Shown in pieces: positions 1 to 64,000 of a stretch of 64,000 bases of DNA. The notes beneath the pieces are model-generated. The model saw nothing but the letters and a program-made list of their open reading frames with translations. It had not been told where the DNA came from and did no database searches. Source of the DNA: Candidatus Poribacteria bacterium (lineage in GTDB: Bacteria; Poribacteria; WGA-4E; JAJDTR01). How positions within the stretch are numbered: the first letter of the stretch is position 1; every line of letters starts with the position of its first letter. The translations under genes and the position numbers were made by a program. Location of the stretch: contig OZ246960.1 in assembly GCA_965232235.1 (NCBI GenBank), positions 3,948,479 to 4,012,478 of the forward strand, in the 5' to 3' direction.

Positions 1-1
1 C

Positions 2-562
2 AATCTCACCGAAGGTCAGCATCAACGGAATCTATATCCGGCGTGGTCGCCCGATGGAATGAGAATCGCTTTTGGCGCACTGCAGGTACCGCGCGGTGAA
101 CAGAATATGTCGGATATCTTTGTGATAGATGTGGATGGTGCAAATCGCATTAATCTTACTCAAAATCCTGAAGCGGTGAATCAGTTCCCGGCATGGTCAC
201 CCGATGGGAAGCGGATTGCGTATGAGGCATCGCCTAATCCCACTCGCTGGTTTGCCCCTGTCAATATCCACGTTATGAATGCGGATGGGAGCCATCCTGT
301 AATCCTCACCGAAGAGAGACGATTCGCGTCCGAGGGGCTTCCTACGTGGTCGCCTAGCGGAGAGAAAATTGCCTTTCACCGACGGGAGCCGGACAGCAGG
401 GATGACATATTCGTAATAAACGCCGATGGCACGGGGCTCCTAAACATTACGGCAACGCTGCTAATAGAGGAGATTCACCCTTCGTGGAGTCCTGTGCCAC
501 TACTAGAATCAAGGCGCGAAAGGTTGGTAACTAGGTGGGGAGCAGTCAAACTCCCGCGCTGA
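2..562 (+). CDS. TolB-like PD40 beta-propeller repeat protein, C-terminal part (5' end outside the window)
   Basis: Frame is open from nt 2 (NLTEGQHQRNLYPAWSPDG...). It has repeated WSPDG / IAF / DADG blade motifs. It is ~75% identical to the C-terminal half of the 2823..3902 product. It ends with the family tail LVTRWGAVKLPR. Confidence 0.8.
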   Translation, partial: NLTEGQHQRNLYPAWSPDGMRIAFGALQVPRGEQNMSDIFVIDVDGANRINLTQNPEAVNQFPAWSPDGKRIAYEASPNPTRWFAPVNIHVMNADGSHPVILTEERRFASEGLPTWSPSGEKIAFHRREPDSRDDIFVINADGTGLLNITATLLIEEIHPSWSPVPLLESRRERLVTRWGAVKLPR

Positions 563-623
563 GTCGTGTTCAAAACGGATAATTCAGCGTTTAATCTTGA
601 TTGCAACGAGGGAGTAACCGACG

Positions 624-1619
624 ATGCAACGGAAACACAGCCTAACCAGTTCAGTTTTCGTTTCGGTCTGCATCTTGAATTTGACTCTATTGACGCGGGG
701 CGTTGACGCACGCGCACAGATTACCTTCACCTCAACGAGAGACGGGAATCCCGGAATTTACGTGATGGATGCCGATGGAGAGAATCAGATAAGACTGACA
801 CGAAATCCGGAAGAGGACAAGATGCCTTCATGGTCGCCCGATGGAAAAAAGATCGCGTTTGTTTCCATGAGAAATACTGGCAGAATCCAAATCCACGTGA
901 TGGATAGCAATGGAGAAAACATTAGAAGAATTACCGAAGGGGCATTTGACTTGGACCCGGCATGGTCTCCGAACGGTCGAACGATTGCCTACGATGGTCG
1001 AGAAGTTGGAGAAGAAAATAGAAAAATACATTTGATTGACCCCGATGGAGCGAATCGACGAAGATGGGCTGGGGACATCCGGTCATGGGACATGGCGGCA
1101 GCATGGTCTCCCGACAGTCAACGGATTGCATTTTTGTCTTCACGAGGAATTTGGAGGAATGAAATATACGTGATGGACGCTGATGGCACGAATCAGAAGA
1201 GGCTAACCCGCGATGGGTGGGATGATCGCCACCCGGCATGGTCTCCTGACGGGAGCAAGATTGCATTTGCGGTTTTAGGGGATGCTAATTCATTTATCGT
1301 CGTGATGGACGCCGATGGCAGCGACAGAGAGAGACTGCCCGAGGATGCCCGGGATGGCGTCCCAGTGTTGGACTCTTACCCGGCGTGGGCTCCGGACGGA
1401 AGCAAGATTGCATATTACTCCGGTAAACGTGACGAAAAAAGGGGAAGCATCCATTTGATGACCGCCGATGGAAAATACCTTAAACGTCTGGGCAACGTGC
1501 ACAAGGGGTACGACTACGATCCCGATTGGTTTGACCCTGCGGCACTCGCCGTGTTCCCGGTAAGCAAGCAACTTACAATCTGGGGAAAGCTCAAGGAGCT
1601 CGAATCCATCCCGCGCTAA
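624..1619 (+). CDS. secreted TolB-like PD40 beta-propeller repeat protein
   Basis: GGGAG lies 9 nt upstream of the ATG. There is an N-terminal signal-peptide-like segment (SVFVSVCILNLTLLTRGVDARA). At least six WSPDG-type blades are present. The C-terminal tail is AALAVFPVSKQLTIWGKLKELESIPR. Confidence 0.85.
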   Translation: MQRKHSLTSSVFVSVCILNLTLLTRGVDARAQITFTSTRDGNPGIYVMDADGENQIRLTRNPEEDKMPSWSPDGKKIAFVSMRNTGRIQIHVMDSNGENIRRITEGAFDLDPAWSPNGRTIAYDGREVGEENRKIHLIDPDGANRRRWAGDIRSWDMAAAWSPDSQRIAFLSSRGIWRNEIYVMDADGTNQKRLTRDGWDDRHPAWSPDGSKIAFAVLGDANSFIVVMDADGSDRERLPEDARDGVPVLDSYPAWAPDGSKIAYYSGKRDEKRGSIHLMTADGKYLKRLGNVHKGYDYDPDWFDPAALAVFPVSKQLTIWGKLKELESIPR

Positions 1620-1675
1620 TCTCTACATATACTAGTCATGTACTGATGGGCTTAAATTGGCACGTAGGAGGAATC

Positions 1676-2704
1676 ATGCCGCTGAAATCGAACTGCACAC
1701 TGCTGTATTTCACAGGGCTCCTAGTATTCCTGTTTAGTGAGACGATATCCGGGAGAATCGTCCTCGCCTCTCATCACAAGGCACAGATTGCATTCTCGTC
1801 TACGAGAGACGGGAACCTTGAAATCTACGTGATGGACGCCGATGGAAATAATCAGATACGACTAACGAACCATCCGGAGGTGGACTACCAGCCTTCATGG
1901 TCGCCCGATGGGGCAAGAATTGCATTTGTGTCAAATAGAAATGGGGGCAATGAGCAAATCTACGTGATGGATAGCAACGGAAAAAACGTGAAACTACTGA
2001 CCAATGGTATTTTGGGCTCGTATCCGGCGTGGTCTCCGGACGGTCAAACGATTGCCTACCATGGCGCTGAAAAAGACGACTGGGTTGATGAAGATGAAGT
2101 GCACTCTAAAATATTCTTGATTGCCCCCGATGGGTCGAATCGGCGAATACTGGCTGAGGACATCCCATCGTCGGACGGAGAACCAGCGTGGTCGCCCGAC
2201 AGTCAACGGATTGCATTTGTGTCTTGGCGAGAAGATTGGACTTGGACCGGCGATATTGGCGTGATGGACGCTGACGGTACGAATCCGAAGAGGCTAACAC
2301 ACACGCCGGTTAATGAGAGGCATCCGGCATGGTCTCCCGACGGGAGCAAAATCGCTTTTACCACGGTGCTGGAAGAAGACTTTGTCTTGTCAGTGATGGA
2401 TGCGGAGGGCACAAACCAAAAGATTCTGACCGAGGAAGTGCTGGATGGGCGTATGCAGCTGGTCTTCCATCCCGCGTGGTCTCCTGACGGTCGGACGATT
2501 GCATATTACTTCGGCCGAGGCCTCGATAGGGGCATCCATTTAATTACCGCCGATGGAGAATACCTTAAACGCCTGGGTGACGTGCACAAGGGAGGAGACG
2601 CCTGGCCCGATTGGTTTGCAGCGGCGTCACTCGCCGTGCCACCGGCGAGCAAGCAGGTTACAACTTGGGGTAAGCTCAAGAAATTGGCGTCCAAGCTGCG
2701 ATAA
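1676..2704 (+). CDS. secreted TolB-like PD40 beta-propeller repeat protein
   Basis: The start context AGGAGGAATCATG is shared with paralogs at 4835 and 5776. The signal peptide reads MPLKSNCTLLYFTGLLVFLFSETISG. WSPDG repeats are present. The tail is ASLAVPPASKQVTTWGKLKKLASKLR. The longer ORF start at 1646 would translate the RBS and is rejected. Confidence 0.85.
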   Translation: MPLKSNCTLLYFTGLLVFLFSETISGRIVLASHHKAQIAFSSTRDGNLEIYVMDADGNNQIRLTNHPEVDYQPSWSPDGARIAFVSNRNGGNEQIYVMDSNGKNVKLLTNGILGSYPAWSPDGQTIAYHGAEKDDWVDEDEVHSKIFLIAPDGSNRRILAEDIPSSDGEPAWSPDSQRIAFVSWREDWTWTGDIGVMDADGTNPKRLTHTPVNERHPAWSPDGSKIAFTTVLEEDFVLSVMDAEGTNQKILTEEVLDGRMQLVFHPAWSPDGRTIAYYFGRGLDRGIHLITADGEYLKRLGDVHKGGDAWPDWFAAASLAVPPASKQVTTWGKLKKLASKLR

Positions 2705-2822
2705 TCAGTGAACATCCCGCCAGGGCGTCGAAGAACAATGGTCATATTCGCACGGTGACCTTGCACACACATGGATATTCTACGTGAAGTTGCGCATCGC
2801 CAGGGTGGATTGGGCATAAGTC

Positions 2823-3902
2823 ATGAAGGCAATAGAAGATAGTTCTTTCCAAGGATGGAACTGCGAAATGCGTTTACGCTTATTGAGAAGGATCTCTCAA
2901 CGCATAAGAAGTGCTTCCAGTGTGCTGATACTGGGCTTACTCATGACATTGGCAACCCCGGGATTTGGCGTGAGGGGCGAGATTGCCTATTACTCCCATA
3001 GAGAGGGCGAGTGGAGTTGGTTTATCCACGTCATAAATACGAATGGCTCGGAGCCAATCAAACTCGCGGAAGGCGGCACGCCGGCCTGGTCGCCGGATGG
3101 GAAGAAAATTGCATTTTCGTTTGGATTTAGAGGTTTTTTCGGCGATGTCGTCGGTATTTATGTCGTTGATGCCAACGGCGATAACCGGGTCAAACTCACC
3201 CGAAATCAGAACAATAGGAATCTGTTTCCGGCATGGTCGCCCGACGGAACGAAGATTGCCTTCTGGTCAAACCGCGAAGGTCAACCGGACATTTATGCGA
3301 TGAACGCCGACGGGATGAATCCGACTAACCTTACCCGCGACCCACACGACGAGGATAGACCGTCTTGGTCACCCGACGGGAAAAAAATCGCATTTGGAGC
3401 GCTGCTGCTCCCGCGCGGAGAAAAAAGCTTGTCGGACATCTTCGTAATGGATGCCGATGGTGGGAATCGCATCAACCTCACCCAAAACCCGGAAGTCGTG
3501 AATCAGTTTCCGGCGTGGTCGCCCGATGGAACGAGGATTGCGTATGAGGCGTCGCCCCACCCCAATCACTGGTTTCCGCCCTCCAACATTTATGTCATGA
3601 ATGCAGACGGTAGCCAGCCGGAGATGCTCACCGCAGGGAGGCGATTCGCGTCCGAAGGGCTTCCGACGTGGTCACCGTACGGAAGAAGGATTGCCTATCA
3701 TCGAAGGGAGCCGGACGGCAAGAATGACATCTTCGTCATTAACACTGACGGCACCGGTCTTCTGAACCTCACCAAATCTGAGTTTGTAGAGGAGCTAAGT
3801 CCTTCTTGGCGCCCCGCACCACTAGCAGTATCCGCTCGCGGGAGGTTGGCAACCAAATGGGGAGCGGTGAAACTGCACCGCGATTCCGCCTTAGGGGATT
3901 AA
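2823..3902 (+). CDS. secreted TolB-like PD40 beta-propeller repeat protein
   Basis: WSPDG repeats are present. It is a paralog of the 2..562 fragment. The tail is PLAVSARGRLATKWGAVKLHR. An alternative start at 2868 (MRLRLLRR... signal peptide) is possible. Confidence 0.8.
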   Translation: MKAIEDSSFQGWNCEMRLRLLRRISQRIRSASSVLILGLLMTLATPGFGVRGEIAYYSHREGEWSWFIHVINTNGSEPIKLAEGGTPAWSPDGKKIAFSFGFRGFFGDVVGIYVVDANGDNRVKLTRNQNNRNLFPAWSPDGTKIAFWSNREGQPDIYAMNADGMNPTNLTRDPHDEDRPSWSPDGKKIAFGALLLPRGEKSLSDIFVMDADGGNRINLTQNPEVVNQFPAWSPDGTRIAYEASPHPNHWFPPSNIYVMNADGSQPEMLTAGRRFASEGLPTWSPYGRRIAYHRREPDGKNDIFVINTDGTGLLNLTKSEFVEELSPSWRPAPLAVSARGRLATKWGAVKLHRDSALGD

Positions 3903-3958
3903 CCATGTCCTGTGCTCTTGTGCTTGAACGCATGAATCAATTTACGGAGGCAAGCGAG

Positions 3959-4783
3959 ATGAGAAGAGTGATACCAACCCTCGGCGCAGCGTTCTTCTTG
4001 GCAACTCAATGTATGGCGGCATTCGCCAATATAGTTCCCGGCGCCGTACTCCACCTTGATGCCCGTAACAACCCCAACCATCCCGACGCATGGACGAGCA
4101 TAGCCGAAGCTGGCGGACACGTGCCGCCTATGGATGCGCCGCCTGCACTGGAAGAAGGCCCTATCAAGATTCCGGATATCGGAATTGACGAGCCCAAGGC
4201 GAAGTATTATACCTCCCGGAAACGCGCAGAGATGTACGGTACCAAAGGCTTTGCTCCTCCCCTGGCGCTTGAAGACTGGACGATAGAGCTCCTCGTGCGG
4301 CGCAACGGGGACATGTTTCATGATGAACATCAACTCGCCGGTGTAAACGCGGTATGGGCGAGGCAACAAGGAATTCGGTTTGGTCTTGACGCTGCAAACA
4401 ACCTAAAAATGGTCATTTATGAAGCCGGTGTAGATAAACCGGTGTCGTCAAACATTATACTTGAGGAGGGCGTATGGAACTGGGTAGCATTTACCGGCAG
4501 AGACAAAGAGGAGATTTTGGCATACCACAACGGTAGAGAGGTCAACAAGCGCCCGGGCGTGGATCTTCAAAGAAATGTACAGATGAGGACAATCACAATC
4601 GGCGCTTCTACTCCTAGCGAAAAAGTTCGGAACTTCAACGGTTCAATCGCGCTTTTCCGTGTTTATGACAAGGTGCTGAGAGAGAATGAGATTATGCAAA
4701 ACATCAACGCCTGGTCCGGCTTAGCCGTTGACCCCGGCGCAAAACTGGCGACAACCTGGGGATCCCTGAAGGCATCGCATTAA
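3959..4783 (+). CDS. secreted LamG/concanavalin-like jelly-roll domain protein carrying the same C-terminal tail as the PD40 family
   Basis: GGAGG lies 8 nt upstream of ATG 3959. The signal peptide is MRRVIPTLGAAFFLATQCMAAFA. The LamG-type core reads WNWVAFTGRDKEEILAYHNGREV...NFNGSIALFRVYDKVLRENEI. The C-terminus is LAVDPGAKLATTWGSLKASH. The ORF-track start at 3806 overlaps the upstream gene and is rejected. Confidence 0.7.
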   Translation: MRRVIPTLGAAFFLATQCMAAFANIVPGAVLHLDARNNPNHPDAWTSIAEAGGHVPPMDAPPALEEGPIKIPDIGIDEPKAKYYTSRKRAEMYGTKGFAPPLALEDWTIELLVRRNGDMFHDEHQLAGVNAVWARQQGIRFGLDAANNLKMVIYEAGVDKPVSSNIILEEGVWNWVAFTGRDKEEILAYHNGREVNKRPGVDLQRNVQMRTITIGASTPSEKVRNFNGSIALFRVYDKVLRENEIMQNINAWSGLAVDPGAKLATTWGSLKASH

Positions 4784-4834
4784 GCCGCCGCTCGATTGCG
4801 TGCTTCAGAGCCTGTCCGAAACGTAGGAGGATTC

Positions 4835-5719
4835 ATGGTACTGAAACCTAACTGCATACTTCTGTTTTTCGCGGGATTTCTAGTTTCCTTGTTGAGTGAG
4901 ACGATGCTTGGGAGAACCCTCCTTGCCTCTCATCACAAACCGCAGATTGCATTCGGTTCAACGAGAGACGGGAATCCGGAAATATACGTAATGGATGCCG
5001 ATGGAAATAATCAGATACGACTAACGAACCATCCGGAAACGGACTTGGCTCCCTCTTGGTCGTCCGACGGGGTAAGAATTGCATTTTCCTCCAATAGAAA
5101 TGGCGGCAATTATCAAATCTACGTGATGGATAGCAATGGAAAAAACATAAGAAGGTTAACTGACGGAGATGATGATTGGAGTCCGGCATGGTCCCCAGAC
5201 GGCAAAAGGATTGCTTTTCACAGTAAGAGAGATGAAGAGAGAGCTAAGATATTCGTGGTTGCTCCCGATGGATCGAACCTGCGAAGACTGGCTGGGGACA
5301 TTCCATCGTCTGACATAGAAGCGGCGTGGTCGCCCGACAGTCAACGGATTGCGTTTGCGTCTTATCGAGGTGATAGATCCGCCGAAATCTACGTGATGGA
5401 CGCCGATGGCGCGAATCATCAGAGGCTGACACACGATGAAGCGACTGATCGCGAACCGGCATGGTCCGTGGTGGACGCTGACGGCAGCAAGAAGTTGTGG
5501 CGTTTTAAGGTCCGAGAGTTAGATGTCTCCGACATACCAGGGCGCAATGATACAGCGATCCATTTGATGACCGCCGATGGAGTGCACCTTAAGCGTTTGG
5601 GTAAGGAGGGAGACTACTCGCCCGATTGGTTTGACCCTGCGGCACTCGCCGTGTTTCCAGCAAGCAACCAGCTTACAATCTGGGGTAAACTCAAGAAGTC
5701 GGAATCCAATCCGCGCTAA
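4835..5719 (+). CDS. secreted TolB-like PD40 beta-propeller protein (paralog with an internal ~40-aa deletion)
   Basis: Start context is AGGAGGATTCATG. The first ~60 aa are nearly identical to the 5776 paralog. Relative to that paralog the stretch EPAWSSDGSKIVF...TWSPDGRSIAYVSGIPG is collapsed to EPAWSVVDADGSKKLWRFKVRELDVSDIPG. The tail AALAVFPASNQLTIWGKLKKSESNPR is retained. Confidence 0.8.
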   Translation: MVLKPNCILLFFAGFLVSLLSETMLGRTLLASHHKPQIAFGSTRDGNPEIYVMDADGNNQIRLTNHPETDLAPSWSSDGVRIAFSSNRNGGNYQIYVMDSNGKNIRRLTDGDDDWSPAWSPDGKRIAFHSKRDEERAKIFVVAPDGSNLRRLAGDIPSSDIEAAWSPDSQRIAFASYRGDRSAEIYVMDADGANHQRLTHDEATDREPAWSVVDADGSKKLWRFKVRELDVSDIPGRNDTAIHLMTADGVHLKRLGKEGDYSPDWFDPAALAVFPASNQLTIWGKLKKSESNPR

Positions 5720-5775
5720 TTTCTACATATACTTGCCTTATTCTAAAGGGCTTGAAATGGCAGCCAGGAGGATTC

Positions 5776-6825
5776 ATGGTACTGAAACCTAACTGCATAC
5801 TTCTGTTTTTCGCGGGATTTCTAGTTTCCTTGTTGAGTGAGACGATGATTGGGAGAACCCTCCTTGCCTCTCATCACAAACCGCAGATTGCATTCGGTTC
5901 AACGAGAGACGGGAATCCGGAAATATACGTAATGGATGCCGATGGAAATAATCAGATACGACTAACGAACCATCCGGAAACGGACTTGGCTCCTTCATGG
6001 TCGCCCGATGGGAGCAGAATCGCATTTTCCTCCAATAGAAACGGCGGCAGTTACCAAATCTACGTGATGGATAGCAATGGAAAAAACGTGAGAAGACTAA
6101 CCGCAGGAATTAACGACCGAAATCCCGCGTGGTCTCCGGACGGCCAAAAGATTGCTTTCACCGGTATTGGGGATGAAGAAATTGGACGTGAAAAGAGGAA
6201 AGCTAAAATATTCGTCGTTCATCCCGATGGAACGAATCCTCAAGAATTAGCTGGCCACATCCCTTCAACCGACCTGGACCCGGCATGGTCGCCCGACAGT
6301 CAACGGATTGCGTTTGCGTCGTATCGAGAAGGCATATCTGCTGAAATCTACGTGATGGACGCCGATGGCGCGAATCATCAGAGGCTGACACACGATGAAG
6401 CGACTGATCGCGAACCGGCATGGTCCTCTGACGGCAGCAAGATTGTCTTTAAGGCAGAGTTAGACGAGGATGATATTATCGCCGTGGTGGACGCTGACGG
6501 CAACAACCGAAAGAATCTGACCAAAGAAGTAATGAATGGCGTTTGGGAGTCGAAAACCGGTCCGACGTGGTCTCCTGACGGCAGGTCGATTGCATATGTC
6601 TCCGGAATACCGGGGCGTAATGATACGGCAATCCATTTGATGACCGTTGATGGAGTACATCTTAAGCGTCTGGGCAAATTGCACAACGGTGTAGACTATT
6701 CACCCGACTGGTTTGACCCTGCGGCACTCGCCGTGTCACCGGCGAACAGGCAGCACACAATTTGGGGTAAGCTCAAGAATTGGTCTGATGTGCCATTCAA
6801 TCCGGATGCGCATGAATCACATTGA
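5776..6825 (+). CDS. secreted TolB-like PD40 beta-propeller repeat protein
   Basis: Start context is AGGAGGATTCATG. It has a signal peptide and WSPDG repeats. The tail is AALAVSPANRQHTIWGKLKNW... Confidence 0.85.
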   Translation: MVLKPNCILLFFAGFLVSLLSETMIGRTLLASHHKPQIAFGSTRDGNPEIYVMDADGNNQIRLTNHPETDLAPSWSPDGSRIAFSSNRNGGSYQIYVMDSNGKNVRRLTAGINDRNPAWSPDGQKIAFTGIGDEEIGREKRKAKIFVVHPDGTNPQELAGHIPSTDLDPAWSPDSQRIAFASYREGISAEIYVMDADGANHQRLTHDEATDREPAWSSDGSKIVFKAELDEDDIIAVVDADGNNRKNLTKEVMNGVWESKTGPTWSPDGRSIAYVSGIPGRNDTAIHLMTVDGVHLKRLGKLHNGVDYSPDWFDPAALAVSPANRQHTIWGKLKNWSDVPFNPDAHESH

Positions 6826-6985
6826 AGCGATGCACTCATAATGGCTTAACTGGCAAAACCAAGATGTGTCTGCGATTTTGCTCGGAGAGGATTTTCTGTC
6901 TGAATCAATACTCAATCTGACAAGTAGTTGCGATGATGCAGATATACTTTAGAAGTGCGAAACTCAAGAAAGGGGATTCTGACCC

Positions 6986-7951
6986 GTGAATAATAGCAGC
7001 CCATTTTTAAGGCGATGGTTATCGTTACTGCTATTGGCGTTGATAGTTGCGTTAGATGGGGCAGCGCAGAGATTCGAACCGAGAATCCTGTTTGAATCGA
7101 ACCGCAACGGCAACTGGGATATCTACGCCATCGACGTAAACGGAAATAATCTCCTCCAACTTACCGACAATCCCACAGACGATCGCAGTCCTGCTTGCTC
7201 ACCGGATGGGAGAATGATTGCTTTCACGTCTATGCGACATGGTCCTCCGGACCTTTACTTGATGGACAGTAATGGCAATAACGTCGTCAGACTCACTAAT
7301 AGCAATTGGCGAGAGGGTTCCCCGTTTTGGTCGCCGGATGGCACTAAGATTGCTTTTACATCATACCGAGTTGACAACTCAGAGATCTACACAATGAACC
7401 CTGATGGAAATAATCTATTCAGGTTGACTCGGCACCAAATGTGGGAAAGCTCTCCAAGTTGGTCTCCGGATGGAAGCAAAATAGCCTTTGACTCCAATCC
7501 AGATGGGCCCTTTGGATCCGACCATATTTTTGTCATGGATGCAGATGGAACGAGGGTGCGCAACCTCACTCGCAACAAAGACATATCCAACAGTCGCCAT
7601 CCTGCGTGGTCGCCGGATGGAAGCTGGATCGCGTTCGATGCCTGGCGTGACAGCAACGACATTTACGTGATGACTGCAAATGGGAAAAGACTCAGGAAGC
7701 TTACGGAAGGGAAGGGAAACAACCGGTCACCATCCTATTCGTCGGACGGAACAAGAATCATCTTTGTCTCAGACCGTGACGGAAATCATGATATTTATAT
7801 AATGGACACCAACGGACGAGGGGTGGTCAAACTCACGAAAACCCAACCCGGTGTTGAGAACAGATCTCCTCACTGGTTGCCGGAATTTCTTGCAGTGTCT
7901 CCACACGAGAGGACACCCACTTTCTGGGGAGCAATCAAAAGTAAACAGTAA
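6986..7951 (+). CDS. secreted TolB-like PD40 beta-propeller repeat protein (divergent subfamily)
   Basis: GTG start with AAAGGGGA upstream. The signal peptide is LSLLLLALIVALDGAAQ. It has WSPDG(T/S)KIAF repeats. The tail is FLAVSPHERTPTFWGAIKSKQ. Confidence 0.85.
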   Translation: MNNSSPFLRRWLSLLLLALIVALDGAAQRFEPRILFESNRNGNWDIYAIDVNGNNLLQLTDNPTDDRSPACSPDGRMIAFTSMRHGPPDLYLMDSNGNNVVRLTNSNWREGSPFWSPDGTKIAFTSYRVDNSEIYTMNPDGNNLFRLTRHQMWESSPSWSPDGSKIAFDSNPDGPFGSDHIFVMDADGTRVRNLTRNKDISNSRHPAWSPDGSWIAFDAWRDSNDIYVMTANGKRLRKLTEGKGNNRSPSYSSDGTRIIFVSDRDGNHDIYIMDTNGRGVVKLTKTQPGVENRSPHWLPEFLAVSPHERTPTFWGAIKSKQ

Positions 7952-8103
7952 TCCGTGTTGATCGGTAGCGTCCCATCATCCCTATCGGAATGATTCATTC
8001 AGCAAGCAACACTTTTGTACCGCAAACTGTTAGTTTGCGATCACAATCCATCAGCGGTACACGTTCATTTTTCGCTCTATGACTGGCTTTCCGAGAGTGT
8101 TAC

Positions 8104-8860
8104 TTGAGAGAATGGAAGCAGGTCGTAATGAGGTCTTTCGGACTATTCGAACGAATGCTGCACCGGAATGCTTTTTGTCGAAGCCTATTCGTAATAGGGA
8201 TAGGTTGTATCCTTGCGTTTGTTGAATCGGGCCAAGCCATTGACGCGAAAATTGCCTTCGGTTCAGACCGTGACGGCAACTCCGAAATCTACGTCATGGA
8301 ATCTGACGGGACAAACCCTGTCAGGCTGACCCAGAATCCGGCAGTTGACGCATATCCCGCTTGGTCGCCCGATGGGACAAAGATTGCCTTTACGTCTACC
8401 CGACGCAACGGATTCACTTGGGAAATCTATGTCATGAACACAGACGGGACAAAGCCGGTGCGCCGACGACAAACAACGGACGCTTTCCTGCATACGATGA
8501 ATCGCCTTCATGGTCGCTGGATGGGAAGCGAATCGTGTTTCAAGCGTGGAACGAAGGCAACCATGGCATCCACGTAATGAACGCCGACGGTGGCAATGTG
8601 CTACGGCTCACACGCCATTTCGCGTGGGACGCTTATCCAGCTTGGTCACCGGATGGATGAGCAATTGCATTTACATCACTCCGAAATTGGGCGTGTGAAG
8701 AAATTTCCTGATAAATCCTGATGGTACCAATCTCACTCAAATTACCAAATCTGTAGGTAGACACATGGCGAGAAGCGCAGCTTGGAGCCCTGCTCCGCAA
8801 CTAGTTTCTCCAAAAGAAAAGTTGGCTACCCAATTTGGGCACGTCAAACAGAGCCGATAA
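8104..8860 (+). pseudogene. frameshifted PD40 beta-propeller gene (pseudogene or assembly indel)
   Basis: PD40 homology is split over at least three frames (8104..8577, 8361..8660, and a third frame giving ...PDGTNLTQITKSVGRHMARSAAWSPAPQLVSPKEKLATQFGHVKQSR* ending at 8860). The C-terminal tail motif is still recognisable. Confidence 0.6.
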
Positions 8861-8872
8861 CCCGCAGGTATA

Positions 8873-17880: not shown

Positions 17881-18366
17881 GTGCTATCGGAGACGGTCGT
17901 GAATAAACGAAAATCAGTGTATCTTGCAAATCCCTACGGTTTCTCGGAACAACAGCGGTGCACATTGCTCCCAGCCCTGATTGAGGCATTGGAAGCAATC
18001 GGCTTGGAAGTATGGGAGCCATTCGCGCGGAACAACAATGAAGATACCTCGGTGTCCGGTTGGGCGTACCGAATCGGGCAGGCGGACAAGCGCGATGTGG
18101 TAGAGACGGATGCGATTTTCGCTGTTGTAAACGGTGTTCCGCCCGATGAGGGGGTTATGGTGGAATTGGGGATTGCGATCGCGCTTGGGAAACCCACGTT
18201 CCTGTTTCGAGACGACTTTCGACGCGCCGCCGATTCTGACGAATACCCGCTTAACCTGATGGTTTTCGCCGGACTGCCTCGTCTCGGATGGGAGCGATAC
18301 TACTTCAAATCAATAACTGAGATTTCATCTCCCGAAAAAGCACTCGTATCTTGGGCGCAGGAGTAA
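17881..18366 (+). CDS. nucleoside 2-deoxyribosyltransferase (NDT/Rcl-like) family protein
   Basis: Motifs are SVYLANPYGF and DEGVMVELGIAIALGKPTFLF, the latter being the D-x-G...E-x-G-x-A-x-A-x-GKP catalytic-Glu signature. Alternative GTG start at 17899 with a GGAG RBS. Confidence 0.7.
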   Translation: MLSETVVNKRKSVYLANPYGFSEQQRCTLLPALIEALEAIGLEVWEPFARNNNEDTSVSGWAYRIGQADKRDVVETDAIFAVVNGVPPDEGVMVELGIAIALGKPTFLFRDDFRRAADSDEYPLNLMVFAGLPRLGWERYYFKSITEISSPEKALVSWAQE

Positions 18367-18409
18367 TCCATACCTAAATTGAATTGCAATTAAACAAATT
18401 GGAGGCATC

Positions 18410-19615
18410 ATGAAACAGATTAGCGGTGGAATAACGGCTGTTCCCGGTATCCGAGCATCGGGCGTGCACGGCGGCTTAAAGCCGGATGAGCAGAAGGATG
18501 TTGCGTTGATAGTTGCAGATGCACCGGCTGTAGCTGCGGGAGTATTTACACGAAATCGTGTATGCGCTGCAACCGTTCTGCTTTCCCGCGAACACTTGAA
18601 CAACCCGGTCGCCCAAGCAATCATCGTCAACAGCGGTAATGCAAATGCTTGCACCGGAGATCAGGGATTGGACAATGCTCGAAAAATGGCAGCCTTGGTC
18701 GGCGAGCAACTCAACGTAGAACCGGAAAACGTATTGGTTTCTTCAACGGGCGTGATCGGTGTACAATTGTCAATGGATGCAATCGAAAAAGGCATTCAGA
18801 GGGCTGCCGCTACGTTGCGTAATGATGGCGGACACGATGCGGCACAAGCCATTATGACCACAGACACCGTGCCGAAAGAGGTCGCGGTGGAAGTTGAAGT
18901 CGGTGGACAGACGGTGCGGATCGCCGGAATGACAAAAGGGGCGGGGATGATTGCACCGAACATGGCAACTATGCTTGCATTTCTGGCGACGGATACGAAG
19001 ATTTCTGGAGCGCCGCTACAGGAAGCTCTTCGGAGGTCCGTCGACATGTCGTTCAACCGCGTAACGGTTGACACCGACAGCAGCACCAACGATACAGTAC
19101 AGATTTTGGCGACCGGCGCGGCAGGCAATCCTGAAATCTCCGATGCATCTGGAGATAGCTACGACGCATTTTGCACAGGGCTTGAGTTTGTCTGCATCGA
19201 GTTGGCGAAGAAGATTGCGCAGGACGGTGAAGGCGCCACAAAAATGATCGAAGTAGCGGTCAAGAATGCGAAGAATGAATCTGAAGCAGAATTAGCGGCG
19301 CGAGCCATCGCCGAATCCCCGCTTGTAAAAACTGCCGTTTTCGGTAGGGATGCCAACTGGGGACGAATCATGATGGCGGTCGGAAAATCTGAAGCTCGGT
19401 TCGATCCCTACGAAGTGGATATTTGGCTGGGTGACTACCAACTGGTGAAGAAAGGAATGGACTCCGGTTTTGATGAGGAGAAGGCGGTACAACTTTTCTC
19501 TGAGGACACCGTGGTAATCACTGTAAATCTAAACGCCGGCGATGCAGACGCGACGATGTGGACCTGCGACTATTCCTACGATTATATCAAGATAAACGCG
19601 GATTATCGGACATGA
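18410..19615 (+). CDS. argJ: bifunctional glutamate N-acetyltransferase/amino-acid acetyltransferase (ornithine acetyltransferase)
   Basis: ArgJ signature block GMIAPNMATMLAFLATDT...TVDTDSSTNDT. Length 401 aa. Confidence 0.9.
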   Translation: MKQISGGITAVPGIRASGVHGGLKPDEQKDVALIVADAPAVAAGVFTRNRVCAATVLLSREHLNNPVAQAIIVNSGNANACTGDQGLDNARKMAALVGEQLNVEPENVLVSSTGVIGVQLSMDAIEKGIQRAAATLRNDGGHDAAQAIMTTDTVPKEVAVEVEVGGQTVRIAGMTKGAGMIAPNMATMLAFLATDTKISGAPLQEALRRSVDMSFNRVTVDTDSSTNDTVQILATGAAGNPEISDASGDSYDAFCTGLEFVCIELAKKIAQDGEGATKMIEVAVKNAKNESEAELAARAIAESPLVKTAVFGRDANWGRIMMAVGKSEARFDPYEVDIWLGDYQLVKKGMDSGFDEEKAVQLFSEDTVVITVNLNAGDADATMWTCDYSYDYIKINADYRT

Positions 19616-19640
19616 AAACGCGACGAAGGGCGACTGCTTC

Positions 19641-19665
19641 GTGCCCCTTCAGTACGAAGGGGCAC
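19641..19665. terminator. GC-rich hairpin GTGCCCCTTC-agtac-GAAGGGGCAC between convergent genes
   Basis: Perfect 10-bp stem 26 nt after the argJ stop, in the gap before the convergent - strand gene. U-tract is weak. Confidence 0.4.
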
Positions 19666-19789
19666 AGCCATTACGCAAATAACTCATGTTAAGAGGATTT
19701 GAAACTGCCCCGGAAACGTATTTGCAGGTTAGATTTCTTCAAGAATATTGGATTCTCTTGCGATGTCTCTTAACGTGAGACTTTTCACA

Positions 19790-20788
19790 TCAATCTTCGA
19801 ATGCTGCATCAAATGCGACATCGGACGGTTCGAAGTCATATGCTTTGACCGCAGCACATGATTCGCGTGCACCGTGCTCGCGGTCCATGCCGCTGTCCTC
19901 CCACTCAATCGACAGGGGCCCATCGTGCCCGATGCGGTTCAACGCTCGGATAATCTCCTCAAAGTCGATATTCCCGCGACCGATTGAACGGAAATCCCAA
20001 TAGCGCTGACCATCCCCGAATTCCAAGTGTCCGCCGAACACACCGGAGAGACGCGGGGTGGATGACCACCACACATCCTTCATGTGCACATGGTAGATGC
20101 GGCTGCCGAGACGCTCGATGAACGCCACATAATCAACCCCCTGATATCCGAGGTGGCTGGGATCGTAGTTGAAACCGAAGGTCTCGCGCCCGTCAAGCGC
20201 TTCGACCGCGCGTTCGGCAGTCACAATGTCGAAAGCGATTTCGGTCGGATGAACCTCAAGACCAAACTTGACACCTACTTCGTCGAACACATCAAGAATT
20301 GGATTCCAGCGATTGGCGAAATCCTCGTAGCCCGCATCGATTTGGGCGGGATCGTTCGGCGGGAAGGAATAAAGCAGGTGCCAGATGCTGCTGCCCGTAA
20401 ATCCGTTAACCACGCTCACTCCCAGTTTTGCCGCCGCGCGGGCAGTCGCCTTCATTTCATCGGCGGCGCGTTGACGAACACCCTCCGGGTCGCCATCGCC
20501 CCATATATTTGGGGCGACAATGGCTTGATGCCGGCTGTCGATATTGTCGCAGACCGTCTGGCCCACAAGATGGTTACTGATTGACCAAACTTTAAGTCCG
20601 TACTTGGCTAGAAGGTCGTGTTTCCCCTGACAGTAATCGGGGTCGTCCAAGGCTTTATCTACCTCGAAATGGTCGCCCCAGCAAGCCAACTCCAGGCCGT
20701 CAAACCCCCAGCCGCTTGCTTTCTGCGCTAGCTCTTCCAGTGTCATGTCCGCCCACTGTCCGGTGAACAGTGTAACAGGTCTTGCCAT
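19790..20788 (-). CDS. sugar phosphate isomerase/epimerase (xylose isomerase-like TIM barrel) family protein
   Basis: GAAGGAGG lies 7 nt upstream of the ATG. It has TIM-barrel metal-site-type motifs ([26 protein letters not shown]). Confidence 0.8.
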
Positions 20789-20904
20789 CTTGATGCCTCC
20801 TTCGAATCAATTATATGTTATCCAATACGGATAAATCGTCTCCACAATTATTGCATACTCGGCACGATTTGGGTAGTGCGCGTCCGACAGTGCTGAATTG
20901 CGCG

Positions 20905-22077
20905 CTAAACGGGCGCCGTATAACTTGCGTCAATCCAGGCGCGTTTTGTACCGCTTTCGACCGCTTTATGTATGAAATGAACACCTCGTGCTCCGTCCTG
21001 CACCGTCGGAAAGTCGGTGTCGAATTCGCCCGGTTCCTCGCAGGAAATCTTTGCCGCCATGGTGCGTGTAGCATTGACGTAGATATTCGCGAACGCCTCT
21101 ATGAATCCTTCTGGATGGCCAAACGGAAGACGGGAGTTGTGTTGCGTGATTTCGGCGACATAGTCATTTCCTCGTTTGTAAACCTGTTCGGGGCCATCCG
21201 GAAAACGAACGTAGAGGTAGTTCGGATTTTCCTGATGCCAATCCAGTGAGGCGTCGGTTCCGTAAATGCGAATGCGAAGGTTGTTTTCCTCTCCCACTGA
21301 CACCTGCGATGCGTACAGGATTCCTCTCGCGCCATCTTCGTAACCCACTAAGACATTGCCATCGTCTTCCAATTTTCGTCCCGGTACAAACGTTGTCAGG
21401 TCGGCGCAGATTTCCTCTATTCCCAAACCGGTAATGTAGTGCGCGAGGTTCTCCGCGTGGGAACCGATGTCGCCAATACAGGAAGACACACCCGATCGGT
21501 TCGGATCTGTCCGCCAGACGGCTTGTTTGGCGCCTTCCCCTTCCAAGAGTGTTGCTAGCCATCCCTGCGGGTATTCGACCACAATTTTTCGAACTGTTCC
21601 GAGCTGCCCGCCTCGAACGAGTTCTCGTGCCTGCTTGACCATCGGGTAGCCGGTGTAATTATGCGTTAGTGCGAAGACGGCGTCATGTTGCGCCACCAGC
21701 CGGCATAATTCCTCTGCGTCCTCTACTGTCGTCGTCATTGGTTTGTCGCAAATGACGTGGAATCCGGCTTCGAGGAAATTCTTCGCCGCATCAAAATGTA
21801 CGTTATTCGGCGTGACGATAGACACGAAGTCAATTCGATCGCCTTCGGGTAATTGGCTTTCCTTCTCCGCCATCTCCTGGTATGACCCGTACACACGGCC
21901 CGCGTCTAGCAAAAGCTCTTCGCCCTGTTGGCGTGATTTGTCCGCAGATGAGGAGAACGCGCCCGCGACCAGCTCAATCTCGCCGTCAAGTGCCGCCGCT
22001 TGTCGATGGACAGCACCAATAAACGCGTCCGGACCACCCCCTACCATCCCGTAACGTATTTTTCTTCCGAGTGGCAT
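20905..22077 (-). CDS. Gfo/Idh/MocA family oxidoreductase
   Basis: The start is moved to the internal ATG (MPLGRKIRYGMVGGG...) with GGAG 8 nt upstream. The ORF-track start at 22221 adds 48 aa with no support. The Rossmann motif is IRYGMVGGGPDAFIG. Confidence 0.85.
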   Translation of the reverse strand: MPLGRKIRYGMVGGGPDAFIGAVHRQAAALDGEIELVAGAFSSSADKSRQQGEELLLDAGRVYGSYQEMAEKESQLPEGDRIDFVSIVTPNNVHFDAAKNFLEAGFHVICDKPMTTTVEDAEELCRLVAQHDAVFALTHNYTGYPMVKQARELVRGGQLGTVRKIVVEYPQGWLATLLEGEGAKQAVWRTDPNRSGVSSCIGDIGSHAENLAHYITGLGIEEICADLTTFVPGRKLEDDGNVLVGYEDGARGILYASQVSVGEENNLRIRIYGTDASLDWHQENPNYLYVRFPDGPEQVYKRGNDYVAEITQHNSRLPFGHPEGFIEAFANIYVNATRTMAAKISCEEPGEFDTDFPTVQDGARGVHFIHKAVESGTKRAWIDASYTAPV

Positions 22078-22323
22078 ATTGGTATCTCCTTCAATGTTAT
22101 GTATGTCAACAATCGTGTTGACCAAATTATTTCGAGACTGTTTTTGTTTGTCCGATCTAGGCAACAAATCACTGCACCCAAAACACCGGTGCAGTATAGC
22201 ACGGAGGTGGGTTGTTGTCAATCACATAAACCACCTGAAGGGTGAAGGTCCCTGTAGGAGCGACCTCCCGGTCGCGATTGCATTGTAAGGTGCGATCAAC
22301 CGATACCATTCCGATAAACCGAT

Positions 22324-22390
22324 CTCCGCACTGCAGCGCAGTGCCATGTCAATAGAAACACGATGCGTTCATCCTAGCACTCCAGCGGAG
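22324..22390. repeat. dispersed ~67-bp element, copy A (CTCCGC-ACTGCAGCGCAGT-..-ATGTCAATAGAAAC-..-CACTCCAGCGGAG)
   Basis: It is nearly identical in order and content to 38789..38855. It is bounded by the inverted hexamers CTCCGC/GCGGAG. The adjacent motifs CTGTAGGAGCGACCTCCCGGTCGCGATT and GCGATAGAAATCCC recur at 41.8-42.2 kb. Confidence 0.5.
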
Positions 22391-22726
22391 ATCAAGCGAC
22401 TGGATAAGGAGTGCGATAGAAATCCCCAATGCGAATCATACGGCGCGATAGAGATCTTCCGCACACCAGCCTTCCTATGCAGTTGTACGAACGGCCTACC
22501 GGTCGTGATTTCCCAGCTTCATCTGTCTTGGGCTTGCATTTCCGCGTGTTTTGTGACATATTTATACTCACGTCCATAGGTAAGGACGCATCAACTAACC
22601 ACGACAAGACAATGCGACTGGATATGACATAACTGTTCCGTACGTAACAAGGCGAAACTTTGCGACATGCCACGCCGAATCAAGTCGCAACTACACAAAA
22701 CACGTCTAATTTGCATGGAAGCACAG

Positions 22727-22770
22727 AAGGCGCGTTGGGTATTCTTACCTGTCGCGCCTTTTGTGTTTGC
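22727..22770 (+). terminator. rho-independent-type terminator/insulator upstream of the defense gene
   Basis: AAGGCGCG-(18 nt)-CGCGCCTT stem followed by TTGTGTTTG. Confidence 0.4.
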
Positions 22771-22771
22771 A

Positions 22772-22800
22772 TTGACTCGGTGGCTAACAATATGTATGAT
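22772..22800 (+). promoter_or_regulatory. sigma70-like promoter TTGACT-N17-TATGAT
   Basis: The -10 element ends 43 nt upstream of ATG 22844. Confidence 0.45.
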
Positions 22801-22843
22801 TGCCTTGCACACTCCTGAGAACGGTAACGGTTTGGAATAGACA

Positions 22844-25800
22844 ATGAATAACGAGACAATATTCACCGTCAAAAAGAAACATCTTGACCTACTAGACGAG
22901 GACACAGCAGTTGAGTTCTTTAGCAAACTGCTATGGGCTGAAGCGAACAGACTTGGTCCAGGAACCTGCAAGATTAATGTGCCGAGCCAAACCAAAATCC
23001 CTGATGGTGGAATTGATGCTACCGTTGACGCAGACCGACTTGCGAAACAAAGCGATATAATTGCCCCTGGCAAAAACGGTTACCAAATCCGATCAGGAAC
23101 TGCCTTTAAGCCGTGGCGGGATGGGGATATTCGGAAAGAACTCTTTAAGAAAGGAAGTCCTAAAACCCCTGAAAAAGAGAACTTAAGAGAAAGCATCAAG
23201 GATTGCCTTGATGAATGTGGTATTTACGTTTTAGTTTGCACTGGAATTGATTGTCTTGTTCCTCCCAACCGGAAAAAGGCCTCCAAACTCATTAAAGATT
23301 ACCTAGAAACGTGTGGTTATCCAAAGGCGAAGGTTGAGGTGTGGAGCCAAAACACCCTCCGTTGCTTTCTTGAGTCGTTCCCATCACTGTCTTTGTGGGT
23401 CAATGGACGCAATAGCGCAAAGTTTCAAACGCATGACAGTTGGTCGCGAGATGCGAGCATGCAACGTCCATTTGTTCATGGAGAATCTCAGGATGAATTG
23501 ATTGAAAATCTTCGGAGTGGTTTACGGCGCGCCGATAATAAGGATCCTATGTTAGTGTCCGGGCGGCCCGGCATCGGCAAGACCAGGCTTGTTTTGGAAG
23601 CAACAAACGCCACAGACCTAGCGCCTCTAGTGATTTACGCCCCAGCTGATCAATTCCTTCATGACAAATTTCTAATGGATGAACTTTGCAACGATGAAAA
23701 CGACTTTTCCGCGATTGTGGTAATTGATGATTGCAATCTCCATAGCCGATCAGAAATTTTGGATAAACTGAAGTATCGTGGTCCGAAAATCAAACTCATT
23801 ACCATCTATAATAACCACGAAGAAGCTGCAGGAGATATTACGCCCTATGTTCCCCAACCTCTAGGCGAGGACCAGATTCGCAGCATCATCGAGCAACATA
23901 CGAACGTCTCCGACAACGAAGACAGACGATGGGTTGAGCTCTGCAGTGGATCGCCGAGAGTCGCTCATGTCGTTGGTTGGAATCGGGCAAATTATCCAAG
24001 GGATGTACTCGCCTCTCTGAGCACCGTCAATATCTGGGAGGGCTATATTGTCTCAGTTGACGATCCAAGTCAGGAAAGAACGGAACAACGCAGACGAATA
24101 CTCCGATACATGGCACTGTTTAAGCAATTCGGTTTTGAAGACCCTGTTGGCGAAGAAGCCAAAGCCGTTTCCAAAAAGATTGAGGAGGCGGATCCCCAGA
24201 TTACGTGGACGATATTTCAGGAAATCGTTGATAACCTTAAGAAACGTAAAATCCTTGACGGAGATTATACACTTGCCATCACGCCGAAAGCCCTTCAGAT
24301 TAAGTTATGGATAGAATGGTGGGATATCTATGGCAGGACGTTTGACCTAGATGAATTTATTCAAAACTTTCCCTGCGATTCAAAATTGGTCGAGTGGTTC
24401 TATGAGATGTTTTCGTACGCATCTGAGTCTGGAGTGGCATTAAGCGCTGTGAAGGATCTTCTTGGCCCAGACGGTCCATTCCAACAAAGAAAATATCTGC
24501 AGACAAACCTCGGAAGTAGCTTTTTCTTGGCACTGACTGAAGCAGCCCCGGAATCCGCTCTAGAATGTCTTAAGAAAACGGTTGAGACATGGGATGGAGA
24601 AACCCTATCGCAATTCGTTGGATGTACTTGCGTAGTATTGGCACTTGAAAAGATTGCTGTGTGGAACCGCCTGTTTACAGATGCTGCGGAATTACTCCTT
24701 GCGCTTGGTGACAGTAGTTTTGCTGGACTCTTTTCGCCGGCACCTGGAGGCGTGGCACCGACGGAAGCGTCTCCGAAAGAACGGTTTCCTATCTTGGAGG
24801 GCGCGTTTGAATCGGAATCAAAAGCAAAACGTGTTTTGGCATTGAAGGCGAGTGATGTGGCTTTAGAATCAAGCTATTTCTCGCGATTTGGGAATCCAGA
24901 ATATCAAGGCTTACGTCAGAAACCCAAACTATGGACGCCTAAAACGGAGGGCGAATTTCGGGAGGCACTTCGCCGAGTATGGAAATTACTAGATAGACAG
25001 CTAGCGCGTTTGCCCAACGATGAATGTAAAAAAGGCGCGGCAATTCTGCTAAAACGTGCGCGCGAGATGGTGAGAATCCCAAATCTGGCCAAGATGGTTG
25101 TGGAAACGGTCGCTACAATTGCAAAAGAAGAATATGTAAATAAAAAACACGTTATTGGGACCATTAACCAAATCCTACACTACGATGGCGACAATATACC
25201 TGCGGAAACCCGAGGACTATGGGAGCAACTCATGGGCCAATTGGTTACACCTGACTTTCATTCCATGATGAGACGGTACGTTGGTATGGAATTGCTTGAA
25301 GACCTCCAACTTGGCGACGACCAAAATTACGTAGATCAGGCGCAACTTCAGATTGAAAAGCTCGCCCAACAAGCCATTAGCAATCCATCACGCTTGCAAT
25401 CGGAACTGGCTTGGCTTGTCACAAGCGAGGCCAAGAAGGGATACAATTTCGGGTATGAACTTGGGAAACGAGACAACGGCTTTTCCTTGCTGCTGACGCT
25501 TCTTAAAGCCCAACGAAACGCGGATGACAATGCAAGTACAGCTTTTCTGGGCGGTTATTTCCGTGCGCTCTTTGAATCGGACGCTGACCGGCGAGAAGCA
25601 CAACTTGAAGCGATGATTGATGATACCAAACTAAAACCGCTGATTCCAGCATTGACTTCCCGGTCGGGCCTTACAGATGAGGCGGGATTGCGTCTTCTCC
25701 GCCTCGCAAGAGATGGTACCATGGGTATAAATGACTTCAAAACCTTCACCTATGGCAAAGCCGTTGACGGTTTGTCTAGTGAAATCGTCACGACGTGGGT

Positions 25801-26644
25801 TGAATTTCTACTAGGCGTCAACGACCAAGCAGGTGCATCAATTGCACTGAACCTTTACCACTGCTACTATATCTTCCAGAAACCAGAACGGGATTTACCA
25901 CTTGATGTGACATTCCGATTGCTTCGTCATCAATCCCTGTTTGAAGGATTAGACGGGTATCAATTCGATTCTACCATGACCGCTTATTATTGGACAGAGA
26001 TAGCCAAAGTCTTCCCGCACCTTGATTCCGAAAAGGAATTGGAACTTTCGGAGTTAATGCTTTCCCATTTTGGCGAGGACGGTTCAATTGTTGGCCCTTA
26101 CTCGCGAACATGCTCGGTGCTTGATGAATTGACGCAACAGTATCCCGCTGAGGTCTGGAAGCAGGTTAGTGGACTCTTACAGAGCCAAGGGCATTCTTCA
26201 AGGACCATTGCTCTAGAAAAATGGCTCGGAGAAGGAGCCTCCTGGGGACGAGAAGAATCTAAACCTGCCCTGCTACGAATCCCGTACAAAATAATCTGGG
26301 AGTGGATTGACGAGGATATAGAAAAACGTGCGTGGTATTTCGCTTATAGGCTGGTTCCTATAACCCATTCATCGGAGGAATGGATGATTTCTATGGTAAG
26401 ATCGTTCCTCATCCGCTACGGCAGTCGCAAGGAGGTAAGAAGCGGTCTTATGAGTAACTATTTGTCTGGAGTATCGTTTGGCCCTGCCAGCTCGCACTTA
26501 CAAGCAAAAAAAGAGAAGCTGCTTCAGATAAGGGACATTGAAGATGAAGATGGCGATAATGTCAGGCGTTGGGTTGATGAATTTGTGGCGGAACTGGAAG
26601 GGGGAATTGGACGGGAAACGATGCGTGAGGAGAGAGAACATTAA
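22844..26644 (+). CDS. STAND-type P-loop NTPase with an N-terminal Mrr-like (PD-(D/E)xK restriction-endonuclease fold) domain and a long C-terminal helical sensor region; Avs-like antiviral protein candidate
   Basis: The N-terminus matches the Mrr-cat pattern (AVEFFSKLLWAEANRLG...IPDGGIDATVD...NGYQIRSG...GIYVLVCTGID). Walker A is GRPGIGKT. Walker B is AIVVIDDCNL. About 900 aa of predicted alpha-helical repeats follow. It has a lower GC than its neighbours. Confidence 0.75.
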   Translation: MNNETIFTVKKKHLDLLDEDTAVEFFSKLLWAEANRLGPGTCKINVPSQTKIPDGGIDATVDADRLAKQSDIIAPGKNGYQIRSGTAFKPWRDGDIRKELFKKGSPKTPEKENLRESIKDCLDECGIYVLVCTGIDCLVPPNRKKASKLIKDYLETCGYPKAKVEVWSQNTLRCFLESFPSLSLWVNGRNSAKFQTHDSWSRDASMQRPFVHGESQDELIENLRSGLRRADNKDPMLVSGRPGIGKTRLVLEATNATDLAPLVIYAPADQFLHDKFLMDELCNDENDFSAIVVIDDCNLHSRSEILDKLKYRGPKIKLITIYNNHEEAAGDITPYVPQPLGEDQIRSIIEQHTNVSDNEDRRWVELCSGSPRVAHVVGWNRANYPRDVLASLSTVNIWEGYIVSVDDPSQERTEQRRRILRYMALFKQFGFEDPVGEEAKAVSKKIEEADPQITWTIFQEIVDNLKKRKILDGDYTLAITPKALQIKLWIEWWDIYGRTFDLDEFIQNFPCDSKLVEWFYEMFSYASESGVALSAVKDLLGPDGPFQQRKYLQTNLGSSFFLALTEAAPESALECLKKTVETWDGETLSQFVGCTCVVLALEKIAVWNRLFTDAAELLLALGDSSFAGLFSPAPGGVAPTEASPKERFPILEGAFESESKAKRVLALKASDVALESSYFSRFGNPEYQGLRQKPKLWTPKTEGEFREALRRVWKLLDRQLARLPNDECKKGAAILLKRAREMVRIPNLAKMVVETVATIAKEEYVNKKHVIGTINQILHYDGDNIPAETRGLWEQLMGQLVTPDFHSMMRRYVGMELLEDLQLGDDQNYVDQAQLQIEKLAQQAISNPSRLQSELAWLVTSEAKKGYNFGYELGKRDNGFSLLLTLLKAQRNADDNASTAFLGGYFRALFESDADRREAQLEAMIDDTKLKPLIPALTSRSGLTDEAGLRLLRLARDGTMGINDFKTFTYGKAVDGLSSEIVTTWVEFLLGVNDQAGASIALNLYHCYYIFQKPERDLPLDVTFRLLRHQSLFEGLDGYQFDSTMTAYYWTEIAKVFPHLDSEKELELSELMLSHFGEDGSIVGPYSRTCSVLDELTQQYPAEVWKQVSGLLQSQGHSSRTIALEKWLGEGASWGREESKPALLRIPYKIIWEWIDEDIEKRAWYFAYRLVPITHSSEEWMISMVRSFLIRYGSRKEVRSGLMSNYLSGVSFGPASSHLQAKKEKLLQIRDIEDEDGDNVRRWVDEFVAELEGGIGRETMREEREH

Positions 26645-26670
26645 TCGACCATAATCTCAAGGAAAACCCC

Positions 26671-27210
26671 ATGGCAAACTATCAAGAACTCGCAAATCTC
26701 GTATGGAACGTAGCCGACGATGTCCTCCAAGGCTTATTCAAACCCCACGAATACGGCGACATCACCCTCCCGTTCCTCGTCCTGCGCCGTCTGGACTGCA
26801 TCCTAACGGAAGACGACCGAAAAGACAAAGCCATTGACGTCCACAACCGCTTCAAAGATGGCGTCCCCGAAGAATCCCTGCCCCGGATTATTCTGAACGA
26901 GACGAAATCCAGTTTCTACAACACCTCCCGCTACGACCTCCCCCGACTAAAAGCCGACCCCAACAACATCCGCCTCAACTTCACCAACTACCTCAACGGC
27001 TTCACCAAGGATGTGCGGGACATCATCGAAAACTTCAACCTCGATCAGTTCATTGACCGGCTTTACAACGCAACCTATGATTCTTTCCAACCGTGGACGG
27101 ATGGCTCAGCGCACCATAACGTCCGCAAGATTTCCATAGCGTTTCTGATGCCCGATTCTGGAATGCTCTGCAACGAAGTTACTTCCTCGGAGACAGACTG
27201 TGCTTTATGA
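26671..27210 (+). CDS. DNA N6-adenine methyltransferase N-terminal (HsdM_N-like) domain fragment; probable gene remnant
   Basis: AAGGAAAA RBS 26 nt after the upstream stop. The first ~135 aa match the methylase N-terminal domain (LVWNVADDVLQGLFKPHEYGDITLPFLVLRRLDCIL...FYNTSRYDLPRL...NFTNYLNGFTKDVRDIIENF). No catalytic motifs follow. The last ~45 codons run antisense to the 3' end of the convergent methyltransferase gene. Confidence 0.5.
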   Translation: MANYQELANLVWNVADDVLQGLFKPHEYGDITLPFLVLRRLDCILTEDDRKDKAIDVHNRFKDGVPEESLPRIILNETKSSFYNTSRYDLPRLKADPNNIRLNFTNYLNGFTKDVRDIIENFNLDQFIDRLYNATYDSFQPWTDGSAHHNVRKISIAFLMPDSGMLCNEVTSSETDCAL

Positions 27211-30065
27211 ATCTCAAACATGTACGACACCACAGCGTCAATCTCCTGTCGCACAGGATCTATGGCTGCATCCTTGGCCGGACGCAATGATTGGTTAGAC
27301 AGAACGTCAAATCGCGCCGCTGCCATTTCGAGGATCGCGTCCGACAGTCTGTCTAGGCGCGGGCACGGGATCTTCCTCAAAGCCCCAATCTGCGTCGTCG
27401 ACCGCCCATTTTGCGTCCGTTGACCCTGTGTCCAGTGTACGATCATTCCAAGCGTCGAGTTCCACCACAGCGCAAACGCCTTCCGCACTCGGACATCCTC
27501 ATGTATGAGAGCAGTCCATGCCCGTCCGCCAAGCGCGGGGTGCGCGGTCGACGCAGACAATAGCGCCTGGCTCGTCCACCTAAGATTGCGGGCGTAAAAC
27601 AATGTGCTGACATACAATCTCATCTGTTCGCCCTGCTCCGTCGACCCCACCCCGGGTGGTGCCAATCCCTTGTGGGTCGGTAATACTCGCAGCGAGCGCT
27701 GCGTTTTGGAGGATGCTTCCCACAAAGCTCGATCTACTCCAATCGCATCGGTCTCGCTCGTTACCGGATGAAATTCAAATGCACCTATCGGCTCATTCCC
27801 CTTCGGATGTCCGATTAAGTGGTGCGTTGGTCCCACATGAAAGATGTCTTCAATGGTCCCCATCTCCAATCCCAAAGGAATTGGTGTCCCCGCAATATGA
27901 TCGAGCGTCCCCCGTGTAAGCGCATCGGCGGCCAGTGCCAACCCTCCATGGATTACACCAACCATGTTCCACGGCAATCCTTCACCATTCGCATACATCA
28001 CTGTGATGCACCCAATTTCGCTGTTACCGACGGTAATTGGGTGTGTCATGTTGGTCGCGGTGCACTGCGCCTTCGCTTGCTCAATTGCCCTCGTCACTTC
28101 TCTCGCCTCGCCGTTCCGAGTGCACGGTTCATAAAGTGTCACACAATGCAGCAAAGCACGATCCTTCTTTTGAGGATGCTTGCGCCGCGTTGCAACTAGC
28201 AACATCTCCTCCATCCCAGTGTCTGCCGAAAAACTTGCCTGTTTGAGCGAAGCCCCGCTTGCCGTCGCAATCAGAACAATATCCGTGAATTCCGCTTCGA
28301 CCATTCGCCGCGTTTCCGTCCATGTATCGGCGAAAGCGCATGTGAGGGGTAATACAAACCCAATTCGCCCTGTTCCTGCCTTGACCTTATGCTTGGCTAG
28401 CACAAGAAATGACGCAGCCATCCCAGCTCGCAGCCGCGCGGGTTTGTCGTTCACTAGGACGCCCCATCGTTTCTGACAGCGCTTCCGATCCTCTTCAGTC
28501 AAACCCTTCAAATCAAAAGCGCTCTGGCCGCCGCGTGTCCTAGAATACGGCGGATTCATAAGAATCCAGTCCACGCTGCCGTGACGTACTTCCACGCTTG
28601 ACGCCTCGTGTTGGACCCCACCAGCCCTACCGAGACTTTGCCCGAACAAATCTTCTGTAAACGTAGCCTCTAGATATTCGAGCGCACCAGTCAGTGCTGT
28701 CCTACCACCAACCTTTACCCAGCCAATCTGCGTTTCACCGTAACTTTCCCCTTTCCCTATATTAGCGAGACTTGAGGAAGTCAGGTGCGCTGCAATCGGA
28801 CTAATGTCAGTGCCCCTTAACCCGTGTTCCATCGCGCCGCAATGTAGTTCCGCGACAGAGTCCTCCGTTCCTCCGGCCCATTCATGCAGAGTTTGTACGC
28901 GCAAATAGCCTTCCCTTAAAAGCGTACCCGTACCGCAGGCCAAATCCGCGATAATCGACCGGCGCAGCAAGTCTGACCGGCCCCACTCCGACTCTAGTTT
29001 GTCCGATTGCCGAATCGTTAGACTCGCAAGCAACTCCGCTGTCGCCGGCTGCGTATAGAACGCCGCGCTCTCCTTCCGATCTGAAGCAAGCTTAGGAAAT
29101 AACTCCGCCCCCACGTTTATGTGTTGCCCCAAATCCGCATCCTCAATCATACCCACCGCTTCAATCAACCGTTTGAGAGCTTCGGTCGTTCCGGCACGAT
29201 GAAAGTCACCGCAAACTGCTAGCGCATTGACAGCTGGCTCAAAAATCGACCGCCAGTTGATTTCGATTATTCGCCGCCACGTTTCGACTTGCTCGAATGG
29301 ATTAGGAGTGACACCGGATACCGTCCGAACCGGTGGAATGTCATTAACTCCCTGAACTTGCAGCCGTTGCTGGATCAATAGCGCGTTTAACCAGAGTACC
29401 ATAGTAGTCTGTAATCCCTCCAATGGAGAGTTTTGCCCCACTTGTCCCGCAATTTTCCGTTGCGCGTTCTCGTGGAGAGTCGATTTCAGCGTTTCCGCAG
29501 CTTGTTTCACTAACTGAGCTACCTCTGCTGCGCGGGCCTCCACCACTTCATTAGGCATCGCGGCGGCGGCGATCAGTCGCCTAGCATCATGAACCGTGCC
29601 TTGAATGAACCCTTTAGCTGGCCACCGACGTGTAGTTCCGTCACTCAACCCGCTTTGGTGCAGTGCATACGCAATCTGCTGCAATCCGTCCTTTAACTTC
29701 GCGTATACGGAATCTGCAGAAAGTTCTCGATATTCCTCAGGAATGTGGACCGCCAGAACCGCCAGCAGCGGTCTGCCTCCTCGTGTCGTTTTCTGACCTA
29801 GCCTGTCCTGAGCATCCCTATCGGCATCTGCCGCATTGAATGATGCCTCAATTGCTGCGGCTGGCATCTGCGGGTCATCGATCAAGATATCCGCTCGACC
29901 GGAACTCAGAGTACCCGTCCGTTCTGCCAGAATGTATTCATCAGAATGGCCGAGCCAGCGAGCCTCTGTTTCCGCCAACACCTTGCCAAACTCAATGTTG
30001 AACGTGTGTTCGTGGAGTTTCCCTTTCGATTGCTTAACTAAGTACAGTTGTTCCGTTTCTGGCAT
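27075..30065 (-). CDS. MmeI/PglX-family (Type IIG/IIL-like) N6-adenine DNA methyltransferase, possibly a methyltransferase-nuclease fusion
   Basis: SAM motif I reads ADLACGTGTLL. Motif IV reads WILMNPPYSRTRGG. The N-terminus resembles the MmeI-family nuclease module (EFGKVL...GRADILIDD...AIEAS). A ~490-aa C-terminal target-recognition-type region follows. GC is higher than in the neighbours. Confidence 0.8.
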   Translation of the reverse strand: MPETEQLYLVKQSKGKLHEHTFNIEFGKVLAETEARWLGHSDEYILAERTGTLSSGRADILIDDPQMPAAAIEASFNAADADRDAQDRLGQKTTRGGRPLLAVLAVHIPEEYRELSADSVYAKLKDGLQQIAYALHQSGLSDGTTRRWPAKGFIQGTVHDARRLIAAAAMPNEVVEARAAEVAQLVKQAAETLKSTLHENAQRKIAGQVGQNSPLEGLQTTMVLWLNALLIQQRLQVQGVNDIPPVRTVSGVTPNPFEQVETWRRIIEINWRSIFEPAVNALAVCGDFHRAGTTEALKRLIEAVGMIEDADLGQHINVGAELFPKLASDRKESAAFYTQPATAELLASLTIRQSDKLESEWGRSDLLRRSIIADLACGTGTLLREGYLRVQTLHEWAGGTEDSVAELHCGAMEHGLRGTDISPIAAHLTSSSLANIGKGESYGETQIGWVKVGGRTALTGALEYLEATFTEDLFGQSLGRAGGVQHEASSVEVRHGSVDWILMNPPYSRTRGGQSAFDLKGLTEEDRKRCQKRWGVLVNDKPARLRAGMAASFLVLAKHKVKAGTGRIGFVLPLTCAFADTWTETRRMVEAEFTDIVLIATASGASLKQASFSADTGMEEMLLVATRRKHPQKKDRALLHCVTLYEPCTRNGEAREVTRAIEQAKAQCTATNMTHPITVGNSEIGCITVMYANGEGLPWNMVGVIHGGLALAADALTRGTLDHIAGTPIPLGLEMGTIEDIFHVGPTHHLIGHPKGNEPIGAFEFHPVTSETDAIGVDRALWEASSKTQRSLRVLPTHKGLAPPGVGSTEQGEQMRLYVSTLFYARNLRWTSQALLSASTAHPALGGRAWTALIHEDVRVRKAFALWWNSTLGMIVHWTQGQRTQNGRSTTQIGALRKIPCPRLDRLSDAILEMAAARFDVLSNQSLRPAKDAAIDPVRQEIDAVVSYMFEIHKAQSVSEEVTSLQSIPESGIRNAMEILRTLWCAEPSVHGWKES

Positions 30066-30350
30066 TGACTTGTCTCTCTCAAGTAGAATTCAGTAAAGCG
30101 TGAATTAAGCCGAGGTGTGCGGCGAATTGATTCTGTAGGCCTGTTCCGTTCGTTTACCACGGTCGCATCGCACGTATCCCAACCCAGATATACCACCATT
30201 CACCGCTCGGTTATAAGCTCTCTCCATCATTTCATGAATCGTCATCACTGTCAAGTATTAGCGCTACAGTGTCGAACTGTGCAAATCTAGAAAGTACCCG
30301 CTTTTAGACCACCTTCGCTTCCTTAAGGTATAATTGCAAACCGGCGTTAC

Positions 30351-30379
30351 TTGACAAAAGCAGCCAATCATGGTATTGT
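30351..30379 (+). promoter_or_regulatory. sigma70-like promoter TTGACA-N17-TATTGT
   Basis: It is placed ~24 nt upstream of the RBS of the small ORF at 30403. Confidence 0.4.
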
Positions 30380-30402
30380 ATAAGGGAAAGGAGGTGAGAA
30401 AA

Positions 30403-30621
30403 ATGGCCGAAAACACGGACGAAGAAAAATGGGAAAAGGTTTTCATGATTGTTGGAGCACAATCTTCTGAAGGAAGGCACAAGATAGAGATATTTGAGCC
30501 ATCTGGGAAACCGATTAGCCAAGGTAAACTGAGCAACAGAAGAGTTGAGAGTGGGATTAACAACTACAGCGACAGAACACAATATTATGCTGTTATTGAT
30601 TTCCCAAAGGTTCAAGAATAG
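30403..30621 (+). CDS. small hypothetical protein (72 aa) in a self-contained promoter-RBS-terminator unit
   Basis: AGGAGGTGA lies 7 nt upstream of the ATG. A strong terminator follows 12 nt after the stop. No recognisable domain. The ORF-track start at 30370 would translate the RBS. Confidence 0.55.
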   Translation: MAENTDEEKWEKVFMIVGAQSSEGRHKIEIFEPSGKPISQGKLSNRRVESGINNYSDRTQYYAVIDFPKVQE

Positions 30622-30632
30622 TGAACAATACT

Positions 30633-30655
30633 GGCGGGGGGTACCGCCCCCCGCC
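30633..30655. terminator. strong intrinsic terminator hairpin GGCGGGGGG-tacc-CCCCCCGCC
   Basis: 9-bp all-GC stem plus a G-U closing pair, followed by A/T-rich sequence. Confidence 0.6.
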
Positions 30656-30762
30656 TAAATTCAAATTGTCAAGCAAAAACGCATAACACAAGGCAGGTAT
30701 ACCCTACTCTACTAATTGCAAATTCTTTAAATATTGCCAATATAATCACTGGAGGACTGCAT

Positions 30763-31818
30763 ATGAGGAAAGTCGTAATTAAGATGTTAGCACTGTTCGT
30801 GCTATTGAGTGGTGTGGCGCAAGCCAGTGAAATCATCGCCTTTACGAGCACGCGCGATGGGAATTCGGAAATCTATGTCATGGATGCTGATGGAGCCAGT
30901 CCGATTAACTTGACAAACAGTCATGCTGATGATTGGGAGCCAGCTTGGTCACCTGCCGGCAAACAGATTGCCTTCCATACCAGTCGGGATGGGAATGCTG
31001 AAATCTACGTCATGGGTGCTGATGGAGACAATCCAATTAACTTGACAAACAATCCTGCGGATGACTGGGAGTTAGCGTGGTCACCCGACGGCGAACAGAT
31101 TGCCTTCCACACCAGTCGGGATGGGAACGCTGAAATCTACGTCATGGATGCTGATGGAGACAATCCAATTAACTTGACAAACAGTCCCGCGGATGAATGG
31201 AAACTAGCTTGGTCACCCGATGGCGCACAGATTGCCTTTAACACCAGTCGGGATGGGAACGCTGAAATCTATCTCATGGATGCTGATGGAAACAATCCAA
31301 TTAACTTGACAAACAATCCTGCGGATGACTGGGAGCTAGCGTGGTCACCCGACGGCAAACAGATTGCCTTCCACACCAGCCGAGATGGGAACGCTGAAAT
31401 CTACGTCATGGGTTCCGATGGAAGAAATCCAATCAACCTGACAAACAATCCTGCGGATGACTGGGAGCTAGCGTGGTCACCTGACGGCAAACAGATTGCC
31501 TTCCATACCAGCCGGGATGGGAACGCTGAAATCTACGTCATGGGTGCTGATGGAGATAATCCAATTAACGTATCTAACAGTCCTGCGGATGAATGGAAGC
31601 TGGCCTGGTCACCCCAGAGCGCACAGATTGCCTTTAGCTCTAGTCGGGATGGGAACGCTGAAATCTACGTCATGGGTGCTGATGGAGACAATCCAATAAA
31701 CTTGACAAACAATCCTGGTTCTGACGAGTCACCGGCTTGGTTCGATTCTCGTGTTGCAACGGCGGTGGAACCTGCACGAAAGTTGAGCACTACATGGGGA
31801 AGGATAAAAACGAAGTAA
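30763..31818 (+). CDS. secreted PD40 beta-propeller protein composed of seven near-identical 44-aa repeats
   Basis: GGAGG lies 7 nt upstream of the ATG. The signal peptide is MRKVVIKMLALFVLLSGVAQA. The unit ADDWELAWSPDGKQIAFHTSRDGNAEIYVMGADGDNPINLTNNP occurs 7 times. The tail is VATAVEPARKLSTTWGRIKTK. Confidence 0.85.
   Translation: MRKVVIKMLALFVLLSGVAQASEIIAFTSTRDGNSEIYVMDADGASPINLTNSHADDWEPAWSPAGKQIAFHTSRDGNAEIYVMGADGDNPINLTNNPADDWELAWSPDGEQIAFHTSRDGNAEIYVMDADGDNPINLTNSPADEWKLAWSPDGAQIAFNTSRDGNAEIYLMDADGNNPINLTNNPADDWELAWSPDGKQIAFHTSRDGNAEIYVMGSDGRNPINLTNNPADDWELAWSPDGKQIAFHTSRDGNAEIYVMGADGDNPINVSNSPADEWKLAWSPQSAQIAFSSSRDGNAEIYVMGADGDNPINLTNNPGSDESPAWFDSRVATAVEPARKLSTTWGRIKTK
30826..31753 (+). 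repeat. 132-bp tandem repeat array (about 7 copies, >90% identical) inside the PD40 gene
   Basis: Successive units are nearly identical at nucleotide level (gatgggaa(c/t)gctgaaatctacgtcatgg(a/g)tgctgatggaga(c/t)aatccaattaacttgacaaaca(a/g)tcctgcggatga(c/a)tggga...). Confidence 0.8.
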
Positions 31819-32688
31819 TAAAGCAGGGCCTTGTCGGCGTTTCTAAATCCCTAGTCCGAGTAACTTGATCGGATTTCGAGGTAAGAAGGAGAGTCGAAAG
31901 TGGGCCGTTAGCTGCGACGGCAACCTCAAGTAAAGACCAGTAAAATCTCTCCTACCCGATTCATCGGTCGCAATCCGTAACCCAATCCACAGAAAACGGC
32001 GATGTTTCAATCCTCCAAAAAGACACAATGACATCCAGAAAAACGGCGCCCAGCGCAATTCTGTGCTTTCCTTTTCCGGGTTTTGGACAAAATCTCGTGA
32101 TTACGACCGATTAACGCTCAGTCGCTGCTAATCCGACGCGCTCGAGTTGGCGCGCTCGAGTTGGCGCGGCAATTCGCTAACTTCAAGCAGGAATCATCCA
32201 CTGGGATTCTCTCCGATGCTCGCTATCAGCTAGACTCTAACCAATAGACAAGCCACGGTTACTGAAACGATCCCCCCACACCGGTCTATCACAATTTCTG
32301 GCGCCCGGACGCTGAAATCATCTGTGCATATTTACGCGCCACCCTCATCCTCAAAATCGAACTGATGCCGCAGAATTAATAACTCAATCGTATATGACAG
32401 TGAGAGAGCAAGACCTGTTCGGCTCTCACATCTGGAATTGGGACGAATGGTTCGTGGCTAAACTCTGGATAGCGGATTTGGTAGAGAGCGAATCAATTGC
32501 TTCACCTCTATCGTAACAGCTTCTGGATGATTCCGCTTGCTACGGCCATGTCCTCAATCCATTTGTGGTAGTTCGTCCAGAGCCGGTTGAAACTAACTCA
32601 CGAAACTCTCGCGCGTCGACGCAAGGAAGGTTGACGAGAAACCAAATCTCGTGAAAAGATCTTACCCAAATACGAAACGGAGCGCATA

Positions 32689-33429
32689 ATGAACGTAACG
32701 TTTGATTCAAATGTGTGGGAAAAGGTGATTGATGAAGACGATCACCACTATGTACAAATAAAGAACAAGATTCGCACCGGCGAAATACGCCCATACATCT
32801 GTGAAATAGCTTTAAGCCTAGAAGCCATTGCGAAGAAATTGAGAGCTGAGTTTTTTAAGAGCTATAAACCCAGTATAAAATTTGAGAATTTACCGACCGA
32901 AGATGGTATGGTACGCATGCGGATGTGTATTGAACCAAATAATGAACTTCACCCAGGTTTCCATCCGAAACTGCGGTGTAAGCTTCTTAAGGCACGCAAT
33001 CTAGGATTCCGTGTGCTCAGGATGACAAGTTTTGGAACGGTGCGTCCTAATGACATCCCGGATGACATGTATGTAGACTTCGTCAGTATTGATGAATTCT
33101 GGCCATATGCCGAACCACTGGCAAGGTGCAGTGAACATATAACGGCACTGGGTTGTGGGCAAGCACCGTACAACCAACTGAAAGAGAGATTTGATGATAG
33201 CCAGGGGATACCATCTGAATTCGATAAGAGCTTCCGGGAAGCCGTTGCGGAATGGGTTGACGGCGACTCACTTTCGGCACACTATGCCTCTGGTAATGAG
33301 TGGTTCTGTACAGATGACAAAGCCGGGAATGCCGGCACTGGATCAATATTTCATCCTCAAAATAGAGCCCGATTAAAAAAGAATTTCGGTATCAAGATAA
33401 TCTCGAGTCATGATGCTGCTCGACTCTAA
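32689..33429 (+). CDS. hypothetical protein; N-terminus weakly PIN-like (VTFDSNVWEKVID)
   Basis: 246-aa ORF after an 870-bp non-coding gap. No firm domain call. Confidence 0.45.
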   Translation: MNVTFDSNVWEKVIDEDDHHYVQIKNKIRTGEIRPYICEIALSLEAIAKKLRAEFFKSYKPSIKFENLPTEDGMVRMRMCIEPNNELHPGFHPKLRCKLLKARNLGFRVLRMTSFGTVRPNDIPDDMYVDFVSIDEFWPYAEPLARCSEHITALGCGQAPYNQLKERFDDSQGIPSEFDKSFREAVAEWVDGDSLSAHYASGNEWFCTDDKAGNAGTGSIFHPQNRARLKKNFGIKIISSHDAARL

Positions 33430-34169
33430 CATTCCAATTGAGCCGGCTACCTGCCGTAGTGTTGGTAGCGGAAGTGTGTCTTCATGCCTTGTGTGGCGCT
33501 GCGCGCATACGGGATGGCGTGCTTGACCTCAGCTCGAACATGGACGCAATTTCATCTTTGGACAGGACGGCGTCCATTCCGGCGACAAAGCGAAAATTCA
33601 ATATGGAAAGGAGAATACGTAATTTGAACAGGCTAATGGCCACGAGCGTAGTTAAGATTCGCCTTCCAGTTATCCGGGCACAACGACCACTGATCGACTG
33701 CCTCATTTCCGAAGTTAACTACCTGCGTTCCCAGCTCGACAAACAGACACAACTTCTGGCGGCTTTGACCGCACAGAACAGCAATATGATGGCAAAGTTG
33801 AAACCCGCGCCTCGACCCTCATGGTTCGAGAGAATTCGGCAGAAGTTCCCTGTGAATTCCGCCAAGAACGAACCGGATACCGAGACGCCCTGACACTTTT
33901 TTCTTCCCGCATTGCCCACAGTCGGCTACAATACCTGTGTCGCTTTTTACAAGGGCGGCTGCCAATCCCCGGGCAGCCACCCTTGTCGCGTCTTAGCATA
34001 GTGACCGCCGGATAGCCTTAATTCACGATCAAGCCCGCACGCGCACAAAAGACTCTGTAACTCAACTGCGGCTTCAAGGCAAAACCCTCACTGAAGCCGA
34101 TGACGAGAAGGACTTTGACTTGTACGTGCTGGATATTACCGCGTTCGTATCCGATTCACGGAGGATTAA

Positions 34170-34853
34170 ATGAAAAAAGAATTCATCTACGCCGCTATAG
34201 GTGGCTGCATCGGTGCCATCTTAACCTCAATCTTCAACCTGTTCTCTCCACTTAACGCACAGGATATACCGCCTGACGTGACGTTCGGCAAAATAACCTG
34301 TAAAGAGCTTCACGTGCAAGACCCGCTGGGTACCACAAACATAACGGGAGGTGCGATCTACGTAAGTGGTCACCTTCACCTAAGCCCCGAATTAAACAGT
34401 GGCTTAAATCGCCCTAAGCACGTTCGCCACCCACATCGTCATGCACTAAGCGGGGTAACCCAGATATTGGGAGGATACATCGGCGTATCGCCACTAGAGG
34501 ATAAGTATTCTCAGTATACTGTGTCTAAACGCCCTGTGTCTAAAGCCTCTATGTTTTGTGATAAAAACGGCGGCCGTGTGTTGGTAGAAGGAACCCTCGC
34601 CGGTCCAGGCTTGTCGCTGGTCGACATTAAGATAGCAGGTCACGGTGGGTATGTGTCTCTCGAAGGTCAAGACGGGGAATCGGAAGCGGTTATGTACATA
34701 GATGAATACGGTGGCAATTTGGATTTATATGGTAATAATAGCAACGTACCAACGGGAGGCGTGGTACCGCGGGTAATGCTAAGCGTCACCAAAAAGGGAG
34801 ACGGGGTCGTAAATTTATTTGATAAACAAGGCCTACTCACTACTCCACCATGA
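34170..34853 (+). CDS. hypothetical N-terminally membrane-anchored / secreted Gly-rich beta protein
   Basis: GGAGG lies 5 nt upstream of the ATG. The N-terminal hydrophobic helix is FIYAAIGGCIGAILTSIFNLF. Gly-rich repeats occur (ITGGAIYVSGHLHL, GHGGYVSLEGQDG). Confidence 0.55.
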   Translation: MKKEFIYAAIGGCIGAILTSIFNLFSPLNAQDIPPDVTFGKITCKELHVQDPLGTTNITGGAIYVSGHLHLSPELNSGLNRPKHVRHPHRHALSGVTQILGGYIGVSPLEDKYSQYTVSKRPVSKASMFCDKNGGRVLVEGTLAGPGLSLVDIKIAGHGGYVSLEGQDGESEAVMYIDEYGGNLDLYGNNSNVPTGGVVPRVMLSVTKKGDGVVNLFDKQGLLTTPP

Positions 34854-35050
34854 CCCCACTCAAAATCATCTTCACCAACATCATCGCCATGGGCGGCTTG
34901 GTTCTTGTGGGCTGCAGCCTCCAAGTTGATGATCACACTCATGAGCAGGGTGCCACCTCCAATGCCGTGATTGTAAGTATCGATCGCCCAGTAGAAGAAG
35001 GTGCGCCTGACGGCCCAAACATTGACGACAAAATCAACATTGGCGCATGA
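34850..35050 (+). CDS. small putative lipoprotein (66 aa)
   Basis: ATGA start/stop overlap with the upstream gene. Lipobox-like LVGCS follows a hydrophobic segment. Confidence 0.35.
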   Translation: MTPLKIIFTNIIAMGGLVLVGCSLQVDDHTHEQGATSNAVIVSIDRPVEEGAPDGPNIDDKINIGA

Positions 35051-35295
35051 ACGAAAACGGGTTGGCAACTGATAACGATAACCTTTTCCGAAAAACCTTT
35101 GAATCTACATGTGGAAATCCCATACGCAGCCCCTCGCGTGTCTGAATGGACTTTGCAAAACCGTGTACTCACCATACACATATTCTGCGACACAAGGGCG
35201 TTTCCAGATCATATCTACCCAATTCAGCTATTTTGGGCTTCAGGATACATCATCCTTAACTATCACTTTCCCCTTTAGTAGGAAGGAGTCACACC

Positions 35296-35586
35296 ATGAA
35301 ATATATCATCACCGAAGCACCCGCGACTATCAACTGTATTTATGTTTACCAATATAGAATTGACAGTAAAAGGAACACAGATACAGACGACATGAATAGG
35401 GACGATTACTATCTATGGGCAGCCGTCGCCGATATTAACTGCGGTGCAACCCATCCGTGTACCGTGCAACTGTGTCCATATCGTGGGGATCAATTCTATG
35501 CCATAAGAGTGTTGGGTGTAGTCAATGATTTTCTGACGGACGAATCCCAATCCTACATAAGTATACCTGTTGCGCTAAAAGACTAA
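35296..35586 (+). CDS. hypothetical Cys-containing small protein (96 aa)
   Basis: GGAAGGAG lies 7 nt upstream of the ATG. No recognisable domain. Confidence 0.45.
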   Translation: MKYIITEAPATINCIYVYQYRIDSKRNTDTDDMNRDDYYLWAAVADINCGATHPCTVQLCPYRGDQFYAIRVLGVVNDFLTDESQSYISIPVALKD

Positions 35587-35702
35587 GAACAGACCGAATA
35601 ATGCGATGTGCACCTAACAGCCCCTGCGTTTACGGACGTTGGGACTTTTTTTCAGGTAACTGTCACATAATGAGATTGACCACTCCACCAATAGGATAAT
35701 TT

Positions 35703-37595
35703 TTGATGAAATGTTCGCTCTACACCGTTCTTGTGTTGCTATGGGCGCTAGCATCACCCCTAGCGGCACAACCCGTGCACATACCCGACCCAAACCTACG
35801 CACCGCCGTGCGCGAATCCATTGATCTTCCAAATGGCGCACCGATTACTCGTGATGCTATGCTTCAGTTGATTAAGCTTCGTCCTGGAAGCCGCGGCATT
35901 GAAAATCTATCCGGTGTGGAGTTCGCAAAAAACCTCAGAGAACTATCAATCTGGGGCAACCCCATAACCGACCTCAGTCCTATCGCCGGACTGACTAAGT
36001 TGGAACTGCTGTACATGTGGGGGACACCGATTTCGGATATTACACCACTAGCGAATCTGGCGAATCTGATAAATTTGCGTCTGAACTATTGCAACGTTGC
36101 CGATATAAGCCCAGTTGCACATTTGCTTAAACTTGAGAAACTGTCATTAGCCGGAAATGGGATCGCCGACGTTGGACCTCTTGCCAATTTAACGCAACTC
36201 CGACTCCTCAACCTCGAAAACAATGGCATTGTGGATGTGCGTCCGTTGGCGGGCCTGCGTCGATTAGAAACATTAACAATAGAGAACAACCGTATAACAG
36301 ACCACAGTCCACTTGACGTATTGATGTTAGACCACTTTTCACACGACCTCGATACGCCGTGCGACATGGCGCCGCTGCCTTTGGAGCCGCGCATCGAAGG
36401 CAGAAACTTTCCATCTCTTTTCACCGCGTGGAGCGATAAAGATCGGTGGCCAATGTTCGATTTGATTTTTTGCTGTCCCCGGTTCGACGCCCGGCTTCGT
36501 GAAATAGGAGACGGGTTTCATTTCCGCACGGCTCACGCATCGTGGGAAGGGCCAGCTAGCGTGCGCGACGCTTACTTGGCGCGAAATCCAAATATGGTGT
36601 TCCTCCACGGTCTGTCTGTTATTATCCATGAGCTTGACAGCTTGCCCGAAGATTCTCCCTACTGGCTGCGTGATGAGCACGGCGGCATAGTCGTTAAATG
36701 GGGCATTTACGGCTTAATGGATCTTAATCATCCGGGTTGGCAGCAGCGGATGATTGACATCGCGGTGACGATAGACCGGTGTGGTTTGTACGACGGAATT
36801 TTTGTCGACGCATGGGGTAAAGGAGGACATCCTGGACAGGTAGCTATTCTGAAAGGAATACGCGAACGGGTGAGGGACAACTTTCTTATTATGGTCAACA
36901 CGAATTACAATCAAGCACCCGCCTCGGCGCCGTACATCAACGGATTATTTATGGAAACCGTTTTCCCGCAAAGAAAACGCGATCCTGAAGACATTGAATC
37001 GCGGTTGGTTACAATTGAAAATACTCTGAAATGGGCGGAAAGCACACTGCTGGAGCCCCGAATTACGGGACTCTGTGGCGACTACTATAGCGATCAACCA
37101 CCGGACAGCCCGACGAATACGCGGTGGATGCGGGCTATGACTACCTTGGGGCTGACGTTTAGCGACGATTATGTCGCTTTCCCGTTACGACATGGACCTT
37201 GGTACGATTTTTGGAACGCCGACCTCGGACGCCCGGTCGGAGAAACGCTGCAACTTTATGACAGTCGAGAGGGGCTTTATATCCGGGAATTCACGAACGG
37301 TTGGGCGGTGTATAACCACAGCGGGGCGGCTCAGATTGTTACACTGCCCGAGGAAGTTCAATCGGCGGCAACCGGTATAAGCAATACAGATCACCCCGTA
37401 CTCAACCTGGACGGCGACATCTTTCTCCGCATAGAGGCTTCGTTGCCGGGCGATCTTAACGGCGACGGCACGGTTAACATTCTGGATTTAATTATTGTTG
37501 CCGAATCAATCGGCACGGACAAACGCGAGGCTGCCTTGAACGGCGACGGTGTGGTGAACGTGTTCGATTTGGTTTTCGTCGCGAATGCTTTTTAG
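35703..37595 (+). CDS. secreted leucine-rich-repeat protein with a central uncharacterised (possibly glycoside-hydrolase-like) domain and a C-terminal dockerin module
   Basis: The signal peptide is MMKCSLYTVLVLLWALASPLAA. About 8 LRRs of 22 aa are present (L..L..L.L..N.I.D..PLA). The C-terminal tandem Ca-binding dockerin repeats read DLNGDGTVNILDLIIV and LNGDGVVNVFDLVFV. Confidence 0.8.
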   Translation: MMKCSLYTVLVLLWALASPLAAQPVHIPDPNLRTAVRESIDLPNGAPITRDAMLQLIKLRPGSRGIENLSGVEFAKNLRELSIWGNPITDLSPIAGLTKLELLYMWGTPISDITPLANLANLINLRLNYCNVADISPVAHLLKLEKLSLAGNGIADVGPLANLTQLRLLNLENNGIVDVRPLAGLRRLETLTIENNRITDHSPLDVLMLDHFSHDLDTPCDMAPLPLEPRIEGRNFPSLFTAWSDKDRWPMFDLIFCCPRFDARLREIGDGFHFRTAHASWEGPASVRDAYLARNPNMVFLHGLSVIIHELDSLPEDSPYWLRDEHGGIVVKWGIYGLMDLNHPGWQQRMIDIAVTIDRCGLYDGIFVDAWGKGGHPGQVAILKGIRERVRDNFLIMVNTNYNQAPASAPYINGLFMETVFPQRKRDPEDIESRLVTIENTLKWAESTLLEPRITGLCGDYYSDQPPDSPTNTRWMRAMTTLGLTFSDDYVAFPLRHGPWYDFWNADLGRPVGETLQLYDSREGLYIREFTNGWAVYNHSGAAQIVTLPEEVQSAATGISNTDHPVLNLDGDIFLRIEASLPGDLNGDGTVNILDLIIVAESIGTDKREAALNGDGVVNVFDLVFVANAF

Positions 37596-37647
37596 TTCAA
37601 AGTAATTCAACGTCGCCGCACTTCGGGCACAACTGAACGGATGACAC

Positions 37648-38187
37648 ATGAAAAGTAAATGGTCCCTAGACAAGATTGGATTCGTTCGCGCCTTTTTTGC
37701 TATTTTGGTAATTCGGCTCGTGTTCTTTTATCATACCCCGTCTTTGACTTTAGTTTACCTTGGTTATCTGGCAACCCAATCAATCGTCGTATTAATGTTG
37801 TTATTCCCTGTTTGGGCGATTGCCAGTGGATTCAACCGTGCCACGATGCCCAGTGTGTTTTGTTGGAGAGGCCGCATCACACGATTGAAATGGTTATCCA
37901 TCATCCCGATAAACCTTTTAAATATCCTTTTAATCGTATTCGCTTATTCCCATTCTTACGTAACGTGGAGTATGGGCGCGCTGGCATGGATGGTGTTTAT
38001 CAGCCCTTGGATAACAGCGGTGTCAACGACAAAACGTCTTCACGATATCAACAAATCTGGTTGGTGGCAGCTGTTATTGTGGTTGATACCAGTGTTTGGT
38101 CCGTTGGCCGCTATTATCGTGCTGGGTTGTTTTAAGGGCACTGTAGGGCCAAATCCATTTGGAGCGGATCCCAAAGCGCCGACATAA
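37648..38187 (+). CDS. DUF805-family inner-membrane protein
   Basis: Motif RLHDINKSGWWQLLLWLIPVFGPLAAIIVLGCFKGTVGPNPFG. Confidence 0.75.
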   Translation: MKSKWSLDKIGFVRAFFAILVIRLVFFYHTPSLTLVYLGYLATQSIVVLMLLFPVWAIASGFNRATMPSVFCWRGRITRLKWLSIIPINLLNILLIVFAYSHSYVTWSMGALAWMVFISPWITAVSTTKRLHDINKSGWWQLLLWLIPVFGPLAAIIVLGCFKGTVGPNPFGADPKAPT

Positions 38188-38475
38188 TGACGACTGATAA
38201 TTTGACAGGTGCTTGGTTCATTGGTTCGATTATTTGGCACACCAACCCTAGCTTCTCACGCCGCTTTTTCACAACTGCCAAATCTTTCGCATTCTCTTTT
38301 TCGCTTCAGCGGGGCGCTACGTCTGTAGCAAACCGTAAACCCCACTTGCACTCCAGCCTGCGATTACGCGAGCAATGCACGAGTCATCAAGGGAGATCAA
38401 TCGAAGGGACAGATCAACTGAGCGAATAACGCAGCCGGAAGTAAATCCTGTGCCCGGTCTTTGGTTAATCAATAC

Positions 38476-38656
38476 GGCAAACTGCCATTAAATCCTCGAT
38501 TCCCTCCCTCACCGCCCACCACCCCTCCCAATCCGTGAAATCCGTGTAATCTGCGTAATCTGTGATTCAGACCACCCACCACCATTTCCACTCTCACCGC
38601 CGCCCCTAATCCTGCCAATCCAAAAATCACATGAATCACAGTTCAGACAATCCCCT
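38476..38656. repeat. ~180-bp direct repeat, copy 1 (strand-asymmetric, C/A-rich, G-poor)
   Basis: It is ~90% identical to 38881..39069. It contains the short tandem unit AATCCGTG / AATCTGCG. Confidence 0.6.
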
Positions 38657-38788
38657 TCACCAACCACCCCGTCGCCACTCTGCCCCGTCCTCTACAGGTC
38701 GCGATGCCCCACTCCCCCGTGAAATCAAACCGGCGGACAAAGAGCGCTATCCGAATCATCAACCCCGACACAATTCCCATATTCCAAT

Positions 38789-38855
38789 CTCCCCACTGCA
38801 GCGCAGTACAATGTCAATAGAAACGAACGATACCCGTACACGCACTCCAGCGGAG
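38789..38855. repeat. dispersed ~67-bp element, copy B
   Basis: It matches 22324..22390. It lies between the two ~180-bp direct repeats. Confidence 0.5.
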
Positions 38856-38880
38856 TGCAATGTTTTTGGTTTATCCCTGC

Positions 38881-39069
38881 GGCAAACCGCCATCAAATCC
38901 TCAGTTCCCTCCCCCGACTCCCACCATCCCTCCCAATCCGTGAAATCCGTGAAATCCGTGTAATCTGCGTAATCTGTGCTTCAGACCACCCACCACCATT
39001 TCCACTCTCACCGCCACCCCTAATCCTGCCAATCCAAAAATCACATGAATCACAGTTCAGACAATCCCC
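38881..39069. repeat. ~180-bp direct repeat, copy 2
   Basis: See copy 1. This copy has one extra AATCCGTG unit. Confidence 0.6.
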
Positions 39070-39238
39070 CTCACTGGCGACTGCTCACTGGTCACTAAAC
39101 ACTGCATTTCCCACTCTCACCACTCGCCACCGATCACTGCTTTTCTCTCCCCTCCCACTCCCTCTTGTCTTCCCCGCTCTACACTCATCACTCTCCACTG
39201 CTTTTCCCTTTCTACAATGTTAGATTTTTCATTATCGC

Positions 39239-39267
39239 TTGACAAGTCCACCATAACATGCTATTAT
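39239..39267 (+). promoter_or_regulatory. near-consensus sigma70 promoter TTGACA-N17-TATTAT
   Basis: Perfect -35 box, 17-nt spacer, and a -10 matching 5 of 6. It lies ~265 nt upstream of ATG 39533. Confidence 0.45.
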
Positions 39268-39397
39268 TGTAACTGAATTTATCTCGTGTTGACATTGTGG
39301 CATTAGACCACATTCGCGGCGGTTGACCATACGATGAATCAACGCAAGCCGCTGTCAACTGAACTGACTCATAAAGAGAGCCCATTTGAGGCCAAAC

Positions 39398-39438
39398 CTG
39401 TTGTCAATCAACAGTTAGCCTTAAGTGGGCTTTTTTTG
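39398..39438 (+). terminator. leader hairpins plus T7 tract (attenuator-like) between the promoter and the terminase-operon RBS
   Basis: CTGTTG-tcaat-CAACAG, then a short GCC/GGC stem, then TTTTTTT. Confidence 0.3.
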
Positions 39439-39532
39439 TTCCATCTGACCGCTGAACAACTGATTTGCCGGAGTAAATTTTCTGTTGCCGCTTGTGGCTG
39501 TTCATTCACCACCTTATCTTAGGAGTTCCTGT

Positions 39533-40093
39533 ATGAAACACGTTCAAATCAAACTCACGGACGAAGAGCGTGCCGATACCATCTATCAACGGGTCTGGCA
39601 CAATACCACCACAACTGCTATTGTCGACGCCCTTATAAAGGCGCATCCCGAATGGAAGGATGTGCCTCGGCGAATAATCCAAGACGCCACGCGAACCTGC
39701 AATCCGTTCCACAGTAAATTCGCGGAAAAATGGAAGCCAATCTATGAAAGCACTCTCAAGCACTTTCAAGCAGAGCGAGAAAGACACACCCAAGGCACGT
39801 CATTACACGCCTCCATGGCAATTTTTAAGCTAATCGACAAAGTGCTTGAAGGTGTCGATCGCGTCGAATTACAAAGCCCGAATGATGTGCTGTCAATTGC
39901 CCGTAGTATTGCGCCGATTAGAAAAGTCCTAACGCTGAGCATCAGCGCCAACTCAAGTGACGAAGATAATGACGAAGATAATTCCAAGCAAGGACATGAT
40001 GCAAGCGATGCCGCACTGCGAACGCTGGAGAGTCTTGGACACTGTACGCAAGAAGATGAAAAACAATCAAGAAGACGAAGCCGCGATGATTAG
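39533..40093 (+). CDS. hypothetical protein, positional candidate for terminase small subunit
   Basis: AGGAG lies 7 nt upstream of the ATG. Its stop overlaps the terminase large-subunit start (ATGATTAG). It has an acidic, Ser/Asp-rich C-terminus. No direct homology is recognised. Confidence 0.5.
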   Translation: MKHVQIKLTDEERADTIYQRVWHNTTTTAIVDALIKAHPEWKDVPRRIIQDATRTCNPFHSKFAEKWKPIYESTLKHFQAERERHTQGTSLHASMAIFKLIDKVLEGVDRVELQSPNDVLSIARSIAPIRKVLTLSISANSSDEDNDEDNSKQGHDASDAALRTLESLGHCTQEDEKQSRRRSRDD

Positions 40094-41768
40094 GGCGCAC
40101 GCCGGCTACCGGTGGCCCGAGCTTTTCGTCTGGTTGTACATCAGAAACATCAGCTACCGCATGCTAGAACTCAAACCATTCCACATCCAAATCCTCAACG
40201 CCATCAGACCCGGCGAATACGGTAAGCAGATTAACATTCAAGCCCCGCGCGGCACCGGCAAAACCACCCTCGTCAACCGCCTAATCCCCCTATGGCGAAT
40301 CTGCTACAAAGCATTCGATCTCGCCATGGGCCGCCAACCCGAAGAATTCATCCTCATCGTCGGTCGCGACGCAGACAAGGCGCGCCAACGTATTTCCGAA
40401 ATCCGCGAAGTGCTCGAATACAACCCCCTAATCAGACGCGACTTCGGCGACCTCGTCGGTTCTCCATGGACAAAAAACGAAACCGACACCCGCAACGGCA
40501 TCGGACTGAGACCTCTCGGACGCGGTTCCTCCCCTCGCGGCGCCCTCCTCGGCGATGTGCGGCCAACACTCAAGCTCTGCGACGACATCGAAGACCCCAA
40601 GCGCTGCCTCAATCCCAAGCTACGGCAAGAAGACAGAGAATGGTTCATGACCGACTTCATGTACGCCGGTGATCTCGGTAGCACGCATTCCAACACCATG
40701 ATAGTCGATACCGTCAAACACCCCGAATCCCTCTCCGAACACCTCCGCACCCTACCCGGTTGGCGGACGCTGCGGTATGAAGCCGTCCGCGATCCCAAAG
40801 ACATCTACCACCCCACCGCCGAGCACCTCTGGAAAGAGTGGGAACGTATCTACAGCGACACGACGCTCGACGACGAGCAACGCCAACGGCAAGCGCAAGA
40901 ATTTCACGAGGAACACCGCCGCGAAATGGATTCCGGCGTGCAGATGCTATGGCCCGAGCAGCTGCCGTACCTCCAGGTCCGCAAAGAAATCGTCGAGCGC
41001 GGCTACCACAACGTCATGCGCGAACTCCAGAACGACGCCCGCGATCCGTCAATGGCATTGTTCAACATGGATAACGCGCTGACGTTTGCCGTCACCGACG
41101 AAGGCTTTCGCCGTTCCGATGGGCGTGTTGTGCCATGGCACGATATGGGCGGCTTCGTAACATACCTCGACACCATGGGCGGGCGCGATGCCGCCGAAAA
41201 TAGTTTCGCGTGTGCTGTTGTCGTCGTTTGGGAACCGCTGATTGGCGGTCAATCGCTTAACCCCGATTCGCTCTCCGGTGTGAACGGATACATACTGCTC
41301 GCCTGGCTCGACCGCGTCGCACTCACCGAGCAAATGGAGCGCGCCATCCTCCTCGCCCAGCGCGCCGAGGCGATGTTGGCGCCGGCGCATCCCAAATCCC
41401 ACTTCGTTTGCGAACAGCGCCCCGACAAAGACGGCACCATCCGCAAATCGACCGACGATGCCTTCCGTGCCATGAAAGAGCGCCACCGCTTTGAACGTAG
41501 AATCATGTATCACGACCAGCACCAGAACAAAGAAGACCGTATAGCCACCCTTGAGCCAGCCATAGCCAACGGATGGCTCGCCTTCAACGAGCGGGACTTG
41601 CCTCCCGAATTTTGGACCCAGTTTCGCCAATTCCCGTCGGCGGACCACAACGACGCCCCCGACGCCGTCCAAGGCGCGGTACGATCGCGCATCACCACTA
41701 CCGCGAAACAACGCGCCGATCTATCTGCCGCGCGTCGATTCAACCGCAACTCCGTCGTGCGACTGTAA
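40086..41768 (+). CDS. terL: phage terminase large subunit (ATPase plus RNase-H-like nuclease)
   Basis: Q-motif/Walker A region is HIQILNAIRP...QAPRGTGKTT. Nuclease motifs are YLDTMGGRDAAENSFACAVVVVW and FPSADHNDAPDAVQGAV. The start ATG overlaps the upstream stop. GC is high. Confidence 0.8.
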   Translation: MIRAHAGYRWPELFVWLYIRNISYRMLELKPFHIQILNAIRPGEYGKQINIQAPRGTGKTTLVNRLIPLWRICYKAFDLAMGRQPEEFILIVGRDADKARQRISEIREVLEYNPLIRRDFGDLVGSPWTKNETDTRNGIGLRPLGRGSSPRGALLGDVRPTLKLCDDIEDPKRCLNPKLRQEDREWFMTDFMYAGDLGSTHSNTMIVDTVKHPESLSEHLRTLPGWRTLRYEAVRDPKDIYHPTAEHLWKEWERIYSDTTLDDEQRQRQAQEFHEEHRREMDSGVQMLWPEQLPYLQVRKEIVERGYHNVMRELQNDARDPSMALFNMDNALTFAVTDEGFRRSDGRVVPWHDMGGFVTYLDTMGGRDAAENSFACAVVVVWEPLIGGQSLNPDSLSGVNGYILLAWLDRVALTEQMERAILLAQRAEAMLAPAHPKSHFVCEQRPDKDGTIRKSTDDAFRAMKERHRFERRIMYHDQHQNKEDRIATLEPAIANGWLAFNERDLPPEFWTQFRQFPSADHNDAPDAVQGAVRSRITTTAKQRADLSAARRFNRNSVVRL

Positions 41769-41789
41769 AACTGATTCAAAATCTCAGCT

Positions 41790-42260
41790 ATACGTAGCGT
41801 GGAATCAAGAGAGTGAATAGCGACCGCGATAGAGATCCCCTGCCCACCATTCCATATTTCCGTCGGGTGGGAGGGGCATCTTGCCCCGATTGATTACGAA
41901 ACGATCAACTGACCGAATCGTATCAAGCGAATGAATAATAAGCGATCAACCGACTGATTAAGGAGGGCGATAGGAATTCCGCCTCTGTAGGAGCGATCTC
42001 CGAATCGCGACAATCCTAAAACGAGTCATCAATCCGCTATATGTAGGGTGGAATCAAGCGAATGGATAGTGAGCGATCAAGGGAGATCAAACGAACGATC
42101 AAAGGAATGAATAATGACTGCGATAGAAATCCCATAGAGATCTTTGCGCGATAGAAAGTCCTGATAGAAATCCCTCGACCTCCCGGTCGCGATTTCCTCT
42201 TTGCGCGTAAGTTCTGGACTGAACTAAACAATTACGTAAATCTTGTAGCGATCAACTGAG
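41790..42260. repeat. cluster of short dispersed word repeats (GCGATAGARATCCC, CTGTAGGAGCGAYCTCC..TCGCGA, GATCAAGGGAGATCAA, GCGATCAACYGA)
   Basis: The same words occur at 22250-22420 and 38390-38420. They are irregularly spaced and therefore not a CRISPR array. Confidence 0.5.
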
Positions 42261-42500
42261 TCGAAGGTTGGGTTGAACGGAAATCCGTTAGTAACCGCTA
42301 ATTTTGTAGACGTTTTCGAGTGCCTACGTCGCTTGAACGTGCAAAGTTTGAAGGAAACCCAACTCGTTCTACCATCATGAGATTTCCTCTTCAATTATAT
42401 ATGTCTCCCTGAACTTCGAAGCCTTTTCGCTTGTCAGTTTTCACATACTTTGCTATAATCGAAACTCCCGAAACAAGGCATTGTCAGCAACAAATCCGAA

Positions 42501-43850
42501 ATGCCAGGTTCATCAAACGAAATTGAAAGGAATAACATCGTGAGGAAACTACGCATCATCATCCCGTACTTAGTTTTTGCACTGTGTGTGGTGACTTTAT
42601 CCGCAGACGCTGACGAAACTCTGACCATTGCATGGGCAGAGTGGCCGCCAGCGGATTATCTGCAGGAATTGTCCAAGGATTTTACGGAAGAAACAGGGAT
42701 CACGGTTGAAGTCATTCAAATTCCCTGGCCCAGCTTTCAAGATCAAATTTTCACGGCGTTTGTCGGCAAGAGTAACCGCTACGATATTGTCATAGGCGAC
42801 AGCCAGTGGCTCGGAAGAAATTCTGTGGGAGGACACTATATTGAATTGACGGATTGGATAAACGAGAATATCGCGGTCGACGAAATTTATGGGCCGGCAA
42901 TGACCGCATTCGCCGAATACCCGAAGGGCAGCAAGGAATATTGGGCGCTTCCCGCCGAGGTGGATGCCAATGGCTATGTCTATCGTACGGATCTATTTAA
43001 CGACCCGCAGGAAATGAGTGCGTTCAAGGCAAAATACGGTTATGAGTTGGCTCCACCCAAAACCTACAAAGAGATGAGGGATGTTGCCGAATTCTTTACC
43101 AGACCGCCGGATTTGTACGGTATAGCGACCTACTTCAGCAAAGAGTACGATGGCATCACGATGGGATTCCAGCAGGTGATGTGGTCGTTCGGGGGATCGT
43201 ACGGCGATCCGGAGACGCACAGGGTCGACGGTTTCATCAACAGCGACGACTCCGTCAAGGCGTTGGAATACTATATTGAACTCACCAAATATTCTCCTCC
43301 CGACGCTCCAAACTACTATTGGCAAGAGACGCTGGATGCCTATAAGTCGGGAAAAGTCGCTATGGCGATGGACTATTACGCATTCCTTCCCGCGGCAGTA
43401 TCCTCGGATTCGAATCCAATGTATCACGATAAGAGTGACTTCTTCATTGCTCCGGCCGGTCCCAAAGGGCATTACATCAGCATCGGCGGACAAGGGATGT
43501 CGATTTCGTCCTACTCCAAAAACATGGATACCGCCAAGAAGTACATGAAGTGGTTTATGCAGAAGCCGGTACAGGAAAAATGGGCTTTGCTCGGCGGGTT
43601 CTCGCCCCACAAGGAGGTTTTGCAATCCGATACCTTCTTGAATGCCACGCCGTTCAATAGAGCGTTTGCAGCCAGTTTCCCGTATCTGCGCGATTTCTGG
43701 GCGGTGCCGGAGTATGCGGAACTATTGGAGGCGTGTCAGACAAACTGGAACGCCGCTATTGTCGGCTTAAAATCGGCGAAGGACGCCTTGGACGAAATTG
43801 CAAGGAAGCATGAAGCTATCTTCGAGGAAGCTGGCTATTACGATGAATAA
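42501..43850 (+). CDS. carbohydrate ABC transporter substrate-binding protein (family 1 extracellular solute-binding)
   Basis: It has a signal peptide and an SBP fold pattern. It is followed by permease and ATPase genes. An alternative GTG start at 42540 is possible. Confidence 0.85.
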   Translation: MPGSSNEIERNNIVRKLRIIIPYLVFALCVVTLSADADETLTIAWAEWPPADYLQELSKDFTEETGITVEVIQIPWPSFQDQIFTAFVGKSNRYDIVIGDSQWLGRNSVGGHYIELTDWINENIAVDEIYGPAMTAFAEYPKGSKEYWALPAEVDANGYVYRTDLFNDPQEMSAFKAKYGYELAPPKTYKEMRDVAEFFTRPPDLYGIATYFSKEYDGITMGFQQVMWSFGGSYGDPETHRVDGFINSDDSVKALEYYIELTKYSPPDAPNYYWQETLDAYKSGKVAMAMDYYAFLPAAVSSDSNPMYHDKSDFFIAPAGPKGHYISIGGQGMSISSYSKNMDTAKKYMKWFMQKPVQEKWALLGGFSPHKEVLQSDTFLNATPFNRAFAASFPYLRDFWAVPEYAELLEACQTNWNAAIVGLKSAKDALDEIARKHEAIFEEAGYYDE

Positions 43851-43916
43851 ATTCGGAATCACGGACATACTGTTAAGGGCAGCCCCCTCTGCCCTTTTCT
43901 ATTATCTGGGACATAG

Positions 43917-44822
43917 ATGCCATCCACCCGTTTTTCACGCGGATTAAGCGACTACCAAATCAAGATGATGTTCATCATGCCGACGATGATCTTACTCATC
44001 TTGATGAATATCTTTCCACTTCTTTGGTCGCTTTACCTAAGTTTTCACCGATACAGAGCCTCCATGCCCGGCCGTCCGCCGAAGTTCATCGGGGTTCAGA
44101 ATTATGCCCGCCTGCTTTCAGATCCGGAAATATGGGGATACTTCCAGACGACCGCTTATTTCGTTATTCTCGCTGTTGCCGCCCAATTCCTCATCGGTTT
44201 TGGATTGGCGCTGTTGCTCAATCGTGAGTTCCGCCACAAAGGGTTAATCACCACACTGCTGCTGTTACCGATGATGCTCTCGCCCGTTGTTGTCGGACTA
44301 TTCTGGCGATTCATCCTTGCCTCGGACGGTTCCGGACTACTCAACTTTTTTCTAAGCCCATTCTTAAATTCACCCATCGGTTGGACAACCAATCCCAAGA
44401 TTGCAATGATTGCCGTGGTCATCGTGGACACTTGGATGTGGTCTCCGTTCATGATGCTAATCGCATTGGCGGGGTTGTCTGCTGTCCCGAAATATCTTTA
44501 CGAAGCTGCGGATGTGGACCGCGCCTCAAGTTGGTTCAAGTTTCGGTGGATAACATTACCGCTGGTCTCACCGCTTTTACTAATTGCCCTGCTATTTCGG
44601 ACAATGGATGCGTTCAAGATGTTTGACATCGTGTATGTGCTTACCAGAGAAGGCGGACCTGGGACTGCCACGGAAACGGTGTCTATGAATCTCTACAAGT
44701 TGGCGTTCAGGAACTACAACACAGGCAAGGCGTGTGCCATGGCTTACATTCTCCTCATCATCATCGTGGCGTTAAGCAACATCTACGTCAAATATCTGAA
44801 CAAGGTCAAGGCAGAAACGTAA
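43917..44822 (+). CDS. carbohydrate ABC transporter permease (MalF/UgpA-like)
   Basis: Six TM helices with the EAA-loop region (EAADVDRASSWFKFRWITLP). Confidence 0.85.
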   Translation: MPSTRFSRGLSDYQIKMMFIMPTMILLILMNIFPLLWSLYLSFHRYRASMPGRPPKFIGVQNYARLLSDPEIWGYFQTTAYFVILAVAAQFLIGFGLALLLNREFRHKGLITTLLLLPMMLSPVVVGLFWRFILASDGSGLLNFFLSPFLNSPIGWTTNPKIAMIAVVIVDTWMWSPFMMLIALAGLSAVPKYLYEAADVDRASSWFKFRWITLPLVSPLLLIALLFRTMDAFKMFDIVYVLTREGGPGTATETVSMNLYKLAFRNYNTGKACAMAYILLIIIVALSNIYVKYLNKVKAET

Positions 44823-44827
44823 AGATT

Positions 44828-46003
44828 ATGAGAGACGCCGGACGCAAACAATTGAGTCATTACATCATACTCGTTGTCATTGGGATTGCAGTCATCGCCT
44901 ATCTCATGCCAATTTACTGGATTGTCGCTACGTCCCTAAAGGCACCGGGCGACATTGTGACGAAAATACCCAAGTTTCTGTTTCGGTTGACGTTCGACAA
45001 TTATCGGAAATTGATGCCGGCTGAAGTACCTGGAACGGCTTATGTTTTCCTGATCCAAGCGTTGGTTGGCGCTCTCCTCTTCGCGCTGCCGGCGCGGGTG
45101 TGGTCTAAATATCGGGCGACCGCCATCGGAATCGGACGGCACGCCGCATTGTTGCTGAACTGTCTACTGGCTCTCACCTGCCTCGACATTGTCATATTTA
45201 CAATGAACTTCCATTTCTTGTTGTTGGCAGTTTATGTAGGAACCGCGTACTGGTTAATTTCCAAAACCGTGGCAAAAGAGCGGCACATGCGATTCTGTTT
45301 CGTCAATGTATCGGTATTTGCACTGGTTGCCATTTGTATATCTCTGGCTGACGGTGGATCAAAGTATTTTCACCAGTTGCTAAACAGTCTCATTGTCGGC
45401 GTCGGCAGTACCATCCTCGCGGTTGGTCTTGGAACATTTACCGCTTATGCATTTTCGCGATTCAAAGTAGCGGGCGAACAGGATCTGCTCTTTTTCATTC
45501 TCAGTACACGTATGCTGCCGCCAGTGGTCGTGGTAATCCCTATCTATTTGATGTACAGTGCACTTGGGTTGCGCGACACACACGCCGGGCTTATCTTACT
45601 GTATACCACTTTCAATGTGTCCTTTGCCGTGTGGTTAATGAAGGGTTTCATTGATGAAATCCCGAAAGAGTACGAAGATGCGGCTCTCGTCGACGGTTAC
45701 ACCCGCTTCCAAACATTCATCAAGGTAGTTCTTCCTCAATCCGTAACCGGGATTGCCGCGACCGCTGTATTCTGTCTCATCACCGCATGGAATGAATTTG
45801 CATTTGCGCTAGTCTTGACGGAGGTGGGTGGCAGGGCTGTGACAGCGCCGCCGTCAATTACGAGCGCAACAGGATCTGGCGGCGTGGATTGGGGTAAAAT
45901 TGCGGCGGCGACATTTGTATTTCTATTGCCGGTTGCCGTGTTTACGTTCTTGATGAGAAAACATCTCTTACGCGGTGTCACCTTCGGAGCAGTGAAGAAG
46001 TAG
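44828..46003 (+). CDS. carbohydrate ABC transporter permease (MalG/UgpE-like) with an extra membrane insertion
   Basis: The EAA-loop region reads YEDAALVDGYTRFQTFIKVVLPQ. It is ~100 aa longer than typical MalG-like permeases. The start is taken 5 nt after the upstream stop. Confidence 0.8.
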   Translation: MRDAGRKQLSHYIILVVIGIAVIAYLMPIYWIVATSLKAPGDIVTKIPKFLFRLTFDNYRKLMPAEVPGTAYVFLIQALVGALLFALPARVWSKYRATAIGIGRHAALLLNCLLALTCLDIVIFTMNFHFLLLAVYVGTAYWLISKTVAKERHMRFCFVNVSVFALVAICISLADGGSKYFHQLLNSLIVGVGSTILAVGLGTFTAYAFSRFKVAGEQDLLFFILSTRMLPPVVVVIPIYLMYSALGLRDTHAGLILLYTTFNVSFAVWLMKGFIDEIPKEYEDAALVDGYTRFQTFIKVVLPQSVTGIAATAVFCLITAWNEFAFALVLTEVGGRAVTAPPSITSATGSGGVDWGKIAAATFVFLLPVAVFTFLMRKHLLRGVTFGAVKK

Positions 46004-46065
46004 ACATCTTGGTAATCGGTTAATCACCGTTTTACTTTTTCATCTAAAAGCATGTCGGACCTAGT

Positions 46066-47178
46066 ATGGCATCAATAAAGCTGGAAAACCTGACAAAGCG
46101 CTTCGGCGGCGTTACCGCGCTTGACAACATCAATCTCGACGTCGCCGATCAGGAATTTTTCGTGCTACTTGGCCAAACGGGTGCGGGCAAAACCACCGCA
46201 TTACGCTGTGTCGCAGGGCTCGAGCGCCCCGACGAAGGCGAAATATTTTTCGATAGTCGACGAATTGATAATCTTACACCTGCCGAACGAGATGTCGCCT
46301 TTGTGTTTCAATCCCACATTCTCTATCCGCATCTCACTGTCTACGAAAACATGGCCTTCCCATTACATCCACGCAAACTCCCCGCTGGTGAAATTGAGAA
46401 GCGCGTTAAGGAGGTTGCCGGCATGTTGCACATCGAACCTCTTTTGGAGCGAAAACCCGGTCAATTGAGTGGAGGTGAAACGCAGCGCGTCGGGCTGGGG
46501 AGAGCCATGGTTCGCCGTCCGAGATTGTTCTTGATGGACGAACCGATTTCCAATCTGGATGCGAAACTTCGCAGCGAGATGCGCGCCGAAATCAAGTGGA
46601 GACATCGACAGTTGGGCACGACGATGATGTACGTTACTCATGACCAGATTGAAGCGATGTCGATGGCGGATCGAGTGGCTGTGCTAGACGAGGGGCGTAT
46701 TCAGCAGATCGGCAAACCGATGGACATTTACAACTCTCCTGCCAATATTTTTGTTGCCGGTTTTGTCGGCAATCCGAGCATGAACCTGCTGCCATGCGAC
46801 CTCTTTGCCGATGGAAATCGGTTAAACGGGAGGTTGACAGGTAGCGTACAATTTGAGATAACGGATGCCAATACTGTTCACGAATTAACAAAATCGGCAG
46901 ATGTGCGTGTCGTTCTCGGCGTAAGACCCGAGGATGTGATTGTGGGCAAAGAAGCGATGCCCGATGCCACAGCCTTGGAAGTCTACAGTTTTGAACCATT
47001 GGGGGCGGAGACGATTGTTGAACTGATAATTGGAATAAATGAGCACGGAGGCAATCTCATGCTTAGAGCGCGAGCGTCCGCTGCACTCAGGGTCGAAATT
47101 GGGCAAACGGTAAACATGGCGTTTGTGCCCGAGAGACTCCATTTCTTCGACCCCGACACCGGGTACGCAATCTGTTAA
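46066..47178 (+). CDS. carbohydrate ABC transporter ATP-binding protein (MalK/UgpC-like)
   Basis: Walker A is GQTGAGKTT. The signature is LSGGETQRV. Walker B is LFLMDEP. A C-terminal regulatory/TOBE-like domain follows. Confidence 0.9.
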   Translation: MASIKLENLTKRFGGVTALDNINLDVADQEFFVLLGQTGAGKTTALRCVAGLERPDEGEIFFDSRRIDNLTPAERDVAFVFQSHILYPHLTVYENMAFPLHPRKLPAGEIEKRVKEVAGMLHIEPLLERKPGQLSGGETQRVGLGRAMVRRPRLFLMDEPISNLDAKLRSEMRAEIKWRHRQLGTTMMYVTHDQIEAMSMADRVAVLDEGRIQQIGKPMDIYNSPANIFVAGFVGNPSMNLLPCDLFADGNRLNGRLTGSVQFEITDANTVHELTKSADVRVVLGVRPEDVIVGKEAMPDATALEVYSFEPLGAETIVELIIGINEHGGNLMLRARASAALRVEIGQTVNMAFVPERLHFFDPDTGYAIC

Positions 47179-47441
47179 GTGTCAATCGTAGTAAGTCTTA
47201 ATGCACCATTGGACCTAATCCCAATTCGCGGAATGGGCCTCCACCCGTTGCAAACATCTGATAGTTTCCTTTCAATTTATTGGTCAAACTTCTATAGACA
47301 TTTGTAGTCTAATCAAATCATTGCTTCTGTGTAGGAAGGGAGTGAGTTCACATCCGCAGTTTATTACGCCTCAAGAAATACATTGCCCGCCATAAATTTG
47401 CAGTAATTATCAGCCTAATTTCCGTTCTCATCACGAATGCC

Positions 47442-49094
47442 TTGCTGCTAATCAGCCCCAAAATCTTAAAGTGGACCATTGACGATCTAGAAAAGTCCAT
47501 CACCCCTCGAAAAATCTTGCTTTATGCTCTTCTAATCTTCGGAGTTGCACTGGTTGGCGGAGTCATACGATTTGCGCAACGGAAGACCATCCAGAGTGTT
47601 GCCAGAAGAACCGAATGCTACCTGCGCAGCGATTTCTTTTCACATTTGCAGACACTCTCGGCAAGCTACTACAACCGCGTTCAAACGGGGGATTTGATGG
47701 CGCGGGCAACGAGCGATATGAATGCTGTTCGAATGATGTTGAGTTCATCAATCTCATTTACGCTTGACGCCATTGTGTTTTTTGGTTTCGCTCTGATTAT
47801 CATGTTGGATATCGATGTCACCCTAACATTATATGCACTACTCCCTTATCCGGTACTTGCGGTATTGATCCGAGAACTGGGCACGCGAATTCATAAAAGT
47901 CATGAGAAAATCCAAGAAGGATTCTCGGATATGAATACGGCGGTGCAGGAGAACTTAACAGGCGTGCGCGTGGTAAAAGCATACACGCTTGAGGACGCTC
48001 AGAAAACGCGATTCCAACAATTCAACGAGACCTTTGTAAGCCGGAATCGGAAGCAAATACGACTGATCGCGTTCTTTTTTCCGGTATTTAGTTTTCTGCC
48101 CGGGATTGGCGGTGTTGTCCTTCTATGGTTAGGCGGAATGCGTGTCGCTGACGGTCGGATTACGCTCGGTGATTTTGTATCCTTTGGCGCTTATTTGACA
48201 ATGCTGATACGTCCGATGATTATGCTTGGGTTTGTGGTGAACTCGTTCGAACGAGGCGCCGCCTCCATGAAACGCATTGCACGGATTCTTGATGAAAAAC
48301 CGGACATAGTCGATAACGAAAGTGTCAACCGGGGCATCCAGACAATTCAAGGGGCAATCGAGTTGCGACACCTTAGTTTCACCTATCAAGACGGAACGCA
48401 CGTTCTAAAGGACATTAACCTCAAGATTGAACCCGGTATGACGGTTGCTATCGTTGGACCAACCGGTTGCGGCAAGACAACGCTTGTAAACTTAATTCCA
48501 CGGATTTATAAAACCGACCGTGGAACAGTCTTCGTTGATGGAGTAGACATTCAAGATATTCCCCTTAACGTGCTTCGCTCACACATCGGAGTAGTGTCAC
48601 AGGAACCGTACCTTTTCGCCGATTTTTTGCGTAGCAACATAGCGTTTGGTAATGAAGACGCGGGCGAGGTTAATATCAGGGAGGCCGCCCACGCCGCCGA
48701 TCTGTTAGAACAAATAGAGGAGTTTCCGGATGGATTGGAGACGTTCTTGGGCGAGCGCGGCATCACAATTTCGGGTGGACAGAAACAGCGCACAGCGTTG
48801 GCTCGCGCTATACTGATTAACCCGCGCATCCTAATTCTGGATGATTCTTTTGCAAGCGTTGACACGCACACTGAGGACACTATCTTGGCACGTCTCGGGG
48901 GAATCATGGCCGATCGGACGACACTCATCATTTCGCATCGGATTTCGACGGTCAAAGCAGCGGATCTCATCATCGTTTTGAATGACGGTCAAATTGTGGA
49001 GCGTGGAACTCATGAAGAATTGATAGCGCATAACGGCATTTACGCGGGAATTCATGAGAGACAGTTGCTGCAAGAGGAACTGGAAGGACTTTGA
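47442..49094 (+). CDS. ABC exporter, fused permease/ATPase (MsbA-like half-transporter)
   Basis: Transmembrane domain followed by NBD (GPTGCGKTT, ISGGQKQR, LILDDSFAS). The annotated start is a TTG. The in-frame upstream extension (RLKKYIARHKFAVIISLISVLITNA) has no ATG or GTG, so the true N-terminus is uncertain. Confidence 0.8.
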   Translation: MLLISPKILKWTIDDLEKSITPRKILLYALLIFGVALVGGVIRFAQRKTIQSVARRTECYLRSDFFSHLQTLSASYYNRVQTGDLMARATSDMNAVRMMLSSSISFTLDAIVFFGFALIIMLDIDVTLTLYALLPYPVLAVLIRELGTRIHKSHEKIQEGFSDMNTAVQENLTGVRVVKAYTLEDAQKTRFQQFNETFVSRNRKQIRLIAFFFPVFSFLPGIGGVVLLWLGGMRVADGRITLGDFVSFGAYLTMLIRPMIMLGFVVNSFERGAASMKRIARILDEKPDIVDNESVNRGIQTIQGAIELRHLSFTYQDGTHVLKDINLKIEPGMTVAIVGPTGCGKTTLVNLIPRIYKTDRGTVFVDGVDIQDIPLNVLRSHIGVVSQEPYLFADFLRSNIAFGNEDAGEVNIREAAHAADLLEQIEEFPDGLETFLGERGITISGGQKQRTALARAILINPRILILDDSFASVDTHTEDTILARLGGIMADRTTLIISHRISTVKAADLIIVLNDGQIVERGTHEELIAHNGIYAGIHERQLLQEELEGL

Positions 49095-49157
49095 GGAGCC
49101 CTGGACCTTCGGCTCACTTACGATTGATAATAACAGTATTCATACGGAGGATTAACC

Positions 49158-50960
49158 GTGTTTGGCATGGGCGGTCAGCTACACGAATATAGCGAAGAGG
49201 AACAGGACCTTGGCAAGATCTATGATAGCGTGCTGATGAGGCGGTTGGTTGCCTATATGAAGCCGTATCGTGTCGAGGTTGTGTTGCTAGTGTTTCTCGT
49301 GGTCGGTGTAATGCTCGCCCAGTTGGCGATACCGTATCTTCTAAAAATTGCGATTGATCGGCACATCCAGCCGCGAGATCTGGACGGTTTGCAGTTTATC
49401 GCCCTTTTCATGATTACGGCCATGGTTGCGGAACTGGTGTTCAGGTATGTGAATGAATATAGGATGCAGATGCTTGGACAACGAATCATGCATGACATTC
49501 GGGCGCAAATCTTCTCCCATCTGCAACGGCTTGATGTAAATTACTTCGATCGAAACCCCGTTGGGCGATTGATGACCCGCGTGATGGGCGATGTTCAGGT
49601 TCTAAACGAACTTTTCACATCAGGCGTAATCACGATTTTTGCGAATTTTTTGACTGTAATTGGCATCATGGTAATGATGCTGATGTTGAATTGGAAACTC
49701 GCACTAGTGACCTTGACGGTTCTGCCTATCATTTTCACCGCAACGACAATTTATCAAATCTACTCCCGCCGAGCGTTTCGAGATCAACGCAAACATCTCG
49801 CCCGGATTAACGCCTTCCTGAACGAACACATCCTCGGGATGACAACAGTGCAACTCTTCGCGCAGGAACGGCGTAGTTACCTCAAATTCGATGAGCGGAA
49901 CCAGGCATATTTGCGCGCAAACCTAAAGACTGCTGTCTATTTTTCAATGTTTTTCCCGCTCATTGAAGTGGTAGGATCACTCGCAACTGCGATAATCGTG
50001 TGGTACGGCGGGGGCCAGATTCTTCAAAACACCCTTTCTTTCGGGGTACTCGTTGCCTTCATTCAATACGCGCAACGTTTCTTCTGGCCCATCCGTGAAT
50101 TGAGCGAACAGTACACGATTTTTCAAACCGCTATGGCATCTTCCGAGCGAATTTTTGAACTGTTGGATACGGAACCGACTATCGTTGATTCCGCTACTCC
50201 CAGGAGAATCAACCAATTCACCGGTCAAATCGAACTCCAAAATGTCCGATTCGCTTATCAAAGGGATGATTTTGTGCTGCATGATGTTTCCTTCAAGGTG
50301 GAGCCGGGCGAAAAGGTCGCCATTGTTGGGCAGACGGGTTCAGGCAAAACGACAATCATTAATCTCCTATGCCGCTTTTATGAACCCAACGAGGGCACAA
50401 TCATGATTGATGGAGCGGACATCAAGGAAATGCGTCTGAAAGACTTGCGGCGTGCCATTAGTATCGTGCAGCAAAATATCTTCCTGTTTTCCGACAGCGT
50501 TGAGGAAAACATTCGGCTTGGGAACAGGGACATTACCCGTGAACATGTGATTGCAGCGGCAACAGAGGTACACCTCGACAAATTCGTGCAGAGAATGGCA
50601 GACGGCTATGACACAAGAATTCAGGAAGGCGGAAGCGGCTTGTCAGTCGGGCAGAAGCAGTTGGTCGCTTTTGCGCGTGCGTTGGCTTCCAATCCTGATA
50701 TTCTGATTCTCGACGAAGCGACATCAAGCGTTGATACCGAAACGGAACTCCTAATCCAAGATGCGTTAAGCCGCCTTATGAGAAATCGCACGTCGATTGT
50801 GATTGCCCATCGACTTTCGACCATTCAGAACGCCGACAAAATTATTGTAATGCATAAGGGAAGGATTCGTGAAATGGGAACGCATAATGAGCTTCTACAA
50901 AAGCGAGGTGTCTATTATCGGCTTTATCAACTTCAGTATAAGGGACAAGAAGTCGGTTAG
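49158..50960 (+). CDS. ABC exporter, fused permease/ATPase (partner half-transporter)
   Basis: GTG start with GGAGG 7 nt upstream. NBD motifs are GQTGSGKTT, LSVGQKQL, and LILDEATS. Confidence 0.85.
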   Translation: MFGMGGQLHEYSEEEQDLGKIYDSVLMRRLVAYMKPYRVEVVLLVFLVVGVMLAQLAIPYLLKIAIDRHIQPRDLDGLQFIALFMITAMVAELVFRYVNEYRMQMLGQRIMHDIRAQIFSHLQRLDVNYFDRNPVGRLMTRVMGDVQVLNELFTSGVITIFANFLTVIGIMVMMLMLNWKLALVTLTVLPIIFTATTIYQIYSRRAFRDQRKHLARINAFLNEHILGMTTVQLFAQERRSYLKFDERNQAYLRANLKTAVYFSMFFPLIEVVGSLATAIIVWYGGGQILQNTLSFGVLVAFIQYAQRFFWPIRELSEQYTIFQTAMASSERIFELLDTEPTIVDSATPRRINQFTGQIELQNVRFAYQRDDFVLHDVSFKVEPGEKVAIVGQTGSGKTTIINLLCRFYEPNEGTIMIDGADIKEMRLKDLRRAISIVQQNIFLFSDSVEENIRLGNRDITREHVIAAATEVHLDKFVQRMADGYDTRIQEGGSGLSVGQKQLVAFARALASNPDILILDEATSSVDTETELLIQDALSRLMRNRTSIVIAHRLSTIQNADKIIVMHKGRIREMGTHNELLQKRGVYYRLYQLQYKGQEVG

Positions 50961-51529
50961 TTTTTTCCCATCAACGGGTGTGCCCGCTTGCGCAGTCCCA
51001 TCGCCATTACGACCAAGAGCCTACCGTAGTGCATGAGCAATTATCTTTTTAGTGCGGCTGCAGACGGAGGGCTTAATAATACCGGTGTTTGTTTGTTCCG
51101 TAGCCAGTCGATGAGGAATTGCACAGTGAGGTATATCTTGTGGACAAATTCTGCACTGATGCGTTCAGTTGTTTAACACATTCTACGCGAAAACCGCAAA
51201 TTCCGTTCTACTTCCCTCTGGGCTGCGCTGTCGGACAGTTTGGCATAGGATTTGCGCCGTAAAGGACCGAGTTGGTCATTGAGGTGAGGAAATAGCAAAG
51301 TTATTGAGGCAAATCGGGAATGTACGAGTTGCCCTAAAAGATCGCAGTTTCCCGTCGACCTTGGATATTGCGCTGTACCTGGCGACGACCAAATTAACAC
51401 ATTCCCGATTCGTAGGTTGATGGCTGCCTTGAAATTATCAAGCGAATCTGATAAAATCTCTCTTCACAAGAGAGATTGGTGGGAACGGACATTTGTGGGC
51501 GTGTATTCGAAAGCGGTTGAGGTCTTACA

Positions 51530-53560
51530 ATGATTCGTCAATCTAGGAAGACACGTGCAATTCGCGCGCTTCTCGTTTCGTCGGTAGTCCATCTCTGCCT
51601 CATGATTGCGTTGACATTTCTGATTTACAATAGCGAGACGGGAGAATTTGACGACGCAATCGATGTCGAATTTCTCGACAAAGAGAGTCTCCAGAAGCCT
51701 CGCCGGAAGTTGCTTAAACCCCCTCTTACTAAACAGTTGCTGGTAACGCGCAAATCCCCATCCTTGACGACAGATCAACCTCGATCTGTTAAATTGCGTG
51801 CGACCTCAAATCCCATTACCGAAACGGTGCGCCCGCTACCGGATTCAGTGTTGCGGAACACCACTACGAATCCAGATAATCCGCTCGATTTGCTGCCTGA
51901 GGTTATGACGAATACGCGGCGCATCAACAGCCGCGAAACACCAATTCCCCAGTCTGTTGCGAGTAGATTTCAGGAAGATTATGGGGACGGCGTACAGAGC
52001 TACCGTCAACGGGTACGCGGTGACGAATCCAACGGACTTCATTCCGTTGAGTCAACGGGTGCATCGGATGTTGGGCCGGTCAGCGATCAACCGGGCACGG
52101 GCGAAGGCGGAACCAGAGGTAAGATTTACGCGAACAACCCATTTGCCCATGCACTTAAACACATCGCCGACCACGTGATAAGCACTCGAGAAACGGACAG
52201 GGTCAACGTGGTATTTGTGATTGATACTAGTGCGAGTATGCGGGACAACATTCAACAGGTTGCCAACCACCTCAACGTCATGACTGATGAATTCGATAGA
52301 ATCAATCTGGAATATCATCTTGGAATGTCCGAATTCAGCGTCCGGCGCGATGGTCAACGCATAAAGACAAATTCGCTAAGACCGGATGTAGGGCTAATCC
52401 GTAGAAATATGCAAAGCGCGCGCCTTAGCGGTGATGAGCATGCCCTTGATGCGCTTGTCGATACTCTAAATTTTATGGAATTTCACCCCGATGCGGACAA
52501 GCACTTGGTATTAGTCACAGACGAGCCCGCCACAACAACTATGGCGTTGAACAACGGCGCCGAAGAAATGCGCACGAGGATAATTCGCGATTGTGTGAGC
52601 CAAGAAATTCATGCTAACGTACTAGGCTTCATCGAGCCGTTCCAAAAGCGACTGGCCGAGGAAACGGGCGGACTTTGGCAAGAAATCCCCGGAGGATTGT
52701 CCCAAGTAACATCTCTCCCCTCATCCCGTATCGACAATGAAAAGCTCCTCAAGATTTTTCGCGACATTGTCAAGGACATGCGACAAAACAGTCGAGTCCC
52801 AGTGTTTAGCATGGACGCAGAATTACAGCACGATTTGGATGCAACCGGCAACTCAATCTCGAAAAACGTTCTGCGTAGGTTCAAGAAATTTAAAAGACCT
52901 CTTTCCCCGACCGCATTCATTCAAAGAAAGAAGGAGGGGCATGATTGGTTTATCCTTGACGGTCAGAATTACTATACGGTAAAAAAAGTAAACGACCAAC
53001 TGAATGTATATTTGGGCCACCATGTAGAATCACGCTCAAATGAAAGTACGGTGGACGTGATAATCATGTTGGATTACAGCCGCAGCATGGGAGGTAAATC
53101 AGAGGCTGTGATGCTCGGCATCAGTACATTCATAGGTCGGCTAAATCTTCTCCCAATTTCTTATAAAATTCAACTCATCCGTTTTGCCGAAGCGAAAGAC
53201 GCAATCAAGTCGGTCAATGGGACTGTTGTTACTAAGGGTTTTCTTTCGGAATCCGAAATCAAGACATTCTTGGAAGCTCCTTTCGGCGGGGACGAGCATT
53301 TGATTGACGCTATTGTGGAGGGGCTGCCGAAGATTTCGTTTCGCCCAAATACGGCTCGAGTCCTTCTTGTTTTGACGGATGAGCCAAGCACTGGTAGCCT
53401 TACGGAAGATCGGGCAATTGAGGTTTGTCAATCACTCGGAATACAGGCGTACGTGGTTGGTCACCCTACCGACGCCTTCCAACTCGCTCTTGCCGAGCAA
53501 ACCGGTGGTCGTCTGTTCACAATGTCGAATCATCTGAACAAGAGATATCCGTACCAATGA
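51530..53560 (+). CDS. membrane-anchored protein with two von Willebrand factor A (VWA) domains
   Basis: GAGG RBS. The N-terminal TM helix is ALLVSSVVHLCLMIALTFLIY. Two MIDAS DxSxS motifs are present (VVFVIDTSASM and IIMLDYSRSMGG). Confidence 0.75.
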   Translation: MIRQSRKTRAIRALLVSSVVHLCLMIALTFLIYNSETGEFDDAIDVEFLDKESLQKPRRKLLKPPLTKQLLVTRKSPSLTTDQPRSVKLRATSNPITETVRPLPDSVLRNTTTNPDNPLDLLPEVMTNTRRINSRETPIPQSVASRFQEDYGDGVQSYRQRVRGDESNGLHSVESTGASDVGPVSDQPGTGEGGTRGKIYANNPFAHALKHIADHVISTRETDRVNVVFVIDTSASMRDNIQQVANHLNVMTDEFDRINLEYHLGMSEFSVRRDGQRIKTNSLRPDVGLIRRNMQSARLSGDEHALDALVDTLNFMEFHPDADKHLVLVTDEPATTTMALNNGAEEMRTRIIRDCVSQEIHANVLGFIEPFQKRLAEETGGLWQEIPGGLSQVTSLPSSRIDNEKLLKIFRDIVKDMRQNSRVPVFSMDAELQHDLDATGNSISKNVLRRFKKFKRPLSPTAFIQRKKEGHDWFILDGQNYYTVKKVNDQLNVYLGHHVESRSNESTVDVIIMLDYSRSMGGKSEAVMLGISTFIGRLNLLPISYKIQLIRFAEAKDAIKSVNGTVVTKGFLSESEIKTFLEAPFGGDEHLIDAIVEGLPKISFRPNTARVLLVLTDEPSTGSLTEDRAIEVCQSLGIQAYVVGHPTDAFQLALAEQTGGRLFTMSNHLNKRYPYQ

Positions 53561-53623
53561 TATGAAATGTGTTATACTTGAAACGTCATTAACCAAAATT
53601 CAGATCTTGTTAGACAGGAGAGT

Positions 53624-54151
53624 TTGATGTCGGAAAAATCGTCAGCAAGCACCGAACAGCATCGAGAGGCGGCGGCAGAGCAGGGGCCTGTCAAAGCCGC
53701 AATCGTAACTGTGAGTGATACGCGTACACCGGAAACGGACAAGAACGCCGTTTATCTGCGTGAACAGTTGGCTAACGACGGAAACAGCGTGACCGCTTAT
53801 CGTATTATCAAGGATGAACCGGATCAGGTAGAGGCAGTCTTGGATGAAATGGTGCAGACAGACGCACGCGTTATTCTCTTTAACGGCGGTACCGGAATCG
53901 CACCTCGCGACACGACTTTCGATGTGTTAAGCCGCAAGCTCGAGAAAACCTTGCCCGGTTTTGGGGAACTTTTCCGCGTATTTAGTTATGATCAGGTCGG
54001 CGCGGCGGCGATACTTTCACGTGCTACGGCGGGAGTGTATCGTGAGAAGATAATCATCTCAACGCCGGGTTCAAGCGCAGCGGTGCAATTGGCATGGGAA
54101 AAACTCATTGGCCCGGAGCTGCAACACCTTGCATGGGAGGTGGGACGATAA
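53624..54151 (+). CDS. MoaB/MogA-family molybdopterin-related protein
   Basis: GGTG motif region [14 protein letters not shown]. Size and fold match MoaB/MogA. Confidence 0.8.
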
Positions 54152-54201
54152 AGGGCGGACGCTAGGATAGGCGATGTCACGAGGCTGCAGATTCACATGC
54201 A

Positions 54202-54690
54202 CTAATTTCGTGCGTGTTCATAGCGAACGAGTTCTAGTCCCCCGCATGTATCGGCGCGGCTCCGCCCAACTTCAATGAACCCGCATGCACGGTACATTCG
54301 ATGGGCAGGTTGAAAAAACGGGTGATTTGCAGTTGTCACCTTGACGATAAGAGCTTCGGACGACAACTCATCAAGCGCCATTTGGACCTGTTCCTTCCCA
54401 TACCCTTTGCCACTGTGAAGCGGCGCAATGCAGTTGTGACCAATCGATCCAACGTTAACTCCTTCCAAGAACCAAGATACAAACCCAATCGGCTCATCTG
54501 CAAGGGTGCTTATCGCTACGTTTCCGCTCGAATCTGTGTCATCAAAAAGGTTGTCGTCGGTCTTCTGCCAATTAGCCTCGAATTCGTGTCTGCAATCGGG
54601 CTTTGCATCCAACAAACTCGAATAACTTTCGCAGAGTAATTGGTAGACGAGATCTTTGTCAAATAGGTCAATCGGTTTGAATTTAATCAT
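54202..54690 (-). CDS. GNAT family N-acetyltransferase
   Basis: Motif A reads IAPLHSGKGYGKEQVQMAL. The C-terminal YRACGF segment is present. Confidence 0.7.
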   Translation of the reverse strand: MIKFKPIDLFDKDLVYQLLCESYSSLLDAKPDCRHEFEANWQKTDDNLFDDTDSSGNVAISTLADEPIGFVSWFLEGVNVGSIGHNCIAPLHSGKGYGKEQVQMALDELSSEALIVKVTTANHPFFQPAHRMYRACGFIEVGRSRADTCGGLELVRYEHARN

Positions 54691-54714
54691 TTGAAATGGA
54701 ACCGTGGCGGACTT

Positions 54715-55767
54715 CTATCGCGATGCCTCCCACCGGTCCCGGTGCATAGCCAGTTTTTCTTGGAAATCCTGCCGATCCAAGACCTCTCTATTGACAATAT
54801 TATCCGGAATTTCACCTCGTGAAACCTGAATGACTCGTTGGCAGTTAGTGCGACCAATGTCTTGGTAGCATTCGTCGGTCATGGCAATGGCGTGCGGCGT
54901 GAGTATGACGTTATCGAGTGCAATCAGCGGATCGTCTACGTCAACCGGTTCCTCTTCAAACACATCAATTCCAGCCCCTCGAATGCGCTTCGATTTCAGC
55001 GCTTCGGTCAACGCTGGCTGATCGACTATGGGACCGCGTGCAGTATTGATGATGAAGGCACTGGATTTCATAAGTCCGAATTCCCGCGCACCGATTAGTC
55101 CACGAGTCTCGTCGGTGAGCGGACAGCAGACACACACGTAATCTGATTCTACCAGCAGGGACCGCAAGTCGGTAACTTCTACGTTCAACGTCTTGGCAAG
55201 TTCGATTGAAGCGTAGGGATCATACGCCAAGAAACGCATGCCGAACGGCTGAAGCAGGCGAAACAGTTCGCCTCCAATATTGCCAATTCCGACAGAACCT
55301 AGCGTACGCCCGCCAAGTTCCACGCCCATTTGTATTGTATCTCGCCATTCTCCGGCCCGAACGGCTCTATCCCTCGCGATCACGTGCTTCGACAGCGCAA
55401 ACATCAAAGCGATAATCCCTTCCGCCACGGGGTGCCGCATACCGAGCGGTGTAATCGTTATCATCACATTTGCTTCGGTTGCCGCTCGCAGATCGAAGTT
55501 ATCGTAACCCACGCCATGTCTTGCGATCAGGGTCAGACGGTCTGCGCCTTCAAACGTCTCGGTCGTGTAAACACCGCTAAACGCGATGAACGCGTCCAGC
55601 CCACGCATCTCCCCGGGGGGAACGAAGGGCCGATCGGTTTTGGTGAAGTGATGTTCGATATGCGGCTCTTTCTCAAGTAGATCAAGTCCAATGTCCTTGA
55701 AGCGCAATCTGCCCCCAGAGTCCAAAAAGCCGGGAGCCAACCCGACACGGAATTTTTCCGTTTCCAT
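54715..55767 (-). CDS. D-isomer-specific 2-hydroxyacid dehydrogenase family protein
   Basis: The NAD site is GGRTLGSVGIGNIGGE. The catalytic region is TARGPIVDQ...GAGIDVFEEEP. The start is moved to METEKF with GGAGAG 8 nt upstream. Confidence 0.85.
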   Translation of the reverse strand: METEKFRVGLAPGFLDSGGRLRFKDIGLDLLEKEPHIEHHFTKTDRPFVPPGEMRGLDAFIAFSGVYTTETFEGADRLTLIARHGVGYDNFDLRAATEANVMITITPLGMRHPVAEGIIALMFALSKHVIARDRAVRAGEWRDTIQMGVELGGRTLGSVGIGNIGGELFRLLQPFGMRFLAYDPYASIELAKTLNVEVTDLRSLLVESDYVCVCCPLTDETRGLIGAREFGLMKSSAFIINTARGPIVDQPALTEALKSKRIRGAGIDVFEEEPVDVDDPLIALDNVILTPHAIAMTDECYQDIGRTNCQRVIQVSRGEIPDNIVNREVLDRQDFQEKLAMHRDRWEASR

Positions 55768-55811
55768 AGCCGCTTCTCTCCATGCAAGCACGACAGTTTA
55801 ACTGCGGTCAA

Positions 55812-56714
55812 CTACAGTATTTCCCGTACAAACGTGTACACTCCTCTCATCCAGAAGGCGTAATAGATTCCGTTTGCGTAGCAGAAATACATCGTCTTTA
55901 GCGTGATGACAACAACGAGAACCGCGGAGCCAGCTGCTATAAGGAGTATGTCCTGTAGCTGCATCTTCAGAGATCTCAAATACGTACGCTGGTTTCCGAT
56001 TATATCGGGTGAGAAGCCTCGACTTTCTACAGCTTCCCCGAGATGTGTGGCGCGACGAATATTGTTGGTCAAGATCGGGCGGAAACTGTTGAGCACCCCC
56101 CGAATGATGTGCAGTGGGTTGAATTGGAAGTAACGAAATCCTCTTAATCGCTGCGATCGAATTACATTTACCGATTCAGCCGCTATCAACGGGATATAGT
56201 GCAAGCTAGTGTTCACCATGAACGCTAGGCTATATGGCACACGCAACTTCACAAAAGCGAGTAGCAGGTCGCGTGGTTGAGTTGACCAGACGATGAAGCA
56301 CCCGATTGTCAGGGTTGTATTGAATCGTAACGACTGAATCGCGCCGTGTAGGAGACCTTCGCGATACACTCGAACGCCTCCGGTCATGCTACCAATTATT
56401 GGAACATCGTGCCCTACGAGGGTGAAGAGTACTGTGCGCGGAAACGTATTGTAGAATATGGCTTGACTGTATATCAATCCCCACGTGGCAAAAAGGATGA
56501 ACACAATGAGCAGTCGGTATTGGCGCCAAGATGGAAAAGAGAGCACAATCATTCCGATGCTAATCAGGAAGCAGAACAGTAGCGATGTCGCGCTATCAAG
56601 CATGACAACAAGAACTCCGAAGAACATCAGCATGAGGATTTTGGTGCGCGGATCAAGGTGTGTCATCGACATGTCATATGTGGCTGGCTGTCTGCTATAG
56701 TCAATTCCATTCAC
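55812..56714 (-). CDS. ecfT: ECF-type transporter transmembrane (T) component, CbiQ-like
   Basis: CbiQ/EcfT-like polytopic protein (PRTKILMLMFFGVLVV...). The start codon is uncertain (M15 or M17 are alternatives). Confidence 0.75.
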   Translation of the reverse strand: MNGIDYSRQPATYDMSMTHLDPRTKILMLMFFGVLVVMLDSATSLLFCFLISIGMIVLSFPSWRQYRLLIVFILFATWGLIYSQAIFYNTFPRTVLFTLVGHDVPIIGSMTGGVRVYREGLLHGAIQSLRFNTTLTIGCFIVWSTQPRDLLLAFVKLRVPYSLAFMVNTSLHYIPLIAAESVNVIRSQRLRGFRYFQFNPLHIIRGVLNSFRPILTNNIRRATHLGEAVESRGFSPDIIGNQRTYLRSLKMQLQDILLIAAGSAVLVVVITLKTMYFCYANGIYYAFWMRGVYTFVREIL

Positions 56715-56780
56715 ATTTACACAAATTTCGTAGGCGCGGTTTCCAACCGCACCTGCCGCCGTGTATAAAGATTCTTGGTT

Positions 56781-58442
56781 TTACGCTAACCGCCATTGCA
56801 ATTGAGTTTTTGGAGGTGCAATAAGCGAAGCATTCGCTAGAAGATCCGGTTTTGAAAAGGCCTCATTTGGTACTCCATCGAATATCAGTTCGCCTTGACG
56901 TAGAAACAACACTCGCTTCGCGTATTGTAGAGTAAGTTGGGCGTCATGAGTACAAAAAATCAGCGTTTTATTTTGCCTTTCGACAGTATCGCAAAGTACT
57001 CCCATCAACTGTCCGAGATGACTAAAATCCTGTCCCGCAGTAGGTTCGTCAAGCAGGAGAATGTTCGGAAGAAGCGAGTAGGCTGCGGCGGTTGCCGTCC
57101 GTTGTCGTTGTCCCCGCGAGAGGGAGTAGGGCGCTTCATTACCTATATTGTCCAAATCGAATGCTGACATGACTTCTTTGGTTCGATGCTGTATTTCACA
57201 ACGAGACAGCTTCAGGTTTTTAGGGCCGAAAGCGACTTCATCGTTTACTGTTTCCGCTTGCAGCAGGAGATCGGGATCCTGAAAGACAATTCCGATTTTT
57301 CCCGCCAGGTTGCGAAGTTTCAGGCGCTCTCTTCCTATGTCTGTAATGAGAATCCGTCCGAACGTGGGACGGAGTAGCCCCAGAATTGACAAAAGCAGCG
57401 TCGTTTTCCCCGATCCATTTGCACCCATAATAGCGGTAACTTCGCCCTCACCAATTTCAAATGAGACCTTGCTTAAAGCGGGAATCTCAGTGCGTGGATA
57501 TTGAAACGTGAGATTTTCGACGCTGGCAAGTAGATTCCGCGAATCTTGATGAGGCTGTTCGTGGCTAACCAAGTTTGAAAGGTTTGATGTCGGGGCAGAT
57601 ATGTTTGGAAATCTGTCGGCTTGTAGAAATAATTGCGCTGCTTGATCGACGGTAAGCGGGCGTTCAGGTAGTCCCAACTGCTCTGACAATTCAGCCAAAT
57701 CAGGAATCTCCACACCCAAGTTACGATAAGGTTTGAGGTCTGAAAAGGCTCGATTCACGGGCGAATCGAGGGCGATTTCAGCATGACTCATCAGCCAAAC
57801 CCGACTACACAATGGGGCAATTTCAGAGACACGATGGGCGGCGATTACAATCGTTATCCCATTCTGGCGGTTCAGTTGACCGAGGATTTCCAGAATATCG
57901 CACGTGCTTGTCGGGTCGAGATGGCTCGTTGGCTCATCTAGCAGGAGAACGCGTGGTTTCATCGCGCACAAGCAAGCGAGGGAAACCCGTTGCTTCTCAC
58001 CGCCGGAGAGTGTCGAAATCGCGCGCCCTCGAAATCCGGTTGACAATTTGACCAGTGTCAACGCGGCGTTGATTCGAACGTCAATCTGAAAGGGAGGAAT
58101 GCCAAGATTTTCTAAACCAAATGCTATTTCGTCTTCAACAACGGTGCAGAAAAACTGGTCATCGGGATTCTGAAATAGCAGACCTACGTGTTGACTGATT
58201 ACTGCTAGCGACTGGTCGGCAAGGATTTTGCCATCAATGGCGACATTGCCAGAAAGCACGCCGCCTGACGCGTGCGGGATCAAACCATTCAATGTTCGTA
58301 AGAGGGTGGATTTGCCACATCCGGTGGGGCCCGTCAAGAGAATGAACTCGCCACATTCAACTTCGGCGTTTACCCTCTTCAGACTTGGTTCACTACGACT
58401 TGGATAGGTAAAACTGACATCTCTTATTTCAATTTGGCTCAT
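56781..58442 (-). CDS. ECF-type transporter ATPase with duplicated ABC domains (EcfA1-EcfA2 fusion, CbiO-like)
   Basis: Two Walker A sites are present (GPTGCGKST and GANGSGKTT). Two signature/Walker B sets are present (LSGGEKQRV/LLLDEPTS and LSRGQRQRT/LLLDEPTA). Confidence 0.85.
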   Translation of the reverse strand: MSQIEIRDVSFTYPSRSEPSLKRVNAEVECGEFILLTGPTGCGKSTLLRTLNGLIPHASGGVLSGNVAIDGKILADQSLAVISQHVGLLFQNPDDQFFCTVVEDEIAFGLENLGIPPFQIDVRINAALTLVKLSTGFRGRAISTLSGGEKQRVSLACLCAMKPRVLLLDEPTSHLDPTSTCDILEILGQLNRQNGITIVIAAHRVSEIAPLCSRVWLMSHAEIALDSPVNRAFSDLKPYRNLGVEIPDLAELSEQLGLPERPLTVDQAAQLFLQADRFPNISAPTSNLSNLVSHEQPHQDSRNLLASVENLTFQYPRTEIPALSKVSFEIGEGEVTAIMGANGSGKTTLLLSILGLLRPTFGRILITDIGRERLKLRNLAGKIGIVFQDPDLLLQAETVNDEVAFGPKNLKLSRCEIQHRTKEVMSAFDLDNIGNEAPYSLSRGQRQRTATAAAYSLLPNILLLDEPTAGQDFSHLGQLMGVLCDTVERQNKTLIFCTHDAQLTLQYAKRVLFLRQGELIFDGVPNEAFSKPDLLANASLIAPPKTQLQWRLA

Positions 58443-58451
58443 CCATTCAAC

Positions 58452-60443
58452 CTAATCCAGACCTTCAAGCTGAAATGGGAGAGTACCAAAGAGTTCTTCG
58501 AGATTTTGTTTTATCGTAATTCGAAAGGTATCAATTGATTCGGTGACGTGATGTCTAAAATCGTGGTGGACACATTCATAATGTCTATGCACACGGCGCA
58601 TTAGATCCCGAACGTAATTCTGCATCTCAAGTATACGTTCGCTATGCACAGTCGTAAGTCGAGACCCTGCTTCCTTGAACGCCCGAAGTTCTGCCTCCAA
58701 GTATGTGATGAATACCGATTTCTGGAAGGACTCAAGATTGTCTTTCACCCCGCGTCTGAAATCTCCGTGCACGGTTTCATACTCGGTACGTACCCTAGCC
58801 AAGAGTGTTTGAACATGTGCGCCAATTTCACCGATGCGATGTTTTCGTGACTCTTCGGAATTAGACACTCGGTGTCGGAAAGTCTCTAACTCCAATTTTA
58901 GGTACTGCTTGAAACTATCTACCGCGATTTGCTCGCTTGTGACCTTCTCGTGGTGGTAGCCCAAAATTGCAAACAGGACCGCGTCGGGCAGCCGCCCTGG
59001 ATGGCGCATGAGGACTCGAATCAGAAACCAGAGATAGGTAGGCCCCTGTTTCGGCGAGAGCAATTGCCGCCTGATTGACCTCATCAATGCGAGGATTTCC
59101 ATCTTACCGATGCGGACAGTTCGTTTCTTGGGACGCCAGTGCTCAAAAAGGGTCAAACATCGCTCAAAATAGCTATTGAGACTGGGTTCGTAGAGCACTC
59201 TCAAGATCCGTTTGTATTCTTCAATGAGCACCTCACGGTCAAGTTCCGGGACGAAATTCAACTCAACACTGACATTGTTTCCGCTTGATTCGCCGAGCAG
59301 TCTCCCTTCCGTTTCAAGACGATTGTAAAGATTTGTCTTTTTCAATGCGGTGAGAAGCCCCGCCATCGCCCTAGGAATTCCAGCTTTTTGGATAAAATCA
59401 ATGTGCGACTGAAATTCTTTGTCTCCGTCAAGGCCAACAATAAATCCTGCCGTGGCTTCGAGACCTGCTTCCTGTATCTTTCTAATGGCGCGCAGCAAAT
59501 AGCTCTCAGCCGACTCATCCTTACTGGTATTTTGTTGCTTAACTGTTTTCTGTAAGGCCTCGTCATTCGGACTCTCGATTCCCAAGAACGTCATGATGAA
59601 ACCTGCTTCAGCCATCCCGTCTAGCATACCGGGAATATCTACGAGGTTCACACTCGTCTCGGTGTAGAGCTGAAAGGGGTAATCCCTGGTTTCCTGCCAT
59701 TCGGTGATTGCTGGCAGAAGCCGCATGGCATCACGCTTGTTGCCGATAAAATTATCGTCAACAAGAAACATTGCGCCGCGCCAACCTAGGTGATGAAGCA
59801 TATTAAATTCCGCTAACACCTGTTCATTCGTTTTGGTTCGAGGCACCCGCCCGAATAACTTCGTGATGTCGCAGAACTCACAATCAAAAGGGCACCCTCG
59901 CGAGAACTGCAGCGCCATTGAGCCGTAATGCTCTAGATTCAGGAGCTCGTATCTCGGAAGCGGTGTCTTCGTGACATCCGGCTTTCTCGGTTCCGTATAT
60001 ACATCCTTGGCGTTGCCGTTCTGAAGGTCCGTCAGGAAATCATCGAAGCTCTCTTCCACTTCTCCAAAAAGAAAATGATCTACCCAACCATCACGCTCTT
60101 GCATCGCTCGTTCAATCTCGTCGCGATAGGAGGTCGGGTGTGGGCCACCAGAAACAATAGGCGTATTTGCACGATTACAGCGCTCAACGACCTCAAACAA
60201 TGATTCTTTTTGAACTACCATCGTGGATGTAAAAACAACATCTGCCCACTCAAGATCTGCGTCAAGCAGAGGCGTGACATTCATATCGACGACTTTGAGG
60301 CGATAATCTTTGGAAAACAACCCGGCGACGGTCAGCAATCCGAGCGGGGGCATATTGGATTTTCGGCCAACAAAATGTAAAGCGTAGTTGTAACCCCAAT
60401 AGGAGGGAGGAAACTCCGGATAAACCAGTAGGGCATTAGGCAT
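58452..60443 (-). CDS. B12-binding domain radical SAM protein with a C-terminal duplicated helical module (paralog 2)
   Basis: The N-terminal cobalamin-binding Rossmann region is LLVYPEFPPSYWGY...GLLTVAG. The radical SAM cluster is SRGCPFDCEFC. About 190 aa of C-terminal internal repeats follow. Confidence 0.85.
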   Translation of the reverse strand: MPNALLVYPEFPPSYWGYNYALHFVGRKSNMPPLGLLTVAGLFSKDYRLKVVDMNVTPLLDADLEWADVVFTSTMVVQKESLFEVVERCNRANTPIVSGGPHPTSYRDEIERAMQERDGWVDHFLFGEVEESFDDFLTDLQNGNAKDVYTEPRKPDVTKTPLPRYELLNLEHYGSMALQFSRGCPFDCEFCDITKLFGRVPRTKTNEQVLAEFNMLHHLGWRGAMFLVDDNFIGNKRDAMRLLPAITEWQETRDYPFQLYTETSVNLVDIPGMLDGMAEAGFIMTFLGIESPNDEALQKTVKQQNTSKDESAESYLLRAIRKIQEAGLEATAGFIVGLDGDKEFQSHIDFIQKAGIPRAMAGLLTALKKTNLYNRLETEGRLLGESSGNNVSVELNFVPELDREVLIEEYKRILRVLYEPSLNSYFERCLTLFEHWRPKKRTVRIGKMEILALMRSIRRQLLSPKQGPTYLWFLIRVLMRHPGRLPDAVLFAILGYHHEKVTSEQIAVDSFKQYLKLELETFRHRVSNSEESRKHRIGEIGAHVQTLLARVRTEYETVHGDFRRGVKDNLESFQKSVFITYLEAELRAFKEAGSRLTTVHSERILEMQNYVRDLMRRVHRHYECVHHDFRHHVTESIDTFRITIKQNLEELFGTLPFQLEGLD

Positions 60444-60590
60444 GTGAGTGTATGTCCGTTCTGAGGGATGGAGAATAATCGGGATCTGTTACGATGGCAA
60501 GTCTCGTCACAATTGCTGCAATCAGCACATGACGTGAGCCTTTTGTGTAATCCCGGTCATGAGGAATCTTTAGACGATCCCCAATCTTGT

Positions 60591-62564
60591 CTAGTTGAGA
60601 CCTTCCATTTGCGGGATTGTCGCATGAGCAAGATTCGACTTCACGGCATCGCGAAATGTCTCCAATGAGTCATTCACATTGTGCCTGAGATCTGTGTGCA
60701 GGTGTTCGTACTGTGCGTGTACGCGGTCCCATAGTTTGTGAACATATCCCTTGATTTCTCCAACGCGGTGACTTCGAACTTTGGCAAACAGCGAAATTGT
60801 TGCTCTAAGTGCCTCTAGTTCGGCTTTCAGGTACTCATTGAATACCGATGCCTGGAATGCGTCAAGTCTGTCTTGTACGCTATATCTGAAATCTTCATGG
60901 ATATCTTCATACGCGGCACGGGCTCGCGCAAGCAACTCGCGGACATGGAGGCTAACTTCTCCAATCCGATCGCCCTGCGATTGGACGAGTTGAGCCGCAG
61001 TATCCTTGAAGGTGTTGAATTCCGCTTCAAGGTATTGTTTAAAGTCGTCGACTGCTACGGTCTGTCTCGTAATTTTCTCAAAGTGGTAACCCATGATGGC
61101 GAGTCGCATTGCTTCAGGGAGCAGGGGCAGATGGCGCCTTAAAACTCTAACCAAATATCGGGCGTAGGCAGGCCCTTGTCGTGAAAACAACTGCCGCCTA
61201 ATGGATTTTATGAAAGCCATTAACTCCATTTTTCCGATTTTTCTCACGGTGTGGTCTGTGGGCTTCAGATGTTCCAGCATGGTGAGGCATCTCTCGAAGT
61301 AGTTGCTTAGAGTCGGATCGTAGAGGGTAGATACCACGCGCCGATATTCGGAGATAAGATGATCTCGCGGTAACTCCGGTTCGAAATTCAACATAACATC
61401 CGTGTTGTTTCCGGTGGATTCCTTGAGTAACCGACCTTCCTTCTCGAGCCGATGATACAGATTCGTCCCTTTTAGCGCAGTCAACAGGCCTGCCATCGCC
61501 ATGGGGATCCCGGCGTCCTGGATAAACCGAATATGCGAATCAAACTCTGTGTCGCCGTCCAGTCCGATGATGAATCCTCCAGTCACTTCCATGCCGCATT
61601 CCTGGATTTTCCGTATTGCCTGGAGCATATAACTCCCTGCATCCTCCTCTTTGCTTGTGTTTTGTTTCTTAACCGTTTTCTCAAGTGCCTCGTCATTGGG
61701 GCTTTCAATTCCCAAGAACACCATGTTGAATCCGGCGTCACTCATGGCATCCAGCATGTCAGGAATCTCGACGAGGTTAACGCTGGCTTCGGTGTACAAC
61801 GAAAACGGGAATTGTCTTTCTTCTTGCCATTTGGAAACTTCGGGAAGTAGCCGCATGGCGTCTCGCTTATTCCCAATAAAGTTGTCATCAACTACAAAAA
61901 GCGACCCGTTCCAACCGAGACGGTACAACATCTCAAATTCGGTCAGCATCTGTTCGTTCGATTTCGTCCGTGGAACTCGCCCGAATAGCTTTGTGATGTC
62001 GCAAAATTCACAATCAAACGGACAGCCACGCGAGAATTGCAGTGCCATTGACCCGTACGCTTTCAAATCAATCAGGTCATACCTCGGTGAAGGGGTCTTT
62101 GTGACATCCGGTTTTTTTGTTTCCCGATAGACCTCCTTGGCTGCACCGCTCTCAAAGTCTGTTAGAAAATCCTCAAAAAAGTCTTCAACTTCGCCGAAAA
62201 GAAAGTGGTCTACGGTTCCGTCAACTTCTTCTCTAATATTGTCGTGATAGGAGGTTGGGTGCGGACCGCCGGCCACGATGGGAATATTTGCCGCGTTACA
62301 TCGTCCGACTACCTCGTAAAGTGAATCCTTCTGAACGATCATCGTGGATGTGAAAACCGCATCTGCCCACTCCAGATCGGCGTCCAACAACGGGGTCACG
62401 TTCATATCAACCACTTTGAGTTCATAATCCTTTGGGAACATGCCTGCAATTGTCAGCAGTCCGAGAGGTGGCATGGCGGACTTCTTATTTACAAAGTCAA
62501 GGGCAAATTTGTATCCCCAGTACGAAGGGGGAAATTCCGGATAAACAAATAGCGCGTTTCGCAT
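60591..62564 (-). CDS. B12-binding domain radical SAM protein (paralog 1, ~65% identical to paralog 2)
   Basis: It has the same architecture (SRGCPFDCEFC). The start is set at ATG (MRNALFVYPE) with GGAG 6 nt upstream. The ORF-track start at 62576 is a TTG that overlaps the RBS. Confidence 0.85.
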   Translation of the reverse strand: MRNALFVYPEFPPSYWGYKFALDFVNKKSAMPPLGLLTIAGMFPKDYELKVVDMNVTPLLDADLEWADAVFTSTMIVQKDSLYEVVGRCNAANIPIVAGGPHPTSYHDNIREEVDGTVDHFLFGEVEDFFEDFLTDFESGAAKEVYRETKKPDVTKTPSPRYDLIDLKAYGSMALQFSRGCPFDCEFCDITKLFGRVPRTKSNEQMLTEFEMLYRLGWNGSLFVVDDNFIGNKRDAMRLLPEVSKWQEERQFPFSLYTEASVNLVEIPDMLDAMSDAGFNMVFLGIESPNDEALEKTVKKQNTSKEEDAGSYMLQAIRKIQECGMEVTGGFIIGLDGDTEFDSHIRFIQDAGIPMAMAGLLTALKGTNLYHRLEKEGRLLKESTGNNTDVMLNFEPELPRDHLISEYRRVVSTLYDPTLSNYFERCLTMLEHLKPTDHTVRKIGKMELMAFIKSIRRQLFSRQGPAYARYLVRVLRRHLPLLPEAMRLAIMGYHFEKITRQTVAVDDFKQYLEAEFNTFKDTAAQLVQSQGDRIGEVSLHVRELLARARAAYEDIHEDFRYSVQDRLDAFQASVFNEYLKAELEALRATISLFAKVRSHRVGEIKGYVHKLWDRVHAQYEHLHTDLRHNVNDSLETFRDAVKSNLAHATIPQMEGLN

Positions 62565-62655
62565 ATCTTTCTCCAATTAGGTCAAAACCACTAATTCAGT
62601 TACTATTCAACGGACGCAATAACTCACAATCAATCCCTGTTAATAAAGTCCCAAC

Positions 62656-63213
62656 TTATTCTCTAGTCACACCGGTTTCAAACTGTTTGCCGAGCTGTTT
62701 CTTTGCCTCTTTTAGGCGGCTGTATACAGTGCTTACTGGGATACGCAGCCGCTGACCGATCTCGGATGCCGAATACCCATGCATGTAGAATTCGTGGACA
62801 ACTTGGCGGTACATCGGCGAAAGCGTATCTATAGCACACCGAACTTTCTCAATAAGCCCGTGGTGAAAAGTCGTCAATGTAGCTGCTTCTTCAGAATGCC
62901 GCGACTTTAATTCGTCGGTGAGTCTCGAGATTTTACGCCGTTGACACTTCAGCCAGTCCTTTGCTGTATTTCGCGCAATCTTGGCAATCCAACCTTCAAG
63001 GTGGTACGGCGGTTTTAACTTCCCGATTGCTTGATAGACTTTAATCCATGTTTCCTGAGCCAAATCCTCAATGTCATGCTTATTTTTCGTGAAGACGCGA
63101 ATATTTCGCACCACATGCTGCTGATAACGTTTTACAAGCTGCTGAAATGCGTCATTACTCCGCTGGGCATTCTGGATTAATGGGTCAATACAACGATTAT
63201 TCGCGGAATTCAT
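62656..63213 (-). CDS. ECF-subfamily RNA polymerase sigma-70 factor
   Basis: Region 2 reads DLAQETWIKVYQ. The region 4 HTH reads YSASEIGQRLRIPVSTVYSRLKEAKKQL. Confidence 0.85.
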   Translation of the reverse strand: MNSANNRCIDPLIQNAQRSNDAFQQLVKRYQQHVVRNIRVFTKNKHDIEDLAQETWIKVYQAIGKLKPPYHLEGWIAKIARNTAKDWLKCQRRKISRLTDELKSRHSEEAATLTTFHHGLIEKVRCAIDTLSPMYRQVVHEFYMHGYSASEIGQRLRIPVSTVYSRLKEAKKQLGKQFETGVTRE

Positions 63214-63520
63214 ATCTATGGGCTTTCCCTGGCGCCGCTGCGGATTACATCAAGACGCACCCCTTATACTACCTTAAACGACATTGTAACCGAGAATTAG
63301 AGGTAACGTCCAAATTTTTTTGAGCACGACTCCACGTAAAGGTACGCAGAGAATTAACAACGAAATGCACAACTTCCGAATCAGATTCCTGCTGCTGTAC
63401 ACGACTATACTTACATGGTATCACAACTGACGTTTTTTCTCAAGACAAATTTCTTGTTGGCACTTGGTCAATGTGTTAGAATTCTTACACAAGTTGTGCC
63501 GCATAAGGAGACAAGTGAAG

Positions 63521-64000
63521 ATGCGTCGCTGCACCACGAAATTAACGCATCATACGAAACAATTACAATTGGGCGTTTTATACGGGTGTCGTGTGCAATT
63601 TCTCACGAGTTGCCTACTTGGTTTGCTGCTAATTTTCATGCAGAATGCCGCGCAATGTGATGCGACCAAGCCTGTTCTTCCTGATAATAAGAATACATAT
63701 CTGATTCGGCAAGTTTCTTTCCAAGGGAATACGAACCTCGATCGCAAGGCGTTGTCAAGGATATTCGGCGTACATGCTGGAAAACCCTATCATCGTGAAA
63801 AAGTAATGAAAGGATTGACGAGAATCATGGACGAATACAGAAAAGCTGGATTTGTGTTCGCATCAATCAATCCCGAAGTTGTACCAGTGTCCGCTGATCA
63901 GGTACATGTCCGAATACAGATAGACGAGGGCGATCAAATTCGAACGGGACAGATTACCATGAGTGGGAATAGGTTATTTTCCACCTCGGATCTGCAGCGC
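63521..64000 (+). CDS. bamA: outer membrane protein assembly factor BamA, N-terminal POTRA region (3' end outside the window)
   Basis: Open frame to the window edge; it is not in the ORF track because there is no stop. AAGGAG lies upstream of ATG 63521. A signal-like LLGLLLIFMQNAAQ precedes the POTRA1 pattern YLIRQVSFQGNTNLDRKALSRIFGVHAGKPYHREKVMKGLTRIMDEYRKAGFVFASI. Confidence 0.6.
   Translation, partial: MRRCTTKLTHHTKQLQLGVLYGCRVQFLTSCLLGLLLIFMQNAAQCDATKPVLPDNKNTYLIRQVSFQGNTNLDRKALSRIFGVHAGKPYHREKVMKGLTRIMDEYRKAGFVFASINPEVVPVSADQVHVRIQIDEGDQIRTGQITMSGNRLFSTSDLQR

What the first reader, a model, noticed from the sequence alone, without database searches (positions are those of the whole stretch)
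35703..37595. LRR, unknown enzyme-like domain, and dockerin in one secreted protein
True type-I-like dockerin repeats (DLNGDGTVNILD / LNGDGVVNVFD) are present at the C-terminus. The N-terminus is an internalin-like LRR solenoid. No cohesin-bearing scaffold gene is found in the window. This suggests cell-surface complex assembly of the cellulosome type outside the Firmicutes. The central 350 aa (GIFVDAWGKGGHPGQ..., LIMVNTNYNQAP) may be a hydrolase.
Basis: partly seen in the sequence, partly recalled or inferred. Interest (0 to 1): 0.55.

Follow-up and report, generated by a model that had tools for sequence, protein, structure and literature searches.

The report
Dockerin-tagged LRR glycanase of Poribacteria
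This gene encodes an exported protein from an uncultured, mostly sponge-associated bacterial phylum (Poribacteria) that joins a host-protein-like leucine-rich-repeat arm, a fucanase-like sugar-cutting enzyme and a genuine dockerin "plug", and relatives in that phylum carry matching cohesin "sockets" on surface-sorted proteins, which points to an undescribed non-cellulosomal docking system.

Summary
The ORF at 35703-37595 (+), with true start ATG 35706 and 629 aa, encodes a signal peptide, an internalin-type LRR domain (cap plus 7 repeats of 22 residues), a (beta/alpha)8 barrel with a small beta-sandwich (Pfam GHL15), and a C-terminal type-I-like dockerin.

The central domain is a distant homologue of GH168 endo-alpha-1,3-L-fucanases. 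Both catalytic carboxylates align (D369, E418) and are 95-98% conserved.

The protein belongs to a large paralogous family. It is found almost only in Candidatus Poribacteria MAGs, often in tandem arrays, with at least 13 copies in one genome.

No cohesin lies in the window. Other Poribacteria do encode many cohesin-dockerin proteins that end in a T9SS-type sorting domain. These were confirmed by Pfam, by PDB profile search and by fold. Some lie next to family genes.

A cohesin-dockerin surface system is plausible, but it is not a cellulosome. No multi-cohesin scaffoldin or plant-cell-wall enzymes were seen, and the dockerin-bearing proteins are LRR, WD40 and glycanase proteins.

Three things remain unshown: cohesins in this genome, actual binding, and the substrate. 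The second Ca2+ loop has Ala where about 90% of homologues have Asp.

The parts
35706..35771 (+). Sec-type signal peptide MKCSLYTVLVLLWALASPLAAQ. ATG 35706 is the likely start; the TTG at 35703 is one codon upstream.
   Evidence: Read directly from the sequence: basic n-region, hydrophobic core, A-A-Q c-region. AGGA lies 9 nt upstream of the ATG. The 629-aa database twin P0001 starts at this ATG. No signal-peptide predictor was available.
35772..36338 (+). Internalin-type LRR domain: N-terminal cap (residues 24-54) plus 7 repeats of 22 residues (residues 55-208).
   Evidence: Pfam LRR_4 E 5e-26 and LRR_8 E 2e-8. InlA structures match at E 9e-63. 22-mer register shown.
36345..37238 (+). (beta/alpha)8 barrel, Pfam GHL15, distant homologue of GH168 endo-alpha-1,3-L-fucanases.
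   Evidence: Pfam GHL15 32.5 bits against cut-off 27. AF2 model pLDDT 90.4. Foldseek top 17 PDB hits are all GH168, E about 1e-11. Family profile against PbFucA gives E 7e-9. hhalign probability 95.6%.
36807..36809 (+). D369 (GAC), predicted catalytic nucleophile at the end of beta4, in the motif DGIFVDAW.
   Evidence: Aligns to PbFucA D184 in both HMMER and hhalign. D184 is named as catalytic in PMC11685898. Asp in 314 of 331 family domains.
36954..36956 (+). E418 (GAA), predicted general acid/base at the end of beta6, in the motif NGLFME.
   Evidence: Aligns to PbFucA E254 in hhalign; HMMER placed it 5 residues off. Glu in 325 of 330 family domains. It sits at the end of model strand 200-204.
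37242..37430 (+). Small C-terminal beta-sandwich subdomain with the conserved motif REFTNGWAVYNHSG.
   Evidence: Model strands at fragment residues 308-362, pLDDT 90 or higher. GH168 enzymes have an analogous small beta-sheet subdomain.
37446..37592 (+). Type-I-like dockerin with two Ca2+-loop/helix repeats: DLNGDGTVNILD-LIIVAESIG and ALNGDGVVNVFD-LVFVANAF. The protein ends right after it, with no sorting domain.
   Evidence: Pfam Dockerin_1 31.9 bits against cut-off 22.9. Family profile against solved dockerins gives E 6e-8 for 2y3n_B. Two helices in the model, pLDDT about 70. Loop 2 position 1 is Ala where the consensus is Asp. No CTD by HMM.

Best explanation
SHOWN. The gene encodes a signal-peptide-bearing modular protein: LRR (7 internalin-type repeats), then a GH168-like (beta/alpha)8 glycoside-hydrolase barrel with a beta-sandwich, then a dockerin. 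It is one member of a large, paralogously expanded family found almost only in Candidatus Poribacteria, with a few dockerin-less copies in Chloroflexota MAGs. Poribacteria also encode many proteins that combine a cohesin, a dockerin and a T9SS-type C-terminal sorting domain. INFERRED MECHANISM. After Sec export, the barrel cleaves an alpha-linked, probably sulfated or amino-sugar, polysaccharide by a retaining double-displacement mechanism. D369 would be the nucleophile and E418 the acid/base. The LRR arm would bind a protein or proteoglycan partner, much as the LRR of EndoS helps that glycosidase engage its glycoprotein substrate. The Ca2+-loaded C-terminal dockerin would plug into cohesin modules of the sorting-domain-bearing cohesin-dockerin proteins. 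That would tether the enzyme to the cell surface in a non-cellulosomal cohesin-dockerin network that also carries WD40 and other LRR proteins. The likely target is glycan of the sponge matrix or of ingested marine material.
For: Domain identities. High-confidence model (pLDDT 90.4, pTM 0.84). GH168 enzymes are the 17 best structural matches (E 1e-11 to 7e-10). GH168 is also the best sequence-profile match (PbFucA E 7e-9; hhalign 95.6%, 24% identity over 217 columns, both catalytic residues aligned). The GH168 catalytic pair and the barrel plus small beta-subdomain are described in PMC11685898. Catalytic and neighbouring residues are 95-100% conserved over about 330 domain instances, including representatives at 50% identity or less. 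Family size and taxonomy: at least 593 clusters at 50% identity; 34 of the 40 family loci, and most of the 79 loci fetched, are Poribacteria MAGs. Tandem arrays of 4-6 genes and at least 13 copies in OZ252032.1. Both dockerin repeats are strongly conserved across the family. Poribacterial cohesins: Pfam PF00963 at 35-73 bits against cut-off 24.1 in L006, L021, L036, L050 and L028. All 120 listed hits of profile A3 carry PF00963 + PF00404 + PF13860/PF18962. Profile against solved cohesins gives E 8e-8. The predicted fold matches cohesins in the top 49 PDB hits. Cohesin genes lie within 10 kb of family genes in 6 of 40 loci. Family variants with dockerin plus CTD, or CTD alone, show these C-terminal modules are interchangeable surface-targeting devices.
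Against: No cohesin is in the window, and the window's own genome (the 5,626,040-bp contig) could not be searched. None of the 120 listed cohesin proteins is on that contig. No binding test or complex prediction was possible. Position 1 of the target's second Ca2+ loop is Ala rather than the near-invariant Asp, which may weaken one Ca2+ site. The protein has only a Sec signal, so the route across the outer membrane is unknown. Kamke et al. 2014 report that T9SS structural genes were not found in the poribacterial single-cell genomes. This leaves the surface location of the CTD-bearing cohesin proteins itself inferred. The 6/40 co-localisation was not shown to exceed chance, and the loci were selected partly through a dockerin pattern. 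Identity to GH168 is only 12-24%, the GH168-type Pfam model PF03537 does not hit, and the GHL15 substrate is unknown.
Confidence: 0.55

Rival explanations
1. Orphan dockerin. The C-terminal module is a Ca2+-binding stabilising or other-ligand-binding tail with no cohesin partner. The protein acts as a free secreted or periplasmic LRR-glycanase.
For: No cohesin in the window. Dockerin ORFs far outnumber cohesin ORFs in the sampled loci, 127 against 20. The second Ca2+ loop lacks the position-1 Asp. Dockerin pLDDT is only about 70. Poribacterial cohesins always come with their own dockerin, which could be their main partner.
Against: Both dockerin repeats are under strong conservation across hundreds of paralogues. 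Bona fide cohesins are abundant in the same phylum and sometimes adjacent to family genes. In known systems an excess of dockerins over cohesins is normal.
Confidence: 0.25
2. Self-polysaccharide processing. The barrel trims the bacterium's own exopolysaccharide, as PelA (GH166) and GH114/GH135 enzymes do for Pel and galactosaminogalactan, rather than degrading host or dietary glycans.
For: PelA is among the structural matches (5tcb, E 3.7e-7, TMt 0.60) and gives a weak profile hit. The GHL families were defined as relatives of this TIM-barrel superfamily.
Against: GH168 fucanases match better in both sequence and structure. There are at least 13 diverged paralogues per genome in tandem arrays. 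This resembles the multiplicity of substrate-diversified GH168 genes in fucoidan degraders rather than a single housekeeping EPS enzyme. No EPS synthesis genes flank the gene.
Confidence: 0.12
3. Non-catalytic barrel. The central domain is a glycan-binding pseudo-enzyme, and the protein is purely an adhesin.
For: No activity data exist for any GHL15 protein in the held literature. The LRR and dockerin are both binding modules.
Against: The predicted nucleophile and acid/base are present in the target and 95-98.5% conserved family-wide, along with D364, N413 and R477.
Confidence: 0.05
4. Classical cellulosome component for plant or algal cell-wall degradation on a multi-cohesin scaffoldin.
For: The dockerin resembles cellulosomal type I dockerins. 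The cohesins resemble cellulosomal type I and II cohesins.
Against: No protein with more than 2 cohesins was seen in 1.45 Mb of sampled loci, and no CBM was detected in the poribacterial dockerin- or cohesin-bearing proteins scanned with Pfam. The dockerin-bearing proteins are WD40, LRR, SBP_bac_5, DUF6259 and GHL15, not cellulases or xylanases.
Confidence: 0.03

Closest known systems
GH168 endo-alpha-1,3-L-fucanases (Fun168A/D/E; PbFucA and Rho5174 of Planctomycetota; PDB 8ya6, 9jof, 8rg3-5, 9f9v)
   Same: (beta/alpha)8 barrel followed by a small beta-sheet subdomain. Asp at the end of beta4 and Glu at the end of beta6 align. There is no helix between beta5 and beta6. A C-terminal motif is shared (WYDFWxADLGRPVG against WYPEFDKPLGKPVG). 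Both occur as many diverged paralogues per genome.
   Different: Only 12-24% identity. It falls in a different Pfam family (GHL15, not PF03537). The substrate is untested. The N-terminal LRR and C-terminal dockerin are absent from the crystallised GH168 enzymes.
Pfam GHL15 (PF14885), 'hypothetical glycosyl hydrolase family 15' (Naumoff 2011)
   Same: Scores above the curated cut-off.
   Different: The match is modest (32.5 bits) and covers only residues 319-534. The family has no characterised member in the held literature.
Cellulosomal type I dockerin-cohesin pairs (Clostridia)
   Same: A duplicated 22-residue segment with a 12-residue EF-hand-like loop plus a helix. The poribacterial cohesin fold superposes on type I and II cohesins with TM 0.6-0.76.
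   Different: The inter-repeat linker is short (6 residues). Hydrophobic IL/VF occupies loop positions 10-11. Loop 2 starts with Ala. The partners are single or double cohesins on proteins that also carry a dockerin and a T9SS-type CTD, not multi-cohesin scaffoldins. The cargo is not plant-cell-wall enzymes.
Non-cellulosomal cohesin-dockerin systems: Clostridium perfringens GH84C/GH33 glycosidase complexes (PDB 2w1n, 2vo8, 2jh2) and the Archaeoglobus fulgidus cohesin (2xdh)
   Same: Cohesin-dockerin modules used outside cellulosomes. In C. perfringens they assemble host-glycan-degrading glycosidases of a host-associated bacterium. These structures are among the best matches to the poribacterial cohesin model.
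   Different: A different phylum, different enzyme families, no LRR, and no T9SS-type sorting domain. The functional parallel rests on my knowledge of those systems and was not tested here.
Internalins (Listeria) and the EndoS LRR-glycosidase
   Same: 22-residue LRRs with an N-terminal cap, as in InlA and InlB. As in EndoS, an LRR domain is fused to a glycoside hydrolase; the LRR_EndoS Pfam model gives weak or partial hits and appears in the precomputed Pfam lists of several homologues.
   Different: No internalin inter-repeat Ig domain, LPXTG or GW modules. NCBIfam internalin scores are about 90 bits against cut-offs of 1050-1600. The hydrolase is not GH18.
Poribacterial eukaryote-like repeat proteins with a Por-secretion C-terminal domain (Kamke et al. 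2014, PMC3909097)
   Same: The same phylum and the same LRR/WD40 expansions. The CTD (TIGR04183 / PF18962) occurs on many relatives, including family members L004, L008 and L037.
   Different: That paper mentions neither dockerin, cohesin nor the GHL15 fusion. The target itself lacks the CTD.

Membership tests
Type I dockerin (Pfam PF00404) | Score above Pfam's curated cut-off | tested here: met
   31.9 bits against 22.9, residues 582-629. The family profile hits solved dockerins at E 6e-8.
Type I dockerin (Pfam PF00404) | Two tandem segments, each with a 12-residue Ca2+ loop (D-x-N/D-x-D-G-x-hydrophobic-x-x-x-D) followed by a helix | tested here: inconclusive
   Loop 1 (DLNGDGTVNILD) is canonical. 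Loop 2 (ALNGDGVVNVFD) has Ala at position 1 where at least 90% of homologues have Asp. Two helices are predicted.
Type I dockerin (Pfam PF00404) | Ca2+-dependent binding to a cognate cohesin | not testable with these tools
   No complex prediction or binding assay was available. Candidate cohesins exist in the phylum.
Cellulosome | Scaffoldin with multiple cohesins (usually plus a CBM) encoded in the genome | tested here: not met
   None in the window. In 1.45 Mb of related loci the maximum is 2 cohesins per protein, always with its own dockerin, and no CBM was detected in the proteins scanned. The window's whole genome was not available.
Cellulosome | Dockerin-bearing plant-cell-wall hydrolases as cargo | tested here: not met
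   Dockerin partners found are GHL15, WD40, LRR, SBP_bac_5, DUF6259 and Cu2_monoox_C.
GH168 (endo-alpha-1,3-L-fucanase) | (beta/alpha)8 barrel plus small C-terminal beta subdomain | tested here: met
   AF2 model. The top 17 Foldseek hits are GH168. Architecture as described in PMC11685898.
GH168 (endo-alpha-1,3-L-fucanase) | Catalytic Asp (beta4) and Glu (beta6) conserved | tested here: met
   D369 aligns to D184 and E418 to E254 of PbFucA. Conservation is 95% and 98.5%.
GH168 (endo-alpha-1,3-L-fucanase) | Significant sequence similarity to family members at family level (CAZy/dbCAN model) | tested here: inconclusive
   Profile-level E is 7e-9 to 1e-8 to PbFucA but only 0.007 to Fun168E. Pfam PF03537 gives no hit. 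The dbCAN GH168 model was not available.
GH168 (endo-alpha-1,3-L-fucanase) | Endo-fucanase activity on sulfated fucan | not testable with these tools
   Needs a biochemical assay.
GHL15 (Pfam PF14885) | Score above the curated cut-off | tested here: met
   32.5 bits against 27. Most family members carry a precomputed PF14885 hit.
Internalins (class 1, Listeria) | 22-residue LRRs with an N-terminal cap | tested here: met
   E 9e-63 to InlA structures. Register shown.
Internalins (class 1, Listeria) | Full-length match including the inter-repeat Ig-like region and a wall anchor (NCBIfam cut-offs) | tested here: not met
   About 90 bits against cut-offs of 1050-1600; only the LRR part aligns.
T9SS type A cargo (Por_Secre_tail / TIGR04183) | C-terminal sorting domain | tested here: not met
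   The target ends at the dockerin and has no CTD HMM hit. Relatives L004, L008 and L037 do have it.

The most novel reading that the evidence does not exclude
Poribacteria possess a phylum-wide, previously undescribed non-cellulosomal cohesin-dockerin network. Proteins carrying a cohesin, a dockerin and a T9SS-type sorting domain would form a self-linking surface lattice. Dockerin-tagged 'eukaryote-like' LRR and WD40 proteins and GH168-like glycanases, such as this one, would plug into it. That would give these mostly sponge-associated bacteria a modular surface for binding and cutting host matrix glycans.
Probability: 0.4. Interest if true: 0.75.

Novelty: new variant of a known kind. Interest (0 to 1): 0.6.

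Why it matters
Poribacteria are abundant, uncultured sponge symbionts. Their expanded LRR and WD40 'eukaryote-like' proteins and their glycan degradation have been discussed for a decade without a known way of displaying these proteins on the cell.

Kamke et al. 2014 noted Por-type C-terminal domains on such proteins but found no T9SS machinery. A cohesin-dockerin layer would give a concrete, testable explanation of how these proteins are organised on the cell.

It would also extend cohesin-dockerin biology to a new phylum, new cargo types and a new anchoring mode. The GHL15/GH168-like barrels are an untapped pool of candidate enzymes for marine or animal sulfated glycans.

No paper in the held library links Poribacteria with dockerins. 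Poribacteria co-occur with 'cohesin' only in unrelated papers.

Tried and rejected
- **Profile with LRR-bearing members (A1) against PDB:** swamped by LRR hits. I repeated it with LRR-less members (A2).
- **Looking up the source record:** tried with the target and with ArgJ; neither is on record. Cluster look-ups returned no names for any family protein. Taxonomy therefore rests on homologues at 75% identity or less that sit on named Poribacteria chromosomes.
- **Single-sequence phmmer with a CipA cohesin recalled from memory**, against all loci and the window: no true hit. Cohesins were found only after Pfam scans of large dockerin proteins and an iterated local HMM.
- **Finding a cohesin protein on the window's own 5,626,040-bp contig** via contig length in the profile search: none among the 120 listed. 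This is inconclusive, not negative.
- **My recollection that Robbins et al. 2021 reported cohesin/dockerin in sponge MAGs:** wrong. The paper has no such terms. Kamke 2013 is not held.
- **Dockerin subtype classes:** I tested whether dockerins of enzyme-type and cohesin-type proteins form separate classes. Identities overlap (0.48 between classes, 0.54-0.62 within). The only differences are a DVNRDG first loop and a longer linker in the cohesin proteins. No firm subtype claim is made.
- **Co-localisation of cohesin and family genes (6 of 40 loci):** not claimed as enrichment. Background density is unknown and locus selection was biased.
- **Nearby sequence features:** Rfam, tandem-repeat and promoter/terminator scans around the gene gave nothing informative.
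- **HMMER's placement of the acid/base Glu:** it was 5 residues off. The hhalign placement agrees with the strand ends in the model, so I adopted it.
Full report
**1. The observation**

The ORF is real and intact: 35703..37595 on the + strand, 630 aa counted from a TTG. The next codon is ATG (35706), preceded by AGGA at a proper distance. The database twin P0001 is the 629-aa product, so ATG 35706 is the likely start.

- Pfam finds LRR_4 (E 5e-26) and LRR_8.
- It finds GHL15 (PF14885) at 32.5 bits against a cut-off of 27, residues 319-534.
- It finds Dockerin_1 at 31.9 bits against a cut-off of 22.9, residues 582-629.

The N-terminal 22 residues (MKCSLYTVLVLLWALASPLAAQ) look like a Sec signal peptide. 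This is read from the sequence; no predictor was available.

Both quoted Ca2+ loops are present.

**2. Anatomy**

*LRR domain.* It has a cap (residues 24-54) and seven 22-residue repeats (55-208). These match internalin A and B structures at E down to 9e-63. NCBIfam internalin models score about 90 bits against cut-offs of 1050-1600. It is therefore an internalin-type LRR, not an internalin.

*Central domain model.* An AlphaFold2 model of residues 215-630, built on a 41-sequence alignment, has pLDDT 90.4 and pTM 0.84. It shows a (beta/alpha)8 barrel, a small beta-sandwich (residues about 514-576) and two dockerin helices with pLDDT about 70.

*Structural matches.* Against the PDB, the 17 best matches are all GH168 endo-alpha-1,3-L-fucanases (E 1e-11 to 7e-10, TM 0.5-0.6). 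These are Fun168A/D/E, PbFucA, Rho5174 and the Muricauda enzyme. GH13 amylases, PelA (GH166), GH66 and GH31 follow.

*Sequence matches.* A profile of LRR-less family members hits PbFucA at E 7e-9 and solved dockerins at E 6e-8.

*Catalytic residues.* The Planctomycetota fucanase paper gives the GH168 architecture as a barrel plus a small beta subdomain. It names the catalytic pair as D184/E254 in PbFucA, equivalent to D206/E264 in Fun168A (PMC11685898).

hhalign of the family profile against the PbFucA segment gives 95.6% probability. It aligns D369 (motif DGIFVDAW) with D184 and E418 (motif NGLFME) with E254. It also shows a shared C-terminal motif, WYDFWxADLGRPVG against WYPEFDKPLGKPVG.

In the model, D369 ends beta4 and E418 ends beta6, with no helix between beta5 and beta6, as in GH168.

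Conservation across about 330 domain instances, including representatives at 50% identity or less:

| Residue | Conservation |
|---|---|
| D369 | 95% |
| E418 | 98.5% |
| D364 | 98.5% |
| N413 | 99.7% |
| R477 | 100% |

The central domain is therefore a predicted active, retaining glycanase. It is distantly related to GH168 and formally falls in the uncharacterised Pfam family GHL15.

**3. The family and its host**

- A search with residues 215-630 returned at least 2470 proteins. The listed 120 have the same architecture, with or without the LRR, and several share a contig.
- A filter-free search with the barrel alone found 593 clusters at 50% identity (397 at E 1e-10 or better) among 1.84 billion representatives.
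- In one-genome-per-species contigs, 34 of the 40 loci that hold a family gene are from 'Candidatus Poribacteria' MAGs, and four more are from Chloroflexota MAGs. Many isolate labels resemble those of published sponge and coral metagenome bins. This is my reading of the labels and was not checked.
- The Chloroflexota copies lack the dockerin.
- The window's genome is not in that set. Homologues at 75% and 48% identity sit on named Poribacteria chromosomes (OZ242354.1, OZ240209.1). The window is therefore almost certainly poribacterial.
- Family genes often form tandem arrays: L007 has six dockerin genes in a row, and L009 and L012 have four each. At least 13 copies lie on chromosome OZ252032.1.
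- In the window the gene is solitary. It sits between an unknown 227-aa membrane-anchored ORF and a DUF805 membrane protein.

**4. Dockerin and the cohesin question**

Both dockerin repeats are almost invariant across the family, which argues for a conserved function. The target deviates at one point: the second loop begins with Ala (AALNGDG) where at least 90% of homologues have Asp (ADVNGDG). This may weaken one Ca2+ site.

No cohesin is in the window. This rests on Pfam scans of nearly all ORFs of at least 150 aa and on a six-frame scan with a poribacterial cohesin HMM.

In the 79 fetched loci (1.45 Mb), 127 ORFs carry dockerins. These include WD40 propellers, an SBP_bac_5 solute-binding protein, DUF6259 proteins and a Cu2-monooxygenase-like protein.

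Many have, after the dockerin, a helical linker and a domain beginning NYPNPFNPETWIPY. This is FlgD_ig / Por_Secre_tail, the T9SS type A sorting domain.

Pfam found Cohesin (PF00963) above cut-off in all five poribacterial proteins tested:

| Protein | Cohesin score (cut-off 24.1 bits) |
|---|---|
| L006 | 40.9 bits |
| L021 | 35.7 bits |
| L036 | 73.2 bits (two cohesin modules) |
| L050 | 34.6 bits |
| L028 | 46.2 bits |

In each case the order is cohesin, dockerin, sorting domain. The large ones also have an N-terminal PSCyt1 cytochrome-like domain and LRRs.

Further support for the cohesins:

- A profile of this C-terminal cassette found at least 7594 proteins at E 1e-10 or better. This total includes some dockerin-plus-CTD-only proteins.
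- All 120 listed hits carry PF00963 + PF00404 + PF13860/PF18962. The only source name is 'T9SS type A sorting domain-containing protein [Candidatus Poribacteria bacterium]'.
- The same profile hits solved cohesins at E 8e-8.
- An AF2 model of one member (pLDDT 73) has cohesins as its top 49 PDB matches, with TM 0.6-0.76. These include non-cellulosomal cohesins from C. perfringens and Archaeoglobus.

Cohesin genes lie within 10 kb of family genes in 6 of 40 family loci. I do not claim this exceeds chance.

Family variants with dockerin plus sorting domain (L004, L008, L037), or with the sorting domain alone, exist.

**5. Mechanism (inference)**

The protein is exported by Sec. The barrel hydrolyses an alpha-linked polysaccharide by double displacement, with D369 as nucleophile and E418 as acid/base.

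The nearest characterised relatives cut sulfated alpha-1,3-fucans. More distant relatives cut alpha-1,4-GalN/GalNAc polymers. The substrate is most likely a sulfated or amino-sugar glycan of sponge matrix or marine detritus. Confidence in this is low and it was not tested.

The LRR arm probably binds a protein partner, as in EndoS-type LRR-glycosidases.

The dockerin most plausibly plugs into cohesins of the cohesin-dockerin-sorting-domain proteins and so tethers the enzyme at the cell surface. Because those anchors carry both modules, they could also link to each other.

Weak points:

- Binding is untested.
- Cohesins in this particular genome are unverified.
- The loop-2 Ala may weaken Ca2+ binding.
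- The route across the outer membrane is unknown. Kamke et al. 2014 found Por-type C-terminal domains on poribacterial WD40 and LRR proteins but no T9SS structural genes.

**6. Comparison and novelty**

Each module belongs to a known family. Non-cellulosomal cohesin-dockerin pairs are also known, for example the C. perfringens glycosidase complexes and the Archaeoglobus cohesin, both among the matches.

What is new is the combination and its setting:

- a large poribacterial expansion of LRR + GH168-like barrel + dockerin proteins;
- an equally large set of cohesin-dockerin proteins with T9SS-type tails;
- dockerins on 'eukaryote-like' WD40 and LRR proteins.

No paper in the held library links Poribacteria with dockerins, and Poribacteria co-occur with 'cohesin' only in unrelated papers. 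The two key genomic papers that I could read do not mention them.

It is not a cellulosome. There is no multi-cohesin scaffoldin, no CBM was detected in the proteins scanned, and there is no plant-cell-wall cargo.

I rate it a new variant of a known kind.

**7. Verdict**

The single gene is an ordinary member of its family, but the family and the cohesin-dockerin system it points to appear unstudied and are directly testable. Interest: 0.6.

Noticed in passing
window 39957-41768 (+), with overlapping ORF 39485-40093 (+): A phage terminase large subunit (phrog_38, E 6e-53; no Pfam hit) lies 2.4 kb downstream of the target. No other recognisable phage genes surround it, and an ABC sugar transporter follows at 42501. 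It is possibly a prophage remnant.
   Followed up: partly
window 59-9883 (+) and 30763-31818 (+): A tandem array of nine PD40 (TolB-like beta-propeller) paralogues, interrupted by one Laminin_G_3 / concanavalin-like ORF (3806-4783). A tenth PD40 gene lies at 30763. This is another repeat-protein expansion typical of the lineage.
   Followed up: partly
window 38200-39450: A C-rich stretch (GC skew -0.245 in the 38-40 kb bin) whose only ORFs, overlapping and low-complexity, were not scanned against Pfam. No Rfam hit. It holds a short 9-bp tandem repeat, AATCCGTGA x3.4, at 38935-38965. Unexplained.
   Followed up: partly
window 22844-26644 (+) and 27075-30065 (-): Two very large ORFs (1266 and 996 aa) with no significant Pfam or PHROG family. 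The only hit is a weak AAA_16 match below cut-off in the first.
   Followed up: no
window 58452-62576 (-): Two adjacent paralogous B12-binding radical-SAM proteins with DUF4070, next to an ECF/CbiQ-type transporter and a duplicated ABC ATPase.
   Followed up: no
L006:930-5150 (-), L021:11543-15583 (+), L050:9248-10642 (+): Poribacterial cohesin-dockerin-CTD proteins begin with a Planctomycete-type cytochrome c domain (PSCyt1 / Cytochrome_CBB3). The large ones also contain LRRs. This domain mix for a cohesin protein is unusual and unexplained.
   Followed up: partly
L052:9917-11638 (+), L048:7102-8718 (+): Dockerins sit at the N-terminus (residues about 31-90) of an SBP_bac_5 solute-binding protein and of a Cu2_monoox_C-like protein. 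This suggests dockerin tagging extends to nutrient-capture and redox proteins.
   Followed up: no
L007:11274-15093 (+), L001:13870-16728 (+): DUF6259 + dockerin genes are interleaved with the GHL15-dockerin genes in the same tandem arrays. They may be a second dockerin-tagged enzyme family.
   Followed up: no
L025, L030, L031, L032 (Chloroflexota MAGs): Homologues of the GHL15-like barrel (34-35% identity, residues 3-362) occur in Chloroflexota MAGs without the dockerin. Possible lateral transfer between co-resident symbionts.
   Followed up: no
L065:1-4133 (Bathyarchaeia contig): Four consecutive ORFs each carry a cohesin-like module, the first also with a dockerin, on an archaeal MAG contig that the dockerin pattern pulled in.
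   Followed up: no

What the first reader, a model, noticed from the sequence alone, without database searches (positions are those of the whole stretch)
39533..41768. Orphan terminase small(?)/large subunit pair with ATGATTAG translational coupling and no other phage genes
TerL is unambiguous from its P-loop plus RNase-H-like nuclease motifs. The upstream 186-aa ORF is coupled to it as TerS genes usually are. No portal, capsid, tail or integrase genes occur in 64 kb. The pair could be a prophage remnant, part of a satellite or GTA-like system, or a domesticated packaging module. It is notable that the same island carries an Avs-like protein, a family that is triggered by terminases.
Basis: partly seen in the sequence, partly recalled or inferred. 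Interest (0 to 1): 0.6.

Follow-up and report, generated by a model that had tools for sequence, protein, structure and literature searches.

The report
Multicopy leader-gated orphan terminase cassette
The lone phage DNA-packaging gene pair is real, but it is not a dead prophage scrap: it is one copy of a conserved, recombining family of cassettes (promoter, terminator-ending leader RNA, small partner protein, large terminase) found 2-5 times in every Poribacteria genome examined, and its nearest relatives are the terminases of phages that carry portal genes.

Summary
ORF-A (39533-40093, 186 aa) overlaps a full-length TerL (40035 or 40086 to 41768; phrog_38 E=2e-52; Walker A/B and nuclease acidic residues invariant). 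No other phage gene was found in the 64 kb.

The pair is not a remnant. Thirty-nine related loci were found, all in Candidatus Poribacteria, 2-5 per genome. Only ORF-A plus TerL are conserved. The flanking genes are unrelated housekeeping genes.

TerL is under strong purifying selection (dN/dS 0.05-0.22). ORF-A falls into at least 7 subtypes that co-evolve with TerL. Copies exchange mosaic tracts within and between species.

Each cassette is preceded by a sigma70-type promoter and a ~160-nt leader. The leader ends in an intrinsic terminator supported by covariation. A covariance model finds it only at cassettes.

TerLs 58-64% identical lie in phage or prophage contigs with portal genes. In one of these, an ORF-A homologue sits in the TerS position. 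Several Poribacteria genomes also hold a portal-bearing cluster with the same leader, ORF-A and TerL, and the window's genome probably does too.

Best reading (about 0.5): these are leader-gated alternative terminases that use capsids of the related phage. The "Avs-like" neighbour matches PD-Lambda-4, lies 13 kb away, and no link to the cassette was found.

The parts
39239..39267 (+). Sigma70-type promoter of the cassette (TTGACA, 17 nt, TATTAT, with TG extended -10)
   Evidence: It matches 11 of 12 consensus positions. The -35 element and extended -10 are invariant or nearly so in 17 aligned loci.
39275..39437 (+). Leader transcript of about 160 nt (inferred start about 7 nt after the -10), ending at the terminator
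   Evidence: Conserved sequence blocks are present in 17 loci. Covariance model R1 scores 95 bits at 39334-39437 and matches nowhere else in the window. No Rfam family matches. The structure of the 5' half is not established.
39379..39437 (+). Intrinsic terminator: 14-bp outer stem plus an inner stem-loop (apical motif GTCAATCAAC), followed by T7
   Evidence: 91% of cells are paired and 7 pairs show compensatory changes. 0 of 500 shuffles reach the observed percentage paired or covariation score, and slid controls give 29-50% pairing. There are many G-U pairs, and minus-strand scores are far lower, so the structure is RNA-level on the + strand.
39533..40093 (+). ORF-A, 186 aa: a helical small protein in the TerS position (subtype i of at least 7)
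   Evidence: An RBS is present. A homologous ORF precedes TerL in 38 related loci. dN/dS is 0.16-0.55. It co-evolves with TerL. It is homologous to the TerS-slot protein of phage contig L123 (hhalign probability 96.7%, E=3.9e-10). It has no Pfam, PHROG, PADLOC or PDB match.
40035..41768 (+). TerL-family ATPase-nuclease, 577 aa from TTG 40035 (560 aa if from ATG 40086)
   Evidence: phrog_38 match at E=1.9e-52. Catalytic motifs are invariant. dN/dS is 0.05-0.22. It is 58-64% identical to TerLs that sit next to portal genes.
40086..40093 (+). ATGATTAG: the ORF-A stop overlapping an in-frame TerL ATG
   Evidence: Read directly from the sequence. It is possibly not the start codon actually used.

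Best explanation
The pair is one copy of a Poribacteria-wide family of three-part cassettes. Each has (1) a strong sigma70-type promoter and a ~160-nt leader ending in an intrinsic terminator, (2) a fast-diversifying small protein, ORF-A, that fills the small-terminase position, and (3) a full-length large terminase with intact ATPase and nuclease centres. The family derives from the terminase module of a phage lineage that infects, or resides in, these bacteria.

Proposed mechanism:
- By default, transcription stops at the leader terminator. There is no promoter-like site between the terminator and ORF-A, and in some copies only 40 nt separate them.
- When read-through is induced (inferred: by a late-gene antiterminator of the related phage or prophage), ORF-A and TerL are made together.
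- ORF-A recognises a DNA site. Its subtype sets the specificity.
- TerL cuts the DNA and pumps it into procapsids supplied by the related phage or by the resident portal-bearing cluster.

The outcome would be diversion of packaging to chromosomal DNA that starts at the cassette. That would give transduction of the cassette and its neighbours, interference with the phage, or both. Who benefits (a selfish 'packaging-only satellite', a GTA-like host function, or defence) is not resolved.

Shown here: the architecture, conservation, selection, recombination and phage kinship. Inferred: conditional read-through, DNA recognition by ORF-A, and use of foreign capsids.
For: - Family and boundaries: 39 loci, all Poribacteria, 2-5 per genome. 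Only ORF-A and TerL are conserved, and nucleotide homology ends at the TerL stop.
- Function is retained: TerL dN/dS is 0.05-0.22, ORF-A 0.16-0.55, and the catalytic motifs are invariant.
- Cognate pairs: TerL clades match ORF-A subtypes, not chromosomal position.
- Exchange: identity tracts of 99-100% between copies in one genome and between species. The same chromosomal slot holds different subtypes in different genomes.
- Leader: the promoter is conserved. The terminator shows covariation. The covariance model matches at one cassette-linked site in each of 25 of the 28 clade-1 loci (window included; in L021 an inserted gene separates it from ORF-A) and scores at most 28 bits anywhere else in 900 kb. 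No promoter-like site lies between the terminator and ORF-A in the window. The spacer is 40-41 nt in L010, L013 and L019.
- Phage kinship: L121 carries portal phrog_156, TerS phrog_4102 and a TerL 62% identical. L123 has the same gene order with an ORF-A homologue in the TerS slot. L124-L126 are similar. Phage TerLs interleave with the two cassette clades in the tree.
- Resident capsid-side genes: in L006, L009, L014 and L017 the leader, ORF-A and TerL sit beside a portal (61-76% identical to the L121, L124 and L126 portals, about 50% to L123's), protein X and, in L014, an internal-virion-protein homologue. In L006, L008, L009, L014 and L021 the gene after TerL is phage-related.
- The window genome's second TerL (P0033) is of the subtype found only in that cluster.
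Against: - No pac-like repeat or binding site was found for the window's subtype. Subtype-specific short repeats are seen only in clade 2.
- ORF-A has no detectable similarity to known TerS families, and its AlphaFold model is of low confidence (pLDDT 56).
- The leader is absent from the free phage contigs, so a shared regulator is conjecture.
- In the four clade-2 genomes no portal was seen within 10 kb of any cassette.
- There are no expression or virion-DNA data.
- The near-universal co-orientation with the downstream gene is not explained by this model.
Confidence: 0.5

Rival explanations
1. Capsid-independent enzyme. ORF-A targets a DNA site and TerL acts as a free ATP-dependent nuclease/translocase. 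It could be an anti-phage effector that cuts phage concatemers. It could instead be a homing-type selfish nuclease whose breaks are repaired by copying the cassette, which would explain the gene conversion.
For: Mosaic conversion tracts occur between copies and species. Subtypes are replaced within fixed slots. TerL GC is raised (0.574 against 0.496 in the flanks), as expected from biased gene conversion. Several specificities exist per genome. In the four clade-2 genomes no portal lies nearby. One slot lies next to a Type ISP restriction enzyme.
Against: There is no match to any PADLOC defence model. Most neighbours are housekeeping genes, not defence islands. The whole TerL, including its C-terminal half, is conserved at the level of phage TerLs that dock on portals. 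By established knowledge, large terminases show little activity without procapsid and TerS. Conversion tracts do not start or end at one fixed cut site.
Confidence: 0.2
2. The leader is not just a switch. It is a trans-acting RNA subunit (scaffold, antitoxin-like inhibitor or guide) of an ORF-A/TerL ribonucleoprotein. The terminator keeps the RNA in excess, as in type III toxin-antitoxin loci.
For: The RNA is exclusive to cassettes and highly conserved, including an almost invariant apical loop. The promoter-RNA-terminator-protein order resembles ToxIN. phi29 shows that packaging motors can use an RNA (general knowledge).
Against: The RNA variant does not follow the ORF-A/TerL subtype and recombines independently of it. 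The apical loop is replaced by a 110-nt insert in 8 loci without loss of the genes. No consensus structure or covariation was found in the 5' half. There are no repeats like toxI.
Confidence: 0.1
3. Ordinary decaying prophage remnant in which the terminase genes happen to survive.
For: Within the window the pair is isolated and flanked by 1.3 kb and 0.7 kb of repeat-rich non-coding DNA. A few family members are frameshifted (L023, L024) or reduced to a stub (L039).
Against: The unit has identical boundaries in 39 loci and at least 12 different contexts. Purifying selection is strong, a dedicated promoter and leader are conserved, and no pseudogenised phage genes flank it (tblastn negative).
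Confidence: 0.03

Closest known systems
Phage terminase holoenzyme (TerS + TerL) of the phrog_38 lineage; nearest real examples are the portal-bearing contigs L121, L123, L124, L126
   Same: It has a full-length TerL with ATPase and RNase-H-like nuclease motifs. A small partner gene sits directly upstream and overlaps it. TerL is 58-64% identical to these examples, and an ORF-A homologue fills the TerS slot of L123.
   Different: No portal, capsid, tail or lysis genes are linked. The cassette is multicopy in a chromosome. It has its own promoter and terminator-ending leader, which the phage contigs lack. ORF-A is unrelated to the annotated TerS families (phrog_4102, phrog_6299, Sf6-type).
Phage satellites that bring their own packaging specificity (SaPI TerS, PICI Rpp, cf-PICI TerS+TerL, PICMI)
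   Same: Chromosomal elements without a full virion gene set that encode terminase components. Those components redirect a helper's capsids to non-phage DNA.
   Different: Satellites have an integrase, att sites, a replication module and a helper-sensing repressor. None of these is present here. The cassette is 2.5 kb, does not excise as far as can be seen, and sits between housekeeping genes.
Gene transfer agents (RcGTA-type) and lateral transduction from in-situ pac sites
   Same: A host-resident terminase initiates packaging on chromosomal DNA. A conserved portal-bearing cluster exists in several Poribacteria genomes.
   Different: GTAs have one terminase inside one head-tail cluster. Here 2-5 divergent terminase pairs are dispersed, mostly away from any structural gene. 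No GTA regulator was identified.
Lambdoid late-operon control (PR' promoter, short terminated 6S transcript, tR', Q antiterminator, then Nu1/A terminase genes)
   Same: A strong constitutive promoter, a short terminated leader transcript, and terminase genes downstream that need read-through.
   Different: No Q-like gene or demonstrated Q-binding or pause elements are present. This is a resemblance of layout only.
Type III toxin-antitoxin loci (ToxIN)
   Same: The order is promoter, non-coding RNA, intrinsic terminator, then a potentially toxic nuclease gene.
   Different: There are no tandem RNA repeats. The protein is a TerL, not an endoribonuclease. There is no evidence of RNA-protein binding.

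Membership tests
Large terminase (TerL) | Significant match to a TerL profile over both domains | tested here: met
   phrog_38 E=1.9e-52, residues 25-552. 112 phage records are matched over at least 80% of the query. Pfam is only sub-threshold and there is no PDB hit by sequence.
Large terminase (TerL) | Walker A/B ATPase motifs and acidic residues of the RNase-H-like nuclease | tested here: met
   R55/G56/K59, D166/D167/E169, D362, D523 and D526 are invariant in 14 divergent homologues. The fold itself was not modelled.
Large terminase (TerL) | Encoded with portal and capsid genes of a virion module | tested here: not met
   There are none in the 64-kb window. This is met only in the related loci L006, L009, L014, L017 and in the phage contigs.
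Small terminase (TerS) | Sequence or profile similarity to a known TerS family | tested here: not met
   No Pfam or PHROG hit. hhalign against the phrog_6299 and phrog_4102 TerS proteins is negative.
Small terminase (TerS) | Gene immediately upstream of TerL, coupled to it, and co-evolving with it | tested here: met
   The overlap is conserved in the 38 loci that keep both genes. TerL clades match ORF-A subtypes. A homologue occupies the TerS slot next to a portal in L123.
Small terminase (TerS) | N-terminal DNA-binding helix-turn-helix plus an oligomerisation helix core | tested here: inconclusive
   The AF2 model is all-helical (four short N-terminal helices, then long helices) but has pLDDT 54-56. 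Fold searches gave nothing below E=1.
Phage satellite (SaPI/PICI/P4/PLE type) | Integrase, att repeats, replication module, helper-responsive regulator | tested here: not met
   Neighbours are DUF805, LRR/dockerin and sugar ABC transporter genes. There is no tRNA. The flanking repeats are genome-wide dispersed repeats, not att sites.
Gene transfer agent | Terminase inside a conserved head-tail cluster that packages host DNA | tested here: not met
   Not met in the window. A portal-bearing cluster with the same leader, ORF-A and TerL exists in other genomes. Packaging of host DNA cannot be tested with these tools.
Known anti-phage defence systems (PADLOC), including Avs | Match of the pair to a defence-system model; for the neighbour, match to Avs | tested here: not met
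   ORF-A has no hit. TerL has only a spurious SspH hit at 9.7e-4. The 1266-aa neighbour matches PD-Lambda-4_A, not Avs.
Decaying prophage remnant | Relaxed selection, variable deletion boundaries, flanking phage pseudogenes | tested here: not met
   dN/dS is 0.05-0.22. The boundaries are identical in 39 loci. tblastn finds no phage remnants in the window.
Rfam RNA families (for the leader) | Match to a curated covariance model | tested here: not met
   There is no relevant hit at E<=1 in 37600-42600.

The most novel reading that the evidence does not exclude
The leader RNA, ORF-A and TerL form a capsid-independent ribonucleoprotein machine. A phage packaging ATPase-nuclease would have been re-purposed, with a dedicated structured RNA acting as scaffold, inhibitor or guide. 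It would cut and translocate chromosomal or invading DNA, and so drive the observed gene conversion among cassettes.
Probability: 0.07. Interest if true: 0.9.

Novelty: new variant of a known kind. Interest (0 to 1): 0.7.

Why it matters
Terminase genes are the standard marker for 'this is a phage'. Here they are maintained on their own: several divergent, co-evolving TerS-like/TerL pairs per chromosome, across a whole candidate phylum of sponge symbionts. They sit behind a private promoter and terminator-ending leader RNA, and they exchange sequence between species.

If they load host DNA into capsids of the related phage, they would be the smallest known capsid-hijacking elements: no integrase, no replication module, no structural genes. 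That would give uncultivated symbionts a built-in route for gene exchange, or for sabotaging phage.

The work also supplies three usable items: a new TerS-position protein family, a new cis-regulatory RNA motif, and a warning for prophage and virus callers that score TerL hits.

Tried and rejected
- ORF-A identity: Pfam, PHROGs, PADLOC and PDB sequence searches found nothing. hhalign against two annotated TerS proteins was negative.
- ORF-A structure: AlphaFold on the single sequence and with a 30-sequence alignment reached only pLDDT 54-56. The Foldseek searches against viral and PDB libraries were therefore meaningless.
- Leader RNA: Rfam found no family. RNAalifold on the 5' half found no supported structure, so I claim only the terminator hairpin.
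- Transposon idea (TerL as transposase): no terminal inverted repeats. The flanking direct repeats are dispersed genome repeats. Copies share fixed 'slots' and show conversion tracts rather than fresh insertions.
- Functional theme among downstream genes: none. They are ABC transporters, UppS/RsgA, NuoF, Ldh_2, a Type ISP restriction enzyme and FG-GAP proteins.
- Wider sequence scans: the IMG/VR scan gave one weak partial hit. The metagenome scan was swamped by generic gut-phage TerLs because the search pattern was too degenerate; only L041 was useful.
- Contig look-up: an exact look-up of the window's own TerL, and of the second copy P0033, found neither on record.
- pac-like repeats: a k-mer search in the window's subtype found none.
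- Literature: full-text searches for orphan or standalone terminases, and for Poribacteria prophages, found nothing relevant.
Full report
**1. The observation**

Two overlapping + strand genes occupy the reported interval.
- ORF-A runs from ATG 39533 to TAG 40093 (186 aa). An AGGAG ribosome-binding site lies 7 nt upstream of the start.
- The TerL frame is open from 39957 to 41768.
- The string ATGATTAG is at 40086-40093.

TerL is genuine.
- It matches PHROG phrog_38 'terminase large subunit' at E=1.9e-52 over residues 25-552.
- tblastn finds 300 phage records, all below 60% identity. The best are about 26% identical: Paenibacillus, Bacillus and Mu-like Pseudomonas and Burkholderia phages.
- Pfam gives only a sub-threshold Terminase_6C hit.
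- The Walker A motif (QAPRGxGKTT), Walker B motif (LCDDIED) and nuclease motifs (YLDTMGG, HNDAPDAVQGA) are invariant in a 14-sequence alignment that reaches down to 54% identity.

The TerL start is more likely the TTG at 40035 than the ATG at 40086. The TTG has a GGAG just upstream, homologues carry Met at that position, and the database protein is 577 aa. Either way the two genes overlap, and an overlap is conserved in the 38 related loci that keep both genes.

**2. The window around it**

The window is ordinary chromosome. It carries ArgJ, oxidoreductases, PD40 and LRR/dockerin proteins, DUF805 and a sugar ABC transporter operon.
- It has no tRNA genes.
- No phage structural gene or integrase turned up among 30 ORFs scanned with Pfam or PHROGs.
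- tblastn with 34 proteins of the related phages found nothing in the window.

The protein called 'Avs-like' (22844-26644) matches PADLOC PD-Lambda-4_A (E=2.7e-21) and lies 13 kb away.

TerL has a higher GC content (0.59, GC3 0.71) than the window (0.50). ORF-A does not (0.48).

**3. A multicopy family, not a remnant**

The TerL has more than 100 database relatives at 54-100% identity. Several pairs sit on the same multi-megabase contig.

A scan of one genome per species returned 39 loci. All are Candidatus Poribacteria:
- OZ240209 and OZ242354 have 5 copies each.
- CBDCTK, CBDBEE and OZ245030 have 4 each.
- The other seven genomes have fewer: three with 3, three with 2, and one with 1 plus a stub.

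Clustering all ORFs of these loci shows what is conserved: only TerL and the ORF immediately upstream. Nucleotide homology between copies ends at the TerL stop.

The flanking genes differ between copies but recur between genomes. I call these recurring positions 'slots'. The window, L003, L004 and L022 all sit in front of the same ABC transporter operon. Downstream genes across the slots are unrelated housekeeping functions. In about 17 of 18 distinct contexts they are co-oriented with the cassette. This is unexplained.

L023 and L024 look frameshifted, and L039 is a stub, so some copies are lost over time.

**4. Selection and exchange**

- TerL dN/dS is 0.05-0.22. ORF-A dN/dS is 0.16-0.55.
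- ORF-A splits into at least seven subtypes that are barely alignable. Only A52, N57 and P58 are invariant.
- In a neighbour-joining tree, TerL clades coincide with ORF-A subtypes and not with slots. The two genes are therefore cognate, co-evolving pairs. The same slot carries different subtypes in different genomes.
- Sister copies occur within one genome: L010/L011 and L004/L033.
- Sliding-window identity shows mosaic tracts. L010/L011 are 100% identical across ORF-A only, 90-95% in TerL and 75% in the leader. L001/L002, from two species, are 99-100% identical from the promoter to about 250 nt into TerL, then about 90%. L016/L020 are 97-99% in the leader but about 80% in ORF-A.

Frequent gene conversion among copies, within and between species, is the simplest reading. 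The raised GC of TerL in all loci (mean 0.574 against 0.496 in the flanks) would fit biased gene conversion. That last point is inference.

**5. A conserved promoter and terminator-ending leader**

Upstream of ORF-A in the window there are two elements:
- A sigma70-type promoter at 39239-39267 (11 of 12 consensus positions, with an extended -10).
- A long hairpin plus T7 run at 39379-39437.

The same layout is visible upstream of ORF-A in nearly all loci. On 17 sequences the hairpin is well supported:
- 91% of cells are paired.
- Seven pairs show compensatory changes.
- 0 of 500 shuffles reach the observed percentage paired or covariation score.
- Slid controls give 29-50% pairing.

G-U pairs are common, and the minus strand scores far lower, so this is an RNA-level structure on the + strand.

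I built a covariance model, R1, and searched the window plus all 39 loci (900 kb).
- 25 of the 28 clade-1 loci (the window included) give one strong hit (48-111 bits), on the + strand.
- 24 of these hits lie 40-420 nt upstream of ORF-A.
- In L021 an inserted 465-aa ORF separates the hit from ORF-A.
- L017, L022 and L023 have no strong hit, although the leader with an insert is visible upstream of ORF-A in L017 and L022.
- No match elsewhere scores above 28 bits.

In eight loci a ~110-nt hairpin insert sits in the apical loop. Clade-2 loci have a recognisably related or more elaborate terminator at the same place. Four of them gave weak R1 hits.

No Rfam family matches the leader. The 5' half has conserved sequence blocks but no supported consensus structure.

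The window has no promoter-like site between the T-run and ORF-A. In L010, L013 and L019 that spacer is only 40-41 nt. ORF-A and TerL therefore most probably depend on read-through of the terminator.

The leader variant does not follow the ORF-A subtype. This argues for a generic switch rather than a specificity partner.

**6. Kinship with real phages**

Known-virus collections hold no close relative. IMG/VR gave one weak partial hit.

A profile search of 1.84 billion representative proteins shows an extended family of about 25-30 clusters above the generic TerL plateau. One member at 35% identity (L041) sits in a classic phage context: primase, HNH, TerS, ParB, Mom-like protein, TerL.

Closer relatives were more telling.
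- P0091 (62% identical to the window's TerL) lies on a 47.8-kb contig, L121. The order there is portal (phrog_156), a 176-aa protein I call X, TerS (phrog_4102), TerL, then two large proteins.
- P0098 (58%) lies on L123 with the same order and a portal 46% identical to that of L121.
- The TerS-slot protein of L123 is homologous to the ORF-A family. hhalign gives probability 96.7%, E=3.9e-10, and the alignment includes the invariant NP motif. tblastn with it hits the ORF-A genes of nine loci.
- P0092, P0089 and P0095 (60-64%) are in similar phage or prophage-like settings. L124 has a weak ORF-A-like protein.

In a neighbour-joining tree the phage TerLs interleave with the two cassette clades. 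Clade 2 groups with L123. Clade 1 groups with L121, L126, L124 and L125. There is no bootstrap support for this tree.

The leader RNA is absent from these phage contigs.

**7. A portal-bearing sister locus in Poribacteria genomes**

tblastn of the phage proteins against all loci shows that one slot is not orphan. In L006, L009, L014 and L017 the leader, ORF-A and TerL lie about 5 kb downstream of several phage-related genes:
- a portal, 61-76% identical to those of L121, L124 and L126 (about 50% to L123's) and 88-92% identical between species;
- protein X;
- in L014, which reaches furthest upstream, also an internal-virion-protein homologue.

In L006, L008, L009, L014 and L021 the gene after TerL is also phage-related.

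The second TerL on the window's own 5.63-Mb contig (P0033) is 93.8% identical to the TerL of this cluster in L021. It belongs to subtype v, which was seen only in that cluster. The window's genome therefore probably carries the portal cluster elsewhere.

In the four clade-2 genomes no portal was seen within 10 kb of any cassette.

**8. Interpretation**

Shown:
- a conserved, selected, recombining three-part module;
- cognate ORF-A/TerL pairs;
- a dedicated terminator-ending leader;
- close kinship to terminases of portal-encoding phages and of a resident portal cluster.

Inferred:
- read-through is conditional (a layout like the lambdoid late-operon leader);
- ORF-A is the DNA-recognition subunit;
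- TerL works on procapsids of the related phage or cluster.

I put about 0.5 on this 'alternative terminase that uses related capsids' mechanism. I leave open whether the beneficiary is the cassette itself (a packaging-only satellite that spreads by transduction and homologous replacement, which would fit the cross-species mosaics and slot re-use), the host (GTA-like), or defence.

Rivals:
- a capsid-independent nuclease, either a defence effector or a homing-type element (0.2);
- an RNA-protein machine in which the leader is a subunit (0.1);
- a decaying remnant (0.03).

About 0.17 is left unassigned.

**9. Novelty**

Full-text searches found no description of orphan or standalone terminase cassettes, nor of Poribacteria prophages of this kind. 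The components are of known kinds: TerL, a TerS-position partner, an intrinsic terminator. The combination is a new variant: multicopy, integrase-less, leader-gated, phylum-wide, with a new TerS-position family and a new RNA motif.

Noticed in passing
window 38450-38660 and 38855-39074; 41784-42140: A C-rich 1.3-kb non-coding stretch upstream holds two ~210-nt direct repeats (98% identical over 131 nt). A 0.7-kb stretch downstream holds short repeats. Both families hit many unrelated places in other Poribacteria loci, so they are dispersed REP/MITE-like genome repeats and not ends of the cassette.
   Followed up: partly
L005, L008, L010, L011, L013, L014, L017, L022, L024 (e.g. L010:9194-9389): A ~110-nt self-complementary element (GGTGGCTTGTGGTCAGTGG...CCACTG) is inserted exactly in the apical loop of the leader terminator. 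It replaces the otherwise near-invariant GTCAATCAAC motif, and the outer stem is kept.
   Followed up: partly
window 22844-30065: A small defence-like islet: a 1266-aa PD-Lambda-4_A-like NTPase (E=2.7e-21), an HsdM N-terminal fragment (26671-27210), and a 996-aa minus-strand ORF with weak type IIG / mad2 hits. It lies 13 kb from the terminase pair with unrelated genes in between.
   Followed up: partly
L014:1-13344; also L006, L008, L009, L017, L021: A conserved phage-derived cluster in several Poribacteria species. Its order is internal-virion-protein homologue, 211-aa protein, portal, X, four genes not seen in the related phages (g78, g150, g17, g24), leader RNA, ORF-A, TerL, then a post-TerL phage-like gene. 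The portal is 88-92% identical between species. It could be a prophage or GTA-like; its left end is beyond the fetched DNA.
   Followed up: partly
L025-L029, L036 (subtype vi) and L027, L032, L038 (subtype vii), between terminator and ORF-A: Subtype-specific short repeats are present: AATTACA/TGTAATT about 3-4 per locus in subtype vi, and AATGGAT/ATCCATT about 3-4 per locus in subtype vii. They are candidate ORF-A binding (pac- or operator-like) sites. None was found in clade 1, including the window.
   Followed up: partly
L021:7547-9412: A 465-aa ORF (7717-9114) is inserted between the leader terminator (7547-7651) and ORF-A. The junction falls right after the T-run.
   Followed up: no
L023, L024, L039: TerL appears frameshifted in L023 and L024 (both in OZ242354; this could be assembly error). 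In L039 it is reduced to residues 506-542, in the slot that holds a full cassette in L026, L029 and L030.
   Followed up: no
all cassette loci (TerL at about 10001-11680): TerL GC is consistently higher than its surroundings (mean 0.574 against 0.496; window GC3 0.71). ORF-A and the phage L123 TerL are not elevated. Biased gene conversion is suspected.
   Followed up: partly
L001-L038, downstream of TerL: The cassette is co-oriented with the next real downstream gene in about 17 of 18 distinct contexts, whereas upstream neighbours have mixed orientation. No explanation was found.
   Followed up: no
OZ244829.1 (L014 and L020); OZ242351.1 (L030 and L036): Two cassettes of different subtype can lie within about 30 kb of each other: L014 and L020 are 33 kb apart, and L030 and L036 are 29 kb apart on opposite strands.
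   Followed up: no

Follow-up and report, generated by a model that had tools for sequence, protein, structure and literature searches.

Organization of the locus

Seven co-oriented open reading frames (ORFs) occupy positions 54202-63213 on the minus strand of the window, that is, the whole 64-kb stretch of Candidatus Poribacteria DNA analyzed here. Domains were assigned using Pfam and NCBIfam profiles. Alignment with homologs pointed to probable better starts for three genes, those of the first radical SAM protein (rSAM1; ATG 62564, with GGAG upstream; the listed ORF spans 60591-62576), the EcfT component (ATG 56672), and the 2-hydroxyacid dehydrogenase (2HADH; ATG 55767). The features of the locus are the following:

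63521-64000, plus strand: N-terminus of a BamA/Omp85-like gene (POTRA, from the translation), divergent from the cluster and running past the window end
62656-63213, minus strand: ECF-type sigma-70 factor of 185 aa, flanked by the BamA-like gene and rSAM1
60591-62564, minus strand: rSAM1, 657 aa, with B12-binding, Radical_SAM, and DUF4070 domains and a duplicated helical tail
60642-61043, minus strand: tandem 67-aa repeats of rSAM1 (aa 508-574 at 60843-61043; aa 575-641 at 60642-60842)
58452-60443, minus strand: rSAM2, 663 aa, with rSAM1-like architecture, between rSAM1 and the ATPase gene
56781-58442, minus strand: fused EcfA-A' ATPase, 553 aa, starting 9 nt past the rSAM2 stop codon
55812-56714, minus strand: EcfT/CbiQ-type T component, 286 aa from the likely ATG 56672 (start inferred from locus L002)
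54715-55791, minus strand: D-isomer-specific 2HADH, likely ATG 55767, PF02826 (E-value 3.5e-59) and PF00389
54202-54690, minus strand: GNAT acetyltransferase, 162 aa, PF00583

The original prediction of seven co-oriented minus-strand genes with these domains agrees with both the ORF listing and the profile matches. With the listed starts, the intergenic gaps range from 9 to about 150 nt. No convincing terminator was seen between the seven genes, and the hairpin at 55746-55729 lies inside conserved coding sequence. The tight co-orientation of the genes is consistent with a single transcription unit.

Radical SAM proteins and their duplicated tail

Both rSAM1 and rSAM2 match PF02310 (E-values 6e-13 and 6e-9), PF04055, and DUF4070, and in both, an N-terminal B12-binding (Rossmann-like) domain precedes the CxxxCxxC core, the arrangement used here as the class B feature. 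The cysteines of this motif in rSAM1, C181, C185, and C188, are invariant across 41 sequences. The proposed paralogy of the two proteins is borne out by their 65% identity over the full length, and so is the duplication of a C-terminal helical module. The tail of rSAM1 consists of two 67-aa repeats that align without gaps (aa 508-574 and 575-641). The self-alignment score is 123, compared to 25 +/- 4.9 for 300 shuffles (z = 20), and the rSAM2 tail gave z = 15. Each rSAM1 repeat bears the conserved columns F..YL..E...F / R..E / R....Y...H.DF, and the repeats were modeled by AlphaFold2 as helical hairpins (pLDDT ~75-92), with the catalytic core of the model reaching moderate confidence (mean pLDDT 71.5). 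As judged by an HMM of the repeat unit, two copies are confined to the poribacterial clade linked to the ECF genes. The tail has neither a significant structural match nor a predicted membrane segment.

The structural neighbors of the rSAM are radical SAM proteins with a B12 domain, namely the dehydratase AprD4 (the top match) and MgmA. Proteins of this kind include enzymes other than methylases, and some proteins with the domain do not use cobalamin. Among the curated NCBIfam equivalog models of radical SAM enzymes, including methylases, all scores were far under the cut-offs. The predicted radical chemistry would most likely be cobalamin-dependent C-methylation.

ECF module

The ATPase contains two PF00005 stretches, and its top NCBIfam families are ECF_ATPase_1 and ECF_ATPase_2, with scores, each summed over two domains, of 413.8 for TIGR04520 (cut-off 315) and 402.7 for TIGR04521 (cut-off 330). 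The first nucleotide-binding domain (NBD1) carries the motifs GPTGCGKS, LSGGE, and LLLDE, and NBD2 carries GANGSGKT, the variant signature LSRGQ, LLLDE, and THD, so that the Walker, signature, and H-loop motifs are intact. Along its full length, the protein matches the EcfA1/A2 and CbiO structures in the PDB. The T component matches PF02361 (E-value 1e-24) and retains both coupling-helix arginine motifs, QRLRGF (aa 188) and VESRGF (aa 229); in the PDB, its sequence matches only EcfT chains, which belong to ECF transporters of group II, and its score for CbiQ (TIGR02454), 70.5, falls below the cut-off of 111.8.

As originally predicted, this module lacks an S gene. No S component was found in the locus or elsewhere in the window, where the multi-TM proteins showed no S-family match, and the intergenic gaps are too short to accommodate an S gene between the seven ORFs. 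Nor did an S component turn up next to the module in related loci, including those of split-off EcfT genes (see below). An unlinked S component, in a group II arrangement, is possible; the S components of group II ECF systems are usually unlinked, and hence the absence of a nearby S gene is expected. CbiM and CbiN genes are absent from the locus, and the window, six other loci, and the surroundings of the split-off EcfT yielded no S component, CbiM/N, or cobalamin riboswitch.

Conservation across Poribacteria

Poribacteria are a sponge-associated phylum. The best 80 of 220 genome matches, every one from Candidatus Poribacteria, were used for comparison. The rSAM1 orthologs in these 80 loci are 66-92% identical; in a neighbor-joining tree, rSAM1 groups among the single-copy orthologs, whereas rSAM2 forms a separate long branch. 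The EcfA-A' gene directly follows the rSAM gene in 79 of 79 loci, at a distance of no more than 28 nt in 74 of them (median, 9). Of the 79 loci, 32 have EcfT as the adjacent gene, whereas 41 showed no EcfT in the downstream sequence, which extended over at least 3 kb (8 kb or more in 36). The one genome in which EcfT was located by coordinates is that of L049; there, the gene stands alone about 700 kb from the module, encoding a protein 75-78% identical to the query EcfT. L094, another locus with a solitary EcfT, is organized in the same way. In L034 and L073, insertions of 2-4 kb interrupt the A-T linkage.

The BamA-like gene lies upstream and divergent in 44 of the 80 loci, with POTRA and Omp85 matches in Pfam for L087 and L088, and is the ancestral upstream neighbor of the rSAM gene. 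MoCF/VWA genes are located downstream of EcfT, and the flanking synteny is broadly stable in Poribacteria. The downstream region of the split clade encodes small OMP beta-barrels, YidD, and a secreted protein that appears LolA-like by eye only (no Pfam hit).

The remaining genes of the cluster have a much narrower distribution. Orthologs of rSAM2 are restricted to L002-L008, those of 2HADH (72-87% identity) to L004-L008, and those of GNAT to L005-L007; the sigma factor is present in L003 and L005-L007 and absent in L002, L004, L008, and all other loci. On this gene-order evidence, the unit conserved across the phylum is only rSAM and EcfA-A' (plus EcfT), with sigma, 2HADH, and GNAT as recent local additions outside the conserved system.

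These findings bear on the original proposal that all seven genes form one sigma-controlled pathway methylating, reducing, and acetylating a lipid or secondary metabolite. The tight co-orientation with gaps of 9-150 nt, the lack of a convincing intergenic terminator (the hairpin being within coding sequence), and the recurrence of the complete arrangement in L005-L007 are all compatible with such a pathway. However, L002 lacks sigma, 2HADH, and GNAT despite 92% identity of its rSAM1, L004 and L008 lack sigma, and in the remaining 70-odd poribacterial loci, none of these three genes adjoins the cluster; the 2HADH-like genes found 4-8 kb away in other clades encode paralogs with only 30-37% identity and are on the opposite strand. 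Dispersal of the genes in relatives, which had been named in advance as refuting the pathway, was observed for four of the seven genes (2HADH, GNAT, sigma, and rSAM2, all variably present within L002-L008 only). No anti-sigma gene is adjacent, with the gap of about 91 nt between sigma and rSAM1 containing no gene, and sigma is missing from most orthologous loci, which argues against sigma control of the cluster. Given that the accessory genes are dispersed in relatives, there is no conserved methylation-reduction-acetylation pathway, and the seven-gene interpretation, by now very improbable, is largely refuted.

Possible connections between the radical SAM enzyme and the ECF module

We tentatively favor the interpretation of the locus as a Poribacteria-specific operon that joins a lipid-type class B radical SAM enzyme to a canonical ECF energizer, with no S gene nearby. 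The basis of the connection may be the supply of corrinoid or cobalt, or no more than a common promoter. In the core, the fused EcfA-A' gene begins a few nucleotides after the rSAM gene, the two probably being translationally coupled, and EcfT followed in the ancestral arrangement; in the lineage of the window, this core was elaborated by the gain of a divergent rSAM paralog and the sigma, 2HADH, and GNAT genes. The enzyme would most likely C-methylate a long-chain alkyl or acyl moiety in a molecule resembling a lipid or polyketide, in line with the proposal for SwfC; a long-chain alkyl substrate is suggested because the nearest relatives outside the clade are SwfC enzymes. The A-A'/T module would be a canonical energizer of the group II kind, working with S components encoded elsewhere, and the ATPase would be locked to rSAM because both are needed together, the simplest logic being that a cobalamin-dependent enzyme is thereby provided with corrinoid or cobalt. 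Since no S component, CbiM/N, or riboswitch was found in the window and the other loci examined, the cofactor-supply link, like the cobalt or cobalamin uptake originally suggested, gains no direct support, though these negatives do not exclude it. Furthermore, given the stable synteny around the locus, adjacency alone is a weaker sign of functional coupling, and an ATPase gene that lacks a promoter would remain attached to the upstream gene regardless of function.

This last consideration is central to another interpretation, under which the rSAM and the ECF module are functionally unrelated and A-A'/T is the general group II energizer of vitamin uptake in the phylum. The gap of 6-28 nt between the rSAM and ATPase genes is too short for a promoter, so that separation would silence the ATPase, whereas EcfT could gain its own promoter and drift away. 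Operons that combine group II ECF modules with unrelated genes are known, an example being those with ribosomal-protein and truA genes in Firmicutes, reportedly described by Rodionov et al. in 2009. The conserved flanking synteny points in the same direction, as does the lack of ECF neighbors of the rSAM family in all non-poribacterial homologs sampled and of any riboswitch or S gene linking the two components in the window and the examined loci. However, A and T components are obligate partners, and yet it is these that were repeatedly parted (L034, L073, and the L049 genome), whereas rSAM and ATPase were never separated in 79 genomes; moreover, the tail duplication coincides with the ECF-linked clade. 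We consider this explanation possible, if on the unlikely side.

The same observations, that is, the invariant juxtaposition of rSAM and ATPase and the occurrence of two tail repeats only in the ECF-linked clade, alongside the two-NBD fusion ATPase, could also be read as signs of a dedicated machine in which the rSAM, and not an S component of the conventional kind, is the direct partner of A-A'/T. One possibility is docking of the duplicated tail on the fused ATPase with its pseudo-symmetry; another is that the module extracts, flips, or imports the hydrophobic substrate of the rSAM, as a salvage or envelope-lipid system. The lack of an S gene at any of the three examined kinds of locus fits this scenario, as do the envelope-related surroundings (the upstream BamA-like gene and, in the split clade, the OMP beta-barrels, LolA-like protein, and YidD). 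Nevertheless, ECF modules are not known to work independently of S components, the coupling motifs of EcfT are normal and the protein has no unusual features, the tail shows no significant structural match or predicted membrane segment, and the absence of S genes nearby is what the usually unlinked S components of group II would produce. A dedicated machine is improbable, and the specific claim that the poribacterial EcfA-A'/EcfT works directly with a radical SAM enzyme, independently of any S component, is likewise doubtful. If true, the module would serve an enzyme instead of importing vitamins; with the 67-aa repeats of the tail docked on the two ATPase halves, for example, ATP hydrolysis could deliver or remove the corrinoid cofactor or a lipid substrate embedded in the membrane.

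Comparison with known systems

In the tree, the nearest outgroup of the rSAM is SwfC, with 54% identity over aa 1-581 (P0122/P0272). The outgroup genes belong to clusters of rSAM, PKS, ACP, and reductase plus sulfotransferase, and also contain PAPS genes; they occur in Ca. Palauibacter, among others. We identified this cluster as swf, in agreement with PMC3908369, where SwfC is described as a radical SAM protein with a B12-binding domain, encoded in the monomodular PKS/FAS operon swf of sponge symbionts. The originally proposed lipid or secondary-metabolite flavor of the enzymes is supported by this relationship. The shared features include the B12-binding, Radical_SAM, and DUF4070 domains, the CxxxCxxC motif, and the sponge-symbiont habitat. 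SwfC is itself only predicted to be a methyltransferase. It differs in its length of ~585-596 aa and in its single tail unit, compared to two in the rSAMs of the window; in P0272, one 67-aa helical unit is discernible by eye, and the unit HMM gives no hit. The genomic contexts differ as well: the SwfC gene lies directly upstream of those for the SwfA PKS and the SwfB reductase-sulfotransferase (P0272, P0412), whereas the rSAMs of the window are upstream of the ECF ATPase with no PKS nearby. The swf context (SwfA of KS-AT-DH-ER-KR-ACP composition, and SwfB) was not found in the window or the 80 poribacterial loci, which have the ECF ATPase instead.

The B12-binding, Radical_SAM, and DUF4070 architecture is also common to class B radical SAM enzymes that modify lipids, represented by the hopanoid methylases HpnP/HpnR and by HpnJ and BchE, and this combination has served as an HpnP signature. 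The profile similarity is weak (E-values 9e-15 for HpnR, 2e-15 for HpnJ, and 2e-16 for BchE), and with 54-60 bits against cut-offs of 480-650, the rSAMs of the window fall outside these families. They carry the helical tail repeats in addition, and no hopanoid or bacteriochlorophyll genes were found in the neighborhood.

Among ECF systems, the group I CbiMNQO and NikMNQO transporters resemble the module in the Pfam CbiQ and cbiO-type matches and in the thematic link to cobalamin. It differs from them in the lack of CbiM/N or NikM/N genes, in the CbiQ score below the cut-off, and in the lack of a B12 riboswitch in the window and the six other loci. In group II ECF transporters (structures 4HUQ/4HZU and 5D3M), one EcfA-EcfA'-EcfT energizing module is common to unlinked S components. 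The poribacterial module shares with these group II systems an EcfT with both arginine motifs, ATPase halves matching EcfA1/A2, and an operon without an S gene. It differs in the separation of the A and T genes in about half of Poribacteria and in the fusion of the two ATPases into one polypeptide that is tied to a radical SAM gene.

Gene content of the locus

The locus comprises seven open reading frames, all co-oriented within 54202-63213. Gene identities were assigned with Pfam and NCBIfam scans; in transcription order, the genes are:

62656-63213, minus strand: ECF-type sigma-70 factor, first in transcription order
60591-62564, minus strand: rSAM1, a B12-binding/Radical_SAM/DUF4070 protein
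58452-60443, minus strand: rSAM2, a paralogue of rSAM1
56781-58442, minus strand: fused ATPase (EcfA-A'), 553 aa, two ABC ATPase domains; top NCBIfam families are ECF ATPase families
55812-56714, minus strand: CbiQ/EcfT-type membrane protein (EcfT)
54715-55791, minus strand: D-isomer-specific 2-hydroxyacid dehydrogenase (2HADH)
54202-54690, minus strand: GNAT acetyltransferase, last in transcription order

The open reading frames and domain matches agree with the original prediction of seven co-oriented genes of these kinds. Alignments of homologues point to revised starts for three genes: rSAM1 probably starts at the ATG at 62564, which is preceded by GGAG, and EcfT and 2HADH probably start at the ATG codons at 56672 and 55767, respectively.

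A terminator-like hairpin following EcfT (55746-55729) lies inside the conserved 2HADH coding sequence and is probably a chance match. The intergenic alignments are conserved, and no ECF-sigma promoter motif common to the regions upstream of the sigma factor gene and rSAM1 was evident by eye. The approximately 300 nt between the sigma factor gene and a divergent BamA-like gene (63214-63520) are about 80% conserved among five sigma-bearing loci and contain long invariant blocks, such as AACAAGAAATTTGTCTTGAG and ACAATGTCGTTTA; the Rfam search gave no match here.

Conservation of the rSAM-ATPase pair across Poribacteria

The closest proteins to those of the window are named Candidatus Poribacteria. 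A scan for relatives, with one genome per species, yielded 220 relatives, and the best 80 of these loci, all from Poribacteria, were searched with the seven window proteins using tblastn. The fused ATPase directly follows the rSAM in all 79 loci that reach far enough. The gap between the two genes is at most 28 nt in 74 of the 79 (median 9) and 150-1018 nt in the remaining five, where the genes are still adjacent and co-oriented. EcfT is next in line in only 32 loci; in 41, it was not found although the sequence continues downstream for 3 kb or more (8 kb or more in 36). In L073 and L034, the ATPase and EcfT are set apart by insertions of 2-4 kb that carry genes for secreted proteins. A search for EcfT in the genome carrying locus L049 detected a solitary gene about 700 kb away from the rSAM-ATPase pair, with a product 75-78% identical to the query, next to the ancestral downstream neighbors, a MoCF_biosynth gene and a VWA gene. 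Locus L094 is a second solitary EcfT locus with the same layout, and neither an S component nor an ATPase was found beside EcfT in these two cases. From the flanks, the ancestral layout would have been a divergent BamA-like gene, followed by rSAM, EcfA-A' and EcfT, and then convergent MoCF and VWA genes.

In these loci, the ATPase is never parted from the B12-type enzyme, although it is parted from its own membrane partner. Such a genomic pattern is unusual, and it points either to cofactor supply for cobalamin-dependent radical enzymes as the reason for the pairing or to a non-canonical role of the ECF module. The main alternative, which we consider rather unlikely, is that the linkage is merely transcriptional, with a promoter-less ATPase gene tied to whichever gene lies upstream: group II ECF modules do occur in operons of unrelated genes, but here the obligate A and T partners have been split or interrupted several times, and the rSAM and A never.

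The ATPase-EcfT interval and its surroundings are an insertion hot spot in Poribacteria (L073, 13771-17386; L022, 14416-19644; L094, 14102-16541), where the inserted genes include those for secreted proteins of FGE-sulfatase-like, LRR and dockerin types, IS605/TnpB-like genes and other transposases. In two loci of the clade with relocated EcfT (L087, 13839-16741; L088, 13775-18505), the genes after the rSAM-ATPase pair encode small paralogous proteins (two or three) that resemble outer-membrane beta-barrels, small 2-TM proteins, YidD and a secreted protein that looks LolA-like by eye, with no Pfam match on record. Together with the divergent BamA-like gene, these downstream genes form an envelope-biogenesis neighborhood.

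Accessory genes

Orthologs of rSAM2, 2HADH, GNAT and the sigma factor are confined to the closest lineage (loci L002-L008), and are variable even there. Locus L002, with 92% identity in rSAM1, lacks the sigma factor, 2HADH and GNAT; it retains the two rSAMs, the ATPase and EcfT, with HtpG after EcfT and BamA directly upstream of the cluster. In L004, a different gene occupies the position of the sigma factor. The 2HADH-like genes located 4-8 kb off in other clades are paralogs with 30-37% identity, encoded on the opposite strand. In a neighbor-joining (NJ) tree, rSAM1 groups with the single-copy orthologs of the phylum, and rSAM2 forms a separate long branch; accordingly, the conserved enzyme is rSAM1, and rSAM2 is a divergent copy restricted to one lineage. 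A second rSAM copy, arisen independently, lies between the rSAM and ATPase genes in the poribacterial locus L015 (OZ244587.1; 12841-14505); it is apparently truncated (574 aa) and is nearer to rSAM1-type sequences than to rSAM2 of the window.

The original prediction took all seven genes for one sigma-regulated pathway of methylation, reduction and acetylation. Given the tree and the confined, variable occurrence of four of the genes, the supposed pathway is a mosaic; the single-pathway reading was an over-reading, and we now regard it as highly improbable. Judging from gene order, the conserved unit consists of three genes only, two of which are inseparable.

Duplicated tail of the rSAM proteins

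The two rSAM proteins of the window are 65% identical end to end, with the CxxxCxxC motif intact in each. In rSAM1, the alignment of residues 508-574 to residues 575-641 is ungapped (score 123 vs 25 +/- 4.9 for shuffled sequences, z = 20), and self-alignment of the rSAM2 tail gives z = 15, confirming the predicted duplication of a C-terminal helical module. In AlphaFold2 predictions, each unit consists of two helices, one long and one shorter, modeled with good confidence (mean pLDDT of 71.5 for the full-length model, with the tail blocks at 75-92; 80 for the tail alone). Both units share the pattern F..YL..E...F, then R..E, then R....Y...H.DF. An HMM of the 67-aa unit detects two copies in the poribacterial clade only; several relatives with a length of about 590 aa have one weakly matching copy. 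Therefore, the tail duplication coincides with the ECF-linked clade.

This coincidence allows for a dedicated rSAM-ECF machine in which the two tail repeats pair with the two fused NBDs. The points in favor of such a machine, which appears quite improbable to us, are two: the correlation itself (two repeats, two NBDs) and the envelope-type neighbors, namely, the BamA-like gene, the small outer-membrane barrels, the secreted protein LolA-like by eye (no Pfam match) and YidD.

A ferritin-like di-iron bundle (E...ExxH twice) was considered for the tail and rejected: the Glu of ExxH varies (E/D/N in the first repeat, E/A in the second), and in each hairpin the conserved H.D follows the second helix. 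The tails of three rSAM homologs (P0126, P0127 and P0129) resemble the repeat by eye, without support from the unit HMM.

Relationship between the poribacterial rSAM and SwfC

None of the curated rSAM equivalog models came near its cut-off (best scores of 40-69 bits against cut-offs of 250-750); the best-scoring models were TIGR04013, PhpK, ApyD, BchE, HpnJ, HpnR, ladderane rSAM and MgmA. The only PDB sequence match is MgmA (9ccb), and the fold neighbors of the rSAM model are AprD4, MgmA and MiaB/RimO. By its domains, the poribacterial protein is a B12-domain rSAM with putative methyl transfer activity.

An exhaustive profile search retrieved 20,592 representatives at E <= 1e-3 and 1,138 at E <= 1e-30; for the nearest ones from outside the poribacterial cluster, identity is 45-59%. 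No ECF genes were found beside non-poribacterial rSAM relatives in the genomic contexts examined, which vary. For P0272/P0122 (54% identity) and for P0412 from Ca. Palauibacter soopunensis, the rSAM gene immediately precedes genes for a PKS (KS-AT-DH-ER-KR), an ACP and an 838-aa reductase-sulfotransferase, with PAPS-synthesis genes upstream of the rSAM. As judged by gene content, this context is the swf operon of sponge symbionts, in which SwfC, a B12-binding rSAM, is the predicted methylase of the SwfA/SwfB alkyl product (PMC3908369). In the NJ tree, too, the nearest outgroup consists of SwfC-type proteins. By analogy, we infer that the substrate of the poribacterial ECF-linked rSAM may be a long-chain alkyl or acyl moiety.

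In loci L084 and L095 (Ca. Palauibacter and relatives), the swf-type SwfC-SwfA-ACP-SwfB array is preceded by genes for CysD/CysN-APS kinase, a permease and an RND pump. Among matches named Gemmatimonadota, Chloroflexota, Aminicenantes and Bacteroidota, SwfC identity is 75-95%, which suggests horizontal spread among sponge symbionts.

The ECF module

EcfT contains both Arg-containing coupling-helix motifs (QRLRGF and VESRGF), and its PDB matches are exclusively EcfT chains of group II transporters. Relatives of EcfT in a metagenome scan amounted to one short locus. EcfA-A' matches EcfA1/A2 and CbiO structures across the full domain length and has complete Walker A and B motifs, catalytic Glu and H-loop in both halves, with a canonical signature in NBD1 (LSGGE) and a variant one in NBD2 (LSRGQ). 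The predicted absence of an S component held up: the intergenic gaps in the locus are too short for one, and none was found among the multi-TM proteins of the 64-kb window, selected by crude TM prediction and assigned by Pfam to BPD_transp_1, ABC_membrane, DUF805 and, in two cases, no family. No cob/cbi genes were detected in the rest of the window. Neither a cobalamin riboswitch nor any other Rfam family was found at the gathering threshold in the window, or at E <= 1 in 53500-64000; six diverse poribacterial loci yielded tRNAs only. The module looks like an ordinary energizer, with S components, if any, encoded elsewhere.

Proposed role of the conserved core

Our preferred reading, held tentatively and with somewhat less than even confidence, joins three elements. 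A lipid-type B12-domain rSAM would be co-expressed, in a conserved core operon and probably through translational coupling, with the ATPase of a canonical ECF energizer; the rSAM, a paralog of SwfC, would act on a hydrophobic chain, most probably by C-methylation; and the linkage would reflect a joint requirement, in its simplest form, for corrinoid or cobalt supply. Poribacteria are uncultivated, abundant sponge symbionts, and most of the chemistry of their lipids and polyketides (sup and swf clusters) is unassigned. Kept across the phylum, the SwfC paralog is a candidate enzyme for modifying lipids or alkyl chains in a phylum-specific way, and possibly a biomarker.

Other genes in the window

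A gene family is strikingly expanded at 59-9883 on the plus strand, where nine tandem paralogous genes encode PD40/TolB-like beta-propeller proteins of 157-359 aa, the majority with a hydrophobic segment at the N-terminus; a Laminin_G_3 gene (3806-4783) lies amid them. The region 12685-18366, also on the plus strand, encodes a protein of 648 aa that combines a tRNA-guanine transglycosylase domain with DUF5591, an archaeosine-synthase-like architecture that is mainly archaeal. The genes that follow encode a GNAT, one 5-TM and one 7-TM protein that match no Pfam family, a histidine phosphatase and a nucleoside 2-deoxyribosyltransferase; the whole is a possible cluster for 7-deazaguanine or nucleoside modification.

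Comparison with known systems

We found no literature linking Poribacteria or cobalamin-dependent radical SAM enzymes to energy-coupling-factor genes, and nothing specific on Poribacteria and cobalamin. The window module differs from CbiMNQO, and its assignment to that system is ruled out by the absence of CbiM/N and by a CbiQ equivalog score below the cut-off. All parts of the locus are of known kinds; as far as the searched literature shows, what is new is the phylum-wide coupling of rSAM and EcfA-A', the clade-specific tail duplication, and the recognition of the poribacterial enzyme as a paralog of SwfC.
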